Virus record (IMG/VR): IMGVR_UViG_3300016478_000186
Span: 1 to 42,495 of that record
DNA length: 42,495 nt
Reading direction: 5' to 3' (one strand)
Source of the DNA: a virus
Taxonomy: Duplodnaviria; Caudoviricetes
The notes under the pieces are model-generated. The model saw only the letters and a program-made list of their open reading frames with translations, ran no database searches and was not told the origin of the DNA. Positions within the stretch are counted from its first letter, which is position 1; every line of letters starts with the position of its first letter. Positions 1 through 42,495 of this stretch are shown piece by piece. Made by a program: the position numbers and the translations under genes.

Positions 1-446
1 CCATCCAGTGTAAGGCCTGCTTCGCGGTGTTCGCGCCGGCGCCGGCGTGCCCGTCCTGCGGCCACATCGTCGAGGTGAAGACGCGCAAGCTGGAGCACGT
101 CGACGGTGAGCTGAAAGAGATCACCCCGGAAATGGCCGAGGCCCTGCGCAAGTCGAAGAAGGCCGAGGTCAAAAACGCGAAGTCGCTCGAGGAGCTGGAG
201 CGCATTGGCGCCGAGCGCGGCTACTCGCAGGGCTGGGCGAAGGCCACATGGGAGGCGCGCCAGCGTACCCGCGAGAAGTACCGGCCGACCAGGCCGCCGG
301 AGCCGTCAATCGAGGAGTTGAAGCAGATGTCTCTGGAGCAGCTGGAGAGAGTGGCTGCCGAGCAGGGATGGCCAAGGGACTTCCCGAGTAGCTTTTATTA
401 TTCGCAAGGCGCTGGAGCAGGAGGCGGCAATGGACTGCTGCTCTGA
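1..446 (+). CDS. C-terminal part of a phage SF2 (DEAD/DEAH-like) helicase, truncated at window start
   Basis: Frame is open from the window edge: CxxC...CPSCGH zinc ribbon, 'LEHVDGELKEI', 'RGYSQGWA' tail typical of phage helicase C-termini; upstream of ssb/VRR-NUC/primase. Confidence 0.7.
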   Translation, partial: IQCKACFAVFAPAPACPSCGHIVEVKTRKLEHVDGELKEITPEMAEALRKSKKAEVKNAKSLEELERIGAERGYSQGWAKATWEARQRTREKYRPTRPPEPSIEELKQMSLEQLERVAAEQGWPRDFPSSFYYSQGAGAGGGNGLLL

Positions 447-1203
447 GGCTTACAAAGTTTGCACGAAGTGCAAAGAGCTGAAGCCCCTAACCGACTTCTT
501 CAAGAACAGCGAAAACAAGAAGGATGGGAGAATGGCTCGATGCAAAAGCTGCAAACAAGCAGAGACGGCCAAATGGGTCGCAAACAATCGAGACAGGCGC
601 AATGAGAAAAGGCGGGCCGCAGATCGAAAGCCTGAGCGCATCAAAGTCGCGAAGGCCTGGGAGGACAGGCCAGATGTTCGCGAGCGCAGAAACGCGGCGG
701 CTCGAGATCGAGCAGGCCTCAGAACGCCAGAGCAAAAGGAAAAGGTGTCAGCCTACTTGAAGGAGTACCGGAAGAAGACTCTGCGAGTCCGCAATCCTGA
801 ACAAGACAAGGCATATCGCTACGAATATGTGCGGCGTGAATCATCAAAGGCGCGAGCCAGGGAGTACGCTCGGAAGCGTTCGTCAACTCCTCGCGGGAAT
901 ATCGACAATCGAATGTCATCGGCAATCTGGAAGGCCGTGCAGAAGAACAATCGTTCGTGGGTATCGCTGGTAGGCTACACGCTCGACCAGCTCATGACCC
1001 ACCTGGGAAAGCAGTTCACGAAAGGCATGGGCTGGCACAACTTTGGTGAGTGGCACATCGACCATATCGTCCCGAAGTCATCGTTCACCTACGCGAGCAC
1101 AGACGATCCTGAGTTCAAGGAGTGCTGGTCACTCAGCAACCTTCGGCCGCTATGGGCTGATCAGAACTTGTCCAAGAGTTCGAAGCAAGTTTTCCTGCTG
1201 TAA
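430..1203 (+). CDS. HNH homing endonuclease-like protein
   Basis: N-terminal CTKC...CKSC zinc motif; C-terminal 'WHIDHIVP...LSNLRPLWADQNLSK' HNH-type core. Confidence 0.8.
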   Translation: MDCCSEAYKVCTKCKELKPLTDFFKNSENKKDGRMARCKSCKQAETAKWVANNRDRRNEKRRAADRKPERIKVAKAWEDRPDVRERRNAAARDRAGLRTPEQKEKVSAYLKEYRKKTLRVRNPEQDKAYRYEYVRRESSKARAREYARKRSSTPRGNIDNRMSSAIWKAVQKNNRSWVSLVGYTLDQLMTHLGKQFTKGMGWHNFGEWHIDHIVPKSSFTYASTDDPEFKECWSLSNLRPLWADQNLSKSSKQVFLL

Positions 1204-1240
1204 ACCAATCAACCAACAAGCCCTTGGAGGGCAATAACGC

Positions 1241-1708
1241 ATGGCTCGTGGAATCAACAAGGTGATCCTGGTCGGCAACTGTGGCGGCGACCCGGAGACC
1301 CGCTATTTGCCGAACGGTAACGCGGTCACCAACGTCACCCTGGCGACCTCGGAAACCTGGAAGGACAAGCAGTCCGGTGAGACCAAGGAAAAGACCGAAT
1401 GGCACCGTGTCGTGTTCTTCGGCAAGCTGGCGGAAATCGCCGGCGAGTACATGGGCAAAGGCAGCCAGTGCTACATCGAGGGCAAGCTGCAAACCCGCGA
1501 GTGGGAGAAGGACGGCGTCAAGCGCTACACCACCGAGATCGTGGTCGACTCCATGAACGGGGTCCTGCAATTGCTCGGCGGTAAGAAGGAGGGCGGCTCC
1601 TCTGGCGGCGGTCAGCCTGCCCAGCGCCAGCAGCCTCGCCCGGCCCAGCAGGCTGCTCCAGCGGCCGGCCCTGCGCCTGATGACTTCGATGTCGATATTC
1701 CGTTCTGA
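1241..1708 (+). CDS. ssb: single-stranded DNA-binding protein
   Basis: [13 protein letters not shown]...[19 protein letters not shown]...[10 protein letters not shown]; acidic DIPF tail; GGAGG RBS. Confidence 0.97.
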
Positions 1709-1716
1709 GGTGGCTT

Positions 1717-2094
1717 ATGGACTTTGAAGTTCCGGGCTACGAGGCCCTGGCAAACATTCTGGAGCTGGCCTACCGGCAGGCCTCGCAGGGGAAGGGCAAG
1801 GAGCGGCACGCCACCAGCGGGCAGCCGTTCCATGCCCAGCGCATGCAGACCTCCAGTGATGCGGTCGGCTCGCCTGACGGTATGGCCTACCAGGTGATCA
1901 AGAAGATGACCGAAGGCCTGGAGTTCGACGATCGCGAACGTTGCGAGCGCGAGCTGCTGGGCGCCATCAACTATCTGGCCGGTATCGCGATCTGGTTGCG
2001 GCGCAAGCACGGGCTCCCGCTCGACGGGCCGCTACAGCCTGCTCGCCCGATACCCACTGGTATCCAGATTGGTGGGTCTGCTCGTGAGTTCTGA
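1717..2094 (+). CDS. hypothetical phage protein
   Basis: GAGGT RBS, phage-like codon usage, tight packing after ssb. Confidence 0.7.
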   Translation: MDFEVPGYEALANILELAYRQASQGKGKERHATSGQPFHAQRMQTSSDAVGSPDGMAYQVIKKMTEGLEFDDRERCERELLGAINYLAGIAIWLRRKHGLPLDGPLQPARPIPTGIQIGGSAREF

Positions 2095-2542
2095 GGCTCG
2101 TGTTCAACGGGAGATATGGCTCGGCCTGGGATTGCTTTCCAGGCTGTTCCGCCTCAACTCTGGCCGCGCATGGTTGTCGAACCTGGGGCCGCAGTCGGTC
2201 AAGAAGTTGTCCGATGGTTCTGTGCTGATTCCTGCTGCTCGCCCGATACCGCTCGGGCTGGCCACCACCAGTGGTGATCCTGTCGTTGGTCAGCATGACC
2301 TGTTCGGCTGGACTGAAATCGAAATCACGCCGGAAATGGTGGGGTCGGTTGTCCCGGTGGTCACCGCGATCGAAACCAAGCGCAGCAAGGGCGGCAAAAC
2401 CTCAGAAGGGCAGATCAATTTTGGCGACCAGGTTCGCAACGCTGGCGGCATCGCTGGCGTAGCCAATTCGAAGGAGGCCGCCCTGGCCATCATTCAGAAT
2501 TGGGTGAATCAAAGGAGCGCAAAGTTGAAAAAACTGAGGTAG
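2084..2542 (+). CDS. VRR-NUC domain (PD-(D/E)XK) nuclease
   Basis: SE..VQREI start, 'LFRLNSG', 'DLFG', 'AIETKR..GKTSEGQINF..V..AGGIAGV' match the VRR-NUC pattern; GTG at 2084 chosen as start. Confidence 0.85.
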   Translation: MSSEARVQREIWLGLGLLSRLFRLNSGRAWLSNLGPQSVKKLSDGSVLIPAARPIPLGLATTSGDPVVGQHDLFGWTEIEITPEMVGSVVPVVTAIETKRSKGGKTSEGQINFGDQVRNAGGIAGVANSKEAALAIIQNWVNQRSAKLKKLR

Positions 2543-2741
2543 GATTGGCCGGCCGTGATCTCTGGGGACGCGGCCGTTTTCACAAAATCACTGATTTACA
2601 CGGGTTCTCGCGAGCCTTCTTTTGTTGCGAGCCCGATACTGTTTTGGGCTAGGCGGTGACTAGCTATCGCCGCTGAAGAGTGCGTTCTGCGCGCGCCTGC
2701 CCAATTTCTTACAACGCAGTTGACCCAAGGCAGAATGGTCT

Positions 2742-5606
2742 ATGAGTGGGCTCCTTCCCGCATCCGTTATCGACAAAGCAAAATCTGACATTGTCGCTGT
2801 TGTTTCCCGCTACGTTGAGCTTGAAAAGAAGGGCAAGGAGTTTGCAGCCTGCTGCCCTTTTCATAGCGAGCGCACTGCTTCCTTCTCGGTGATCCCTGAT
2901 AAAAACGCCTTCTACTGCTTCGGCTGTGGCGCTGGCGGTGATGCCGTGGACTTCGTCCAGAAGTACGAGAATGTCACCTTCCGTGAGGCGGTTAACCGCA
3001 TCGTCGGTGGCCTCTCTGGCGATCAGGCGTTCACACCTCTGCCGCCGAAGAAGCAGGAAGAGCCCGAGTGGAAGCCGGTAGTACCGGTGCCGTCTGGGCT
3101 GAAGCAACGACCGATGGACGTATTCAACCGTCCGAAGGGCGACGGCTTTGAGAGGCTTGTGTCGAGCAAACGCTGGGAATACCGCGACGCCAATGGCGGC
3201 CTGATCGGCTACATCTGCCGATTCGAGCTCCCGACTGGCGGTAAGGACGTAATCCCGCAGTCGTTCTGCGCGAACACCAAGACTGGCGTGATGTCCTGGC
3301 GCTGGCTGTCGTTCGATAAGCCGCGCCCACTCTATGGCCTTGACCTGTTGGCTGCCAATCCGGATGCCCAGGTCCTGCTGGTCGAAGGCGAGAAGGCCTG
3401 CGACGCGGCCCGGGATCTGCTGGCTGCAGCCGGCGTGCCAATCAATAAGCTGGTGGCCGTGTCTTGGCCGGGTGGCGGTAAGGCTGTTCGCCTGACTGAC
3501 TGGTCTGCCCTGGCTGGCCGCTCCGTTGCGCTGTGGCCTGACGCCGACCAGAAGAACTGGCCGAAGGGTCACCGCCTGCACGCTGAAGTCATGCCGTTCA
3601 TGATGCAGCCCGGTACCATCTGCATGGTCGATGTGCTGGAGCACATCCGCGAGACCGCTAAGTCCGTCAAGTTCATTGTGCCGCCGGCCGGCGTGCCGGA
3701 TGGTTGGGACCTGGCCGACGAGCTGCCGGAGGGGTTCTCGCTGCTGGCGCACATGCGTGCTGCTGCCTTGACCGAGGACGAGCTCTGGGCTCGCTACCCT
3801 GAAACTGACGCGCCGACCGAAGAGGCGCCAGCGCCGGAAGTCATCGCTGAGGCTCCGCCTGCGGCTGATGATGACTACCTGGATATGCCGCCGTGGGAAG
3901 GCGAGGATGTTCCGGTCGCGGGCTCTGGCTCAACCATGGCGCCTGACGATGGTGATGGCCTGGATGACCTGGTGAAGAACACCTACTTCACCATCCTGGG
4001 GTATGACCAGGGCACCTACTTCGTCTTCCAGCACGAGAAGCTGCAGGTTCTGTCGATCACCAAGGGCGACCTGTCCGATATCGGCCTGATCGAGCTGGCG
4101 CCGGCTAACTGGTGGGAGGAGCATTTCCCGTCCGACAAGGGTGTGAATCGCAAGGCTGCCGCCAACTGGCTGTTCCGTGTGGCCAACTCCAAGGGCATCT
4201 ACGACCCGACCCGCGTGCGCGGTCGTGGCGCCTGGCGCGATGCTGGTCGGCATGTGTTCCACCATGGCGGCTATCTGACCGTCGACGGTGCTGAGACGGG
4301 CATCACCCAGATCAAGTCGAAGTTTGTGTACCCGCTGTCGCGCAGCATGCCGGAGCTGGCCGCGCCGATGACCGACCTCGAAGGGCGCCAGCTCCTGAAG
4401 GTCGCGACAATGGTGCGCTGGTCTAAGCCTGCGTCGGGCCCGCTGATGGCTGGCTGGGTAATGCTGGCGGCGATCTGTGGCTCGCTGCGCTGGCGTCCGC
4501 ACATCTGGCTGACCGGTGCTGCAGGCTCTGGCAAGTCAACCATCCTGAGCGAGTATGTGGCTGCCCTGCTTGGCGCCTTCGGCGTGTTTGCGCAGGGTAA
4601 CTCCACCGAGGCGGGCATCCGCCAGAAGCTGGCCAGCGATGCTCAGCCGGTCATGATTGACGAGCTCGAATCCAACACCGAGGCCGAGCGCCGTCGGGTC
4701 GAGTCGATCCTGTCGCTGATCCGTCAGGCCTCGACCGAGTCGCCGGCTGAAACCCTGAAGGGTACGGTCGGCGGCAGCGCCATGAACTTCCATATCCGCT
4801 CCATGTTCTGCCTGGCCTCGGTCAACACCGCGATCGAGAAGAAGGCCGATATCGATCGCCTGACGAAGCTGGTCGTGCGGCCACCGGCAAACGCGGCTGA
4901 GGCTGAGGAGCAATGGGCGCGTCTGTCCGACGAGCTCCACAAGATCAAGACCGACGAGACCATTTCCAGCCGTCTCCTGGCTCGTGCTCTCGGCATGCTG
5001 CCGGTGATCCACGAGAATATCGGCGTCTTCACCTCCGTGGCCGCCAAGCACTTCGGTACCCAGCGCGACGGTGACCAGTTCGGTACCCTACTGGCCGGCT
5101 GCTGGTGCCTGGTGAACAGCACCGTGGCCACCCCGGACGAAGCGCTCAAAATGATTAACTTCTACGACTGGAATGAGCATACCGAGGACCATGATCAGGA
5201 TGACGCGCAGCGCGCTCTGTCTGCTCTGCTGGGTGCCAAGCTGCGGGTCGGTGGCAGCACCGCCGAGCTGTCGGTGTACGAGCTGATCTGCGAAACGTCG
5301 CCGCATCATCGCGCCGGCGTGCTGGACAACATGACCGCCGAGGCTGTTCTCAAGCGCCACGGGATCCGCGTCGACTACATGACCGATACCCTGCTGTTCG
5401 GTACCAGCGTCGACAACCTCAAGGCCCTGGTTGAGAAGATGGACTTCGTGACCGACCTGCGCGGGCAGTTGCTGCGGGTGAAAGGTGCGACCCGGGTCGA
5501 CAAGACTGTGCGCTTCATGGGCTCGGCGTCGAAGTGCGTGGCGGTACCGCTGTCGCCAATCCTGGGCGAAGAGAAGGTCCTGTCTCCGGATGAGCCGCCG
5601 ATCTGA
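2742..5606 (+). CDS. DNA primase-helicase (CHC2 zinc finger + TOPRIM + P-loop helicase)
   Basis: CCPFHSERTASF...FYCFGCGAGGD (DnaG-type zinc finger); 'LLVEGEKACDA' and 'WPDAD' (TOPRIM); GAAGSGKS Walker A and VMIDE Walker B. Confidence 0.92.
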   Translation: MSGLLPASVIDKAKSDIVAVVSRYVELEKKGKEFAACCPFHSERTASFSVIPDKNAFYCFGCGAGGDAVDFVQKYENVTFREAVNRIVGGLSGDQAFTPLPPKKQEEPEWKPVVPVPSGLKQRPMDVFNRPKGDGFERLVSSKRWEYRDANGGLIGYICRFELPTGGKDVIPQSFCANTKTGVMSWRWLSFDKPRPLYGLDLLAANPDAQVLLVEGEKACDAARDLLAAAGVPINKLVAVSWPGGGKAVRLTDWSALAGRSVALWPDADQKNWPKGHRLHAEVMPFMMQPGTICMVDVLEHIRETAKSVKFIVPPAGVPDGWDLADELPEGFSLLAHMRAAALTEDELWARYPETDAPTEEAPAPEVIAEAPPAADDDYLDMPPWEGEDVPVAGSGSTMAPDDGDGLDDLVKNTYFTILGYDQGTYFVFQHEKLQVLSITKGDLSDIGLIELAPANWWEEHFPSDKGVNRKAAANWLFRVANSKGIYDPTRVRGRGAWRDAGRHVFHHGGYLTVDGAETGITQIKSKFVYPLSRSMPELAAPMTDLEGRQLLKVATMVRWSKPASGPLMAGWVMLAAICGSLRWRPHIWLTGAAGSGKSTILSEYVAALLGAFGVFAQGNSTEAGIRQKLASDAQPVMIDELESNTEAERRRVESILSLIRQASTESPAETLKGTVGGSAMNFHIRSMFCLASVNTAIEKKADIDRLTKLVVRPPANAAEAEEQWARLSDELHKIKTDETISSRLLARALGMLPVIHENIGVFTSVAAKHFGTQRDGDQFGTLLAGCWCLVNSTVATPDEALKMINFYDWNEHTEDHDQDDAQRALSALLGAKLRVGGSTAELSVYELICETSPHHRAGVLDNMTAEAVLKRHGIRVDYMTDTLLFGTSVDNLKALVEKMDFVTDLRGQLLRVKGATRVDKTVRFMGSASKCVAVPLSPILGEEKVLSPDEPPI

Positions 5607-5622
5607 TCGGTTGCCCAATGAG

Positions 5623-5646
5623 AAAGCCGGCTATTGCCGGCTTTTT
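5623..5646. terminator. intrinsic terminator, probably bidirectional
   Basis: AAAGCCGGC-TATT-GCCGGCTTTTTT between convergent gene blocks. Confidence 0.85.
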
Positions 5647-5833
5647 TGTTGCTTGAACTTGGCGCCTCCGCCTCTGAGGCACCTGGAGCAATCGTCCGAG
5701 ACACCTCCCGGCCTGGCCGGCTCGCTCCAGAAGTGGTCAATCTCTCGAGTGGTGCGGCAGCTCCTGCAGCACTTCACGATCAAGTGCCCGACCTGGAAAA
5801 CGTGGCCGGGCATGACCCTGGTGATCGGTGCTT

Positions 5834-6073
5834 TCAAGCGCGAGCCTTCCGATCGGCTCGGCTGCTGGCAACGATCGGACGCTGGCCTTCGGTGAGGGTC
5901 CACGGAAACTCTCGCTTGCAGCTGTTGCAGATTTTCAGGTTGATCGACCGGAGCGGGATGACGACGTCGCTGCCGCAGCTCGGGCAATGCTTGGTGGTGA
6001 TCCGCCCAAAGCGGACGCGCAGCCAATTGCGCAGCCTGGTCTTGAGCCTGTTGATGGTCGCTCGCAGTGTCAT
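5834..6073 (-). CDS. small zinc-ribbon protein
   Basis: CPSCGS...CNSC; ATGA overlap with upstream gene. Confidence 0.7.
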   Translation of the reverse strand: MTLRATINRLKTRLRNWLRVRFGRITTKHCPSCGSDVVIPLRSINLKICNSCKREFPWTLTEGQRPIVASSRADRKARA

Positions 6074-6336
6074 GCCTTTCTCCCTAATTTCTTGGCTATG
6101 TCCGCGCAGGCGCGCGCGACGCGCTGCTGGCGGGCCTGTTCGGCGTGCTTGCGTGCTGCGCGCCGGGTTTCTTCTGTCATCGCGCCTGCGGCCTTGTGGG
6201 CGCCGTCCAGGCGGTCTGCCTCGGCCTCCAGCTTGGCTGCGTGCTGAAACTCGGCAGCAGCGTCCTCTCGGCGCTCTGCGTGGTTGGCTGCGTGGCGTAT
6301 CTCCGCTGCCTGGCGCCGGAGCTCCTGCGCCTTCAT
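6070..6336 (-). CDS. hypothetical helical protein
   Basis: MKAQELRRQ start overlaps the stop of 6333-6536 (ATGA). Confidence 0.65.
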   Translation of the reverse strand: MKAQELRRQAAEIRHAANHAERREDAAAEFQHAAKLEAEADRLDGAHKAAGAMTEETRRAARKHAEQARQQRVARACADIAKKLGRKA

Positions 6337-6536
6337 CGTGGTGTCATGCTGCATCTGTCGTACCAGATCGTTTGGAGTTGGTAGCGGCCGTTTTGCTCCA
6401 GTCCTCTGGTGGGCGCTGGGCATTCGACCGCTGGTTTTGGTAAAGGAGCTGGGCCGCACACAGTCGGCGCGGCCCAGGCCAGAAAAGTGAAAGTCAGGAC
6501 GGCTGCGTTTATCCAGCCGGCAAGGAATGACGCCAT
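6333..6536 (-). CDS. small protein with N-terminal hydrophobic segment
   Basis: GAGGAGG RBS; hydrophobic N-terminus. Confidence 0.6.
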   Translation of the reverse strand: MASFLAGWINAAVLTFTFLAWAAPTVCGPAPLPKPAVECPAPTRGLEQNGRYQLQTIWYDRCSMTPR

Positions 6537-6709
6537 CTCGCCTCCTCAGCGCAGGTGCCATCCATTGCAATGCGGGCAGCTCTCTGCGAGCCGCTGTTGG
6601 CCGCCCCGGGCGGCGATGGACCAGCCTGCGGTGCGTGCGCTGTCAAGGGTGGCGTAACGACGGCGCGGGTAGCATTTCCGGTTCGTGTTATCTCGTTCGG
6701 CCATGGCAT
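6509..6709 (-). CDS. hypothetical protein
   Basis: Fills the gap in the leftward operon; no motif recognised. Confidence 0.4.
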   Translation of the reverse strand: MPWPNEITRTGNATRAVVTPPLTAHAPQAGPSPPGAANSGSQRAARIAMDGTCAEEARWRHSLPAG

Positions 6710-6767
6710 TTGCTCTGTGTTTTCAGGGTTTTCCGATGGTGCCTGCGTTCGGTTGACCTATCAAGCG

Positions 6768-7091
6768 TCACTTGGCCTTGCTCCAAGTCCTGCCCGCGCA
6801 GATGTCCTGAACCATGCGCAAGGTCGGCTTCTTTTCAAACAGGCTGTAGATATCGCAGGCCTGATACCCGGCTTCGTGCAGCGTCTTGATCATCATGGCG
6901 CCGACCCGAGTGGTCTTCGCCAGTCGGTGCTTTTCGCCTCGCTTCACTCCGCGCAGGCCTAGCCGATTCATCTGGCGGAATACCGCTGTCTCGGTGCGAC
7001 CGATATCGGCGGCGATTTCTACCGCAGTCTTGATGCCAGCCCACTTCCTCAAGTGGGCGTTGTCGGTTTCTGTCCATGGCTTTCCGGCCAT
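6768..7091 (-). CDS. putative HTH DNA-binding protein
   Basis: 'KPWTETD..HL...TAVEIAADIGRTETAVFRQMNRLGL' HTH; 'GEKHRLAK' and 'VQDICAGRTW' resemble DNA-binding tails of phage homing nucleases. Confidence 0.7.
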   Translation of the reverse strand: MAGKPWTETDNAHLRKWAGIKTAVEIAADIGRTETAVFRQMNRLGLRGVKRGEKHRLAKTTRVGAMMIKTLHEAGYQACDIYSLFEKKPTLRMVQDICAGRTWSKAK

Positions 7092-7747
7092 CACTTCACC
7101 TCGGCCAGTGCGGCGCATATCTCGCCCCACAAAACTGCGTGACGGTGCGGGTCTAGTTCCTCCTGGGCCTTGGCCATCAACCCCGCCAGCTTGTCGCGCT
7201 GGGTCAGCAGCTTCAACTCACGCTCGGCACCCATTCCGTTCAACCGACATTGTTCCATAATCTCCGCATCCCGCCTGTCGCGCTGCTGGCGCAGTCGGTC
7301 GTTATCCTCGGCTTCCGTGCACAGGTCGTTGCGCAGATCACAAACCTGCTGGCGCAGCCGCTCTATCTCTGCCAGCGCCGGGATTCCATGCGACTGGCTG
7401 TAGAACTTGTCGAGCTTGCGGTGCAGGTCGCTGATTTCCTCCCGCAGCTCGGCAATGGTGGCGTCACGCTCAGCGGCAACCATTCCAGCTATACAGCGCG
7501 CAAAGATCAGACAGCTCGTCGTTGTTACCGATGACTTGTCAGTTGTAGGCCAGTCGAAAAAAGCATCAGCCTCTGCCTGAACACGCTCGCGCGATATTGC
7601 CTCACCCTCCGGCTGGCGCGGGGCGGCTAGGATGGCGCGGAGTTCCTTTACCACCTCGTTCTGATACGAGCCAAAGTGTGCGGCAACGGCTTCGATCCCT
7701 TGTGTTGCCCGCTCCAGCAGCTCGCGGTCAATCGTTACTTTGGTCAT
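7091..7747 (-). CDS. hypothetical coiled-coil phage early protein
   Basis: MTKVTIDRELLE start and coiled-coil heptads typical of mosaic early genes; GGAGA RBS. Confidence 0.7.
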   Translation of the reverse strand: MTKVTIDRELLERATQGIEAVAAHFGSYQNEVVKELRAILAAPRQPEGEAISRERVQAEADAFFDWPTTDKSSVTTTSCLIFARCIAGMVAAERDATIAELREEISDLHRKLDKFYSQSHGIPALAEIERLRQQVCDLRNDLCTEAEDNDRLRQQRDRRDAEIMEQCRLNGMGAERELKLLTQRDKLAGLMAKAQEELDPHRHAVLWGEICAALAEVK

Positions 7748-7942
7748 TTCAGCTATCTCCCATCATGTCGTCGCCAGCGCAGTGGCCCTGGCAGCCTGGC
7801 GTGCCGCACTCTGGGCAACGCTCGTCGCTTTCTTCCTCGTCGTCGGCGTCGTCGCCCATGTAACGGCCTGCGCACCACCCGCAAATCGAACATGAATCAC
7901 CGCCGCTGCATCCGAGGTAGGTGCCGCAGCTTGTGTTGGGCG

Positions 7943-8581
7943 TCAGCCAGAAACTTTCGCGATGACTTCGCGAATCCGGTCAAGGCTCCATCCAATAGGG
8001 AAATGCTCTGTCTCAACAAACTGAGCTGCCGCCCTCAACGCTTCGAGCATTCGCGCCTCGTTGTATTCGGCCTCGTAGGCATCTGCCGCCGCATCCATGC
8101 TGCCTTGGTTGATGTGCAGCCCTGCCAGCGGGTGCGGCTCCGCCTGCTCTTGCAGGCGCTTGATCCAGTCGGTATCACTCCATCCGGCAGGCGTTGGCGG
8201 CCTCGCCCCATCATGTCCAAGGAGCTCTCTATCGAGCGCAGTGTCAAGTTCGATAGCAGAACTCGGCGCAATGTAGGTCGGGCGCGGCAAGTTGATCGCA
8301 CAAAACTCTGCGTGGCCCTCACCGTTGGAAATGATGGCAAACTTCCGTCGCAACAGGCGGTAACGCTCGGCGTCCTTCGCCATGCGCTTCAACTGCTCGC
8401 TTACCGAGACATCGCCGCCGTCGGGTTGGTCCATGTAGTACGCTCCCGGCAGAGCTGCCGCGCACTTGTCCAGTTCGGCGGTCAGCCTGTCCGCTATCAC
8501 ACGGACCTCGTCGCGCTCTCTTGCCATCTTGCATGCGTGCTTCTGGGCTTCATGGAGTTCGTAGTCGTCTGGGTCAAACAT
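7943..8581 (-). CDS. cassette-borne hypothetical phage-type protein
   Basis: GAGGA RBS; 'KDAERYRLLR' motif common in phage early proteins; stop abuts the cassette boundary. Confidence 0.75.
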   Translation of the reverse strand: MFDPDDYELHEAQKHACKMARERDEVRVIADRLTAELDKCAAALPGAYYMDQPDGGDVSVSEQLKRMAKDAERYRLLRRKFAIISNGEGHAEFCAINLPRPTYIAPSSAIELDTALDRELLGHDGARPPTPAGWSDTDWIKRLQEQAEPHPLAGLHINQGSMDAAADAYEAEYNEARMLEALRAAAQFVETEHFPIGWSLDRIREVIAKVSG

Positions 8582-8681
8582 CGTACTGTCCTCGGTATGG
8601 TGCGGTTTTCGGTATGGTCGCGCCCAACTGGCGCATCAACTCGGCGTTGCTTTCAACTTTCGTTATTGCTTTACGTTCCAT
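8574..8681 (-). CDS. cassette-borne 35-aa peptide (MERKAITKVESNAELMRQLGATIPKTAPYRGQYDV)
   Basis: Read manually; GAGGAG/GAGA upstream; stop overlaps the start of 7943-8581. Confidence 0.5.
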   Translation of the reverse strand: MERKAITKVESNAELMRQLGATIPKTAPYRGQYDV

Positions 8682-8703
8682 TTCTCATTCTCCTCGCGTT
8701 GCC

Positions 8704-8761
8704 GCCCAACAGTTCATTCAAGCCGACGCCGTTCCGGCGCGGCTTAATTCAGGTGTTCTGG
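8704..8761 (+). mobile_element. attC site (59-base element)
   Basis: GCCCAAC-AGTTC-ATTCAAGC-CGACGCCG-TTC-CGGCGCG-GCTTAAT-TCAGGT-GTT: canonical R''/5 nt/L''(8)/stem/L'(7)/6 nt/R' layout with extrahelical bases on the left arm, closely resembling short aadA/aadB-type attC sites. Confidence 0.9.
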
Positions 8762-8780
8762 CAGTACAGATAACGCCCGC

Positions 8781-9137
8781 TCACTTCCCCACCTCCTGCC
8801 CGGTGCTGGCGGCAAGGGCGGCGCGGCGAGCGTCAACGAACTGTTGCAGTTCCTTGTCGAGAGCCTGCCACTCAAGTGCCGGCGGGTCGCTCATTACGGC
8901 GATGCCGAAACTTCCTCGGCCACGGTGGATTTCGCAGTTTTTCATCCGGCGAATCAGATCATGCTCGCGTTCCACGTCTTCCAACACCTTTGCCAGCTTG
9001 TCGCGCTGCTGGCGGAGGGCGTCGCGTTCGGCTTCAAGGGCGGCGTAGTCGGAGTACATTACCCAAAAACCAAAGGGGTTTTCTTCTGAATCCCAATCGG
9101 GGCCGTAAATTTCGTACCGTTTGACTTCATTGCTCAT
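8781..9137 (-). CDS. hypothetical phage protein
   Basis: MSNEVKRYE...G.WV.YSDYAALEAERDALR pattern of phage early proteins; ATGA overlap. Confidence 0.72.
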   Translation of the reverse strand: MSNEVKRYEIYGPDWDSEENPFGFWVMYSDYAALEAERDALRQQRDKLAKVLEDVEREHDLIRRMKNCEIHRGRGSFGIAVMSDPPALEWQALDKELQQFVDARRAALAASTGQEVGK

Positions 9138-9559
9138 GGTTCGCTGCCTTTGGTTGGTTGTTGTGCAAGTTCTGCCTCCAGTCTTCTGGCCTCTTCCCAC
9201 CATGCTTTTTCACGCTCGGTAGATACTCGCCTCATCTTTTGGCGTAGGACGTATGTGCCATACCCCATATCCTTCTCGGCCTTCCCCTTTGGTTCACCTC
9301 GGATTATCCGCCGACAGTACTCCACCATATCCTTGTCGCTGACACGGTGATGCTGACGCTTACCACGATACGCCAGCGGCCATGGATCGGGGATTCCACG
9401 GCGTGCCAAATATCGGCGCAGATCGGTGGCCGACGCGAAGCCAACATAGTGTGCGGCATACTCAACGCCCACAGTCTTGTGGAGGCGGGCTGCTGCTTGA
9501 CCGATGGTCTCACCAGTTGCCTTGTAGTACTCCTCCGGGGTGGATCCTCGGGCGGTCAC
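9134..9559 (-). CDS. hypothetical protein, possibly HTH
   Basis: AGGAGG RBS; tightly packed operon. Confidence 0.65.
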   Translation of the reverse strand: MTARGSTPEEYYKATGETIGQAAARLHKTVGVEYAAHYVGFASATDLRRYLARRGIPDPWPLAYRGKRQHHRVSDKDMVEYCRRIIRGEPKGKAEKDMGYGTYVLRQKMRRVSTEREKAWWEEARRLEAELAQQPTKGSEP

Positions 9560-9560
9560 T

Positions 9561-9770
9561 TTACACCTCCTGCTTGGTGCTGGCTTTCTCCAAAGCCCAC
9601 AGCTCAGTTTTCAGTTTTTCAATCTTGCGCTTATCGTCGTAGTACGCCTGACCATCAGCGTAGGGCAGGCGCTCACGTAGTTCGGCTATGCGATTTTTCA
9701 GCATCCTGATGCTGTCCGTATGCTCGCGGGTATAGCGGTCGTGCAGCGTTTCGTCGTTATGCGTTGGCAT
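9561..9770 (-). CDS. hypothetical protein
   Basis: TAATG overlap; coiled-coil-like. Confidence 0.6.
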   Translation of the reverse strand: MPTHNDETLHDRYTREHTDSIRMLKNRIAELRERLPYADGQAYYDDKRKIEKLKTELWALEKASTKQEV

Positions 9771-10147
9771 TATTGTTCCCCTTTCCGTGCTGCGGCGATG
9801 GCGGCGCGTGCCTCGTCCAGTAGTTCCAGCTCTGTGATGTTTTTAGGCAGACCGTCTATGCACTTGCTTCCGCCGTACACTTGCATCATCCCCTCCAGCG
9901 CCTCCAGCAGTTGCTGGTTCACGCTTGGCACCGTGGCCGGGGCGGGTGGGGTGGCATACAGGGCCATGCCGGTTGGAAGTACAGCGGCGCGGTTTATCGC
10001 CTCTATAACGCACCTACCTGCGAACTGCCCGGTGATATAGGCCACTGGCGCGGCCTTGGCCTCTATGGCGGCCTCCATGCGCTTGATCTCCTCAATCACC
10101 CATGGCGCGGCTTCGCTGCCAGGGCGCACTCGGTCGCTCAGTTTCAT
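9770..10147 (-). CDS. hypothetical phage protein
   Basis: MKLSDRVRPGSEAAPWV start; 'LLEALE...ARAAIAAA' tail common in phage early genes. Confidence 0.7.
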   Translation of the reverse strand: MKLSDRVRPGSEAAPWVIEEIKRMEAAIEAKAAPVAYITGQFAGRCVIEAINRAAVLPTGMALYATPPAPATVPSVNQQLLEALEGMMQVYGGSKCIDGLPKNITELELLDEARAAIAAARKGEQ

Positions 10148-10338
10148 AGTGCCTCCTCGGGCTCGCAGCTCAGTTTGATCTGGGTGGTGCCGGCCGGCAG
10201 GCGCGCTTCGTCGTAGGCGCGCTGCAGCTCGCAGCGGATTGCCGCGTCGCGACCGTGGTACTCCTCCTGCTTGAACACCTGGCAGTCGTCCATGGCAGCA
10301 GTCGCGCAGACGTAGGCGATAAGGGTTACGGTTAGCAT
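10144..10338 (-). CDS. small hypothetical protein
   Basis: GGAGG RBS; ATGA overlap; Cys pairs. Confidence 0.6.
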   Translation of the reverse strand: MLTVTLIAYVCATAAMDDCQVFKQEEYHGRDAAIRCELQRAYDEARLPAGTTQIKLSCEPEEAL

Positions 10339-10374
10339 GGTCGGCCTCCAAGTGGCACGATTTGGTTCGGCGCC

Positions 10375-10497
10375 TTAGAACAACTTGGCGCCGGTGTGTT
10401 CGAGGTAGGCCGCGATCGCGATGCTGATCAGGATGGCGGCGCTGAGCGTCAGCTCGACCCAGGTTGGCAGCGGGTCGCTGCGCTGCTGGTCGCTCAT
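10375..10497 (-). CDS. small membrane protein
   Basis: MSDQQ start with GAGG RBS; one hydrophobic helix. Confidence 0.55.
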   Translation of the reverse strand: MSDQQRSDPLPTWVELTLSAAILISIAIAAYLEHTGAKLF

Positions 10498-10703
10498 GGC
10501 TTCACCTCGAGGATGGTGGTGGTCCAGGGGCCGTTGGCCTTCTTGCCGAGGCGCACCAGGTGGCCGGCTTTCAGTGCGACCTGGGCAATTGCAAAGGCTG
10601 TTGCGCCGTCCGGATGCGCGGTGTGGGTCAGGCTGACCGCCTCGCATCCGGTTTCGAGCAGGCTGTTTTGCAGTGCGGTGAGGGTTGGGTTGGCTTGTTC
10701 CAT
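10494..10703 (-). CDS. hypothetical protein
   Basis: GGAG RBS; directly downstream of a predicted promoter. Confidence 0.6.
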   Translation of the reverse strand: MEQANPTLTALQNSLLETGCEAVSLTHTAHPDGATAFAIAQVALKAGHLVRLGKKANGPWTTTILEVKP

Positions 10704-10737
10704 CAGGTTTTACTCCGGTCGTTGTTCGGTGTGCCTG

Positions 10738-10767
10738 ATTCTACTAGGCGCACTCAAAATTGAGCAA
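10738..10767 (-). promoter_or_regulatory. sigma70-like promoter
   Basis: TTGCTC-18 nt-TAGAAT on the minus strand. Confidence 0.6.
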
Positions 10768-11184
10768 CTGCTTTTGCCTGATTTCTACGGTGTTTTGCTT
10801 GATTTCTGCTTTGCGTAAAAGGTCGAGGTGGCGGCGTTGTTCTGCAATCCATGGGGCGAGTGCTTCCCATATATGGACTACCTGGCCGACCTCCTTGCCC
10901 TTGGGACCCTCGGCGAGCAATCCCTCGGCGACGGAGGTGGCGTGCTCGTGGCTGAAGCGCACTACCTTGTGCGGCTTCTCGAAGCGCGGAGTCGGTGGCT
11001 TGTCCTCGTGGTAGTCGAAGGTAACCGTCTGACCGCAGAGGGTGACGACGTAGCCTTGCCCTGTCGCCGTGCTCTCGAATTGCGCCCGGGCCAGCTCCAG
11101 CTTGGCGATGTAGCGCTCGGTGCTGGCGATTATTTCGCTGATGGTTTTCTCGGTCACTGGTTTGTCCTCAGAATGGCGGCTCAT
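10744..11184 (-). CDS. hypothetical protein
   Basis: Operon packing; start could be GTG slightly downstream. Confidence 0.65.
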   Translation of the reverse strand: MSRHSEDKPVTEKTISEIIASTERYIAKLELARAQFESTATGQGYVVTLCGQTVTFDYHEDKPPTPRFEKPHKVVRFSHEHATSVAEGLLAEGPKGKEVGQVVHIWEALAPWIAEQRRHLDLLRKAEIKQNTVEIRQKQLLNFECA

Positions 11185-11488
11185 TGTTGGCGGTGCAGGG
11201 TTCGCCCTGCGGGGTCTGGCCGGTGCCGTCGCAGCGCCAGCACTCCGGTGCGGAGCACTTGCGGTCCTTCGGGTGGATGGCTTCTTTCTGCCTGTAGACC
11301 TTCTGGCCGATCACGATGCGCCGGTCGGTGATGCTGATCGTGCTGGAGTCGCCGAAGCAGTAGAGGGCGGTGGTGTAGTTGCCCTTGTGGTCACGGTCTT
11401 CCTGCAGGCTGGCGCACTGAAGTCGCGCAGCCCGACGGACCTGGTTGATGGTGTGGGCGGTGCTCAGTATCTTGCTCGCGATGCTCAT
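11168..11488 (-). CDS. hypothetical protein with C-terminal CxxCxGxG zinc motif
   Basis: MSIASK start (ATGA overlap); CWRCDGTG. Confidence 0.65.
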   Translation of the reverse strand: MSIASKILSTAHTINQVRRAARLQCASLQEDRDHKGNYTTALYCFGDSSTISITDRRIVIGQKVYRQKEAIHPKDRKCSAPECWRCDGTGQTPQGEPCTANNEPPF

Positions 11489-11751
11489 CGGCCTGCTGTC
11501 TTCTCTGCGTCGTACCGGCGGCGCCATTCGGCTGCGCACTCGGGGCGGGTGTGGGTGGCGTAGAAGTCGTCGGCCTCCATGCTCGCGGTGACGCGGGCGC
11601 GGCGACCGTCTGCCTTGGGGTCGTAGGCTGGGTTGAACGGTGCCGGCTTGTTCCGGTGCCAGAAGTCGAAGGGGCCAAGCCAGCCGGTGTGCTGGGCCTG
11701 GGTGGTTGGGACGAGTGGGACTGCCTTGCGGTCTGCAGGGTGCTTGCTCAT
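11485..11751 (-). CDS. hypothetical protein
   Basis: MSKHPA start (ATGA overlap), GAGGAG RBS. Confidence 0.65.
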   Translation of the reverse strand: MSKHPADRKAVPLVPTTQAQHTGWLGPFDFWHRNKPAPFNPAYDPKADGRRARVTASMEADDFYATHTRPECAAEWRRRYDAEKTAGR

Positions 11752-12065
11752 TGGTCCTGCTCCTCTGTGGTGGGCATGACATTCTCCGATGCCCAAATGG
11801 AAAACTCGACAGCGGTGGCGCTGTTGTCGTCTGGCCAGCGGTCGATGGCGTATTGGCTGTGGTCGATCGGAAAGCTGGGCTCGCCGTCGCTGGTGCAAAC
11901 GTGCAGCTCGAAGGTGCCGCGCAGGTGGCCGGCCTGGAAGCAGAAGAGCTTGCGGTCGCGGGTGGCGCGGGCATCGCGCGGCGCCTGGTAATAGACGCGG
12001 CAGTTGCCGTTGTCGGTGCGGACGAAGCGGAGCGGAGTGAGTAGGGAAGTCATGGCAATTCTCAT
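11748..12065 (-). CDS. hypothetical protein
   Basis: Overlapping start/stop chain; GC3-rich codons. Confidence 0.65.
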   Translation of the reverse strand: MRIAMTSLLTPLRFVRTDNGNCRVYYQAPRDARATRDRKLFCFQAGHLRGTFELHVCTSDGEPSFPIDHSQYAIDRWPDDNSATAVEFSIWASENVMPTTEEQDQ

Positions 12066-12304
12066 TTCGCTGGCTGGTTGATCGGGATGCCCTTGTCGTC
12101 GTTCGAGGCGAGGATCACCCGGCCGTCGACCACCTCGAGCACGCCGATGCCCGGGTGCTGCTCCATGTAGGCGTTGGCCTGGCGCGCACCTTCGTCGGTG
12201 TCGGGGTACTCGGCCTGGATGATGAAGAGGCGCCCCATCAGGCGGTGGCGCTTCGGCTCGCTGCTGTCGATGGCTTTTGCGATGGCGTGCAGTTCGGGTT
12301 TCAT
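12062..12304 (-). CDS. hypothetical protein
   Basis: GAGGAAAGGA RBS. Confidence 0.7.
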   Translation of the reverse strand: MKPELHAIAKAIDSSEPKRHRLMGRLFIIQAEYPDTDEGARQANAYMEQHPGIGVLEVVDGRVILASNDDKGIPINQPAK

Positions 12305-12323
12305 GTCCTTTCCTCGGTTGGTG

Positions 12324-12557
12324 TCAGGCCTTCTTGGCCAGGGCGCGCAGGGCGTTCTTCAGCTCGGCGTAACCGGTGCGGCCGACCTTCCAGGGGCGGT
12401 AGCTGCGCTTGGTGAAGTCGGCGGTGTACTTGCGGTATTGGATGGCCGCCTTGCCCTGGACGTAGGCGACCGGCCAGCCGTCGACTATGTCGGTCTTCCC
12501 GATCAGCTCGTTGCGCGGGGCCTCGACCTTGATGTGGTGCTCGGTGATCTGGGTCAT
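12324..12557 (-). CDS. hypothetical basic protein
   Basis: GAGGA RBS; downstream of a predicted promoter. Confidence 0.7.
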   Translation of the reverse strand: MTQITEHHIKVEAPRNELIGKTDIVDGWPVAYVQGKAAIQYRKYTADFTKRSYRPWKVGRTGYAELKNALRALAKKA

Positions 12558-12582
12558 GCTGGTGTCCTCTGGGTTGTTGCGC

Positions 12583-12625
12583 TCTGTTGACCGAACAATA
12601 CCCTAGCCGGGCCCGTAGAAGTCAG
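12583..12625 (-). promoter_or_regulatory. putative early promoter (-10 TATTGT)
   Basis: 12583-12600 matches 13441-13458 at 16/18 nt; -35 is weak. Confidence 0.5.
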
Positions 12626-12638
12626 CCGTTCGTCGGGT

Positions 12639-12950
12639 TTAGAAGTTGTAATCGTGGTACCGGCGTGGCGCGTCGGAGAGGACGTAGCGGTTGCCGTGGC
12701 TGTCGAACCAGCGCCCGTTGCCGTGCCGCCGGATCCGCGTGGTCGGCTTGGTTACGTCGCTGGTGATGATCCAGCGCTGGCTGTGCTGGTTGCTGCAGTG
12801 GCCGGCAAAACCGCCCGGGGTGATCTCCGGCTTCCAGGTCGGGTCCAGCTCGTAGGCCATCGCCCGAATGTCGAGGGTCTTGGCGCTGACGGTGCGGATG
12901 ACCTCGAAGGGGAAGGCGTCGGTGTGCAGGGTAAGGTTGGCGTAGTTCAT
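12639..12950 (-). CDS. hypothetical phage protein
   Basis: GGAGA RBS; ATGA overlap. Confidence 0.72.
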   Translation of the reverse strand: MNYANLTLHTDAFPFEVIRTVSAKTLDIRAMAYELDPTWKPEITPGGFAGHCSNQHSQRWIITSDVTKPTTRIRRHGNGRWFDSHGNRYVLSDAPRRYHDYNF

Positions 12951-13189
12951 TCGTCGTCTCCGATGCTAATGAGTGCCCATGGGATGAGGTTCATGGCGCG
13001 CGCGGCCTGCTCGGCCTCGATCTGTGCCAGTAGGCGGCTGATGGTGCTGCTGCGGAAGCGGAAGCTGCGGACTGTTCCGCCGTCTTTCGGTCGAACGCTC
13101 TGGGTGACGGAAAGGCCTGGGGTGATGGTGCTCGGCTTGGCTTTGGGTGCCAGGCCGAGGGCGCGGCGCATGCTGCCCTCCATGCTCAT
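12947..13189 (-). CDS. hypothetical protein
   Basis: GGAGA RBS; ATGA overlap. Confidence 0.65.
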   Translation of the reverse strand: MSMEGSMRRALGLAPKAKPSTITPGLSVTQSVRPKDGGTVRSFRFRSSTISRLLAQIEAEQAARAMNLIPWALISIGDDE

Positions 13190-13413
13190 GCGCGCTTCTC
13201 CCCAGCCAGGGCCTTGCGCAGCTCGGCGTGGTCCATGTCGTTGATGCGCTTGATGGCCTCGAAGTGGCGGGCCCAGGCTTCCTCGTCCTCGAGGATGCTG
13301 CAGGCGGGCTTGCTCAAGCGGCCGATCAGGGTGCGGCGGGCCTTGGCGCAGAAGATGCCGAGTTGCTCGCCTGCGCGGTTGCTGTTGTAGCCGTAGCGTA
13401 CTGTCGTGCTCAT
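13186..13413 (-). CDS. hypothetical protein, first gene of the leftward operon
   Basis: GAGGTG RBS; follows a promoter. Confidence 0.7.
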   Translation of the reverse strand: MSTTVRYGYNSNRAGEQLGIFCAKARRTLIGRLSKPACSILEDEEAWARHFEAIKRINDMDHAELRKALAGEKRA

Positions 13414-13452
13414 GGTTTCACCTCTGTGCTGCTGGTTTGTTCTGTTGTCCGA

Positions 13453-13482
13453 ACATTACCAGGTCGGGGCGAAACCCATCAA
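13453..13482 (-). promoter_or_regulatory. sigma70-like promoter of the leftward early operon
   Basis: TTGATG-18 nt-TAATGT. Confidence 0.65.
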
Positions 13483-13499
13483 CTAGAAATTGTGCCGTT

Positions 13500-13950
13500 T
13501 TCCGCTGGTTACACTGTAACCGGGGCGCGAAACCCTGCGCGATGCTCTGCGGCCCGCATGGCGCCTGGGTCGCCGGTGTAACCGTGGGTGTAACCGGCCG
13601 CCTTGGTTGCGGTTACGGTTACGGTTGCAGGTGTAACCGGAAACCGCCCGAAAAGGGCGTTTTTGGGGGTCGGTTACGCCTCGGTTGCGCCATTGTTACT
13701 TTAGAAATCAAACACTTAGCGATTTGTAACCGTGTAACCGGAAACGACAGCCATATATCTCTTTCTTCTTCTTCTTCGTATCATGATCTACCCATCATGT
13801 ATTTTTTCTCTAGGGGGTTATCAAATACTGGTTACATTGGTTACATCTGTGTCTCTCTTATATATATTTCCTTATAAATCAGGTATTTATTATTATAGGG
13901 GCCTGTAACTGGCACTGTAACTGAGCTGTAACTGGCTGTAACTGCCCGTT
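13500..13950. repeat. putative replication origin: clustered GTAAC(C/T)/GTTAC repeats around an AT-rich core
   Basis: About 15 copies of GTAAC in both orientations; most AT-rich stretch of the window (about 13750-13895); lies between divergent operons. Confidence 0.7.
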
Positions 13951-14037
13951 TCTTCACGGTTTCTCTCGGGTTTCCCTTCACAAAACTGATCAGGCTCGCA
14001 TAGACTTCCGAGCCAGCAACAGGCTGGAGCCTCCGAG

Positions 14038-14562
14038 TTGACCCAATACTTCGAAATGCCCGAGCTGCCCGGGCGGACAATGTTCCAGTGCGAGCGCCGC
14101 AAGGCCTCCCTGCAGGTCGAGTCCTGTGCGTCCATGTGGCGCCTGGCCAATGACCGCAATGCGCCCGAACGCCTGGACCAGTGCCGCAATTGCCCGCTAG
14201 GCGCAAAGCATGCCGGAGTGGGGGAAATCTCCTTGTGCCCTCTCCGGGGCGCCTCGATCTGTGGCCGGTGCCATGCCGGAACCACCAGGCTCATCCGCAA
14301 GCACCTGTGCGTGTCCTGCGTGAACCGCGAGTACGAGTACCGCAAAGGCCGCAATGCTCGCGGGACCGTGCCCGTGACGCATCCGCCTCTGGCTCCACTT
14401 GAAATCCGTTACCTCGCTGGTGATCGGCCTGCTCGCCTGAAGATCGACGCCGTGTCGACGCTCGAGCTGGTCGTCGCCGCGCTCAGGGATTGCTCCAAGC
14501 AGGTGACGTTCGGGTTTTCGGCGAAAGGGCCGAGGGTTGTGCAAGAGGGGTTGTTCGCGTGA
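14038..14562 (+). CDS. Cys-rich zinc-binding protein
   Basis: Multiple CxxC motifs (CRNC, CGRC, CVSC); GGAG RBS before TTG. Confidence 0.7.
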   Translation: MTQYFEMPELPGRTMFQCERRKASLQVESCASMWRLANDRNAPERLDQCRNCPLGAKHAGVGEISLCPLRGASICGRCHAGTTRLIRKHLCVSCVNREYEYRKGRNARGTVPVTHPPLAPLEIRYLAGDRPARLKIDAVSTLELVVAALRDCSKQVTFGFSAKGPRVVQEGLFA

Positions 14563-14945
14563 GTGAATCCGTCCAGCCGACCGCCGGGCAGCCGCCGGCA
14601 CGAAAAACGCGCGCGCGCACGCAAGTCGACGAGAAAAACTCAGGCCTTCGCCTGGAGCCGCATGTGTGTTCCTCGTGCTTTGGCCGGATTGCCAGTGAAA
14701 TCTCCTGCGCCGAGACCGGAGCGCGGAGGTTTTTCTGCACCAGCTGCGGCCTGGGCGCGGTTGGCCACAAGCCTTCGGTGGTCTGCGCTTGCGGGATCAA
14801 GATGCGAAAGTTCAAGGGCGACGGCCGGTCCTCTGCGGTGATGGTCGACGCAGGTATCCGCTGTCACGAGAATCGCTCGCCATCGCTGGAGTTTCCGGCG
14901 CTTTTCGTGGCGAGTTATGCCGGTGCTCAGGCGCCATCGGATTGA
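14559..14945 (+). CDS. zinc-ribbon protein
   Basis: CSSC, CTSC, CACG; GTGA overlap. Confidence 0.7.
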   Translation: MSESVQPTAGQPPARKTRARTQVDEKNSGLRLEPHVCSSCFGRIASEISCAETGARRFFCTSCGLGAVGHKPSVVCACGIKMRKFKGDGRSSAVMVDAGIRCHENRSPSLEFPALFVASYAGAQAPSD

Positions 14946-15128
14946 AGGTCTTGTGATCCTATGGCTGCGACCGCTCTAAACCGGGCTTTTCACGATGAAG
15001 GCCGCTGGGTCGGGCGCCGGATGGGCGCAACTCTAGGGCGAGCAACTTCTGATCGGTTTTGTTACTATCGCCTGGTCTTCACGAACGTTTGGGGTCGTTT
15101 GATGGTTGCTTGTCGCTGGCGTCCGGTG

Positions 15129-15500
15129 ATGGTCACCCTTGCCGATGGCCGTGCCGTGGAATCGGACCACCCTGCGTGGCTGGCCGAGGCTGAGGCGCGT
15201 ACCGTCCTGGGCATGCTGCATGACCGTCGGCGGCGGTTCCTGGCGCTGGTGTCCGAGCGACGCGGGCCTGCTGCAGTCGATCGGCTCAAGGCCCTGATGC
15301 GCGAGGTTGAGCCGAGGTTTGTGCTCGACCTGCCCAATGTCGATGTGCGCCGGGCTTACCTGGGGCGCGTCGAGGAGTTCGAGGGGGCCAATGCGCGGAC
15401 CTACCTGGAGGGTCGTATCCGGGTGCTCTGGCGCGAAATGCTTGCAGCCCAGAAGGGCGCTGGCGCAAAATCACCCGGGCCCGAGGAGGCTCAATCTTGA
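15129..15500 (+). CDS. hypothetical protein with internal helical duplication
   Basis: 'RRRFLALVSERRGPAAVDRLK' and 'RRAYLGRVEEFEGANARTYLE' are similar; start uncertain. Confidence 0.6.
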   Translation: MVTLADGRAVESDHPAWLAEAEARTVLGMLHDRRRRFLALVSERRGPAAVDRLKALMREVEPRFVLDLPNVDVRRAYLGRVEEFEGANARTYLEGRIRVLWREMLAAQKGAGAKSPGPEEAQS

Positions 15501-15733
15501 ACAAGAAATCACGCTTTGTCCGTTGGCTCGCTGCCAAGGCCCCATACCTGTGGATCCTGACCGGCGCGCTGCACATCCCGAACGCCAACCGCATGATCGA
15601 CCAGAGCTGGCTGTCTGGTGCTCTGGGCTTCGCGCTTGCCGGAGTTTGCACGCTCCTGGGCTTTGCCATGCTGGCTCAGGCGCAGGACGCCAAATCCGCC
15701 AAAGCCGCCGAGCAGCCAGAGGTGCATCCGTGA
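15497..15733 (+). CDS. small membrane protein
   Basis: GGAGG RBS; hydrophobic segments. Confidence 0.65.
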   Translation: MNKKSRFVRWLAAKAPYLWILTGALHIPNANRMIDQSWLSGALGFALAGVCTLLGFAMLAQAQDAKSAKAAEQPEVHP

Positions 15734-15924
15734 ACCCGCGTAACGCTCTTGCGCTGGCGCTGATGGTCGCTACCGCTGGCGTCGGTCACCAGGCCGCAGC
15801 CAGCCTGCTCGACGCGCCCCGCCCTCGCCGCCCGAAGGCGCCGGATGCTGCCCGCCAGGCTGCTGCAGAGGCCAAGCGCCAGCGCCGAGCAGAACGCAAC
15901 AAGGCGCTGGAGGCACGCCCATGA
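15730..15924 (+). CDS. small protein, hydrophobic N-terminus and basic tail
   Basis: GAGGTG RBS, GTGA overlap. Confidence 0.6.
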   Translation: MNPRNALALALMVATAGVGHQAAASLLDAPRPRRPKAPDAARQAAAEAKRQRRAERNKALEARP

Positions 15925-16196
15925 CCCGCGCCGTCAACGTCGGCACCATCGGCCACATCTCGCATGGCCGCAGCCTGCTCGGCGCCTCGCTTCTGGCTGT
16001 CGCCGCTGCCGGCCTGCTGTGCAAGGCCTCGCAGCCGGTCGTCATGCCGCAGCGCCGTGCGGACCTCGAAGTCGGGCATGACCTGAACGCCGACCTGGAA
16101 GACGCGGGCCTACTGGACGGGCGCAAGGCTCGAAAGGCCGCTTTCCGTGATCGGCTGCAGGCCGCCCAGCGCGCGGCTGCGGAAGGTCGGGCATGA
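15921..16196 (+). CDS. small protein with EF-Tu-like N-terminal peptide
   Basis: '[12 protein letters not shown]' resembles EF-Tu '[12 protein letters not shown]'; GGAGG RBS; ATGA overlap. Confidence 0.7.
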   Translation: [91 protein letters not shown]

Positions 16197-16351
16197 GGTA
16201 TCTCCTGCTGGCTACCCTGGCCAATGCGATTCTGTTCGCGGTGCTGGTCCTGGCGATCGGCTCGTGGCCGCTGGCGACTGTCGTCTCGTCGGTGGTCGGT
16301 GCCTGGCTCGGCGTCCTGGCTGGCCTGGTTCCGGACGAGGTGCGCGCATGA
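16193..16351 (+). CDS. 52-aa membrane protein
   Basis: Read manually (MRYLLLATLANAILFAVLVLAIG...); ATGA overlaps at both ends. Confidence 0.6.
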   Translation: MRYLLLATLANAILFAVLVLAIGSWPLATVVSSVVGAWLGVLAGLVPDEVRA

Positions 16352-16755
16352 TCACTTGCGGCTCATCCCGTGTCCGTCCGGCCTACACCCGGGCTGGCGA
16401 GTACCGCCGGCCGTCGCGCCGGGCTCAGCCTATGACCCAGGCCGAGCGCGAGGCCGCCATTGCTGCCTGCAGCGTGCCGCCTTCGCGGTGGCCTGATGTT
16501 GCGCTGCTGCAGGCCTTCGGCGTGCCGCGTACCCCGCTGATGACGCCTGAGCAGGCGCGGGCCAAGCCAGGCCAGTTGTGCGAGCAGCCGCGTACTGCGA
16601 CGCCTGCTGCCCCGCCGGCCGTCATGGTGCCCGTGGCTGCCGAGGCCTCGCTGCCGGTGTCCAAGCCGCGCGCCAGCTCGACGGTGCGCAAGCCCTGCCT
16701 GAGCGACCTGGCATCCGCGACCCTTGACCGCTACCGCGCGAGGTACGGCCTGTGA
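16348..16755 (+). CDS. hypothetical protein
   Basis: GAGGTG RBS; ATGA overlap. Confidence 0.6.
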   Translation: MITCGSSRVRPAYTRAGEYRRPSRRAQPMTQAEREAAIAACSVPPSRWPDVALLQAFGVPRTPLMTPEQARAKPGQLCEQPRTATPAAPPAVMVPVAAEASLPVSKPRASSTVRKPCLSDLASATLDRYRARYGL

Positions 16756-16964
16756 CTGCTGCCGCCTCCCTGTTGCGTGCCGACCTGCCTGGCCTGCTGC
16801 GCCTGCTGTCCGACTTCGAGGAGCCGGAGGCCGAGGCCATCCAGCTCGAGGCCGAGCAGTTGCTCGCTGTCATGAGCTCGGGCGAGCACGGCCACCTGCC
16901 GCTGTACCTGGCTGCTGCCCTGTGCCTGGAGGTCGATCGGCTTCCTGCTGGGGCCGGCACATGA
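16752..16964 (+). CDS. hypothetical protein
   Basis: GAGGT RBS; GTGA overlap. Confidence 0.6.
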   Translation: MTAAASLLRADLPGLLRLLSDFEEPEAEAIQLEAEQLLAVMSSGEHGHLPLYLAAALCLEVDRLPAGAGT

Positions 16965-17398
16965 CTCAAAGTCCTATGACCGACGGCCTGAGCCCCTTTG
17001 TTTCCTGGGGCTCGCATGCCGACTGGAAAGTTCGGGCGCCGGTTGGGCGCCTTGTCGGCTCGAACGTGCCATCTCAACGAGGAAATACACCCGTGGAAGC
17101 TATCACTACCGCAATGCAACACCGGGGCGACCCTGGCGCCAAAAAGCCCGAGCTGCTGGTGCTTCTGCACTCGCTCGAAGACCAGACCGCCATGCTCGCC
17201 TCATCGATCGCCCAGCTCGAGGACCGCCTGCATCCGGTGCTGGAGACCATCGACCCGTCCGCGCCGGTTGCCTGCGCTCAGGTTAAGTCGCCGGAGCCGT
17301 CGCGCATCCCGGTCGCCTCCATGCTGCAGGCTCGCATTGAGGTCCTGCTCGACCTGCGCGCCCGTGTCGACTCCCTGCTGTCGCGCCTGGGGGTCTAG
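16961..17398 (+). CDS. hypothetical coiled-coil protein
   Basis: ATGA overlap at 16961; alternative GTG start at 17093 with GAGGA RBS. Confidence 0.6.
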   Translation: MTQSPMTDGLSPFVSWGSHADWKVRAPVGRLVGSNVPSQRGNTPVEAITTAMQHRGDPGAKKPELLVLLHSLEDQTAMLASSIAQLEDRLHPVLETIDPSAPVACAQVKSPEPSRIPVASMLQARIEVLLDLRARVDSLLSRLGV

Positions 17399-17399
17399 C

Positions 17400-17852
17400 T
17401 TGGATTCCAAGTTCCTGCGTGCCCAGCTCGTCTGGGCCTCGGTGGCCGTGCCCCTGGCGCTGTCGGTCGCGACCGGCTCGTCTGCCCTGTTCTGGCTGGG
17501 CTCGCTGACCGCGACCGTGGTGCTGGCGCTGCTGGTCACCATCCTGCTGTGCGTCGCTATCGCCTCGTGGTTCATCCCGTCGATGCCCATGGGCGCCGAT
17601 CGCGACAAGCTGCTGGATCTGCTGGAGGTGTTCGTCGCGCCTCGGCCTCGCCCGGGTGGTCCGGTGGCCGCCCTGGCTCAGCGGGTGCTGCTCGTGGTGA
17701 TCTGCTGGCTTGCCGGCGCTCACGCTATCGCTGTCCTGTTTGTCGTCACGCTGGTCGTGGGCCGTTGGCTGCTGACCCGCTCCCTGTTCCTGCTCGCCCT
17801 GTATGCCCGCTCTGTGCCCAAGGAGGCCTCGCCATGTCCGTCGAACAACTGA
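17400..17852 (+). CDS. multi-pass membrane protein
   Basis: About four hydrophobic segments; TTG start immediately after the upstream stop. Confidence 0.65.
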   Translation: MDSKFLRAQLVWASVAVPLALSVATGSSALFWLGSLTATVVLALLVTILLCVAIASWFIPSMPMGADRDKLLDLLEVFVAPRPRPGGPVAALAQRVLLVVICWLAGAHAIAVLFVVTLVVGRWLLTRSLFLLALYARSVPKEASPCPSNN

Positions 17853-18094
17853 ACCCAAACCACCCCACTTCCGTAGCCATGGATGGTCAGTGGGCCAAGA
17901 TGGCCTGCCTGCTGCTGCGCAAGTTCCAGGCGTCTGAGGTGGTGATCACCATGGATGACCTTGAGGCCGCTGCGGTCGATGGCGCTGCCAACTGCATCGG
18001 CGTGCGCGAGCTGCCGGACGGCCTGCATGTGTACCTGGTGACCGAGGCCGAGGGGCGCGCCCTGGCCGAGCAACACGGGGGCGCTCTGGCGTGA
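17834..18094 (+). CDS. hypothetical protein
   Basis: AGGAGG RBS. Confidence 0.7.
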   Translation: MSVEQLNPNHPTSVAMDGQWAKMACLLLRKFQASEVVITMDDLEAAAVDGAANCIGVRELPDGLHVYLVTEAEGRALAEQHGGALA

Positions 18095-18190
18095 CGCTGG
18101 AGCTCCTGGTCCTTGGCGTGGTCGGCATTGGCTTGCCGGCTACGCTCCTGGTCTTCTGCTGGCGGGTGCTGCAGTCCGTCGAGGAGAGGG

Positions 18191-18673
18191 ATGATGGGTG
18201 ATGATCAGTCCGATGACCTAAACGTCTTCCTGGGAGTGTCGCGCCGGGAGCTGATGGCGCTTGCCGCCGGGGTCAAGGCCAACAGCGCCAAGCTGCAGGC
18301 CTGCCCATACCATGACTTCGAGCCGGTTGCGCCGGCAGATGCCACCCTTGTGGCTAAGCTGTCCGCCCGGTACCGCTGCCGGCACTGCGGTGGTGATGTG
18401 GATTCGTCGGCCTACCATTGGCACCAGCAGGGGCGCCGGCCGTTCCCGGTTGTCGAGGACGAGCGTGCCTCCGGCTATCCGTGCGTCGGCGGCCCGCTCG
18501 ACGGCCGACTGCTTGCCCATCTGGGTGGCACCTATCACGTCAGTCGCTGGGGTGGTCAGGTTGGAGAGCCCCTGGCTGATGCGGACGTCATGCCACCGGT
18601 CGAAACCGCCGAGTACCGCCTGCAGGATCGGGGTGGCTATCTGGCCTGGGTTTTCCAGGGGTGGCCGGAATGA
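18191..18673 (+). CDS. hypothetical zinc-binding protein
   Basis: GAGGAG RBS; CPYH...CRHC; 'GGPLDG' motif. Confidence 0.7.
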   Translation: MMGDDQSDDLNVFLGVSRRELMALAAGVKANSAKLQACPYHDFEPVAPADATLVAKLSARYRCRHCGGDVDSSAYHWHQQGRRPFPVVEDERASGYPCVGGPLDGRLLAHLGGTYHVSRWGGQVGEPLADADVMPPVETAEYRLQDRGGYLAWVFQGWPE

Positions 18674-18897
18674 GCAAGACCGCGCAGCGCAAGGCCTCGG
18701 CCTACCGCAACGGGTACCGGGTCGGCCGCTACGGCTGGCCGATCGGGGTGAAGTTCTACCGCGTTCGTGCCTGTGCCGATGATGCCTGGAATCGAGGCAT
18801 GCGCGACGGTCGCCGCGATCGCCTGGCTGCCGAGGCGCTGGAGCGCACCTGGTGGCGTCGGCTGGTGTCCTGGTTCCGCTCACGGTTCGCGACCTGA
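18670..18897 (+). CDS. small basic hypothetical protein
   Basis: ATGA overlap. Confidence 0.6.
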   Translation: MSKTAQRKASAYRNGYRVGRYGWPIGVKFYRVRACADDAWNRGMRDGRRDRLAAEALERTWWRRLVSWFRSRFAT

Positions 18898-19004
18898 TTC
18901 AAACTCTTATGACCGCGCCCCGCACTGCCCCGGGACACTAGGCCTTGGCCTGGCTCCCGTGGTGGTCGGGCGCACAATGGGCGCCACGGCTGCTGGTTTT
19001 GGCA

Positions 19005-19020
19005 GTCGTGACGCGAGACT
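19005..19020 (+). promoter_or_regulatory. putative phage late promoter motif
   Basis: GTCGTGACGCGAGACT, one of six related boxes upstream of packaging/virion genes. Confidence 0.6.
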
Positions 19021-19041
19021 GCCGTCAACCGAGGAGTACCT

Positions 19042-19590
19042 GTGGCAGCGAACGATCCCGAAAGGCAAGGAGGCACGCGAGTGGCCGTACCGGATGAGCG
19101 GTGGGCTGCTGCTCGTGCGCTGTACGAGGGCACTGCCGGCATGACCCTGAAGCGGGTTTCTGAGGAGACCGGCATCCCGAAGGCTACCGTCGAGGTGCGC
19201 GCCAAGACCGAGAAGTGGCGGAAGAATTACCCGCCGGCCAATCTCGGGCCGATATCGCCCCTGGCTCAGGAGGCTGCGGACAAGTACCAGGCCAAGATCG
19301 ATGATGCCGGCCCGGAGGTCACCGCCGAGCAGAAGACCGAGGCCGTGCTGGAAACCGTGGCCGAGGTGGCCGTCGACCAGCGCGCGCAGGTGCTCGATCG
19401 CCATCGCCGCGAGTGGGCGGCTCCTCGAAAGCTGTCGTATGAGGCTGTGCAGAATCGCGACTTCGAGCGCGCCAAGCTGGCCAAGATCACCGCTGAAACC
19501 CTCAAGCTGATTCAGGACGGCGAGCGCAAGGCCTGGGGCCTGGAAGGCGCCGACCCGGACCAGCCCGTTTTTGTCATCGAGCGTGGTTGA
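19042..19590 (+). CDS. terminase small subunit
   Basis: N-terminal HTH ('WAAARALYE...LKRVSEETGIPKATVEVRAKTEKW'), coiled coil, 'LKLIQDGERKAWGL' C-terminus typical of TerS; GAGGAG RBS. Confidence 0.78.
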   Translation: MAANDPERQGGTRVAVPDERWAAARALYEGTAGMTLKRVSEETGIPKATVEVRAKTEKWRKNYPPANLGPISPLAQEAADKYQAKIDDAGPEVTAEQKTEAVLETVAEVAVDQRAQVLDRHRREWAAPRKLSYEAVQNRDFERAKLAKITAETLKLIQDGERKAWGLEGADPDQPVFVIERG

Positions 19591-19594
19591 ACCT

Positions 19595-21055
19595 ATGCAT
19601 ACCCCTGAAATGCCGCAGATTGTCCTGCGTCCGATTGAGAGCCTGGTCGCCTACGCGCGGAATGCTCGCACCCACTCACCCGCCCAGCTCGAGAAGCTGC
19701 AGGCCTCCCTGCGCGAGTTCGGCTGGACCAACCCGGTGCTGGCCGACGCCATGGGCATCGTGGCTGGCCATGGCCGGACCATGGCCGCCGCCGAGATGTA
19801 CAAGCGCGGCGAAGCCATCCGCTTCCCGAACGGCGCGCCCATCCCGCTCGGCATGGTGCCGGTGGTGGACTGCACCGGCTGGTCCGACCAGCAGCGCAAG
19901 GCCTACATCCTGACCGACAACCGCAGCGCCCTCGACGCCGGCTGGGATGAGGAGCTGCTGCGCCTCGAACTGGCCGACCTGCGCGACGACGGCTACGACC
20001 TCAGCCTGACCGGCTTCGAGGATGTGGAGCTGGCCGCTCTGTTCGAGGGCGTGGTCGATCCCGAGCAGAACGACCGGGATCCGGATGATGTTCCGGATGA
20101 ACCTGTCGTGCCGCTGTCGCGCGAGGGTGATGTCTGGGTCTGCGGCCCGCACCGCGTCATGTGTGGGTCGTCGACCGAGATCGCCTGCTGGGACAAGCTG
20201 ATGCAGGGAGAGCTGTGCGATGCGGTGTGGACCGACCCGCCTTATAACGTGAACTATGAGTCCAAGCTGGCCGGGTCGATCAAAAACGACAACATGAAGG
20301 ACTCGGCTTTCCGCCAGTTCCTGCTGGACGCCTACGCTGGCATGTTCTCGGTGATGAAGGCCGGCGCGCCGATCTACGTGGCCCATGCCGACACCGAGGG
20401 CTTCAACTTCCGCGGTGCTTTCCGCGATGCGGGCTTCAAGCTGTCCGGCTGCCTGATCTGGCGGAAGAACAGCCTGGTGCTGGGGCGCTCTGACTACCAG
20501 TGGATGCACGAGCCGATTTTGTATGGCTTCAAGCCGGGCGCCGCCCACCGCTGGTACGGCGGCCGCAAGCTGACCACGATCATCGAGTACGGCGAGAACG
20601 GCCCCATTCGCCAGCTCGAAGACGGCCGCTGGGCTATCACCGTCGGCGACAACGTGCTGGTGGTGTCTGGCGAGGCCACCATCGAGGAGCATCCTGGGTC
20701 GGTGATCTACCACGACAAGCCCTCGCGCTCCGAACTACATCCAACGTGCAAGCCTGTGACCCTGATCGAGAAGATGCTGCGGGCCTCTGCTCGTCCTGGC
20801 GACATCATCGTTGACGCCTTCGGTGGCTCCGGCTCGACGCTGATCGCTGCCGATCGGATGGGCATGTCGGCTCGCCTCATGGAGCTGGACCCGAAGTTCG
20901 TCGACGTCATCACTCGCCGCTACTGGCAGTACACCGGGCGGCGCCCTGTGCATGCCGTGACTGGCGAACCCTTCCCAGAAGAAGGTGGGGCTCGTGCAGA
21001 CGCTCACGATCACGCTGCTGGCGCCGAGACCGCTACGTCAGGAGATTTTTTCTAG
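19595..21055 (+). CDS. ParB-like N-terminal domain fused to an N6/N4 DNA methyltransferase
   Basis: 'YARNARTHS..Q...L.EFGWTNPVL...IVAGHGR' (ParB-N); TDPPYNV catalytic motif; 'HPTCKP', 'DAFGGSGST' SAM motif. Confidence 0.92.
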   Translation: MHTPEMPQIVLRPIESLVAYARNARTHSPAQLEKLQASLREFGWTNPVLADAMGIVAGHGRTMAAAEMYKRGEAIRFPNGAPIPLGMVPVVDCTGWSDQQRKAYILTDNRSALDAGWDEELLRLELADLRDDGYDLSLTGFEDVELAALFEGVVDPEQNDRDPDDVPDEPVVPLSREGDVWVCGPHRVMCGSSTEIACWDKLMQGELCDAVWTDPPYNVNYESKLAGSIKNDNMKDSAFRQFLLDAYAGMFSVMKAGAPIYVAHADTEGFNFRGAFRDAGFKLSGCLIWRKNSLVLGRSDYQWMHEPILYGFKPGAAHRWYGGRKLTTIIEYGENGPIRQLEDGRWAITVGDNVLVVSGEATIEEHPGSVIYHDKPSRSELHPTCKPVTLIEKMLRASARPGDIIVDAFGGSGSTLIAADRMGMSARLMELDPKFVDVITRRYWQYTGRRPVHAVTGEPFPEEGGARADAHDHAAGAETATSGDFF

Positions 21056-21152
21056 GGTACTATCCATCCTGCAAGGCTAGGGAGGCCACCCGAAAAGCGA
21101 TCTAGTCCGTCGCCTGCCTTGCTCACCATTAAGGACTTTACTTTGGACAAGT

Positions 21153-21719
21153 ATGCAAATCATCACTCGCCAGCAGGCGCTATCTGCTGGGCTTCCTAAA
21201 TACTTCACGGGCAAGCCGTGTGTGAGGGGGCATCTTTCGACGCGCTCAACCCGTGGCAAGGCTTGCGATCAGTGCATGTATGAATTTGGTCGCGCCTACT
21301 ACGCGGATGGTCGTGCGAAAGAATGCCAGCGCAGGCATCGCGCTAAAAATGTGGAAAAGTACCGTGAGTACGACCGCAATCGCGGAAAGCGCAATCGAGC
21401 GGATCCTGTGAAGCGGCTAGCTTCAAACATGCGCTCGTTGGTCAACCAGCACATGCGAAAGCGCGGGTTCTCTAAGAAATCGAAGACATGCCAGATACTC
21501 GGCTGCTCCTGGGAGGAGTTCGCCGCCACCATTGAGCGGCAGTTCCTGCCTGGCATGACTTGGGAAAATCGCCACCTCTGGCAAATTGACCACATCATCC
21601 CGATGTCCACAGCAAAGACCGAGGAAGACGTTCTCGCCTTGAACCACGTTTCGAATCTGAGGCCGATGTGGCGAGAGGATAACCGCGCCAAAAGCGGAAA
21701 GGTGCTGTTCCTAATTTGA
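21153..21719 (+). CDS. HNH homing endonuclease-like protein
   Basis: 'YFTGKPCVRGH' N-terminus; 'WQIDHIIP...NHVSNLRPMW..DNRAK'; related to 430-1203. Confidence 0.82.
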   Translation: MQIITRQQALSAGLPKYFTGKPCVRGHLSTRSTRGKACDQCMYEFGRAYYADGRAKECQRRHRAKNVEKYREYDRNRGKRNRADPVKRLASNMRSLVNQHMRKRGFSKKSKTCQILGCSWEEFAATIERQFLPGMTWENRHLWQIDHIIPMSTAKTEEDVLALNHVSNLRPMWREDNRAKSGKVLFLI

Positions 21720-21742
21720 TTGCCTGCCAAGGCCATGACGCA

Positions 21743-21758
21743 ATCGTGATGCTACGCT
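21743..21758 (+). promoter_or_regulatory. putative phage late promoter motif
   Basis: ATCGTGATGCTACGCT. Confidence 0.5.
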
Positions 21759-21786
21759 CGCCCCATCACTACCCGAGGGTTTACCC

Positions 21787-22338
21787 GTGAAGAAAGTCCT
21801 GATTGTCGACGGCAGCCTGGCCAAGGCGCACGTCAACTCCTACACCCGGTCGGACGGCACCTTCGTGAAGGAGCACGACAACGGCCGCCAGGCTGCGGCG
21901 CCGAAGCCAGCAGCTGGCCGCCGCCCGTCTGCCAAGGCTCCGGCCTTCGACCACCCGAACGTGGTCGCCCACAATGCCCGCATGACCTCCTCGCACTACG
22001 AGCCTGGCAAAGGCTCGAAGGAGGTCGAGGCCAAAGATGCGGCCGATGCCGACACCGTGCACTTCGCTGGCAAGCGCTACAGCTGGACCTCGAAGACCGG
22101 CAAGTCGAACCACGACGGCACCCCGGTGCGCGCCTTCGAGCACGAGGAGTCTGGCCACCGCGTCTGGGTGGACGACAAGCGCCGCGTGCACGCCGATTCC
22201 ACCGACGAGGTGGACCGCCTGCGCAAGGAGCACGCCGACCATGAGGCCAAGCAGGGCGCTGGCAAGGCTCCGGCGACGAAGGTGATGGTGCGCAAGGATG
22301 CGGCTGCATCTGCCGGCGGCAAGAAGCCCTCGACCTGA
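21787..22338 (+). CDS. putative virion/internal head protein with N-terminal YTRxDG motif; frame continues past TGA to 22569
   Basis: 'LAKAHVNSYTRSDGTFVKEH'; GAGG RBS. Confidence 0.7.
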   Translation: MKKVLIVDGSLAKAHVNSYTRSDGTFVKEHDNGRQAAAPKPAAGRRPSAKAPAFDHPNVVAHNARMTSSHYEPGKGSKEVEAKDAADADTVHFAGKRYSWTSKTGKSNHDGTPVRAFEHEESGHRVWVDDKRRVHADSTDEVDRLRKEHADHEAKQGAGKAPATKVMVRKDAAASAGGKKPST

Positions 22339-22700
22339 CAGGAAGCCCAGGAGCACGCGACCAAGGCTGGCGCCAAGTACAAGTCGAGCGTGGCCGTGTT
22401 CAATTCGGCAGACAGAGCCCACTCGTATGCCGATCGCTCGGCTAGCTCGAAGGGTGGCGCGTTCGTGATGAAGCACCCGGACCACAATTTCCACATGGTC
22501 GTGAACGGCGCCGACTCCCAGCGGATGGCAAAGAACGGGTATCAGTACGTCAGACCCACGGGGCGCTAAATGCTGCGTGAATCCGGCATGATCTGACCCT
22601 AAGTCTTGTGTTCGCCAGCCGCCAGGCCTGATTTACTCGGGCTCTGGCGGTTTCTATTTGCGGTTCGGGCGCCTGTCGGGCGCTAATCGTCGAGGTCATC

Positions 22701-22716
22701 GTCGTGACGCCAGAAT
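22701..22716 (+). promoter_or_regulatory. putative phage late promoter motif (leaderless)
   Basis: GTCGTGACGCCAGAAT; ATG 7 nt downstream, no RBS. Confidence 0.65.
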
Positions 22717-22722
22717 GGCTGC

Positions 22723-25700
22723 ATGACGACGCCAATCCCCTCCGCAGCGCTGCTCGGCAACAAGCGGCTACTGCTCGTAAAGTCCACGGCCTCTGCTGTT
22801 GAAGCGGAGCTGCTGAAAGCCACCGTGTCGAAGACCATCGTCGTGCCTGCGTACACGCGCAAGGATGGCGTGGTGGTGCCGGCCCACACCAAGGTGGTGC
22901 ACTACGACCCATCGAAGGACGTCGCCGACGTTCTTTCGGGCAAGGGGTCGCACTCGCAGAAGCAGGCGCACAAGAAGCTGTCGAAGCTCGGGCACTGGGA
23001 GTCGCTCGAGGACTCGCACAAGCTGGCGCATATCCTGTCCTCGGCCACGAATATTCAGCAGAAGGCGTCGGCCTCCGCTGCCGTGTCTGGCTGGAAGGCG
23101 TCGATGCTGGCCGGGAAGAAGCCGACCGCCTCCCAGCAGGCCGCGTTTGATGCGCTGCCGGCCGACAAGCAGGCTGCGCTGCAGGCTGAGGTGGGCAAGC
23201 CGGTTACAGCTCCGGTTGCGGCTCCGGTTACAGAGCCTGTCGCTGCTGCCCCTGCCTACCAGCCCGTGCCCAGCGCCCTGGGCGGCCTTGGGAACGAGGG
23301 CCCGGTCATCCATGTGGATGCGCCCGACTACGCTGCTGTCGAGAAAGCGCTCGGCCTGGAGCCTGGCTCCCTGGAAGGCGAGGACTCGACCACCTACACC
23401 ATCAAGAACGCTGCCGGCCAGACCTTCTCGGTCTACAAGCACGGCGGCGGCCTATCGGTGCGAACCTCTGGCGCGAACAAGGACACCTCCAGCGCGCTTG
23501 CCCTTGCTGACCACCTGGCGTTGATCGGCAAGCCGGCCGAGGCTTCGCCTGCTGCCGTTCCCCTGGTTACCGGTGCCGACGGCCAGCCGAAGGTGTTCTA
23601 TCACGGCGGTACCGGAAGTGTGGATTCCGCCGACCTCAAGCCGCTGACCTTCTTCACCTCGGACAAGGAAACCGCGCTTTCCTACGTCGGCAACAACTCC
23701 GAGGACGAAAAGCTGCACGCCGTGCACCTGGCGATCGGCAAGGTGGCCACTCCCGATGATGTGAAAGCCGCTGCGAACAAGGTCGGCCTGACTGGTGACG
23801 ATGTCGGCGTCGATGAGGAGTACCATGCTGGCTACGAGTACCTGTCGCCGCACCTGAACCCGCACGTTGAGAAGGTCCTGGCCGAGCTCAAGAAGCAGGG
23901 CTTCGACGGCGCGCACTTCCCGACCGACTTCAAGCTGTCCGGTGAGCTGATGCCTGGCGGGTCCTGGGTCGTGTTCGGCAAAGGCCAGGTGGTACCGGCT
24001 TCCGGCGATCATGGTCTGCAGGGCGTCGGCTCATGGGCGCACCTGTCGCAGTACAAGTCGCAGCATCCGATGTTCATCACTGCCCAGGCAAAGGCCTGGC
24101 TGGCGGACAACCCGGGCAAGGGCGCCGAGCTCTCCTCGACGCTGGTAGACCTCGGCCACCTGGATATTGCGAAGAAGCTCGGGGTCTACACCCCGCCGAG
24201 CTGGGCGTCTCCGCAGGAGAAGGCGGCCGCTGCTGGCCCGAAGGAGGGCGACACCAAGCCTGCGGCCGACGGCGGCACGCTGGTGCTCAAGGATGGCCAT
24301 TGGGTCAAGCAAGGCGGTGAAGCGCCGAAAGCTAAGCAGCCTGCTAGCCTCGCGATGCCAGCTTTCGAAGAGGGCAAGGAGAAGGCTGGCGTCAAGGCCC
24401 ACTACGAGAAGGTCGGCCAGAAGGTGCTCGACCTGGCCTCCGCCGGCGACGCAGCCGGCCTCGAGAAGCTCAAGGCCGACGGCCTGAAGCCGAACTCGAA
24501 GGGCAAGGTCGGTAACACCTGGAAGGGCAAGACCCAGAACAGCAAGCTGCTGCTCGCACTGCATGACCAGGCGCTGGCGCACACCAAGGGCAACACCACT
24601 GCGGATCAGCCAGCTCAGGCCGTAAGCGCTGAACCCGTTCCGGCACCGGCTGCTCCGGCGGCCGAGGCCAGCCCCATCGCTGCATCCAAGCTCACCCAGA
24701 TCCCGTGGGATGCCCAGCTCCTGCCTGATGCCAACTCCAACGCCAAGAGCCACAACGGCCAGGTCGCCAAGATCAAGGCCATGGCCGAGGCTGGTGATGT
24801 GGCTGGCCTGCAGGCATACGTCGATGCCAAGGCTGGCGCCAAGCAGACCTATGCGAAGAAGCAACACCTGCTCGCTGCTACTGCCCTGGCCGCGCTGAAG
24901 GAGGACGGTGCTCCCGCTGCTCCGGAGGCTAACCCGCTGGCTGGCGTTTCTGCTGCTGAAGCGATCGCCAAGAACCCTCATATGCCCCAGCTAAAGCTCA
25001 AGGAGCTTTGGATCGACGCGAACGCCGACAAGGTGGGCGCTCAGGCTGAGTGGGCCATGGCGGTCAACCCGGCGCCGGCCAAGCCTGCGCGCCTGGCCGA
25101 ATCCCAGAAGAAGATGATCGACGATATCGCCACCTGGCCGGATGCCAAGTACCACCTGGCCAATATCGTCGGCGGTGGCAATCCGGCTGCTGCGGCTTAC
25201 GCTCAGCAGCTGCTGGACGCGAAGAAGGCCACCGTCGCGGTCGACAAGCCGAAGCCTCCCACCGGCATCGAGGAGCACTCCGAAGCTGGCGCCTACCTGG
25301 CCGATGCGGCGTATGGCCTGGAGCACAAGGACCTGCCGACCCTGCAGGACGTAATCACCGCGCTGCAGGGCGACATGCCTGCGCCTGGCTCGGACGCGGA
25401 TAAGGTCCTGCAGTTCGCCAAAAATGCGTACAAGCATGTCGCTGGCGCTGCGCCTGCCACCTCGAAGCCTGCCGACCCTACTGTTGCCGAGCTGGCTCCC
25501 ATGATGGAGGCCGTCAATTCCGCTGGCTCGGCGGAAGGCGCCAAGAAAGCCGCGCTCCGGTACCTGAACGCTTTCCCGGACTCGCAGCTGGCTATCAACC
25601 AGGTGCACGACGCCCTGGTCAACGCTGGGCATGCCGCTATGGCCGCCGCCTTCGCGAAGGACGGCAAGTCGGGCCTGGAGGCGTTCAAGCCTGCCGCTCC

Positions 25701-28284
25701 TGCTGGCCCATCCAAGGTCACCGCCGAGCTGTTCCACAACACCTCGGAGGGGCATAACAAGTTCTGGGCCGTGTCGGTCAACGGCAACGTAGTGAAGACC
25801 ACCTACGGCAAGATCGGCTCGAAAGGGCAGACCACCGAGAAGGTGTTCGGCTCCAAGGCCGAGGCGCAGTCGCACGCCACCACGCTGATGCTGCAGAAGC
25901 ACAAGGGCGGTTACGTGCCGGCCGGCAAGACCGAGCACGAGTATGCCGCGCCTGCTGCCGAGCAGGGCCCGAAAGATGGCGACACCAAGCAGGGCGCCGA
26001 CGGCATGCTGGTGTTCACGGATGGGCGCTGGCACAAACTGTCGGAGAAGGCCAAGGCGGCGATCGATTCCCTATCGCTTGATGACCTTAAGGAATTTGCT
26101 GACACACCGGGAATGCCGGTTGCGCAAAACGCCTACATCAAGGCGAAGTTGGCGGGCGCCGAACCCATGGACTCCTGGCAGCAGACCGGCGGCGAGGAGT
26201 CCGATGCCTGGGCGTTCACCGAGAAGGACCCGAGCTTCAGTGGCGTCAACACGCTGATGGCGGATATGGACGGCCTTTCCGTCTATATCGCCTACGAGCC
26301 TGAGTCGGCAACCTTCGAGGTGGGCCAGATTCATCCTGGCGCCGACGAGCCGGAGGCCGATCACTTCAGTGACCCGAAGAAGGCACTCGACTACCTGGCC
26401 AGCATGTACGGCGCCTCGGTCGAAATGCCGAGCCTGGGCCAGGTGGAGAAGCTGACTGGCAAGGTCAGCGGCGCGACCTACTCGCCCAAGGTTCCGACCC
26501 CTGACAACTACGTGCCTTCGTCCGGTACCGGCTACGAAGCCATGGATGGGTGGAAGCAGACCGGCCCGCAGGGCGGCTCGAACCCGGGCGGCCGGTTCCG
26601 CGACGAGTTCGGCGTGGAGTGGTACTGCAAATTCCCGGCGGACGAGGATATCGCCAAGTCCGAGGTTCTGGCTGCCAAGCTGTACGCTGCTCTGGGCGTC
26701 TCGGGGCAGGATTGCAAGCTGGTGACCAAGGGCGGAAAGGTCGGCATTGCCTCGCGCTGGATCGATGTGAAGAAGGGCACTGCTGCCCAGCTCGCCAAGC
26801 TGGACGGCACCGCCTCTGGCTTCGCTGCTGATGCGTGGCTGGCAAACCATGACGTTGTCGGTCTGGCCTTCGACAACCTGCAGATCGGTCCCGACGGCAA
26901 GGCTCACCGCGTCGATGCTGGTGGCTCGCTGCAGTACCGGGCCCAGGGCGGAAAGAAGGCGTTCGGTCCTACCGTGTCCGAGATAGATTCCCTGCGCGAC
27001 CCGGCGATCAACTCCAAGTCTGCGGCCGTGTTCGGCAAGATGACTGAGGCCGACATCACCGCCTCGGTGGCAAAGGTGCTGGCGCTGCCTGACTCGGCGA
27101 TCACCAACCTGGTGAACCAGTACGGCCCTGGCTCCGATGCGGACAAGCTGGCGCTGGCGCAGACCCTGATCGCGCGCAAGGCTGACCTGGCTAAGAAGTA
27201 CCCGAAGGCGGCCAAGGCACCGAAGAAGCGGCTCGACCCCACCAACCTGCCGGTGGATGCCGCGATGCTGCCGAAGCCGCACGACTTTGAAAACTGGAAT
27301 GGTCCGGGCCAAGGCCTGAGCTCGAAGGCGCACGTTAACAAGGCAAACGCGGCGATCGAGTACCAGATTCTGGGCGTGGCGCAGATGGGCAACCTGCCGA
27401 AGCTGCAGGCCTTCGAATATGCCCAGATCGACAAGGAAACGGGCCAGCCGAACGGCAAGATGCTGCCGATCGCCAACCACCCGTCGAAGCATGTCGTTCA
27501 GTACCATGCCGACCTGGTGACCATGCTCGACGAAATGGCAAACCCGCCGGAGCCGCTGAAGGTCTTCCAAGAGACTGATATCAGCACGCTGGAGCAGCTG
27601 TCCGCGTCGCTGCCGCCGAAGAAGTTCGGTACCACCGTCGACTCGGTGAAGTCCAACGAGAAGCTGGGCTTCTGGGTGGTGCTCGGCGTGGCTCCTGGCG
27701 CGGTCAACCTGGCGCCTAAGAAGTTCATGGCCTACAGCCAGGCCGCTATCGCCGCCGGCTACGAGAAGTACAAGCAGGGCACCAGCCTGGCGAAGCACTT
27801 TATCAAGTCGGTGCAGGCCTCCGGCTCGTATAACGACCTGTTCCGCAACGGCAAGAAAACCGACCACTCTGGAAACCTGTTGTCCGATGTGGCCAAGGCC
27901 GCGCTGCAGCATGCGACCACTCAGCCGGAGGGGACCTCGCTGTACCGCTGGCAGAAGATGACCGATGCCATGGTGCAGAAGATCATGGCCGCGCCGGAGG
28001 GTACCGTCTTCCAGGCTACCGGCCCGATGTGCACTTCCTACGACCCGACCGCGACGAAGCACTTCGGTACCCACCGGGTAACGGTTCGCTACGCCAAGGG
28101 CGCGAAGGCTGTCGAATCCTTCGGATCGAATGGCTATCAGTCGGAGAAGGAGGTAACCACCCTGCCAAACTCTCGGTTTGTCATCCTGAAGCGCAACATG
28201 GTACCGGATGTGGAGCACGGCAATCCGCACAAGACCCGCCTGGAGCTCGAGGTGTTGATGCTTCCGCCGGACCTTGGACTGTGA
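22723..28284 (+). CDS. giant polyvalent protein: two ADP-ribosyltransferase-like domains, WGR domain, HipA/PI-kinase-like domain
   Basis: YHG...FFT...Y...GFDG...VVF (ART-like, about 23590-23980); HNKFWAV...TYGKIGSKGQ (WGR, about 25730-25920); GGSNPGG...YCK...EVLAAKLY...NHD...DN...RVDAG (kinase-like, about 26570-26950); LYR...CTS...EKE (R-S-E ART, about 27940-28260). Confidence 0.82.
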   Translation: MTTPIPSAALLGNKRLLLVKSTASAVEAELLKATVSKTIVVPAYTRKDGVVVPAHTKVVHYDPSKDVADVLSGKGSHSQKQAHKKLSKLGHWESLEDSHKLAHILSSATNIQQKASASAAVSGWKASMLAGKKPTASQQAAFDALPADKQAALQAEVGKPVTAPVAAPVTEPVAAAPAYQPVPSALGGLGNEGPVIHVDAPDYAAVEKALGLEPGSLEGEDSTTYTIKNAAGQTFSVYKHGGGLSVRTSGANKDTSSALALADHLALIGKPAEASPAAVPLVTGADGQPKVFYHGGTGSVDSADLKPLTFFTSDKETALSYVGNNSEDEKLHAVHLAIGKVATPDDVKAAANKVGLTGDDVGVDEEYHAGYEYLSPHLNPHVEKVLAELKKQGFDGAHFPTDFKLSGELMPGGSWVVFGKGQVVPASGDHGLQGVGSWAHLSQYKSQHPMFITAQAKAWLADNPGKGAELSSTLVDLGHLDIAKKLGVYTPPSWASPQEKAAAAGPKEGDTKPAADGGTLVLKDGHWVKQGGEAPKAKQPASLAMPAFEEGKEKAGVKAHYEKVGQKVLDLASAGDAAGLEKLKADGLKPNSKGKVGNTWKGKTQNSKLLLALHDQALAHTKGNTTADQPAQAVSAEPVPAPAAPAAEASPIAASKLTQIPWDAQLLPDANSNAKSHNGQVAKIKAMAEAGDVAGLQAYVDAKAGAKQTYAKKQHLLAATALAALKEDGAPAAPEANPLAGVSAAEAIAKNPHMPQLKLKELWIDANADKVGAQAEWAMAVNPAPAKPARLAESQKKMIDDIATWPDAKYHLANIVGGGNPAAAAYAQQLLDAKKATVAVDKPKPPTGIEEHSEAGAYLADAAYGLEHKDLPTLQDVITALQGDMPAPGSDADKVLQFAKNAYKHVAGAAPATSKPADPTVAELAPMMEAVNSAGSAEGAKKAALRYLNAFPDSQLAINQVHDALVNAGHAAMAAAFAKDGKSGLEAFKPAAPAGPSKVTAELFHNTSEGHNKFWAVSVNGNVVKTTYGKIGSKGQTTEKVFGSKAEAQSHATTLMLQKHKGGYVPAGKTEHEYAAPAAEQGPKDGDTKQGADGMLVFTDGRWHKLSEKAKAAIDSLSLDDLKEFADTPGMPVAQNAYIKAKLAGAEPMDSWQQTGGEESDAWAFTEKDPSFSGVNTLMADMDGLSVYIAYEPESATFEVGQIHPGADEPEADHFSDPKKALDYLASMYGASVEMPSLGQVEKLTGKVSGATYSPKVPTPDNYVPSSGTGYEAMDGWKQTGPQGGSNPGGRFRDEFGVEWYCKFPADEDIAKSEVLAAKLYAALGVSGQDCKLVTKGGKVGIASRWIDVKKGTAAQLAKLDGTASGFAADAWLANHDVVGLAFDNLQIGPDGKAHRVDAGGSLQYRAQGGKKAFGPTVSEIDSLRDPAINSKSAAVFGKMTEADITASVAKVLALPDSAITNLVNQYGPGSDADKLALAQTLIARKADLAKKYPKAAKAPKKRLDPTNLPVDAAMLPKPHDFENWNGPGQGLSSKAHVNKANAAIEYQILGVAQMGNLPKLQAFEYAQIDKETGQPNGKMLPIANHPSKHVVQYHADLVTMLDEMANPPEPLKVFQETDISTLEQLSASLPPKKFGTTVDSVKSNEKLGFWVVLGVAPGAVNLAPKKFMAYSQAAIAAGYEKYKQGTSLAKHFIKSVQASGSYNDLFRNGKKTDHSGNLLSDVAKAALQHATTQPEGTSLYRWQKMTDAMVQKIMAAPEGTVFQATGPMCTSYDPTATKHFGTHRVTVRYAKGAKAVESFGSNGYQSEKEVTTLPNSRFVILKRNMVPDVEHGNPHKTRLELEVLMLPPDLGL

Positions 28285-28293
28285 TGCTATGCT
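28278..28293 (+). promoter_or_regulatory. putative phage late promoter motif (variant)
   Basis: ACTGTGATGCTATGCT, near-identical to the 21743 box. Confidence 0.45.
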
Positions 28294-28316
28294 GTGCCGA
28301 CACTTGAGGATCTGTA

Positions 28317-28814
28317 ATGTCTGACCCGCGTGAAATCGAAGACTCCCCAGAGCGCGCTGCTGATCGTGGCCGGCAGGAGGACCTGGGCTTTAGCATGGAC
28401 TCCCGGCCGTCGCTGGGTAATCGGGACGTCGTCCGCGCCCTGGTGTCGGAGTTCGCCACCCGGATCGTCAACCTGCGCAAGGACTACAACCTCGACAAGC
28501 TGACGGGCGAGCAGGCGCAGGCCAAGGTCCGCGAGCTCGCCCGGGAGTATGGCGATGTGATCATGGGGCGCGACCTCAGCTATTTCGCGCTGCCCTGGAA
28601 CAACGAGCATCGGCTGGGGCTGCGGATCCGCATGGTGGTACCGGCTATCGATGGCGTCACCGACCCTGGCGAGCTGTTGTTCCTCACCGTTGGTACCTCG
28701 CTCATGTCGATCGCCAAGGCGCACGAAGAGGGGCGCTTGCCTGATGCTGATGGCGAGAAGCACACGCAGGCCATGCTCGCCGACACCGCTGACCTGATCG
28801 TGGGTATCCGCTGA
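28317..28814 (+). CDS. hypothetical protein
   Basis: GAGGA RBS; coupled (TGATG) to the Nudix gene. Confidence 0.75.
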   Translation: MSDPREIEDSPERAADRGRQEDLGFSMDSRPSLGNRDVVRALVSEFATRIVNLRKDYNLDKLTGEQAQAKVRELAREYGDVIMGRDLSYFALPWNNEHRLGLRIRMVVPAIDGVTDPGELLFLTVGTSLMSIAKAHEEGRLPDADGEKHTQAMLADTADLIVGIR

Positions 28815-29641
28815 TGGCTGATGATCTGCTCGACCTCGTGAAGGGCCACGTTAAAGGCTACAGCCGGCGCGATGGCACCTATGTGAAGCCTCACGACCGC
28901 GACACGGGCCCTCTGGCGCATGCTGAGCCGCATTACGCTGCTCCGGTGCACCACCACCCCCGTTCGAGCGATGACGGGGCTCCTGTGGTCATCAAGACCC
29001 CTTCGCACGCCAGCGCTCCCAGCACTTGGCACAACCCGGATGCGGTGGCCACCTTTGTGCCTGACGGCGATGTGCCGCTTTCGCTGAACGGCATTGCCCT
29101 GCGCGCCTGGCGTGACCACCCGACGACCGCCGAGGGCTGGGATTTTGTCGACGGCGTCGATGACAACCTGGCTGAGCCTCCGTTCGTGCTGCCGCCCGGC
29201 AAAAAGGCTGCAGCAGGCGTGCTTATCGAGGAGTCGGATGGGCGTGTCTGGCTGGTGGCGCCGACCAACCAGTTCGGTGGGTACCAGGCCAGCTTCCCGA
29301 AGGGCACGGCTGAGCCTGACCTTTCCTTGCAGGCCACGGCCATCAAGGAGTGCTTCGAGGAGACGGGCCTGCAGGTGAAGATCACCGGCTTTGCTGGCGA
29401 CTTCGAGCGCACCACTTCGAAGGTCCGCATGTACAAGGCCCGGCGCGTCGGCGGCCTGCCTACCGCGATGGGCTGGGAAAGCCAGGCCGTGCACCTGGTG
29501 CCCAAGGGCATGCTCTACGACCACCTGAATCTCTGGCCTGATCACCCGATCGCCGAGGCTATTGGTGCTGGTCCCGCTCCGAAGAAGCCAGAAACGCCAG
29601 CCTTCTGGAAGAATAGCGGGAGTCAAAAAACGCTGTTCTGA
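28814..29641 (+). CDS. Nudix hydrolase with N-terminal YSRxDG motif
   Basis: 'FPKGTAEPDLSLQATAIKECFEETGL' Nudix box (first Glu replaced); N-terminus 'LVKGHVKGYSRRDGTYVKPH'. Confidence 0.85.
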   Translation: MADDLLDLVKGHVKGYSRRDGTYVKPHDRDTGPLAHAEPHYAAPVHHHPRSSDDGAPVVIKTPSHASAPSTWHNPDAVATFVPDGDVPLSLNGIALRAWRDHPTTAEGWDFVDGVDDNLAEPPFVLPPGKKAAAGVLIEESDGRVWLVAPTNQFGGYQASFPKGTAEPDLSLQATAIKECFEETGLQVKITGFAGDFERTTSKVRMYKARRVGGLPTAMGWESQAVHLVPKGMLYDHLNLWPDHPIAEAIGAGPAPKKPETPAFWKNSGSQKTLF

Positions 29642-29715
29642 ACGGGCTTTGCTTGCAGTGCGGATCAATTCTGAGCTAACGTCACCCTCGTTACTTCAAC
29701 GACGAAGGTTTTCTC

Positions 29716-30066
29716 ATGTGGATCTGCTTAAGTGATGCGTTTCTGTCGATCGTAGAGCCTGCGCCAGGCTCCGATACTCTGCTGGTTCGTGCTCGCCGTG
29801 ATGGTGACATTGAACGCGTCTTTACCAGTGCGGTTGTAAAGAAAACTCCTGGTCGCGATTACCTATTCCGAGCCATTATCCCCCGAGAGCAGGTGGCATC
29901 TGTGATCGGCCAGCATGTGGCTGGCATCGGTTATCAGAATTTCAAGTCGTCGGTTTCCGATAACCGCCTGCACGACGCTTTCGCCGGCTTCTGGTCGATC
30001 ATGTCGCGCCTGCAGCCCATTCCGCCGTACTCTCGTGGCCGTGGTCGCCAGGGTGATCTGCTGTGA
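29716..30066 (+). CDS. hypothetical phage protein
   Basis: MWICLSDAFLSIV...LLVRARR...DYLFRA...Y.NFK; AAGG RBS. Confidence 0.75.
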   Translation: MWICLSDAFLSIVEPAPGSDTLLVRARRDGDIERVFTSAVVKKTPGRDYLFRAIIPREQVASVIGQHVAGIGYQNFKSSVSDNRLHDAFAGFWSIMSRLQPIPPYSRGRGRQGDLL

Positions 30067-30521
30067 AGCTGAATACCGAGGTGCGCGAGTGCGTGGGCGG
30101 CTACCGCCTGGAGTTCGAAGGGCTGTCGAATGTGCCCGGCTACAGCGTGGGCTTTGTCGCCTACCAGCGCGATAAACACCCGTCTTATGGCGGCGAGATT
30201 TCGCAGGAGCAGGCTCGTTACAACGCCGAGCGTGTTGTGCTGGCCTGGAATGCCTTCGAAGGCATACCGAACCACCTGATTGCTTCTATGCCGGGCCCGG
30301 TCGGTGAGCTGGCCTGCCTGCATGCTGATGTGGTGGACAAGGTGAGGACGCTGGTTCTGCAGCAGGCGCACCTCTTGTCCGTGCTGCAGGCGATCGCCGA
30401 TGACGACTACGATGCCCCGCATGATGCAACCGATTCGGAAATTTCCCGCAACAAGGGACTGTTGATCGCGCGCATCCGCAAGCTGGCCGGCGCTGCGGTC
30501 GCTGGTGCTTCTGGCAACTAA
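30063..30521 (+). CDS. hypothetical protein
   Basis: GTGA overlap; 'NAERVVLAWNAFEGI' is a phage-typical motif. Confidence 0.7.
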   Translation: MKLNTEVRECVGGYRLEFEGLSNVPGYSVGFVAYQRDKHPSYGGEISQEQARYNAERVVLAWNAFEGIPNHLIASMPGPVGELACLHADVVDKVRTLVLQQAHLLSVLQAIADDDYDAPHDATDSEISRNKGLLIARIRKLAGAAVAGASGN

Positions 30522-30560
30522 CTGAACTGCTGCCGGGCGCTGCTCGGCAAGGATTGAAAG

Positions 30561-31193
30561 GTGGATTTTAAGCAAGCTCTGCAGGTGATGCAGCATCATG
30601 TGGTGGAAGACGAACGCCGCCCCATGAAGATGGTAGTGGTGGTCAATGACCCTGGCCGCATCGGCGGCACACCCTGCGTGGATGTCGAGACTGTTGCTGC
30701 TGGTTTCGATTGGGACTCGGGTAAGATGATGATTTTCCCGTCCAAGTCGCTCACCGCGCTAACCCCGGCCCAGGTCGAGGAAATCAGAAAAAGCGCCGCC
30801 GGCGGCCAGAGCTGGCACGCCTTGCAGGTCTACAATAAGTACCAGGAGCAGCTGAAGGCGGCCGAGGGTCAGCGCGACCTTCTGCTGGCAGCCCTGTGCG
30901 AGGTGGAGCGCGATATCGAGCACTTGCGGCTGAACCACTTCGTCAATCTTGAAAAGGTCAGCGACGAGCTCGCTGCAGCGAAGGCCGGCATTGACACTCG
31001 GCCGCGCTACACCAGCGTCAGCAAGGGCGGCAGCTATGTGAAGCTGGGCGCCATCCGCGGCGCTGGCTCGCTCAAGGGGCTATCCGGCATCGCCTACCAG
31101 AATGAGAGGGGCGACCTGTTCATCCGTGAGCCGGAGTGCTTCGCGAAGCGCATGGTGCTGATGGGCGATCGGGATACCGGGCATAATCACTGA
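30561..31193 (+). CDS. hypothetical protein
   Basis: AAGGA RBS; long ORF in operon orientation. Confidence 0.7.
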   Translation: MDFKQALQVMQHHVVEDERRPMKMVVVVNDPGRIGGTPCVDVETVAAGFDWDSGKMMIFPSKSLTALTPAQVEEIRKSAAGGQSWHALQVYNKYQEQLKAAEGQRDLLLAALCEVERDIEHLRLNHFVNLEKVSDELAAAKAGIDTRPRYTSVSKGGSYVKLGAIRGAGSLKGLSGIAYQNERGDLFIREPECFAKRMVLMGDRDTGHNH

Positions 31194-31279
31194 TCTTCTC
31201 GCCTATGCACGGCAATCCCTCACTCACTTACAATGCGTAAAAACAGCATCAAGCCAGGGCACAACCTGGCTGGAGACCT

Positions 31280-32281
31280 ATGGATTCGACGTTTGAGATC
31301 AAGCTGGGCGACTGCCTGGAGAGCTTGCGCGCCATGCCGGATAAATCGGTGCACTGCTGCATCACCAGCCCGCCCTACTTCGGCCTGCGCGATTATGGTG
31401 TCGACGGGCAGATCGGCTTGGAGCCTACGCCGGAAGAGTTCGTGCAGGCGCTGGTCAAGGTGTTCCGCGAGGTGCGCCGCGTGCTGCGCGATGATGGGAC
31501 GCTGTGGCTGAACATTGGGGACAGCTATGCCCGAACCGGCGGCACCGACCGCAAGGTTTCTGCCAGTGCCAAGGTGGGCAGCACGCGCAACACGCTGGAG
31601 CAGATGAGCGACAGAACGAGCCGCGCCGCTTCGCTTGGCCTGAAGGATAAAGACCTGATCGGCATCCCGTGGATGCTGGCCTTCGCCCTGCGCGCCGATG
31701 GCTGGTATCTGCGCCAAGACATTATCTGGCACAAGCCGAACCCGATGCCGGAGAGCGTGCGCGACCGCTGCACGAAGGCGCATGAGTACGTGTTTCTGCT
31801 GTCGAAGGGGCCGAAGTATTACTTCGATGCGGATGCGGTTAAGGAGCCTGCCGTGTGCGACCGCATGCGCGGGCCAGCCGAGCATGCCGACAAGAAAAGC
31901 ACCAACGGCAATGGCGGTCTGAGCAGGCGCGAGCCACAGCCTTTTCGGAACCGTCGCAGCGTCTGGTCGGTAGCCACTCGCTCTTACAAGGGCGCCCACT
32001 TCGCCACGTTTCCGCCCGACCTGATCGAGCCGTGCATTTTGGCAGGCTGCCCGGCTGGCGGCACTGTGCTCGACCCGTTCGGCGGCAGCGGCACTACGGC
32101 AGGCGTCGCCTTGGCCCATGGGCGCAACGCCATACTGTGCGAGCTGAACCCGGAGTACGCCGCGCTGGTGCCGGCGCGCATCGAGAGCATCCTTGTCGGT
32201 TACGGCAAGAAGCCCAAGACCAAGCTCAAGCCCGTTTCCGCCACCAAGCAGAAGGAGCTATTCGATGGCGCTCACTGCTGA
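31280..32281 (+). CDS. N4-cytosine/N6-adenine DNA methyltransferase (beta class)
   Basis: 'TSPPYFGLRDY', 'IIWHKPNPMPESVRDR', 'HFATFP', 'LDPFGGSGTT'. Confidence 0.93.
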   Translation: MDSTFEIKLGDCLESLRAMPDKSVHCCITSPPYFGLRDYGVDGQIGLEPTPEEFVQALVKVFREVRRVLRDDGTLWLNIGDSYARTGGTDRKVSASAKVGSTRNTLEQMSDRTSRAASLGLKDKDLIGIPWMLAFALRADGWYLRQDIIWHKPNPMPESVRDRCTKAHEYVFLLSKGPKYYFDADAVKEPAVCDRMRGPAEHADKKSTNGNGGLSRREPQPFRNRRSVWSVATRSYKGAHFATFPPDLIEPCILAGCPAGGTVLDPFGGSGTTAGVALAHGRNAILCELNPEYAALVPARIESILVGYGKKPKTKLKPVSATKQKELFDGAHC

Positions 32282-32483
32282 CCAGAAGGAGGCGATCATG
32301 TCGGCGCGCGGCGAGAGTGCTGCGCCGGTCGTGAAGTCGAAGACGCGCCGGTACCAGATGGAGTTCGCCGACGGCAAGCGTGCCACTGTGCTGGATATGA
32401 ACGGCGAGGATCCGGAGGTCGCGATGGCTGGCATCACTCGCATCTTCCACCCTGGCTACGTGATTAGCATCCAGACCACCTGA
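32265..32483 (+). CDS. hypothetical protein
   Basis: AAGGAG RBS before MALTADQKE. Confidence 0.6.
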   Translation: MALTADQKEAIMSARGESAAPVVKSKTRRYQMEFADGKRATVLDMNGEDPEVAMAGITRIFHPGYVISIQTT

Positions 32484-32595
32484 TCCTGAATCAGATCACC
32501 TGTCCGCAGGATGCCCGCCGCTGCTGGCCTCCAGTCGTGACAGCAACAACCAGGGCGCACATAGGGCGCCCCAAAGCCAAGAGGGGACAAACCCG

Positions 32596-33027
32596 ATGCA
32601 ACTGAAAGTGAAACGCCTTCATCCTGCTGCGCAGCTGCCCGAGTACGCCACGCCTGGCGCGGCCTGCTTCGACCTGCGCGCCATCACCGGCGGCATTGCG
32701 AGCGACGGCATGCCGCTGGCGATCGCCACCGGCCTCGCGTTCGAGGTGCCAGCTGGCTTCGCCATGCTGATCTTCAGTCGCAGCGGTCACGGCTTCAAGA
32801 ACAACACCCGTCTGGCGAACTGTGTCGGCGTGATCGATAGCGACTACCGCGGTGAGGTCATGGTGAAGCTGACCGTTGACTCGCCCGGCGGCCTGACCAT
32901 CGACGCAGGCGATCGCATCGCCCAGGCCGGCCTCGTCCGCATGGAGCAGGTCGAGCTGCTGCTGGCCGACGAGCTCTCCGAGACTGAGCGCGGTGCTGGC
33001 GGCTTCGGCTCGACCGGTAACAACTGA
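32596..33027 (+). CDS. dut: dUTP diphosphatase
   Basis: 'AACFDL', 'SRSG', 'GVIDSDYRGE', 'DRIAQ', 'RGAGGFGSTG' (five trimeric dUTPase motifs). Confidence 0.96.
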   Translation: MQLKVKRLHPAAQLPEYATPGAACFDLRAITGGIASDGMPLAIATGLAFEVPAGFAMLIFSRSGHGFKNNTRLANCVGVIDSDYRGEVMVKLTVDSPGGLTIDAGDRIAQAGLVRMEQVELLLADELSETERGAGGFGSTGNN

Positions 33028-33071
33028 CCCACTACCCGGGCGCCCGTGCGGCGCCCTTCGAGGACTTTTCC

Positions 33072-33500
33072 ATGACCAAAGAAGAATTGGCAGCGCGCCT
33101 GACCGGCCGCGAGTATCTCGACGAGATCACTGCTGCAGAGGAAACCGAAGCACGGGCCGCCGGCCTGGTGGTGGTCTTCGGCGCCAGCGATGACCTGATG
33201 GAGTTCCGCGGCTCCATCCATGACGAGTTCGGCTGCTACAACGGCGGGGTGGCCCTGGTCGACGCCAATGGCCTGATCGACCGCGCCCAGATCGACGATG
33301 ACGACGACGAAGCCATTGCCGACTTCGTATCCCGCAAGAAGAAGGCCAGCACCATCGAGGCGCTCTGGGCTGACGAGGGTAGCTACAGCTGGACGTACAA
33401 GACCGACATTCCGCACGCGACCTTCGAGGTGGTGGAGGATGGCGAGCCGTACTGCCGCGGTATTGTGTTCTCCCTGGCGGACATTGGGGGTGCGGCATGA
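33072..33500 (+). CDS. conserved acidic phage protein
   Basis: 'GLVVVFGASDDLMEFRG..DE', 'WTYKTDIPHATF'; GAGGA RBS. Confidence 0.78.
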   Translation: MTKEELAARLTGREYLDEITAAEETEARAAGLVVVFGASDDLMEFRGSIHDEFGCYNGGVALVDANGLIDRAQIDDDDDEAIADFVSRKKKASTIEALWADEGSYSWTYKTDIPHATFEVVEDGEPYCRGIVFSLADIGGAA

Positions 33501-34027
33501 GCATCGATCTGCGCGGCCATATCCTGAACCAGCGCCAGCTGGACGTCATCACGCCGGTGCTGAACGACTACATGCACGGCAAGATCAAGGGGCAGAAGAA
33601 GCTGGAGGACGCCATGGTCGCCGCCCTGGAGCAGGCCGGCTGCCCGCTGGGCTACGACACCAGCATGCCGGGCGCCGAGTCGACGGTGCACGATCGCGCG
33701 GTGGCCTGGATCCGCGATGGCCGGGTCGGCCTGTCCTCTCGCGCCATCCACGACCACATGCTCGGCCTCAAGGCGAAGGAGGGGTGGAGCCATCCGTGGG
33801 ATCCTGACGACCTGAATCGCTGCCTGCTGCTGCTCGACTTGATCCCCGAGTGGAAGCCGCGCATGCCGGAAATGGCGCAGCGCAGCAAGGCTTGGGCCGG
33901 CCTGGTCGAGCGCTGGGATGAGATCGTCGCGACCTTCCTCGAGGAGGTCGGGCTGAACTGGACCAAGGGCAAAAGCGCGCCTCGCACCTATGCCCTGATG
34001 AAGCAGGCTCTGGGGCGTGACGCATGA
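33497..34027 (+). CDS. hypothetical phage protein
   Basis: 'G.SS.AI...HPWDPDDLNRCLLLL..IPEW' motif; ATGA overlap. Confidence 0.78.
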   Translation: MSIDLRGHILNQRQLDVITPVLNDYMHGKIKGQKKLEDAMVAALEQAGCPLGYDTSMPGAESTVHDRAVAWIRDGRVGLSSRAIHDHMLGLKAKEGWSHPWDPDDLNRCLLLLDLIPEWKPRMPEMAQRSKAWAGLVERWDEIVATFLEEVGLNWTKGKSAPRTYALMKQALGRDA

Positions 34028-34326
34028 GCGAACTGGTCTGGCGGCCATGCCCTCCGTCGGCTGACGAGGTTCGCCGATCGGAGGAGTATTTCTGGGTCCG
34101 CGGCGGCAACTTCAACCGCCCGGTAATGGTGCGAGCCAACGCCGGCGCGCGCTCAGAGCCTGCTCCAACGCCAGAGGAGCCGCGTAAGCGTCGCTTCTGG
34201 GGCGAGCTGAACTTCCAGTTCTTCTGTGACGGCTATCCTGACCACATCTGGTCTGGCGAACTTCACCAGTACCTGGGCTTGCAACGTCTCGAGTGGGCAG
34301 GGCCAGTGCCTCGACCGCCTGAGTGA
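34024..34326 (+). CDS. hypothetical protein
   Basis: ATGA overlap; followed by a terminator. Confidence 0.65.
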   Translation: MSELVWRPCPPSADEVRRSEEYFWVRGGNFNRPVMVRANAGARSEPAPTPEEPRKRRFWGELNFQFFCDGYPDHIWSGELHQYLGLQRLEWAGPVPRPPE

Positions 34327-34330
34327 CCAC

Positions 34331-34352
34331 ACCCCGCTTCGGCGGGGTTTTT
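34331..34352 (+). terminator. intrinsic terminator
   Basis: ACCCCGC-TTCG-GCGGGGT-TTTT. Confidence 0.88.
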
Positions 34353-34371
34353 ACTGGTAGAATCTCAGCTC

Positions 34372-34387
34372 GTCGTGAGTGCAGATT
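34372..34387 (+). promoter_or_regulatory. putative phage late promoter motif (leaderless)
   Basis: GTCGTGAGTGCAGATT; in-frame ATG 7 nt downstream (34394). Confidence 0.6.
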
Positions 34388-34393
34388 CTGCCA

Positions 34394-37027
34394 ATGCCTG
34401 AGATTACGATCCGCCTTCCTGCCCCGCACCCTGCCCAACAGAAGATCCTGGCCAAGCCCTCCAGGTATAACGTCGTCTGCATGGGCGAGAAGGGCGGCAA
34501 GACTACGCTTGGCATTGAGGTGCTGATCGCTTCCCGGCGCGGCGCGCTGTACAGCAAGGTGCCGGTCGCCTGGTTCTCTCCGTTTAAGGATGACCTGGTC
34601 GAGGTAAAGCGGCTGGTCAAGCGGGCGATCGACTCCCTGATCAAGCGCCAGGTCAACTCTCGGCGCATTGAGCTCGTAAACGGCAATTTCATCGACTTCT
34701 ATTCGATGGATGAGCTGCCGAACGCCTTCCCGCAGTACGGCCTGATCGTCGTGGACGATGTGCGCAAGGTTCCCAGCTTTCAGGACAAGTTTCAGGATAC
34801 GCTGCAGGAGACCCTGCGCGAGCGGAATGGTCAGGCGTGGCTGCTGTCTGGCGCCTACGGGATGAAGAACGACTTTTACCACCTGTTCCGTCGCGGCCTG
34901 ACCGATGGCGACTGGTCGTGCTGGCAGTTCGACTCCTGGTGCAATCCAGACCTGCCGCAGTCGGCGATCGATGAGGCGGAGCGAATTTCCGACCTGGAGT
35001 GCCGGCAGCGCTTCGGTGCTGAATTCCTCGAGCACGCCATCGAGCTCTCGGACACCCAGCGCATTATCGCCCCTGACGAGACGTTCCTGCAGTGGTGTGA
35101 GCGGCTGGAGGCCTCGGGCCTGAAGGTGGACGGCCACAACTTCACCCTGTCCAACCGTCCGGCCATGCGCTTCATCTATGAAATGATCCCGTCGACCGTC
35201 GAGGAGGCCTTCGACCGCACCGACGTCATCATGAAGTGCACGCAGGTTGGCTTCACCGTCATGGAAATGCTGGCCATGATCTATCTGGCCATCAAGTTTT
35301 CCCCGGCGAAGATCGGTATGTTCATGCCGTCGACCATGCTGGCTTCGGGCAAGTCCTCCGAGCGCTTCATGCCGATCGTCCGCACCATCCCTGCCATTTA
35401 CTCGCTGATGACCGACAAGGAGTCGGTGGGCTCCAAGGGTGGCGAGGGTAACGTGCTGATCCGTAACGTCGGGCCATCGCGCTTCCACTTCCTGTGGACC
35501 TCGGGCAAGACCTCTACCGAGTCCAACCCGATGGATATCATCTCGTTCGACGAGGTGCAGGAGATGTCTATCGCGGATATGGAAAAGACCCGCGAGCGTA
35601 TGTCCGCCTCCCGGGTCCGCTATACCCTGATGGGCTCGACGGCAAACTGGCCGGATTCGGACATTCACTGGTGGTACAAAAAGGGGACCCAGCACCAGTT
35701 CCACACCATGTGCCCCGAGTGCGGTGCTGGACAGGTGCTGGACGAGCACTTCCCGCAGTGCATTGGCTACGACCCTAACCACCCGCGTCGCGTGTCACGG
35801 CATGGCCAGAAGGCAGCGCTTGGCGAATACCGGTACCGGTGCCATTCGTGCTCTGGCTGGATCGATGACCCGCAGGTGGGCGAGTGGATTGCCAAAAACC
35901 CGGACGCCGATATTCGCTCGGTGCACTTCCCGCAGTTCCTATCGCCGACCATCTCGCCCCGGGACATCATCGAGGCGTATCACAACGCCGACGATATGAA
36001 GAACTTCTTTAACCGGAAGCTGGGCAAGCCCTACACCGACCCGTCTCAGGTGCCGGTGAACCTGGAAATGCTCAACGAGTGCGCTCGCCTGGGCATGGCT
36101 GCAGGCCTGGCGTGGAAGGCTCGGGCCTCTGGCACGTTCATGGGCATCGACCAGATGGGTAACTTCAACGTCGCCATTATCAAAGAGCGGATGCCTGATG
36201 GCCGGCAGGCGGTGGTGCACCTGGAGTACATCTTCACGGCGCCGACCAAGGAAAACCCAGAGGCCTCGCCTTTCGATCGATGCGACGAGCTCATGCGCCA
36301 GTACGGTGTTCAGTGCTGCGTGATGGAGACGCTGCCGAACTACAACGACGCCAAGCGTTTTGCCCAGCGCCACCCTGGTAAGGTGTTTCTTGCTGGCTAC
36401 GGCAACCTGCAGGAGGAAATGTTGCGCTGGGGCGATACCCCGAAGCAGAACACTTCCGATCGCCGGACCAGCGAGGAGGAGCGCGACGACTGGACGGTGA
36501 CCCTGGACCAGTACAAGTGCATGCAGGTGTCGATGAAGCGCTTCCAGAACTACACCTGCCTGTTCCCGGATCCGGACGGCCTGGTTCAAGAGGTCAAGGA
36601 AAAGGGCGTCACGCAGACCATGGCCGTGTGCAAGGAGCTGGCCTTCTTCCACTTCACTCGAACCGCGCTGATCGCGGAGAAGGACGAGGAAGAGAAGAAG
36701 TACCGCCGGCGCGTGGTCAAGGTCGGTATTGACCCGCACACCAGCTACGCCAACATGCTGTGCGACGTCGCCTGGTCGCGCGCATACGGCACTTCGACGT
36801 TTATCCTGCCGGACGTATCGCCGACGAACAAAGGCCCGTCACAGCCGAACGTGGGTCGCGTGCCGGGCACTGCTGGCGCGGTAATGGAGCAAATCGAGCA
36901 GCTCGTGTCGGATACCTGTGGCGGTTGCGCCAGCCGGGACCCGAACACGAGCTATTGCAAGGAAATGGAGGCTTTCGTGCGTCCGCAGGATCCTGGCTGC
37001 TGGGCGTACATTGCTCGCCAGTCCTAG
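34394..37027 (+). CDS. terminase large subunit (lambda gpA-like) with an extra N-terminal degenerate terminase-ATPase module
   Basis: 'KCTQVGFT' gpA-type Walker A, 'ISFDEV' Walker B, CPEC/CHSC zinc motifs, 'FMGID' nuclease motif; extra N-terminal about 220 aa with 'HPAQ..I', 'GEKGGKT', 'IVVDD'. Confidence 0.88.
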   Translation: MPEITIRLPAPHPAQQKILAKPSRYNVVCMGEKGGKTTLGIEVLIASRRGALYSKVPVAWFSPFKDDLVEVKRLVKRAIDSLIKRQVNSRRIELVNGNFIDFYSMDELPNAFPQYGLIVVDDVRKVPSFQDKFQDTLQETLRERNGQAWLLSGAYGMKNDFYHLFRRGLTDGDWSCWQFDSWCNPDLPQSAIDEAERISDLECRQRFGAEFLEHAIELSDTQRIIAPDETFLQWCERLEASGLKVDGHNFTLSNRPAMRFIYEMIPSTVEEAFDRTDVIMKCTQVGFTVMEMLAMIYLAIKFSPAKIGMFMPSTMLASGKSSERFMPIVRTIPAIYSLMTDKESVGSKGGEGNVLIRNVGPSRFHFLWTSGKTSTESNPMDIISFDEVQEMSIADMEKTRERMSASRVRYTLMGSTANWPDSDIHWWYKKGTQHQFHTMCPECGAGQVLDEHFPQCIGYDPNHPRRVSRHGQKAALGEYRYRCHSCSGWIDDPQVGEWIAKNPDADIRSVHFPQFLSPTISPRDIIEAYHNADDMKNFFNRKLGKPYTDPSQVPVNLEMLNECARLGMAAGLAWKARASGTFMGIDQMGNFNVAIIKERMPDGRQAVVHLEYIFTAPTKENPEASPFDRCDELMRQYGVQCCVMETLPNYNDAKRFAQRHPGKVFLAGYGNLQEEMLRWGDTPKQNTSDRRTSEEERDDWTVTLDQYKCMQVSMKRFQNYTCLFPDPDGLVQEVKEKGVTQTMAVCKELAFFHFTRTALIAEKDEEEKKYRRRVVKVGIDPHTSYANMLCDVAWSRAYGTSTFILPDVSPTNKGPSQPNVGRVPGTAGAVMEQIEQLVSDTCGGCASRDPNTSYCKEMEAFVRPQDPGCWAYIARQS

Positions 37028-37332
37028 CGCTTCTTCTTGTCTGACTTGAGGGCCAGGGCGAACCATCCGCCGCTGTAGTGCTGGTTTTTCGCTTCGGCCC
37101 GCAGCTCGTCCACTGTCATGGCAACGACCGGCCAGACAGCGCTCAGCTTGGCCGGTGTGGTCACGCTGATGTCGCGCATGATCCGGTAGGCGCGTCCGGT
37201 TTCTGGGTCGCGGCAGTTAAAGCGAACCCTGATAAGCCACCGGTGCGCCAGCTTTTCCATTACCACCCGCTGGCCGTACTTCTTCACCTTGCCGCCATGC
37301 CTGAAGCTGACGGCGCCGATAAATCGCTTCAA
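37024..37332 (-). CDS. hypothetical basic protein
   Basis: GGAGG RBS, TTGA overlap. Confidence 0.6.
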   Translation of the reverse strand: MKRFIGAVSFRHGGKVKKYGQRVVMEKLAHRWLIRVRFNCRDPETGRAYRIMRDISVTTPAKLSAVWPVVAMTVDELRAEAKNQHYSGGWFALALKSDKKKR

Positions 37333-37535
37333 TCCTGCGCCTCCGCCAGCTCAGCCAGTCTCGTGATCGGCAGCTCGTAGAAGCGCGCCATTCGTACTGC
37401 AGTGTCCAGCCTGGGCATTGCTCCGTGCTCGATGTCGTGGAGCGTGCTTTGGCTGATGCCGATGCCGGCGGCGGCGCGCTTGTACGACAGCTTTCGGTCC
37501 TCGCGGCTGCTTTTGATCAGTTGGGCAAGTGTCAT
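37329..37535 (-). CDS. XRE-family HTH regulator
   Basis: 'LSYKRAAAGIGISQSTLHDIEHG..PRLDT..RMA' HTH_3 pattern; ATGA overlap. Confidence 0.85.
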   Translation of the reverse strand: MTLAQLIKSSREDRKLSYKRAAAGIGISQSTLHDIEHGAMPRLDTAVRMARFYELPITRLAELAEAQD

Positions 37536-37912
37536 AGTTGGTCGCTCTCGTCTCGGCGGCGCTGGGCGATGGTGACGGCCTTGGCAAACAGGGACTCGCC
37601 TACCATCTCGCGCAGGGTGTAAATCAGGATTTGATCGTAATTCTTGCTGGCCATCACTCCGGCGCGCGAGCGCAGCCTGGCCATGTGCTCCTGCAGTCGC
37701 TGGCGGTCCTTGTTCATGTAGCGCAGTGCTGCGGTTGCTCGGCTGTACCAGTTGCTGTCCGAGTATTTGCCGCGCTGGGCAGCATTGCCCTTGGCCTTGT
37801 CGATCTGCAGCTTGATCCGCGTGGCGTCGGCGTCCAGTTGATCGCGCAGGGCCTCGCACTCCTCGAGCGTGTTCGGGAGCTGGATTGGTCCGTTCTCTTT
37901 CTTGGCGGTCAC
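37532..37912 (-). CDS. hypothetical coiled-coil protein
   Basis: Operon packing; codon usage. Confidence 0.7.
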   Translation of the reverse strand: MTAKKENGPIQLPNTLEECEALRDQLDADATRIKLQIDKAKGNAAQRGKYSDSNWYSRATAALRYMNKDRQRLQEHMARLRSRAGVMASKNYDQILIYTLREMVGESLFAKAVTIAQRRRDESDQL

Positions 37913-38067
37913 TCTTTTTCCTTACGGGGCGTCTTGGCCTCGTCCTGCGGTTTCCCGTGCTTCGGCAGCTCGGTCCATGCTTGTCGGCGCCTGGTGGCTG
38001 CTCTGGTCTGTGTTATGCGTCTCACGCTGTTTCCTCGGGGATGCCCGGCCGGAGCCGGGCGGGTTGG

Positions 38068-38997
38068 TTACGCCTGCTCAGTCTCGGCAGGCTGTTCTTC
38101 TTCCGGCTTGTAGCCGAGCAGGTCGCAGAGCTGGTTCAGCGCGCTGCTGAACATGAGCGTCTGCGCGGCTGCGTCCTGGCGCCACATGAAGACCTCGTCG
38201 CGCTCCTCGGCGTCGTCGCGCTCGTCTTCGTCGTCGGCAAAGCTGACCGCCTTGAAGTGGAAGTCTGCGGTCAGCTTGAACTCTACCCCGCTGTGGGCCA
38301 AGGCCAGACGCTCGACAACAAAGCCCTTCTCCATCGCCTCCAGCAGGCCCTGGCTGGCCACTCCGATATCGGCGAGGCTGTAGCTGACCTTCTGGCTGTG
38401 GTTTTTCAGCGCAGCGCTGGCGCCCACCTCGAAGCCTTCGAAGGCGTCAGGGTTGCCCTGCAGGAAGGCCTTCAGGCGGGTGGTGAGGCCGTTTTTGATG
38501 TCGCTGATGTGGATGGTGCTGGTCTTGACGCTGCCGACCACATGGATCAGGCGGCTGACCAGAATGTTTGCCAGATTTTTGCTGCCTACCGCGACGATCA
38601 GGAGGTTGTCGGTGGTGTTGTAGAAGGCGGTGATGATGGCGGTCTTCACCAGTGCGGTGCGGGCCAGGTCGACCATGACTTGCTCGGCGATCGCCACTCG
38701 CTCGATCTTCTTGAGGCGGTGGCCGGCGGCCTGCTCGACTGCCTTGATGCGCTCGTTGGCCTTTTCGCGGACGATGCTTTTCGGCAGGATCTTCTCGTCG
38801 TAGCGCAGGCTGAAGGAGTAGCCGCCCTGGAATTCGGTTACCAGCTCGTTGGAGGTGCGGTTGGCTACGAAGCTGGCGTTGTCGATCATGGTTTCGCCGA
38901 TCGGGCTATACGGCAGCTCGGCCAGGTGCTTAATCAGTTGAGCTGCGGTCGGAAGCTCGGCCTTGTAAACGATGGCATTCTTGATGTGGTTGAACAT
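38068..38997 (-). CDS. rdgC: recombination-associated protein RdgC-like
   Basis: 'KNAIVYK', 'LRYDEKILPKSIVRE', 'VERLAL...FKLTADF', about 310 aa; GAGGAAAGG RBS. Confidence 0.8.
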   Translation of the reverse strand: MFNHIKNAIVYKAELPTAAQLIKHLAELPYSPIGETMIDNASFVANRTSNELVTEFQGGYSFSLRYDEKILPKSIVREKANERIKAVEQAAGHRLKKIERVAIAEQVMVDLARTALVKTAIITAFYNTTDNLLIVAVGSKNLANILVSRLIHVVGSVKTSTIHISDIKNGLTTRLKAFLQGNPDAFEGFEVGASAALKNHSQKVSYSLADIGVASQGLLEAMEKGFVVERLALAHSGVEFKLTADFHFKAVSFADDEDERDDAEERDEVFMWRQDAAAQTLMFSSALNQLCDLLGYKPEEEQPAETEQA

Positions 38998-39052
38998 TTC
39001 CTTTCCTCGTTGGTGCCGGCTGCAGGCCGGCGCTGGTCGTTCGACAGGGCGA

Positions 39053-39082
39053 ACAATACTAGGTTTATTCTTGTTCGGGCAA
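39053..39082 (-). promoter_or_regulatory. sigma70-like promoter for the rdgC operon, overlapped by an inverted repeat
   Basis: TTGCCC-18 nt-TATTGT; CGAACAA (39050-39056) / TTGTTCG (39071-39077). Confidence 0.6.
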
Positions 39083-39096
39083 GCAAACAGGCAAAG

Positions 39097-39120
39097 AAAA
39101 AGCCCGCTAGCGGGCTTTTC
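39097..39120 (-). terminator. intrinsic terminator
   Basis: AAAAGCCCGC-TA-GCGGGCTTTTT hairpin with T-tracts on both strands. Confidence 0.85.
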
Positions 39121-39416
39121 TTGTTGCTCCAGTGGCGCTACTGGACTGTTCGGAATTGCGCTGTGTGTCTGCTTTCCACACCGCTCTGCATGGGGGAACA
39201 CAGAAGCCCGTCTAGGGGGCCTGTCTCGCTCGCTGTAGGGGGTTGCGACCCTTCCCGCTGGCGACGTCTATCTGTGCTCTCCGATGCAGCCTGGCCGAGG
39301 CCAGGTGATCGGTCCTTGTACCTTATCCGCGCCAAGGCTCGCGGGTTTTATCGCTGGGCCAGACTTCCCAGCTCCACTAGGGCAGTGGCTTGGTGGCTGA
39401 CACACCAAGATTTTGC

Positions 39417-39875
39417 TTAGATGTGACACCAAGTCTTGCGGCTGATCACATCTGAAATTGTTTGTCTGGCAACTCCGAATTCATCTGCTAGTTCGCGATG
39501 TGTTGAGTGCGATCCCCTGATTCTGATGACGTCAGCCTCTGTCAGCTTTGACTTTCCATGGTTTTCACCGGTGTTGTCGATGGCTGGCATTGCTGCTCGC
39601 CCTTTGCTGCTCATGTCGATCATGTTGTCTTGGTGGGTGCCAAGACTTAAATGCCTCGGGTTGATGCACGCTGGCTGGTCGCACGAGTGCATCACCAGCA
39701 TTCCGCCAGCTATGGCGCCATATTTCAGTGCGTATGCAACTCGGTGCGCTCGCTTCTGTCCTGCATGATTGAACCACCCGTACCCATCCTTGTCTTTGCT
39801 GAACGGCCAAAGGATGCATTCTTCAGTATCGGACTCGATGGCTCCGGTCATGAAGGTGATTTTGTTCGATCGCAT
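39417..39875 (-). CDS. HNH endonuclease (HNH_3-like) with C-terminal HTH
   Basis: 'ECILWP...GYG...AHRVAY...VMHSCDQPACINPRHLSLGTHQDNMID', 'GENHGKSKLT'; GGAGG RBS. Confidence 0.9.
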   Translation of the reverse strand: MRSNKITFMTGAIESDTEECILWPFSKDKDGYGWFNHAGQKRAHRVAYALKYGAIAGGMLVMHSCDQPACINPRHLSLGTHQDNMIDMSSKGRAAMPAIDNTGENHGKSKLTEADVIRIRGSHSTHRELADEFGVARQTISDVISRKTWCHI

Positions 39876-39981
39876 ACGCCTCCAAATTGGATTCCCAGTC
39901 TTTCCTGAGAGTCAGTCGGTTACCGCATCCGACGGCCCTTACGCTGGCTCGTGGCCATGGGCGGAATTCCCAACGAAGGAA

Positions 39982-40233
39982 TTACGAAGATGCCTCAATT
40001 CTAAGCACCGGATCATTTCTGTGCAACCTAGAATTGCGCTCGTTTTCGGCGCGGCACGCATTGCAGATCGCGTGGTATGTGCGCCTGGTGCTGATGTAGG
40101 AGAAGAATTCGCTGTCGCGCGGCCACCACTCGTCGCAGCAGCGGCACAGCTGCTCGATGCCCAGCTCTGTGCTGCGGATGCCGATGTGCGCGCTCCAGTC
40201 TTCGCGCAGGACCTGTTGTGCTCGTGAAATCAT
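39982..40233 (-). CDS. small zinc-binding protein
   Basis: 'LCRCCDEWWP..EFF...CNAC'. Confidence 0.65.
   Translation of the reverse strand: MISRAQQVLREDWSAHIGIRSTELGIEQLCRCCDEWWPRDSEFFSYISTRRTYHAICNACRAENERNSRLHRNDPVLRIEASS
39998..40026 (-). promoter_or_regulatory. sigma70-like promoter
   Basis: TTGCAC-17 nt-TAGAAT. Confidence 0.7.
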
Positions 40234-40304
40234 GCGTGTTCTGAGACAATGATTGGGCTCGCGATCTTACTCAGAACTGATCGGGCCAGCCACCACACCT
40301 GCTT

Positions 40305-40320
40305 GTCGTGACGACAGACT
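40305..40320 (+). promoter_or_regulatory. putative phage late promoter motif (leaderless)
   Basis: GTCGTGACGACAGACT; portal ATG 7 nt downstream, no RBS. Confidence 0.65.
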
Positions 40321-40326
40321 GTAACC

Positions 40327-42051
40327 ATGACTGATAAAGCCCTCGAAGTTGCACACAACCCGCAAGCGCCAGCCGATGAGCGCCAGGATGCCCTGCGCGA
40401 GGCTCAGCAGTCGGCCATGCCTTCCTCTGTCGATAACATGCTGCCACTCGTTCAGTACGTGCAGCAGCAGTACGAAGAGGAGCAGATGCGCAAGGCGCTA
40501 TCCAAGCCGAAGGTGATCCCATTCCCGTCGCGCGCGGTGCGTGAAGGCGACCCGGGCATGCAGTCGCTCTGGCTGGATGATCAGCGCGCCCAGGTCCTGG
40601 GGGAGTGGTACGAGCGGCCTACGGCCTTCGGCTTCGATATGATGCGGCAGATGGTTGACCAGACCCCTGTGCTGTCTGCTGTCATTCTGACCCGCCAGCG
40701 CCAGATCAAGCGCTTCTGCCGTGTTCAGGCCGGCGGGGAGGGTCCTGGCTTCCAGATCGCGCTCAAGGACCCGAGCATGAAGCTCGGCGACGAGGAGAAA
40801 ACCTCCATTCAGTTGCTGGAGGGCTTCTTTACCAACTGCGGGTGGGAGTCGAATCCGCGCCAGCGCATGCGCTTGAAGCGCGACAACTTCTCCGGCCTGA
40901 TGGCAAAGCTGGTTCGTGACAGTCTGATCATGGACTCGGCGCCGATCGAGACGGAATGGAAGCGCGACCGCCGGCTCGGGCTGGATGGCCTGTATGCCGT
41001 GGACGGCGCCACCATCCGACTCTGCAACGAGGTCGGGTACGAGGGTGATGACGAAATCTTCGCGCTGCAGGTGGTCAATGGCCAAATCCGCACCGCCTAC
41101 ACCTACGACGACCTGATTTACGTTCCGCGCAATCCGCGCAGCGATGTGCTGGTCGGCGGTTACGGCCTGGGCGAGACTGAGCTGCTCGTGCGGGTGGTCA
41201 CTGGCTTCCTCAATGCCATGACCTATAACCTCAAGTATTTTGACTCGAACGCCATCCCGAAGGGCCTGCTCCACCTGACTGGAGACTACGGCGCCGAGGA
41301 CCTGAACGCCTTTAAGCGTTACTGGAACTCAATGGTGAAGGGCATTAACAACGCCTGGACGCTGCCGGTGCTGGTCAGCAAAAACCAGGAATCCAAGGCT
41401 GCTTTCGAGAACTTCGGCGTCGACGTAAACGAGATCATGTTCGCCAAGTGGATGACGTTCCTGACGTCGATCATCTGCGCGATCTATGGCATCGCTCCCG
41501 ACGAGATTAACTTCGAGTCCTTCACCGCCGGTACCAGCTCCCTGTCGGGTAGCGACACCGAGGAGAAGCTGATCAACTCGAAGGACAAGGGCATGCGTCC
41601 GCTGCTGGCGCACTTCGAGGACGTCTTCTCCGACTATGTCGTCTCCGAGTTTGGTGAGAAGTATTGCTTCCGCTGGACCGGTCTGGACGAGGAAGACCCG
41701 AAGGACGTCTGGGACCAGCAGAAAACCCTCCTGACCGTGAATGAGGCCCGCAAGGCTCGCGGCTGGGACGAGATCAAGGAAGACTGGGGCAACGCTCCGC
41801 TTAACCCCGCCCTCATGGGTGCCTATCAGGCCGCCCAGCAGGCCGCTGGCGAGGATTACGGCCAGCCGGGCGGTGACTATCCGCCTGGCGGCAATGACGA
41901 CGGCCAGCCTCCGCCTCCCGGCGCTCCTGGCGAGCAGGACGATCCTGGCGCTGCGCCGCCTGATGGCGAGCAGGATCCTGCCGATGACAACGGCCCGGAA
42001 ATGCAGAAGGCCTTCGGCCTTGGCACTCAAGTGTGGCGCGTCGATCCGTGA
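40327..42051 (+). CDS. portal protein
   Basis: 'LYAVDGATIR', 'YGLGETE', 'YNLKYFDSNAIPKGLL', 'ICAIYGIAPDEI', 'LTVNEARKARG' are typical portal motifs; acidic Pro/Gly tail. Confidence 0.92.
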   Translation: MTDKALEVAHNPQAPADERQDALREAQQSAMPSSVDNMLPLVQYVQQQYEEEQMRKALSKPKVIPFPSRAVREGDPGMQSLWLDDQRAQVLGEWYERPTAFGFDMMRQMVDQTPVLSAVILTRQRQIKRFCRVQAGGEGPGFQIALKDPSMKLGDEEKTSIQLLEGFFTNCGWESNPRQRMRLKRDNFSGLMAKLVRDSLIMDSAPIETEWKRDRRLGLDGLYAVDGATIRLCNEVGYEGDDEIFALQVVNGQIRTAYTYDDLIYVPRNPRSDVLVGGYGLGETELLVRVVTGFLNAMTYNLKYFDSNAIPKGLLHLTGDYGAEDLNAFKRYWNSMVKGINNAWTLPVLVSKNQESKAAFENFGVDVNEIMFAKWMTFLTSIICAIYGIAPDEINFESFTAGTSSLSGSDTEEKLINSKDKGMRPLLAHFEDVFSDYVVSEFGEKYCFRWTGLDEEDPKDVWDQQKTLLTVNEARKARGWDEIKEDWGNAPLNPALMGAYQAAQQAAGEDYGQPGGDYPPGGNDDGQPPPPGAPGEQDDPGAAPPDGEQDPADDNGPEMQKAFGLGTQVWRVDP

Positions 42052-42077
42052 CTCTCGATGGCTGGGAGGACTACTGA

Positions 42078-42389
42078 ATGAGCAACGCATACCCTGGTGA
42101 CGAGGTGTTTTTCCATCTTCGAGGCCAGCCTGTGGTTGGCAAGGTGCTGGCCGCCGGAAAGCACGGCGCCACCCTGGAGCACGAGGGCGCGCAGCATAAG
42201 GTCCGCTGGGGAAACATCGCCGGTCACAAGAGCCGCGTTCCGCAGGAGTACCGGGTGCTGCACGAGGGCGATGATGGCCTGATCGTCGAAAACCAACACG
42301 GCAAGCGCCGGTTCCTTGGCATCCCGCAAGAGGCGAGGGCTGAGGTGCTGGAGCTTGGCAATCAGAGGGCGATACCTCGAACACCCTGA
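42078..42389 (+). CDS. hypothetical protein (two short SH3-like beta repeats)
   Basis: GGAGGA RBS; 'GKVLAAGKHGATLE' and 'RVLHEGDDGLIVE' are similar. Confidence 0.7.
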   Translation: MSNAYPGDEVFFHLRGQPVVGKVLAAGKHGATLEHEGAQHKVRWGNIAGHKSRVPQEYRVLHEGDDGLIVENQHGKRRFLGIPQEARAEVLELGNQRAIPRTP

Positions 42390-42495
42390 TTGCCTGACAG
42401 GGCCGGCGGGGGTTAACCGCCGGGTGTATTCTCCCCGCTTCGCTCGGGGTGCGGCGTCGGTAACGGCGTTCGCCAGGCAAAGCGAAGAGCGCAGC

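Follow-up and report, generated by a model that had tools for sequence, protein, structure and literature searches.

How does a stretch of DNA with the build of an integron cassette come to lie inside a small gene of a phage, and which enzyme placed it there? The question is raised by a locus in IMG/VR record IMGVR_UViG_3300016478_000186, a member of the Caudoviricetes; the window analysed here is this entire record (42,495 bp, linear, 45% complete). It encodes a primase, a terminase and a portal, and the nearest relatives of the terminase belong to a group of phages of 86–95 kb (70% identity to Aeromonas phage ST4, 68% to Pseudomonas phage Touem01 and 59–60% to Pseudomonas phages Jeremy and Dolphis). 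Judging from the relatives of the terminase and of other genes alone, the host is likely of the Pseudomonas type. The locus sits within a leftward run of about 20 small genes (13413 to 5834) that are closely coupled. At the head of this run is a promoter-like site on the minus strand (13892–13921), identified only by its match to a consensus (10 of 12 positions); four matches to this consensus were found, versus 2.0 in shuffled sequence.

The window holds several other features of possible interest. An int-alpA RNA motif (RF02996, 40.6 bits) is present at 21070–21135 (plus strand), between the gene of a ParB-methyltransferase fusion and an endonuclease gene. There are two DNA methyltransferases (19571–21055 and 31280–32281) and three free-standing HNH or endonuclease VII genes (430–1203, 21153–21719 and 39417–39875). 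For the 1853-residue protein encoded at 22723–28284 (plus strand), only a short stretch near residues 1010–1067 was matched.

The interrupted gene lies on the minus strand between an upstream early gene with a weak Lar-like PHROG match (8781–9140, minus strand), whose stop overlaps its start, and a downstream early gene (7091–7747, minus strand), which retains its own RBS. The upstream gene ends in a stretch of 45 bp (8779–8825), of which a 90% copy lies at 9564–9584; in every run compared, many different contigs join within this stretch, which looks like a shared linker for early-gene exchange. The 5′ piece of the split gene (8756–8784, minus strand) begins with a GTG and has an N-terminus that is invariant in our alignment (A2); it now encodes an 11-residue peptide, ending at a stop at 8749–8751. 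The 3′ piece (7749–7935, minus strand; 61 codons) encodes two Cys-rich modules and an acidic linker. The ribosome-binding site (8791–8797) and the GTGA overlap with the upstream gene, both described in the earlier note on this DNA, are present in the sequence. Between the two pieces lies the inserted unit of 820 bp (7936–8755, top strand), with a GC content of 58.7% versus 62% in the flanks.

That excision of this unit would restore the gene was the central claim of the earlier note, and natural proteins bear it out. Deletion of 7936–8755 yields a frame of 216 nt with a single terminal stop, and the insertion falls inside codon 10, where it severs the first Cys pair. Twenty-eight stored natural proteins (cluster members included) run contiguously over the junction; the closest of these (P0023) agrees with the protein restored by excision at 71 of 72 aligned positions and differs from it by one Asp in the acidic repeat. 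A protein search with the 3′ piece matched 21 of 21 candidates (one being the window's own fragment), eight of which start with the N-terminus that is encoded here across the cassette. The empty site was also found at 11 loci with the whole N-terminal module, ten viral and one in Pseudomonas chaetocerotis; two pairs of these are identical around the site, and two weak genome matches were left out. All 11 carry G|TT at the cut, so the breakpoint is the same in relatives that lack the unit; none of them carries an attC or a second insertion at the target site. As the gene is whole in other phages and a cut fragment here, the filled state is derived.

The target gene was absent from the cultured phages searched, its family was found in one of 401 Pseudomonadaceae genomes (the already known one), and a metagenome scan returned relatives of the C-terminal module only. 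Its product is likely a pair of zinc-binding modules, although the Pfam zinc-ribbon matches obtained for a relative were weak and under the cut-off; the structure model of the whole protein (pLDDT 53) was too poor for use. Proteins that share the C-terminal Cys module (7749–7860 in the window; P0011–P0022, L002–L006) differ in their N-termini, of which there are at least three unrelated kinds, and the module of the N-terminal half also occurs alone (L032–L042). The split gene is thus itself a mosaic of two modules.

The unit is bounded by G|TT at both ends, with a core complementary to the R″ box of the attC site at its right end. This core (7935–7941, plus strand), the R′ box of the circular attC, contains the left junction (7935/7936) and is the exact complement of R″, as the earlier reading had it; taken alone, such a heptamer is weak evidence, with 0.2 copies expected per 2 kb and three present on the plus strand. 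The two junctions share five bases (8753–8757), not three. The two extra bases are explained by a common variant of the attC spacer, which ends in GT in 11 of 40 listed sites. A target duplication of 5 bp, of the transposon type, was ruled out, as terminal inverted repeats are lacking and the spacer variant is common.

The attC site itself (8704–8761, plus strand) has the canonical R″-L″-VTS-L′-R′ layout with an AAC/GTT core and an extrahelical base. It comprises R″ (GCCCAAC), a 5-nt spacer, an 8-nt L″ with an extra C, a stem-loop, a 7-nt L′, a 6-nt spacer and G|TT, with the crossover at 8755/8756; the bases 3′ of the crossover derive from the target gene, and the stop of the 5′ peptide lies inside the site. 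Both strands fold better than 200 of 200 shuffled sequences (z −3.5 for the bottom and −4.0 for the top strand). A covariance model built on 27 other attCs, with the window site and its near copies left out, scored it at 52.1 bits (E 3.6e-11), the next of five matches in the window reaching 9.8 bits. The description of a canonical attC at this position thus stands, and it is the sole significant match in the window; two sites returned by a rule-based attC finder, at 13514 and 18705, were rejected by the covariance model.

Sequences matching this attC were found in cassette attCs of 3090 plasmid records, such as those of aac(6′)-IIa (90%) and aadB (86%), and the identity to a class 1 integron attC in phage P1 is 96% over 50 nt. 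Comparison by eye with attC-aadA7 (supplement of Qi et al.) showed the same L boxes and stem, with three spacer and two loop bases differing. At the level of sequence, the site is a near twin of the attCs of class 1 resistance cassettes, and its likeness to attC-aadA7 leads us to infer that it could be recombined by an integron integrase.

Upstream of this site, at 8622–8652 (plus strand), lies a possible collapsed inner attC, in which R″ and spacer are joined directly to an L′-like heptamer, spacer and G|TT. The unit may thus consist of two fused cassettes instead of one, as this segment resembles a stemless attC. Its score, the third-best in the window and evaluated post hoc, was matched by 28 of 3000 random segments, and the segment was not recovered by the attC covariance model. 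The earlier note had suggested looking for the same unit at other loci. Among the public-run contigs and other loci searched, the identical 820-bp unit was seen at this site only, and it was absent from the cultured phages searched.

The main cargo gene (7943–8581, minus strand) encodes 212 residues and has 278 homologues. Its start is overlapped by an ORF of 35 codons (8574–8681, minus strand; RBS at 8690–8695), which is absent from the protein collection and is possibly a leader for translational coupling. The cargo product is a mosaic helical phage early protein. It matched no PHROG, Pfam or NCBIfam family, and residues 30–92 match hypothetical proteins of Pseudomonas phages. The best ESM Atlas score was 0.87; a cluster resembling Ead/Ea22 scored 0.84 and is no more than a lead. 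The AlphaFold model (pLDDT 64.6, pTM 0.29) gave no Foldseek match at E ≤ 0.001, and a search of 401 genomes of the class Gammaproteobacteria, of which 400 were scored, found no copy of the cargo in a run without a positive control.

Relatives of the cargo reveal how it moves. Among 19 proteins that share its C-terminal segment, 16 contain the Pro-Asn encoded by the cassette core, and beyond it they have 14 different tails; the remaining three, the window protein and two near copies, end just before Pro-Asn. Since the 14 tails diverge right after the crossover codon, the family of cassettes is mobile. Compared with L009, the window lacks one base at the crossover, with which the cargo frame would continue into the 3′ piece of the split gene. 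The cargo gene occurs with another tail in attC-bounded inverted cassettes of L010 and L011, the latter a phage of a different type with DNA polymerase and 7-deazaguanine genes, and partial homologues were found in arrays of 4 to 11 attCs. The fetched DNA contained an attC at 8 of 23 cargo loci (L010, L011, L016, L017, L018, L024, L025 and L031, of which L024 and L025 overlap the same sequence). None was accepted at the remaining 15 (e.g., L009, L012 and L013), so cargo modules occur outside intact cassettes too.

Two of these loci deserve a separate description. The cargo-gene cassette of L011 (2418–3160; G001) heads an operon in the 7-deazaguanine-type phage; there, the attC terminates at a G|TT that is not part of an att site and lies in a divergent promoter region, and the cassette's other end abuts a half-deleted attC. 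On the viral contig L010 (926–1866), an attC near-identical to that of the window heads an inverted DNA methyltransferase cassette.

Canonical cassettes carry a gene that reads towards the attC on the top strand. Here, both cargo ORFs are on the minus strand, which is also that of the neighbouring genes, and the earlier description of the cargo as phage-type, reversed relative to the attC and co-oriented with the early operon is accurate. When orientation was called by one symmetric rule for viral and bacterial cassettes, 34 of 72 viral cassettes were inverted, 12 canonical and 26 unclear, versus 0 inverted, 22 canonical and 2 unclear among 24 cassettes of Pseudomonadaceae. Within the sample compared, inversion is a trait of phage cassettes; the viral set carries a bias, having been reached by way of cargo relatives and one attC type, and it includes pieces of bacterial integrons. 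In the literature covered, mostly outside the subscription journals, we found no paper on inverted phage cassettes and none on a cassette that splits a phage gene with a known empty allele. One complete phage genome of 36.8 kb (G002; L088 13319–16560 and 2909–5029) carries two attC arrays on opposite strands (nine and three matches), with genes mostly inverted where the orientation could be called and no tyrosine recombinase match.

Compared with known systems, the locus is closest to the single cassettes inserted in bacterial genomes that have been termed SALIN (Loot et al., bioRxiv 10.1101/2022.09.11.507474). It has a single attC and no other att site or integrase nearby, in a record that is 45% complete and with a collapsed inner attC possible; its target is a GWT cut after the G and, as the 11 empty loci show, was not itself an att site. 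As in SALINs, the insertion disrupts a gene and puts promoterless cargo under the control of a resident promoter; the attC used in the assays of that study (aadA7) and the window site are near twins. It differs from them in that theirs are bacterial genomes and canonical cassettes, whereas here the recipient is a phage and the cargo phage-type and inverted; furthermore, the empty allele has been defined to the base, the filled one has persisted in nature, and the CRGM motif is absent. Within the 45% of the genome available, there is neither the intI nor the attI of a complete integron, as had been noted before, and the left junction is gene sequence rather than attI. The single attC match also sets the locus apart from CALINs, which have at least two clustered attCs.

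The attC clusters reported in phages (Qi et al. 2023, PMC9892861) are likewise attCs in phage genomes without IntI, and five of them were recombined by IntI1. The portion of that paper covered here describes only clusters of at least two attCs, single insertions having been excluded, and reports no empty site or split gene. In its TJE1 array, the genes and three attCs lie on one strand in the canonical way, which is the opposite of the layout in the window. Class 1 integron cassettes share with the locus the G|TT crossover and the attC sequence family, the window site being 86–96% identical to the attCs of aac(6′)-IIa, aadB and other cassettes; unlike them, the window is without intI, attI and Pc, the gene orientation is reversed, and the cargo is not a resistance gene. 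Both the SALIN/attG route and phage attC clusters are already published. The locus is a natural attG-type single-cassette insertion in a phage, in an inverted, phage-type variant.

Which enzyme made the insertion? Cassettes bearing attC-aadA7 are inserted at GWT sites by IntI1, IntI2 and IntI3, also inside genes and in both directions, and about 10% of such insertions can be expressed (Loot et al., 10.1101/2022.09.11.507474). Insertions of aadB in RSF1010 and pRAY are precedents for secondary sites, as cited by Loot et al., and the consensus of such sites is GWTMW or GNT (PMC4618277). The earlier note held that the reconstructed target, GTTCT, fits GWTMW. The match is real and discriminates little, as GWT occurs at 2126 and GWTMW at 461 sites in the window, and the CRGM hotspot motif expected at +6 to +9 (main text of Loot et al.) is replaced by GCAG. 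This is a shifted pattern, which would make the target an ordinary, rarely used site; activity at shifted patterns was more than 100-fold lower (Loot et al., 10.1101/2022.09.11.507474). IntI over the cut-off was found in 58 of 151 Pseudomonadaceae genomes, among them the genome that carries the whole target gene. Host IntI is, we infer, the simplest candidate enzyme, and we consider it likely that the 820-base cassette at G|TT in codon 10 was inserted once, by a host IntI, at a plain genome site. The earlier proposal that phage early genes move as cassettes by means of a host integrase therefore stands in its first part, as cargo relatives do move as cassettes; the host integrase is plausible only.

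The course of events would then be as follows. The donor circle would have come from a phage-borne array of inverted cassettes, and a host IntI would have acted in a cell shared by donor and recipient phage; both IntI and prophages are induced by the SOS response, as pointed out by Qi et al. 2023 (PMC9892861). The circle, with its fully paired, folded attC (−19.7 kcal/mol), would have recombined at a GTT on the early operon's non-coding strand. As the cassette gene is on the attC's bottom strand and the GTT on the non-coding strand, the cargo comes to lie in line with the leftward early transcript. After insertion, the cargo would be expressed from its own RBS, and the gene downstream retains its RBS. 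The net effect would be the loss of a dispensable gene and the gain of the cargo, in a stable allele that is not toggled.

The same cassette and crossover could have been served by a phage-encoded enzyme, IntI-like or Xer-like and supplied by a helper or co-infecting phage, in which case inverted cassettes would be a phage-run system. The inverted layout, phage-specific in our sample, would be explained by a separate promoter and enzyme, and relatives of the window phage do encode a tyrosine recombinase (one in each of five cultured relatives). However, the recombinase tested from these relatives is not IntI (16.5 bits versus a cut-off of 265), and none of the five genomes carries an attC. PF00589 was found in none of ten viral records with cargo or attC relatives, two of which are 100% complete and carry arrays, and IntI1 substrates include near twins of the attC. 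The window contains no tyrosine recombinase, which means little in a record that is only 45% complete. Taken together, we regard a phage-encoded enzyme as unlikely.

To follow the inserted allele in nature, contigs of 7 of 21 listed public runs (X1–X7) were compared with the window; the runs with the stretch are freshwater, wastewater and sediment metagenomes, and no RNA run containing it was found. One Logan contig of X1 spans 6800–8808 with zero differences; this run probably represents the source sample and does not count as independent. Contigs that reach 31 nt or more to either side cross the left junction in X1, X2, X3, X4 and X6 (five studies, 2018–2025) and not in X5 or X7. Among the matches listed, contigs cross the right junction in X1 and X7 (one study) and also, with 27 nt on the shorter side, in X3 and X5. 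The filled contig of X3 has the extra Asp codon of P0023. In X2–X4, few or no contigs cover the genes on either side of the split gene; such gaps prove nothing, and the filled module might sit in other phage backbones in these runs. A single stable event appears to underlie the filled allele in the five studies.

These data bear on the suggestion of the earlier note that insertion and excision could act as a switch, with the activity of a host integrase (SOS) toggling the split gene by insertion and precise excision. Such excision would restore the gene, as the natural empty allele with 71 of 72 identical positions illustrates, and filled and empty forms do occur together in wastewater runs: X3 has a joint from 7932 to 8753 that skips exactly 820 bases, X4 a loose end at 7937 and X6 a short piece ending at 7937. 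However, the co-occurring empty contigs are relatives rather than revertants, that of X3 differing from the window at 14 positions in 130 nt. R-box pairing is weaker in the integrated attC than in that of the circle (−14.0 versus −19.7 kcal/mol), which would favour staying integrated. Of 24 clones with insertions at genome sites, only 2 showed appreciable excision, some of it imprecise (Loot et al., 10.1101/2022.09.11.507474); the want of a second insertion among the empty loci also speaks against toggling. We accordingly see only a slim chance that the locus is a reversible switch, and this suggestion was not upheld.

Ordinary mosaic exchange among phages, by microhomology or illegitimate recombination over the five shared bases, would make the attC a mere passenger. 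The junctions do share these bases, the region is highly mosaic (many contigs join at 8779–8825), and such routes have been proposed for phage CALINs by Qi et al. (PMC9892861). Nevertheless, both ends lie exactly at the attC crossover and the 14 tails of the cargo family diverge at the same codon; chance microhomology would not repeatedly choose the crossover codon, and the probability of this explanation is very small. That the locus is an assembly chimera joined at the attC, a many-copy repeat whose depth peaks at 8680–8773 in the runs, has a negligible probability, given the X1 contig that covers the locus without a difference, the bridging of the non-repeat left junction in four further studies and that of the right junction in a second sample.

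Cassette insertion at plain genome sites has been shown in the laboratory in bacteria, and few natural examples come with an empty site on record. This phage locus offers both alleles at single-base resolution, and its filled allele has been present for at least seven years in fresh and waste water. How phages gain small early genes with clean boundaries is a question of long standing, for which the locus exemplifies a site-specific route. The attC family that it shares with antibiotic-resistance cassettes suggests a recombination currency common to the cassette pools of phages and integrons.

It is possible, and we offer it as a tentative proposal, that phages keep their own pool of backwards cassettes, which host integrases paste into arrays and at any GTT in early operons. 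If this is true, the backwards layout would silence phage genes in a host integron and keep them live in a phage operon, and, as the crossover AAC would be read in frame, each paste could swap protein tails. Recombination at attC sites would then directly generate mosaic early proteins in phages, and this locus, with its clinical-type attC, would connect the gene pool of phages with that of class 1 integrons.

What the first reader, a model, noticed from the sequence alone, without database searches (positions are those of the whole stretch)
22723..28284. 1853-aa polyvalent effector with two ART-like domains, WGR and a kinase-like fold
Seen: an ART-like segment YHG/FFT/GFDG/VVF (about 23590-23980); a WGR-like domain (about 25730-25920; WGR is the nucleic-acid-binding domain of PARPs); a HipA/PI3-PI4-kinase-like domain (GGSNPGG loop, K, E, NHD...DN, VD; about 26570-26950); and a C-terminal R-S-E ART (LYR 27940, CTS 28030, EKE 28144) of the VIP2/Alt type. 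The first ART-like domain ends 'SWVVF' with no Glu at the usual catalytic position and may be inactive or binding-only. Inference: a host-takeover or anti-defence protein able to ADP-ribosylate and phosphorylate targets, possibly activated by DNA through WGR.
Basis: partly seen in the sequence, partly recalled or inferred. Interest (0 to 1): 0.8.

Follow-up and report, generated by a model that had tools for sequence, protein, structure and literature searches.

The report
Phage kinase-toxin with swappable antidote cassette
A giant phage protein with a predicted kinase fold and a predicted ADP-ribosyltransferase toxin fold swaps its toxin end together with the small gene behind it, which likely encodes the antidote, and the protein is likely packed into the virus head and injected to disarm the infected bacterium.

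Summary
All four domains are there. WGR is a clear Pfam hit. The kinase models as CtkA/HipA/PI4K-like (Z 16.4) and the C-terminal domain as a C3/VIP2-type R-S-ExE ADP-ribosyltransferase (ART; Z 14.9); catalytic residues of both are near-invariant. The first ART is ART-PolyVal, just under cut-off, with Ser in the acid column across its subfamily. The gene lies in a Dolphis/Mecenats66/ST4-like phage (relatives 86-95 kb). The constant core is kinase-linker-ART; WGR (90 of 230 homologues) and this first ART (7 of 230) are optional, so WGR activation is unlikely to be central. Linker+ART and the next gene (28317, helical, no match found) swap as one block with a sharp break after the kinase: 74 of 74 complete ARTs are followed by it, and its identity tracks the ART (rho 0.71), not the kinase (0.13). 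This is a toxin-immunity signature. The giant (202 of 228) and the Nudix (49 of 56), but not 28317 (0 of 56), carry an N-terminal [LMFI]xK[SA] motif shared with head proteins. Best reading: a head-loaded, injected polymorphic effector with cognate immunity. Binding, packaging, activity and targets are untested.

The parts
22723..28284 (+). 1853-aa modular effector
   Evidence: 636 homologues for its C-terminal 589 aa among 7993 candidates scored
22765..22890 (+). N-terminal leader: RLLLVKS (res 15-21), LLKA (30-33), AYTRKDG..V..H (43-); candidate head-targeting/prohead-protease site (inferred)
   Evidence: [LMFI]xK[SA] in the first 40 aa of 202 of 228 family proteins against 6.9% of control windows
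23575..24015 (+). optional ART-PolyVal-like domain (H294, F310, S414; conserved D402)
   Evidence: Pfam E 1.7e-6, under cut-off; alignments; this subfamily in 7 of 230 homologues
24235..24303 (+). GPKEGD..DGHW short repeat, copy 1 (copy 2 at 25966-26031)
   Evidence: 1-3 copies in 160 of 252 fetched proteins
25735..25929 (+). optional WGR domain (YGK variant)
   Evidence: Pfam E 2.3e-14; PDB 2ra8 E 1.8e-8; in 90 of 230 homologues
26536..27222 (+). CtkA/HipA/PI4K-fold kinase (K1303, E1314, D1377-x7-N1385, D1398); constant part of the system
   Evidence: E1314 186, D1377 186, N1385 188, D1398 187 of 189
27223..27708 (+). folded linker domain, swaps with the ART; no fold assigned
27709..28281 (+). 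C3/VIP2-fold R-S-ExE ADP-ribosyltransferase (R1742, S1772, E1808, E1810)
   Evidence: S 244, E 244, E 244, R 203 (K 41) of 245
28317..28814 (+). 165-aa all-helical protein, candidate cognate immunity protein; no leader motif
28814..29641 (+). Nudix hydrolase with LVKG/YSRRDG leader; fused to the kinase or to the giant in other phages
   Evidence: Pfam E 9.9e-12
29716..30066 (+). 116-aa conserved gene, usually closes the cassette but also occurs alone
   Evidence: 20 of 29 fresh loci lack the kinase
21787..22338 (+). 183-aa basic protein with the same LAKA/YTRSDG leader; possibly co-packaged (inferred)

Best explanation
This is a modular phage effector with a predicted CtkA/HipA-like kinase fold and a predicted VIP2/C3-like ADP-ribosyltransferase fold, likely loaded into the head through an N-terminal leader and injected with the DNA, whose ART end swaps between phages together with the next gene, a likely binding immunity protein. 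Shown: the two predicted folds, conserved catalytic residues, the gene order, co-swapping of linker+ART+28317 between constant kinase and Nudix flanks, and the distribution of the leader motif. Inferred mechanism: (1) late in infection the giant and the Nudix are made; 28317 binds the linker/ART and keeps it off in the producing cell; (2) the [LMFI]xK[SA] leader directs both into the prohead, where the maturation protease may clip it, while the leaderless 28317 stays behind or dissociates; (3) in the next cell the ART mono-ADP-ribosylates arginines (ExE motif; established for VIP2/Alt/Tre1-type enzymes, recalled) and the kinase phosphorylates host proteins, blunting defence or redirecting expression; (4) the Nudix clears ADP-ribose/NAD-derived products or signals; (5) newly made 28317 then limits the ART, and protects cells carrying a prophage with the same ART type. 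WGR, ART-PolyVal, GNAT and InPase are interchangeable add-ons in the Ala/Pro/Lys-rich N-terminal two-thirds. Targets are unknown.
For: Folds. Conservation. Phage identity: terminase 70% identical to Aeromonas phage ST4; the 8 cultured phages with a full-length terminase match are the same 8 with the full core and the Nudix; Mecenats66 is a myovirus (PMC9503643). Cassette: 74 of 74 complete linker+ART proteins among 193 distinct loci are followed by a 28317 homologue, 21 of them outside the HMM training set; it is seen in only 2 of 91 loci without the linker, one of which is 5'-truncated inside an ART. It also follows in 8 of 8 fresh linker+ART loci found with an unrelated query, and in two phages where the effector sits among head genes (L011, L141). 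Co-variation over 56 loci, 1540 pairs: 28317~ART rho 0.71, 28317~kinase 0.13, kinase~Nudix 0.64, ART~kinase 0.09. Tree conflicts: ART vs 28317 2 of 20 supported splits, kinase vs ART 9 of 26. Identity falls from about 70% to 8-16% at residue 1497 in five relatives. Leader: 202 of 228 giants, 49 of 56 Nudix, 0 of 56 28317 homologues; all 5 head-module proteins of Yersinia phage fHe-Yen8-01 have it against 21 of the other 131. The same kinase is fused to MuF or minor capsid domains in 9 of 35 hand-picked proteins scanned. Precedent: Bxa-Bsi (PMC11699363); MuF toxins (PMC5576092).
Against: No binding, toxicity or activity data. Neighbouring DNA exchanged in one event co-varies whether or not the products bind, and the locus pairs are not independent. 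28317 correlates as well with the linker as with the ART (partial 0.32 vs 0.33). The Yersinia orthologue of 28317 is labelled particle-associated, against 'stays behind'; but that label is on 52 of 136 genes, including primase and methyltransferases, so it is weak both ways. The giant has no MuF domain. The leader is a 4-residue pattern defined after seeing the data, the window's Nudix has the variant LVKG, and no paper on it was found. The 28317 HMM was built from loci chosen for this gene order. Bordetella phage PHB04 gave no hit for the core or the Nudix and has no large gene in the 14 kb before its terminase, so the cassette is dispensable.
Confidence: 0.58

Rival explanations
1. An Alt-like injected host-takeover enzyme that needs no antidote: 28317 is a chaperone, packaging adaptor or target-recruiting partner of the linker/ART and travels in the virion.
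For: The orthologue gp130 is annotated particle-associated. Any cognate binder gives the same co-variation. T4 Alt is packaged and injected (PMC5512222).
Against: 28317 homologues lack the leader (0 of 56) and are the fastest-diverging part (mean identity 0.26). A small gene directly behind a swappable C-terminal toxin domain is the usual immunity layout. One homologue occurs without an ART in a bacterial contig (L175).
Confidence: 0.18
2. Not packaged: a cytoplasmic toxin-antitoxin or superinfection-exclusion module of a temperate phage, triggered inside the lysogen.
For: Intact cassettes lie in bacterial contigs (L164, L166-L170). HipA-fold kinases are TA toxins. The gene is 6 kb upstream of the terminase, among methylases, not in the head cluster.
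Against: Head-protein-like leader on the giant and the Nudix; MuF, portal and minor-capsid fusions or neighbours of the same kinase; particle-associated note (weak).
Confidence: 0.1
3. Same cassette, but the kinase acts on a lipid or small molecule (for example a nucleotide signal) together with the Nudix, not on proteins.
For: PI4KII Z 12.6 and MavQ Z 12.5. Kinase and Nudix co-vary (rho 0.64) and are fused, in either order, in over 20 loci. The catalytic loop is a non-standard D-x7-N.
Against: The best matches are the protein kinases CtkA (Z 15.7-16.4) and CotH (13.2). The R-H of the PI3K/PI4K DRH loop (recalled) is absent.
Confidence: 0.1
4. One reading: a PARP-like protein in which DNA binding by WGR switches on the ART and kinase activities.
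For: WGR is real. Six of the 7 full-length homologues with this first-ART subfamily also have WGR (three are near-identical), as do P0126 and P0032, so a WGR-to-first-ART link is possible.
Against: 140 of 230 homologues lack WGR yet keep the core. The motif is YGK in 57 of 95 WGR domains and WGR in none matched. Five first-ART relatives have no WGR.
Confidence: 0.05

Closest known systems
MuF polymorphic toxins (PMC5576092) and the Bxa/Bsi/BAH system of Bacteroides stercoris (PMC11699363)
   Same: Phage-encoded variable C-terminal ART with a small gene directly behind it; head association; a second, enzymatic ADP-ribose-processing neighbour.
   Different: No MuF domain; a constant kinase precedes the toxin; swapping is among R-S-E ART subtypes with a dedicated linker; the enzyme neighbour is a Nudix, not an ARH; the 28317 family matches nothing named.
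Phage polyvalent proteins (Iyer 2017, PMC5512222)
   Same: Giant multidomain phage protein; ART-PolyVal here, GNAT and InPase in homologues; LPD38 on relatives of the kinase.
   Different: [quoted passage not shown] Here an R-S-E ART is the core and the kinase keeps a helical C-lobe.
T4 Alt / ModA / ModB
   Same: R-S-E ART of a myovirus; Alt is packaged and injected. ModA/ModB appear as weak fold hits.
   Different: No kinase, no polymorphism and no cognate partner described for Alt in the passages read; targets here unknown.
Helicobacter CtkA; HipA/CotH/PI4KII/MavQ kinases
   Same: Fold (Z 11.7-16.4) and K, E, D, N, D residues.
   Different: 10-18% identity; GSNPGG loop and D-x7-N loop; no HipB/HipS recognised among the neighbours; phage head context.

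Membership tests
R-S-E (VIP2/C3/Alt) ART | ART fold with the VIP2/C3 helical N-part | tested here: met
   Z 14.9, rmsd 2.9, 176 aligned; profile E 1.7e-9 to VIP2
R-S-E (VIP2/C3/Alt) ART | R, S and ExE residues | tested here: met
   R1742, S1772, E1808, E1810
R-S-E (VIP2/C3/Alt) ART | NAD+-dependent transfer to arginine | not testable with these tools
   needs an assay
CtkA/HipA/PI3-4K-like kinase | Fold | tested here: met
   CtkA Z 16.4, 212 aligned; CotH, PI4KII, HipA
CtkA/HipA/PI3-4K-like kinase | Catalytic K, E, D, N, D conserved | tested here: met
   186-188 of 189; K was part of a search pattern, the others were not
HipA family proper (PF07804 / HipBA module) | Profile match above cut-off | tested here: not met
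   no hit for this protein; one homologue E 0.0066, under cut-off; atlas neighbours HipA_2 46%, PI3_PI4_kinase 12%
ART-PolyVal (PF18760) | Profile match at gathering score | tested here: inconclusive
   29.3 vs 31.2 bits; three subfamily relatives pass
ART-PolyVal (PF18760) | H-Y-D active-site triad | tested here: not met
   H294, F310, S414 by alignment; a conserved D402 lies upstream; the domain was not folded
WGR domain | Profile match | tested here: met
   53.7 bits vs cut-off 22
WGR domain | W-G-R signature | tested here: not met
   YGK at 1028-1030
MuF polymorphic toxins | N-terminal MuF domain | tested here: not met
   no PF04233 hit; the phage group has a separate MuF-like gene by motif (Yersinia gp2; recalled motif)
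Polymorphic toxin-immunity systems | Variable C-terminal toxin on a constant N-terminal neighbour, exchanged with the downstream gene | tested here: met
Polymorphic toxin-immunity systems | Downstream product binds and neutralises the toxin | not tested
   needs a bench test; no complex prediction was obtained
Virion-packaged polyvalent effectors | Presence in the particle and injection | tested here: inconclusive
   record note on the Yersinia orthologue, permissive at 52 of 136; leader motif

The most novel reading that the evidence does not exclude
A MuF-independent route for loading effectors into phage heads, using a short [LMFI]xK[SA] leader shared with portal, protease, scaffold and capsid proteins, delivers a polymorphic ART whose cognate inhibitor gives kin recognition among phages: an incoming phage is neutralised in cells holding a prophage of its own ART type and poisons or overrides the rest. 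It travels with an undescribed, widespread phage kinase family of CtkA fold.
Probability: 0.25. Interest if true: 0.85.

Novelty: new variant of a known kind. Interest (0 to 1): 0.6.

Why it matters
It gives a testable injected counter-defence package in cultured, tractable phages (ST4, Dolphis, Jeremy, ECML-606-1). It includes a kinase family that has no Pfam or NCBIfam model and recurs in head-associated proteins across many phages, a candidate new family of ART inhibitors with natural cognate and non-cognate pairs, and a candidate short head-targeting signal. What MuF-type and polyvalent effectors do on injection is still largely open, and this cassette makes the question directly testable. 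Head-packaged ARTs and ART-immunity pairs are known in principle, which caps the surprise.

Tried and rejected
Sequence searches did not identify the kinase; only folding did. The first ART was not folded; a PDB profile search with a full-length alignment gave only low-complexity noise, and a viral-contig scan found no relative. 28317: no PDB sequence hit, no atlas hit, best solved-structure match Z 7.0 to TetR C-terminal helices (not meaningful for a helical bundle, and no proof of a new fold); four unnamed viral models match. A reciprocal scan from 28317 found nothing, so its restriction to ART loci was tested only within kinase- and 29716-selected loci. The idea that 29716 is the kinase's antitoxin was weakened: it follows the kinase in ART-free loci, but 20 of 29 fresh loci with at least 3 kb upstream have no kinase and it co-varies poorly (rho 0.28). 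No meaningful DNA repeats, promoters or terminators beyond chance; no tRNA. The long opposite-strand ORFs (for example 26071-28230) are taken as GC-rich shadows; not tested further. Earlier scan notes: nothing. Paper searches found no description of this cassette, kinase family or leader; subscription papers and the supplements of PMC5512222 and PMC9503650 were not seen and may list these proteins.

Full report
Observation. The ORF and every quoted motif are at the stated places. The window is a 42,495-base phage contig with primase, SSB, methylases, dUTPase, a gpA-type terminase and a portal. The terminase is 70% identical to that of Aeromonas phage ST4 and 40-68% to Touem01, Dolphis, Jeremy, fHe-Yen8-01, phiT5282EW, ECML-606-1 and Mecenats66 (86-95 kb). 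The same eight records carry the kinase-ART core and the Nudix. Mecenats66 is a myovirus (PMC9503643, passages). The host is unknown.

Domains. WGR is a clear Pfam hit (E 2.3e-14) with a YGK signature. Residues 285-431 match ART-PolyVal at E 1.7e-6, just under cut-off. Residues 1272-1853 were folded with a 95-sequence alignment (mean pLDDT 91.9, pTM 0.63). Model residues 1-231 match CtkA (Z 16.4, rmsd 3.7, 212 aligned) and 392-577 match C3/VIP2 ARTs (Z 14.9, rmsd 2.9, 176 aligned). A search of 48,161 representatives adds CotH 13.2, PI4KII 12.6, MavQ 12.5 and HipA 11.7. The linker between them folds confidently but was barely tested. Among 189 kinase stretches, E1314, D1377, N1385 and D1398 are kept in 186-188 (numbering there +5). 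The ART's ExE is kept in 53 of 53 loci and 244 of 245 proteins (these were retrieved with a query that includes the ART). The first ART has H294, F310 and S414; S414 aligns with the E of another ART-PolyVal, and S/T is shared by 11 of 11 subfamily members, some fused to MuF or Nudix. The family is described as H-Y-D (PMC5512222, section 9), so its activity is undecided.

Constant and optional parts. The core has 636 homologues among 7993 candidates and 975 clusters at 50% identity with E under 1e-30. Of 230 fetched proteins of 1000 aa or more with kinase and ART, 90 have WGR and 7 have this first-ART subfamily; others carry GNAT, InPase or a different ART-PolyVal. The N-terminal two-thirds is an Ala/Pro/Lys-rich scaffold that accepts modules. 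P0126 has our N-terminus, first ART and WGR but no kinase or ART core. DNA-gating through WGR cannot be the general mechanism.

The cassette. The order giant, 165-aa gene, Nudix, 116-aa gene is conserved. In 193 distinct loci found through the kinase (best 80 kept per collection scan), 74 have a complete linker+ART protein and all 74 are followed by a 28317 homologue; 21 of these were outside the HMM training set, though some are near-duplicates. Of 91 loci without the linker and with at least 700 bases downstream, 2 have it: one contig starts inside an ART, one is an orphan. Four loci truncated inside the ART gene were left out. Eight further linker+ART loci found with the 116-aa gene all have it. 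So do two phages in which the effector sits among head genes with the Nudix fused in front. In 56 de-duplicated loci the 28317 family tracks ART (rho 0.71) and linker (0.72), not kinase (0.13) or Nudix (0.14), while kinase tracks Nudix (0.64). Within one kinase/Nudix cluster there are three ART types, each with its own 28317 type, and identity collapses at residue 1497, right after the kinase. This is the genetic signature of a polymorphic toxin and its immunity protein. It shows joint exchange, not binding. 28317 models as an all-helical protein (pLDDT 90.4) with no convincing solved match.

Delivery. Family proteins begin with a motif like RLLLLKS. The pattern [LMFI]xK[SA] is in the first 40 residues of 202 of 228 giants (6.9% of control windows), near the start of 49 of 56 Nudix proteins and in 0 of 56 28317 homologues. 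In Yersinia phage fHe-Yen8-01 it is in the first 60 residues of portal, gp2, head protease, gp4 and major head protein (5 of 5; 26 of 136 overall), with six copies each in gp3 and gp4. Cleavage of capsid precursors after Lys before Ser is recalled from HK97 and A511, and comes from no call (searches gave nothing). The pattern was defined after seeing the data. The same kinase is fused to MuF or minor-capsid domains in 9 of 35 selected proteins and follows the portal gene in Gordonia phage Forza. The Yersinia orthologues of the giant, 28317 and the Nudix are annotated particle-associated, but so are 52 of 136 genes. PHB04 appears to lack the cassette, so it is accessory.

Mechanism. Most likely (0.58): made late, held off by 28317, loaded by the leader, injected; then arginine ADP-ribosylation and phosphorylation of host proteins, with the Nudix handling ADP-ribose products and new 28317 limiting the toxin. 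Folds, residues, gene order, co-swapping and motif distribution are shown; packaging, binding, catalysis and targets are inferred. Rivals: 28317 as chaperone or adaptor (0.18), an unpackaged TA or exclusion module (0.10), a lipid or small-molecule kinase (0.10), WGR gating (0.05).

Comparison. It works like MuF toxins (PMC5576092, passages) and Bxa-Bsi-BAH (PMC11699363, abstract and section 6) but has no MuF domain. It shares domains with polyvalent proteins, although that paper excludes Alt/VIP2 ARTs from them and describes a truncated kinase (PMC5512222, passages and section 9). Head-packaged ARTs and Nudix proteins are anticipated in PMC9503650 (passages and section 27). PMC7824862 and PMC3601020 (passages) added nothing specific. 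Nine paper searches found no account of this cassette; supplements were not seen. Verdict: a real feature, a new variant of a known kind, interest 0.6.

Noticed in passing
L175:6710-9063: Orphan 28317 homologue, Nudix-kinase fusion and 116-aa gene with no ART, in a bacterial MAG contig between a Lon-like gene and genes that look like a type VI secretion cluster (by eye); possibly host-captured immunity.
   Followed up: partly
L176, L187, L191, L194, L196, L197, L200, L201, L228, L231: The same kinase sits in 2,900-5,500+ aa bacterial proteins (mostly actinobacterial), up to five copies in L228; L186 has WXG100+Nudix+kinase+ART.
   Followed up: no
L179, L180, L182: Stand-alone 242-aa version of the kinase in Rhodopseudomonas genomes.
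   Followed up: no
L038, L055, L056, L062, L154, L172: Kinase proteins, five of these six with a MuF domain, bearing a conserved-looking 550-590-aa C-terminal region with no Pfam match; a candidate unknown effector.
   Followed up: no
L047, L052, L057, L061, L066, L068, L078: A second kinase copy fused behind the Nudix, so these cassettes carry two kinases.
   Followed up: partly
window 21787-22338, 22849-22890, 28859-28900: Three ORFs share a Y(T/S)RxDGxxVxxH motif right after the leader; function unknown.
   Followed up: partly
window 430-1203 and 21153-21719: Two endonuclease VII/HNH-like genes (phrog_1035); a similar gene is inserted after the Nudix in L001 and L005.
   Followed up: no
window 19571-21055 and 31280-32281: Two N6/N4 DNA methyltransferases flank the cassette; the first has a ParB-like N-terminus.
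   Followed up: no
window 34379-37027: 882-aa gpA-type terminase whose N-terminal ~190 aa corresponds to a separate gene in Bordetella phage PHB04 by position.
   Followed up: no
L233:33847-34125 (minus strand): A small DNA-binding protein of fHe-Yen8-01 starts with MLTKA and is annotated particle-associated, fitting the leader idea.
   Followed up: no

Follow-up and report, generated by a model that had tools for sequence, protein, structure and literature searches.

What is the non-coding RNA that surrounds a small endonuclease gene in this virus, and what might it do? The window, by which we mean the whole stretch of DNA analysed, is a record of 42,495 bases of virus DNA that is about 45% complete. 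Its terminase shares 53-70% identity with the terminases of Aeromonas phage ST4, of Pseudomonas phages Touem01, Jeremy and Dolphis, and of three enterobacterial phages (90-95 kb). An earlier note on this DNA had described a stand-alone transcription unit in which an uncatalogued structured RNA is wrapped around an HNH gene, and had proposed that the RNA is either a single phage RNA of some 430 nt invaded by a homing endonuclease, or a partner of the nuclease. The description holds: the unit has no Rfam match, and a 90-nt module inside it covaries among homologues. Neither explanation is the one that we retain, and we discuss below what the module may do instead.

Results

Layout and folding of the unit

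The unit lies on the minus strand between the terminase gene (34379-37027) and the portal gene (40327-42051), upstream of rdgC, and its promoter-like site, HNH ORF, hairpin arms and terminator were all verified in the sequence at the places first reported. It opens with a predicted sigma70-like promoter, TTGCAC-17-TAGAAT (39998-40026), which overlaps the 3' end of an upstream 83-aa ORF with a Cys motif (39982-40233, minus strand; phrog_3273, unknown function). Our search gave no viral relative of this ORF. A promoter scan found 1 site where 1.1 are expected by chance, and the case for this promoter is therefore one of synteny: Jeremy and Dolphis both have TTGCAT-N18-TACCAT at the corresponding place. 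In the X2, X7 and X8 variants listed, one change falls in the -35 element and none in the -10 element.

The 5' arm that follows contains a two-hairpin piece (39890-39946), of which a megaplasmid tRNA array holds a homologue, and ends at the RBS of the HNH gene, GGAGG (39879-39883). This RBS had been placed in a hairpin with a single-nucleotide loop. It does lie partly in a weak hairpin, of which 4 bp appear in the fold, but a 1-nt loop is impossible and the predicted loop has 3 nt. The HNH gene (39417-39875) codes for a free-standing homing-type endonuclease of 152 aa, an assignment based on Pfam HNH_3, PHROG, alignment and GC3. After its stop come four small hairpins (39316-39416), then a scaffold shared with Jeremy (39283-39315), made of GGACCGATCAC, a hairpin and the 5' strand CTGCAT of a clamp stem (39289-39284). 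Next is the 90-nt three-way-junction module (39193-39282), supported by covariation, RNAalifold and scans, then the 3' strand ATGCAG of the clamp stem (39186-39191), identified by the fold and by comparison with Jeremy. Two weak hairpins (39125-39185), which include the proposed partner strand of a closing helix (39161-39148), lead to an intrinsic terminator (39098-39119), self-complementary and usable both ways. Jeremy and Dolphis have homologues of this terminator and of the stretch downstream of it (0 of 200 shuffles for either phage). A promoter-like site follows, and then rdgC (38068-38997; Pfam RdgC, E 5.6e-35). The three rdgC loci that we compared had no RNA in common with the window.

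All the complementary arms first listed, seven pairs in the 3' arm and three in the 5' arm, are present. In comparison with shuffled sequences, the 3' arm with its terminator folds with a z of -4.1 (0 of 100 shuffles as good), the same arm minus the terminator with a z of -2.35 (3/200), and the module region (39288-39187) with a z of -2.9 (3/200). The hairpins before the module (39416-39290; z -1.1, 29/200 shuffles), the stretch after it (z -1.5, 16/200) and the 5' arm (z about -0.67 to -0.51, 47/200) fold no better than shuffled sequence. The expectation of folding beyond controls was borne out for the 3' arm and the module region, but not for the 5' arm, and the folding signal is not distributed across both arms. 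For the pre-module stretch, no convincing homologue was found; a weak match to PHB04 (2 of 200 shuffles) was one of 21 comparisons.

The earlier note had failed to match the RNA to tRNA, tmRNA, RNase P or group I/II cores, and we found no match either: no Rfam 15 family reached its gathering threshold and ARAGORN called 0 genes in the window. With E values up to 10 and the ORF included, region 38900-40200 gave only terminator-like chance matches in Rfam, with no match to Intron_gpI. Possible likenesses to group I P/Q/R/S elements, RNase P, and glycine, glutamine or Mn riboswitches were dropped, as Rfam did not support them.

A covarying 90-nt module

The first homologue of the module was a blastn match in an unannotated gap of the tRNA array of a 910-kb Pseudomonas sp. 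FeN3W plasmid (CP136011), and the two sequences share a common core with compensatory stems. A pattern scan then gave a phage copy, L027 (1 real of 10 matches). The scan of IMG/VR yielded 16 real copies among 56 matches, and that of metagenomes at least 15 among the 119 matches listed of about 170.

The module has a P1 stem of 11 bp, a junction strand UAGA (39270-39267), a P2 stem with a 7-nt loop N-UCGCAA (39249-39243), a second junction strand AGACA (39226-39222), and, continuous with P1, a P3 stem of 5 bp capped by a 7-nt loop. We aligned 20 distinct copies, 4 free-standing and 16 of the tmRNA type described below, leaving out identical duplicates, one truncated copy, L061, and the copies with a duplicated P3 (L056, L069 and L152). 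In this alignment 95.9% of the 557 cells of the named structure are paired, a count that overstates independent events since 16 of the 20 rows form one related lineage. The covariation that was to be sought in homologues is there for the 90-nt module: 19 of 28 pairs have double changes, none of 500 shuffles does as well, and controls with the structure slid along lie at 34-54%. Double changes also occur within subgroups, at 10 of 30 pairs among the 16 tmRNA-type rows and 11 of 30 among the 4 free-standing rows, and RNAalifold independently yields the same three-way junction, with 21 of 31 pairs.

About 30 positions of the alignment are invariant, the unpaired ones including UAGA, AGACA and UCGCAA. 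The junction and loop invariants are partly imposed by the search patterns, which is offset in part by scans with the loop or the junction only. The scan with P2 loop words alone gave 17 loci, two of them new, and all match the model (60-109 bits, one cut by the contig end). In the junction-only scan of viruses, whose matches are mostly one coding sequence, the real members among the matches listed all have the loop. Loci that match a pattern only (n=99) score at most 15.6 bits, versus at least 60 for members. A last viral scan had 1 real match in 13, on the already known L027 contig.

P3 and P1 are contiguous in 20/20 rows, with no unpaired base between them, and probably stack coaxially. At the junction two registers compete: the C after GA pairs with the G before AGACA, and so do their neighbours, in 19/20 rows, against 13/20 for the alternative, and the better-paired register would accommodate tandem G-A pairs only if one more A bulged out. 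All four free-standing copies have a hairpin just before the clamp and sit on long imperfect clamp stems. Judged by this covariation, the module is a real, selected and uncatalogued 90-nt phage RNA.

Permuted tmRNA spacers and free-standing copies

Most loci carry the module within a circularly permuted tmRNA gene, where it forms the spacer that separates the CCA end from the 5' G run. The Rfam model tmRNA_permuted matches 10 of the 11 loci given to it, the eleventh being a free-standing copy, and ARAGORN called a permuted tmRNA in 16 of 25 loci. We counted 21 distinct module spacers of 92-103 nt, on phage or metagenome contigs, about 60 nt longer than the spacer of the Rfam beta_tmRNA consensus. 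Two of these contigs are complete viruses, of 174 and 214 kb.

The free-standing copies are those of the window, of the megaplasmid tRNA array, and of L027 and L132, the last two intergenic among tiny phage-like ORFs. A 390-nt X8 contig, with 7 differences over 39203-39272 and flanks of its own, is a probable fifth. No tRNA or tmRNA was called near the copies of the window, L027 and L132. At the window locus itself ARAGORN called 0 genes and Rfam gave no tmRNA, so that the spacer cargo alone is in common with tmRNA loci.

Outside these loci, a pattern scan of 185,579 GTDB genomes returned 13 matches, none of them real, and a model scan of 151 sampled genomes, run without positive control, found 0; both results are to be read as not found rather than absent. 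The model detected no module in the ST4, Jeremy, Dolphis and PHB04 genomes, nor in stretches of Touem01 and fHe-Yen8-01. Searches by blastn of GenBank phages or plasmids with the 3' arm, the 5' arm, L027, a tmRNA-type spacer and L132 gave only chance matches, CP136011 excepted. Among RNA libraries, one 110-nt contig with an L027-type module was found at depth 3 in wastewater metatranscriptome X16, a weak hint of expression that may reflect DNA carry-over.

A mosaic unit

We next looked at how the parts of the unit are combined in strains and relatives. The full allele of the window recurs in overlapping contigs of run X2. Long contigs of X7 and X8, two close strains, have the upstream gene, the 5' arm, HNH and 39416-39280 at more than 95% identity, and diverge from the window at 39280, the start of P1. 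X8 rejoins the window within rdgC after 1621 other letters, and the contig spanning the locus lacks the hairpins of 39125-39185.

The HNH gene is missing from the syntenic units of Jeremy and Dolphis, where non-coding DNA lies between a promoter-like site and a homologous terminator; these units are too diverged to map a site. Jeremy also has the scaffold found just upstream of the module (1 of 200 shuffles) and the clamp stem, which there encloses a tRNA-like gene instead of the module. The two-hairpin piece of the 5' arm shares an 18-nt exact match (E 0.008) with the megaplasmid array, and the likeness extends over some 60 nt; in 500 shuffles of this interval, which had been selected for the match, none scored as high. 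RNAalifold gives this piece, from two sequences, a weakly supported fold. In the megaplasmid the homologue lies 2.7 kb downstream of the module copy, in reverse order relative to the window.

Comparison of these alleles shows the module to have been gained or lost independently of HNH. As seen across the loci compared, it occupies interchangeable stem-clamped slots: the tmRNA spacer, the tRNA array and phage intergenic leaders. Our preferred view of the unit is that of a chain of small RNA modules that would be traded among phage stable-RNA loci.

Discussion

What the module may do

At a probability of about one half, we favour the following reading: the unit is a mosaic non-coding cassette, the module is likely excised to act in trans as a protein-binding decoy, and HNH is likely a passenger. 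The two-piece tmRNA is cut from its precursor by tRNA-processing enzymes, and the mature RNA is without spacer, according to PMC11915505. Removal of the spacer in tmRNA maturation would thus yield the free module as a by-product whenever this abundant RNA is made. For free-standing copies, an RNase III-like cut in the long imperfect clamp may have the same effect. The invariant unpaired junction, with GA opposite GA and P3 on P1, could fold as a kinked core resembling a k-junction, and this core and the 7-nt loop would together form a surface for binding a host protein. That the unpaired junction and loop bases are conserved across very different settings argues for such a surface. Our guess that the partner is a translation-related protein comes from the tRNA and tmRNA company of the module, and from a weak likeness of tmRNA-type copies to the 23S stalk base.

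The same size, three-way junction and some 30 invariant positions would also suit a small ribozyme. The module might then be a new self-cleaving ribozyme, or another self-processing element, with stable-RNA precursors and phage leaders as its cis targets. Theta ribozymes, which are self-cleaving, adjoin phage tRNAs (PMC10879173), bacterial ribozymes of the self-cleaving kind are over-represented near phage-related genes (PMC10085705), and L027 and L132 are indeed intergenic among tiny phage ORFs. However, no Rfam ribozyme family matches at E up to 10, inspection of the alignment by eye reveals no covarying pseudoknot between the two loops, and host enzymes mature two-piece tmRNA with no need of such an element. 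The consensus spacer of Rfam beta_tmRNA is also shorter by about 60 nt. We hold a ribozyme to be unlikely, although our data would suit self-cleavage as well as protein binding.

The order of elements recalls a tRNA without D stem: a stem, a U-A-G linker, a long arm whose 7-nt loop has U at position 2, then a 5-nt linker and a last arm of 5 bp that is capped by a 7-nt loop and runs on from the stem. The module could accordingly be read as a processing or stability signal acting in cis, one that would recruit maturation enzymes or protect the precursor and have no job once released, and the same clamp is filled in Jeremy by a tRNA-like gene. However, the third arm has neither the T-loop consensus nor its G-C closing pair, no CCA follows the stem, neither the Rfam tRNA model nor ARAGORN calls the module, and three free-standing copies (window, L027 and L132) have no tRNA or tmRNA called nearby. 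The alignment as a whole is without D stem, T-loop consensus in P3 or CCA after P1, and we consider a signal of this kind rather improbable. One fold selected both inside the tmRNA spacer and outside it, in unrelated phages and a megaplasmid, argues for a job of its own.

More specifically, the decoy might mimic nucleotides 1039-1112 of 23S rRNA, which we take to be the ribosomal stalk base, the site of L10/L11. Of the 16 tmRNA-type copies, 14 have E. coli 23S 1039-1112 as their best alignment, and 8 of the 16 rows have at most 9 of 5000 decoys as high, for a 23S region that was chosen post hoc. The likeness is absent from the 4 free-standing rows, window included, for which 719-3889 of 5000 decoys score as high, and as a profile it is not significant (E 5.7-7.4). 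That a stalk-base mimic built on a k-junction is made in tmRNA spacers and tRNA arrays across unrelated proteobacterial phages is, in our estimate, a long shot. Were it true, the target to be titrated would be a ribosomal protein, a factor of translation or of the stringent response, or a defence enzyme recognising that site.

A single RNA, or a partner of the nuclease?

The first explanation of the earlier note required the two arms to form one 430-nt RNA, possibly an intron, closed by a 14-nt helix, with HNH inserted in a loop. The match itself is real: 39974-39961 and 39161-39148 form 12 of 14 Watson-Crick pairs, and the helix is partly formed in the predicted ensemble, with a pair probability over the first nine pairs of about 0.33 in the full transcript and 0.5 without the ORF, and near 0 for the last three pairs. 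In addition, a single megaplasmid tRNA array contains homologues of parts of the 5' arm and of the 3' arm, and the full window allele recurs in the independent wastewater run X2. However, the match is not beyond chance, 7 of 60 shuffles reaching it and 56 of 60 with G-U allowed. Because X8 diverges at 39280, it keeps the 5' strand without its partner, which is replaced there, and in X7 the 5' strand has several changes. The megaplasmid homologues lie 2.7 kb apart in reversed order. Alleles without HNH that join the two arms were looked for and not found: a candidate in the megaplasmid was rejected (213 of 1000 shuffles score as high), and no joint across the ORF was seen in 4 contig sets, which cannot show absence. 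Rfam has no intron match, and no interrupted gene is evident on either side of the unit. A single domain closed across the ORF is therefore very improbable in our view.

The HNH protein matches Pfam HNH_3 (PF13392; E 6e-10, 39 bits against a cut-off of 24.8), with the His, Cys and Asn columns invariant in an alignment of 9 sequences, and PHROG HNH families phrog_6254, phrog_59 and phrog_1872. A protein search retained 86 relatives among 98 candidates, and the relatives in 1459 phage records are all below 60% identity. Its GC3 is 0.59 and that of terL, portal and rdgC 0.80-0.86, a difference that suggests recent acquisition. The 14 loci of distant relatives, at 30-51% identity, have no flank in common with the window. 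The suggestion that HNH invaded a non-coding unit is thus supported by its foreign codon use and by its absence from the syntenic units of Jeremy and Dolphis, and the gene is likely an ordinary homing-type endonuclease that recently arrived as a passenger. The other proposal, in which the RNA would serve as guide or partner to this nuclease, with which it is predicted to be co-transcribed from the common promoter to the common terminator, is scarcely credible: HNH relatives are found in 0 of 62 module loci (tblastn; 0.4-6 kb each, repeats of contigs included), the module in 0 of 13 loci of distant HNH relatives, X7 and X8 have HNH without module, and the protein is a small ordinary HNH in which Pfam and PHROG detect no additional RNA-binding domain.

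Novelty and interest

The module is not in Rfam 15; an isolated tmRNA-type spacer reaches at best 11.2 bits there, and L027 and L132 have no match. We found no description of it in the open full-text literature, which leaves subscription journals aside. Its motif words were found neither in the PMC11915505 supplement text nor in readable PMC10690425 supplements, and it may be among the ten thousand candidates of the latter. The interest of the locus, to which HNH contributes little, lies in a tmRNA spacer that is usually treated as discarded filler. The module is small and well supported as a structure, has natural variants, and one copy is in a cultured Pseudomonas (CP136011), so that the ribozyme, decoy and processing-signal models are cheaply testable.

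Comparison with known systems

Free-standing homing endonucleases are an established kind of gene in phage RNA clusters. The HNH gene of the window is like them in domain, conserved residues, foreign codon use and absence from syntenic relatives, and we found no difference, save that it sits within a non-coding unit. In RNA-guided HNH systems of the HEARO/IscB type, RNA and nuclease co-occur across loci, whereas the RNA and HNH of the window do not. Small phage RNAs released from longer precursors include the stable RNAs of the T4 tRNA cluster, P1 C4 and P4 CI; the module would resemble them in its release, but has no Rfam match to any such family. Theta (HDV-like) ribozymes are likewise small conserved RNAs in phage stable-RNA loci (PMC10879173). 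The module differs from them by its three-way junction, by the absence of a visible nested pseudoknot and of an Rfam HDV-like match.

With the rplJL leader and the 23S site described in PMC4538822, the module shares words of the form AGAC...CGAG, like 23S 1046-1049 and 1109-1112. Binding of L10 needs a kink-turn and an unpaired UAA (PMC4538822), and the module has K-turn-like words but no conserved unpaired UAA, and does not lie upstream of rplJ; three records searched with the L10_leader model (RF00557) gave nothing up to an E of 10.

The k-junction of the TPP riboswitch (PMC4005666) is closer in architecture. Both are three-way junctions with the third helix continuous with the first, and both have a 2-nt unpaired stretch followed by GA, with GA on the opposite strand. 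In the module the third helix is in the non-bulged strand, as in the k-junction, its coaxiality being probable, and GA is invariant on both strands, as tandem G-A pairs would have it, with two registers in competition. The 2HS2HS4 formula of PMC4005666 fits the module in the less well-paired register (13/20 versus 19/20 rows). The module does not match the TPP aptamer.

The nearest known system is the permuted tmRNA (RF04321, tmRNA_permuted; RF01850, beta_tmRNA), of which phage cases are reported (PMC9004378) and in which the module fills the intervening sequence in the 21 distinct spacers. Other cargo recorded in this slot consists of a tRNA-Ala gene and a repeat (PMC11915505), and in the parts of PMC11915505 and PMC9004378 that we consulted no conserved structured spacer family is described. 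Compared with the spacers of that system, the module is longer by about 60 nt, strongly conserved and covarying, and it also stands free outside tmRNA.

Other contents of the clamp stem and of the module slot

In Pseudomonas phage Jeremy, the clamp stem that encloses the three-way-junction module in the window was found to enclose an unannotated tRNA-like gene (L342:5189-5286, minus strand; Rfam tRNA, 34.9 bits). This gene resembles a tRNA-Arg of phage ZC03, and its anticodon-arm stretch is 37 nt long, versus 13 nt normally in that place. In a close strain of the window virus, detected in sequencing run X8, window positions 38931-39280 are replaced by 1621 other letters, which may represent an alternative cargo for the slot occupied by the module in the window virus.

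In the tRNA array of the megaplasmid CP136011, the module lies between two copies of a unit some 190 nt long (L020:2770-2960 and 3110-3290). Each copy has a tRNA-like core, and only the second core reaches the Rfam tRNA threshold. A second small element, made of two hairpins with a GAAAGA loop at the end, is common to the megaplasmid (L020:5726-5792), where it sits between tRNA-Pro and another tRNA gene, and to the window (39946-39890), where it is immediately 5' of the HNH ribosome-binding site.

Further stretches of note in the window and in other phages

Across the whole window, the sole gathering-level Rfam match was the int-alpA RNA (21070-21135, plus strand, 40.6 bits). Upstream of the scaffold, a non-coding block some 100 nt long is conserved between Jeremy and phage Dolphis (L342:5330-5430 and L343:4090-4200, minus strand); the Rfam search returned no match for it. 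Long hairpin-rich stretches, with sparse or absent annotation, were found near the terminase-portal interval of Aeromonas phage ST4 (L340:9462-10740, minus strand), where the stretch runs into three tRNA genes, and of Bordetella phage PHB04 (L345:12870-13960); tRNA was the only Rfam family matched there. Finally, the phage carrying the free-standing L027 module has, after a promoter-like site, a hairpin-rich leader of about 560 nt (L027:480-1040), probably non-coding.

Variation in tmRNA-type copies

Among copies forming the spacer of a permuted tmRNA gene, short duplications or insertions are tolerated in the P3 loop while the junction words remain unchanged (L056, L069, L152, L356 and L365), and the P3 loop is therefore probably not the functional business end of the module. 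In three permuted phage tmRNAs (L165, L176 and L365), the T-loop reads GCAG... instead of the usual GTTC....
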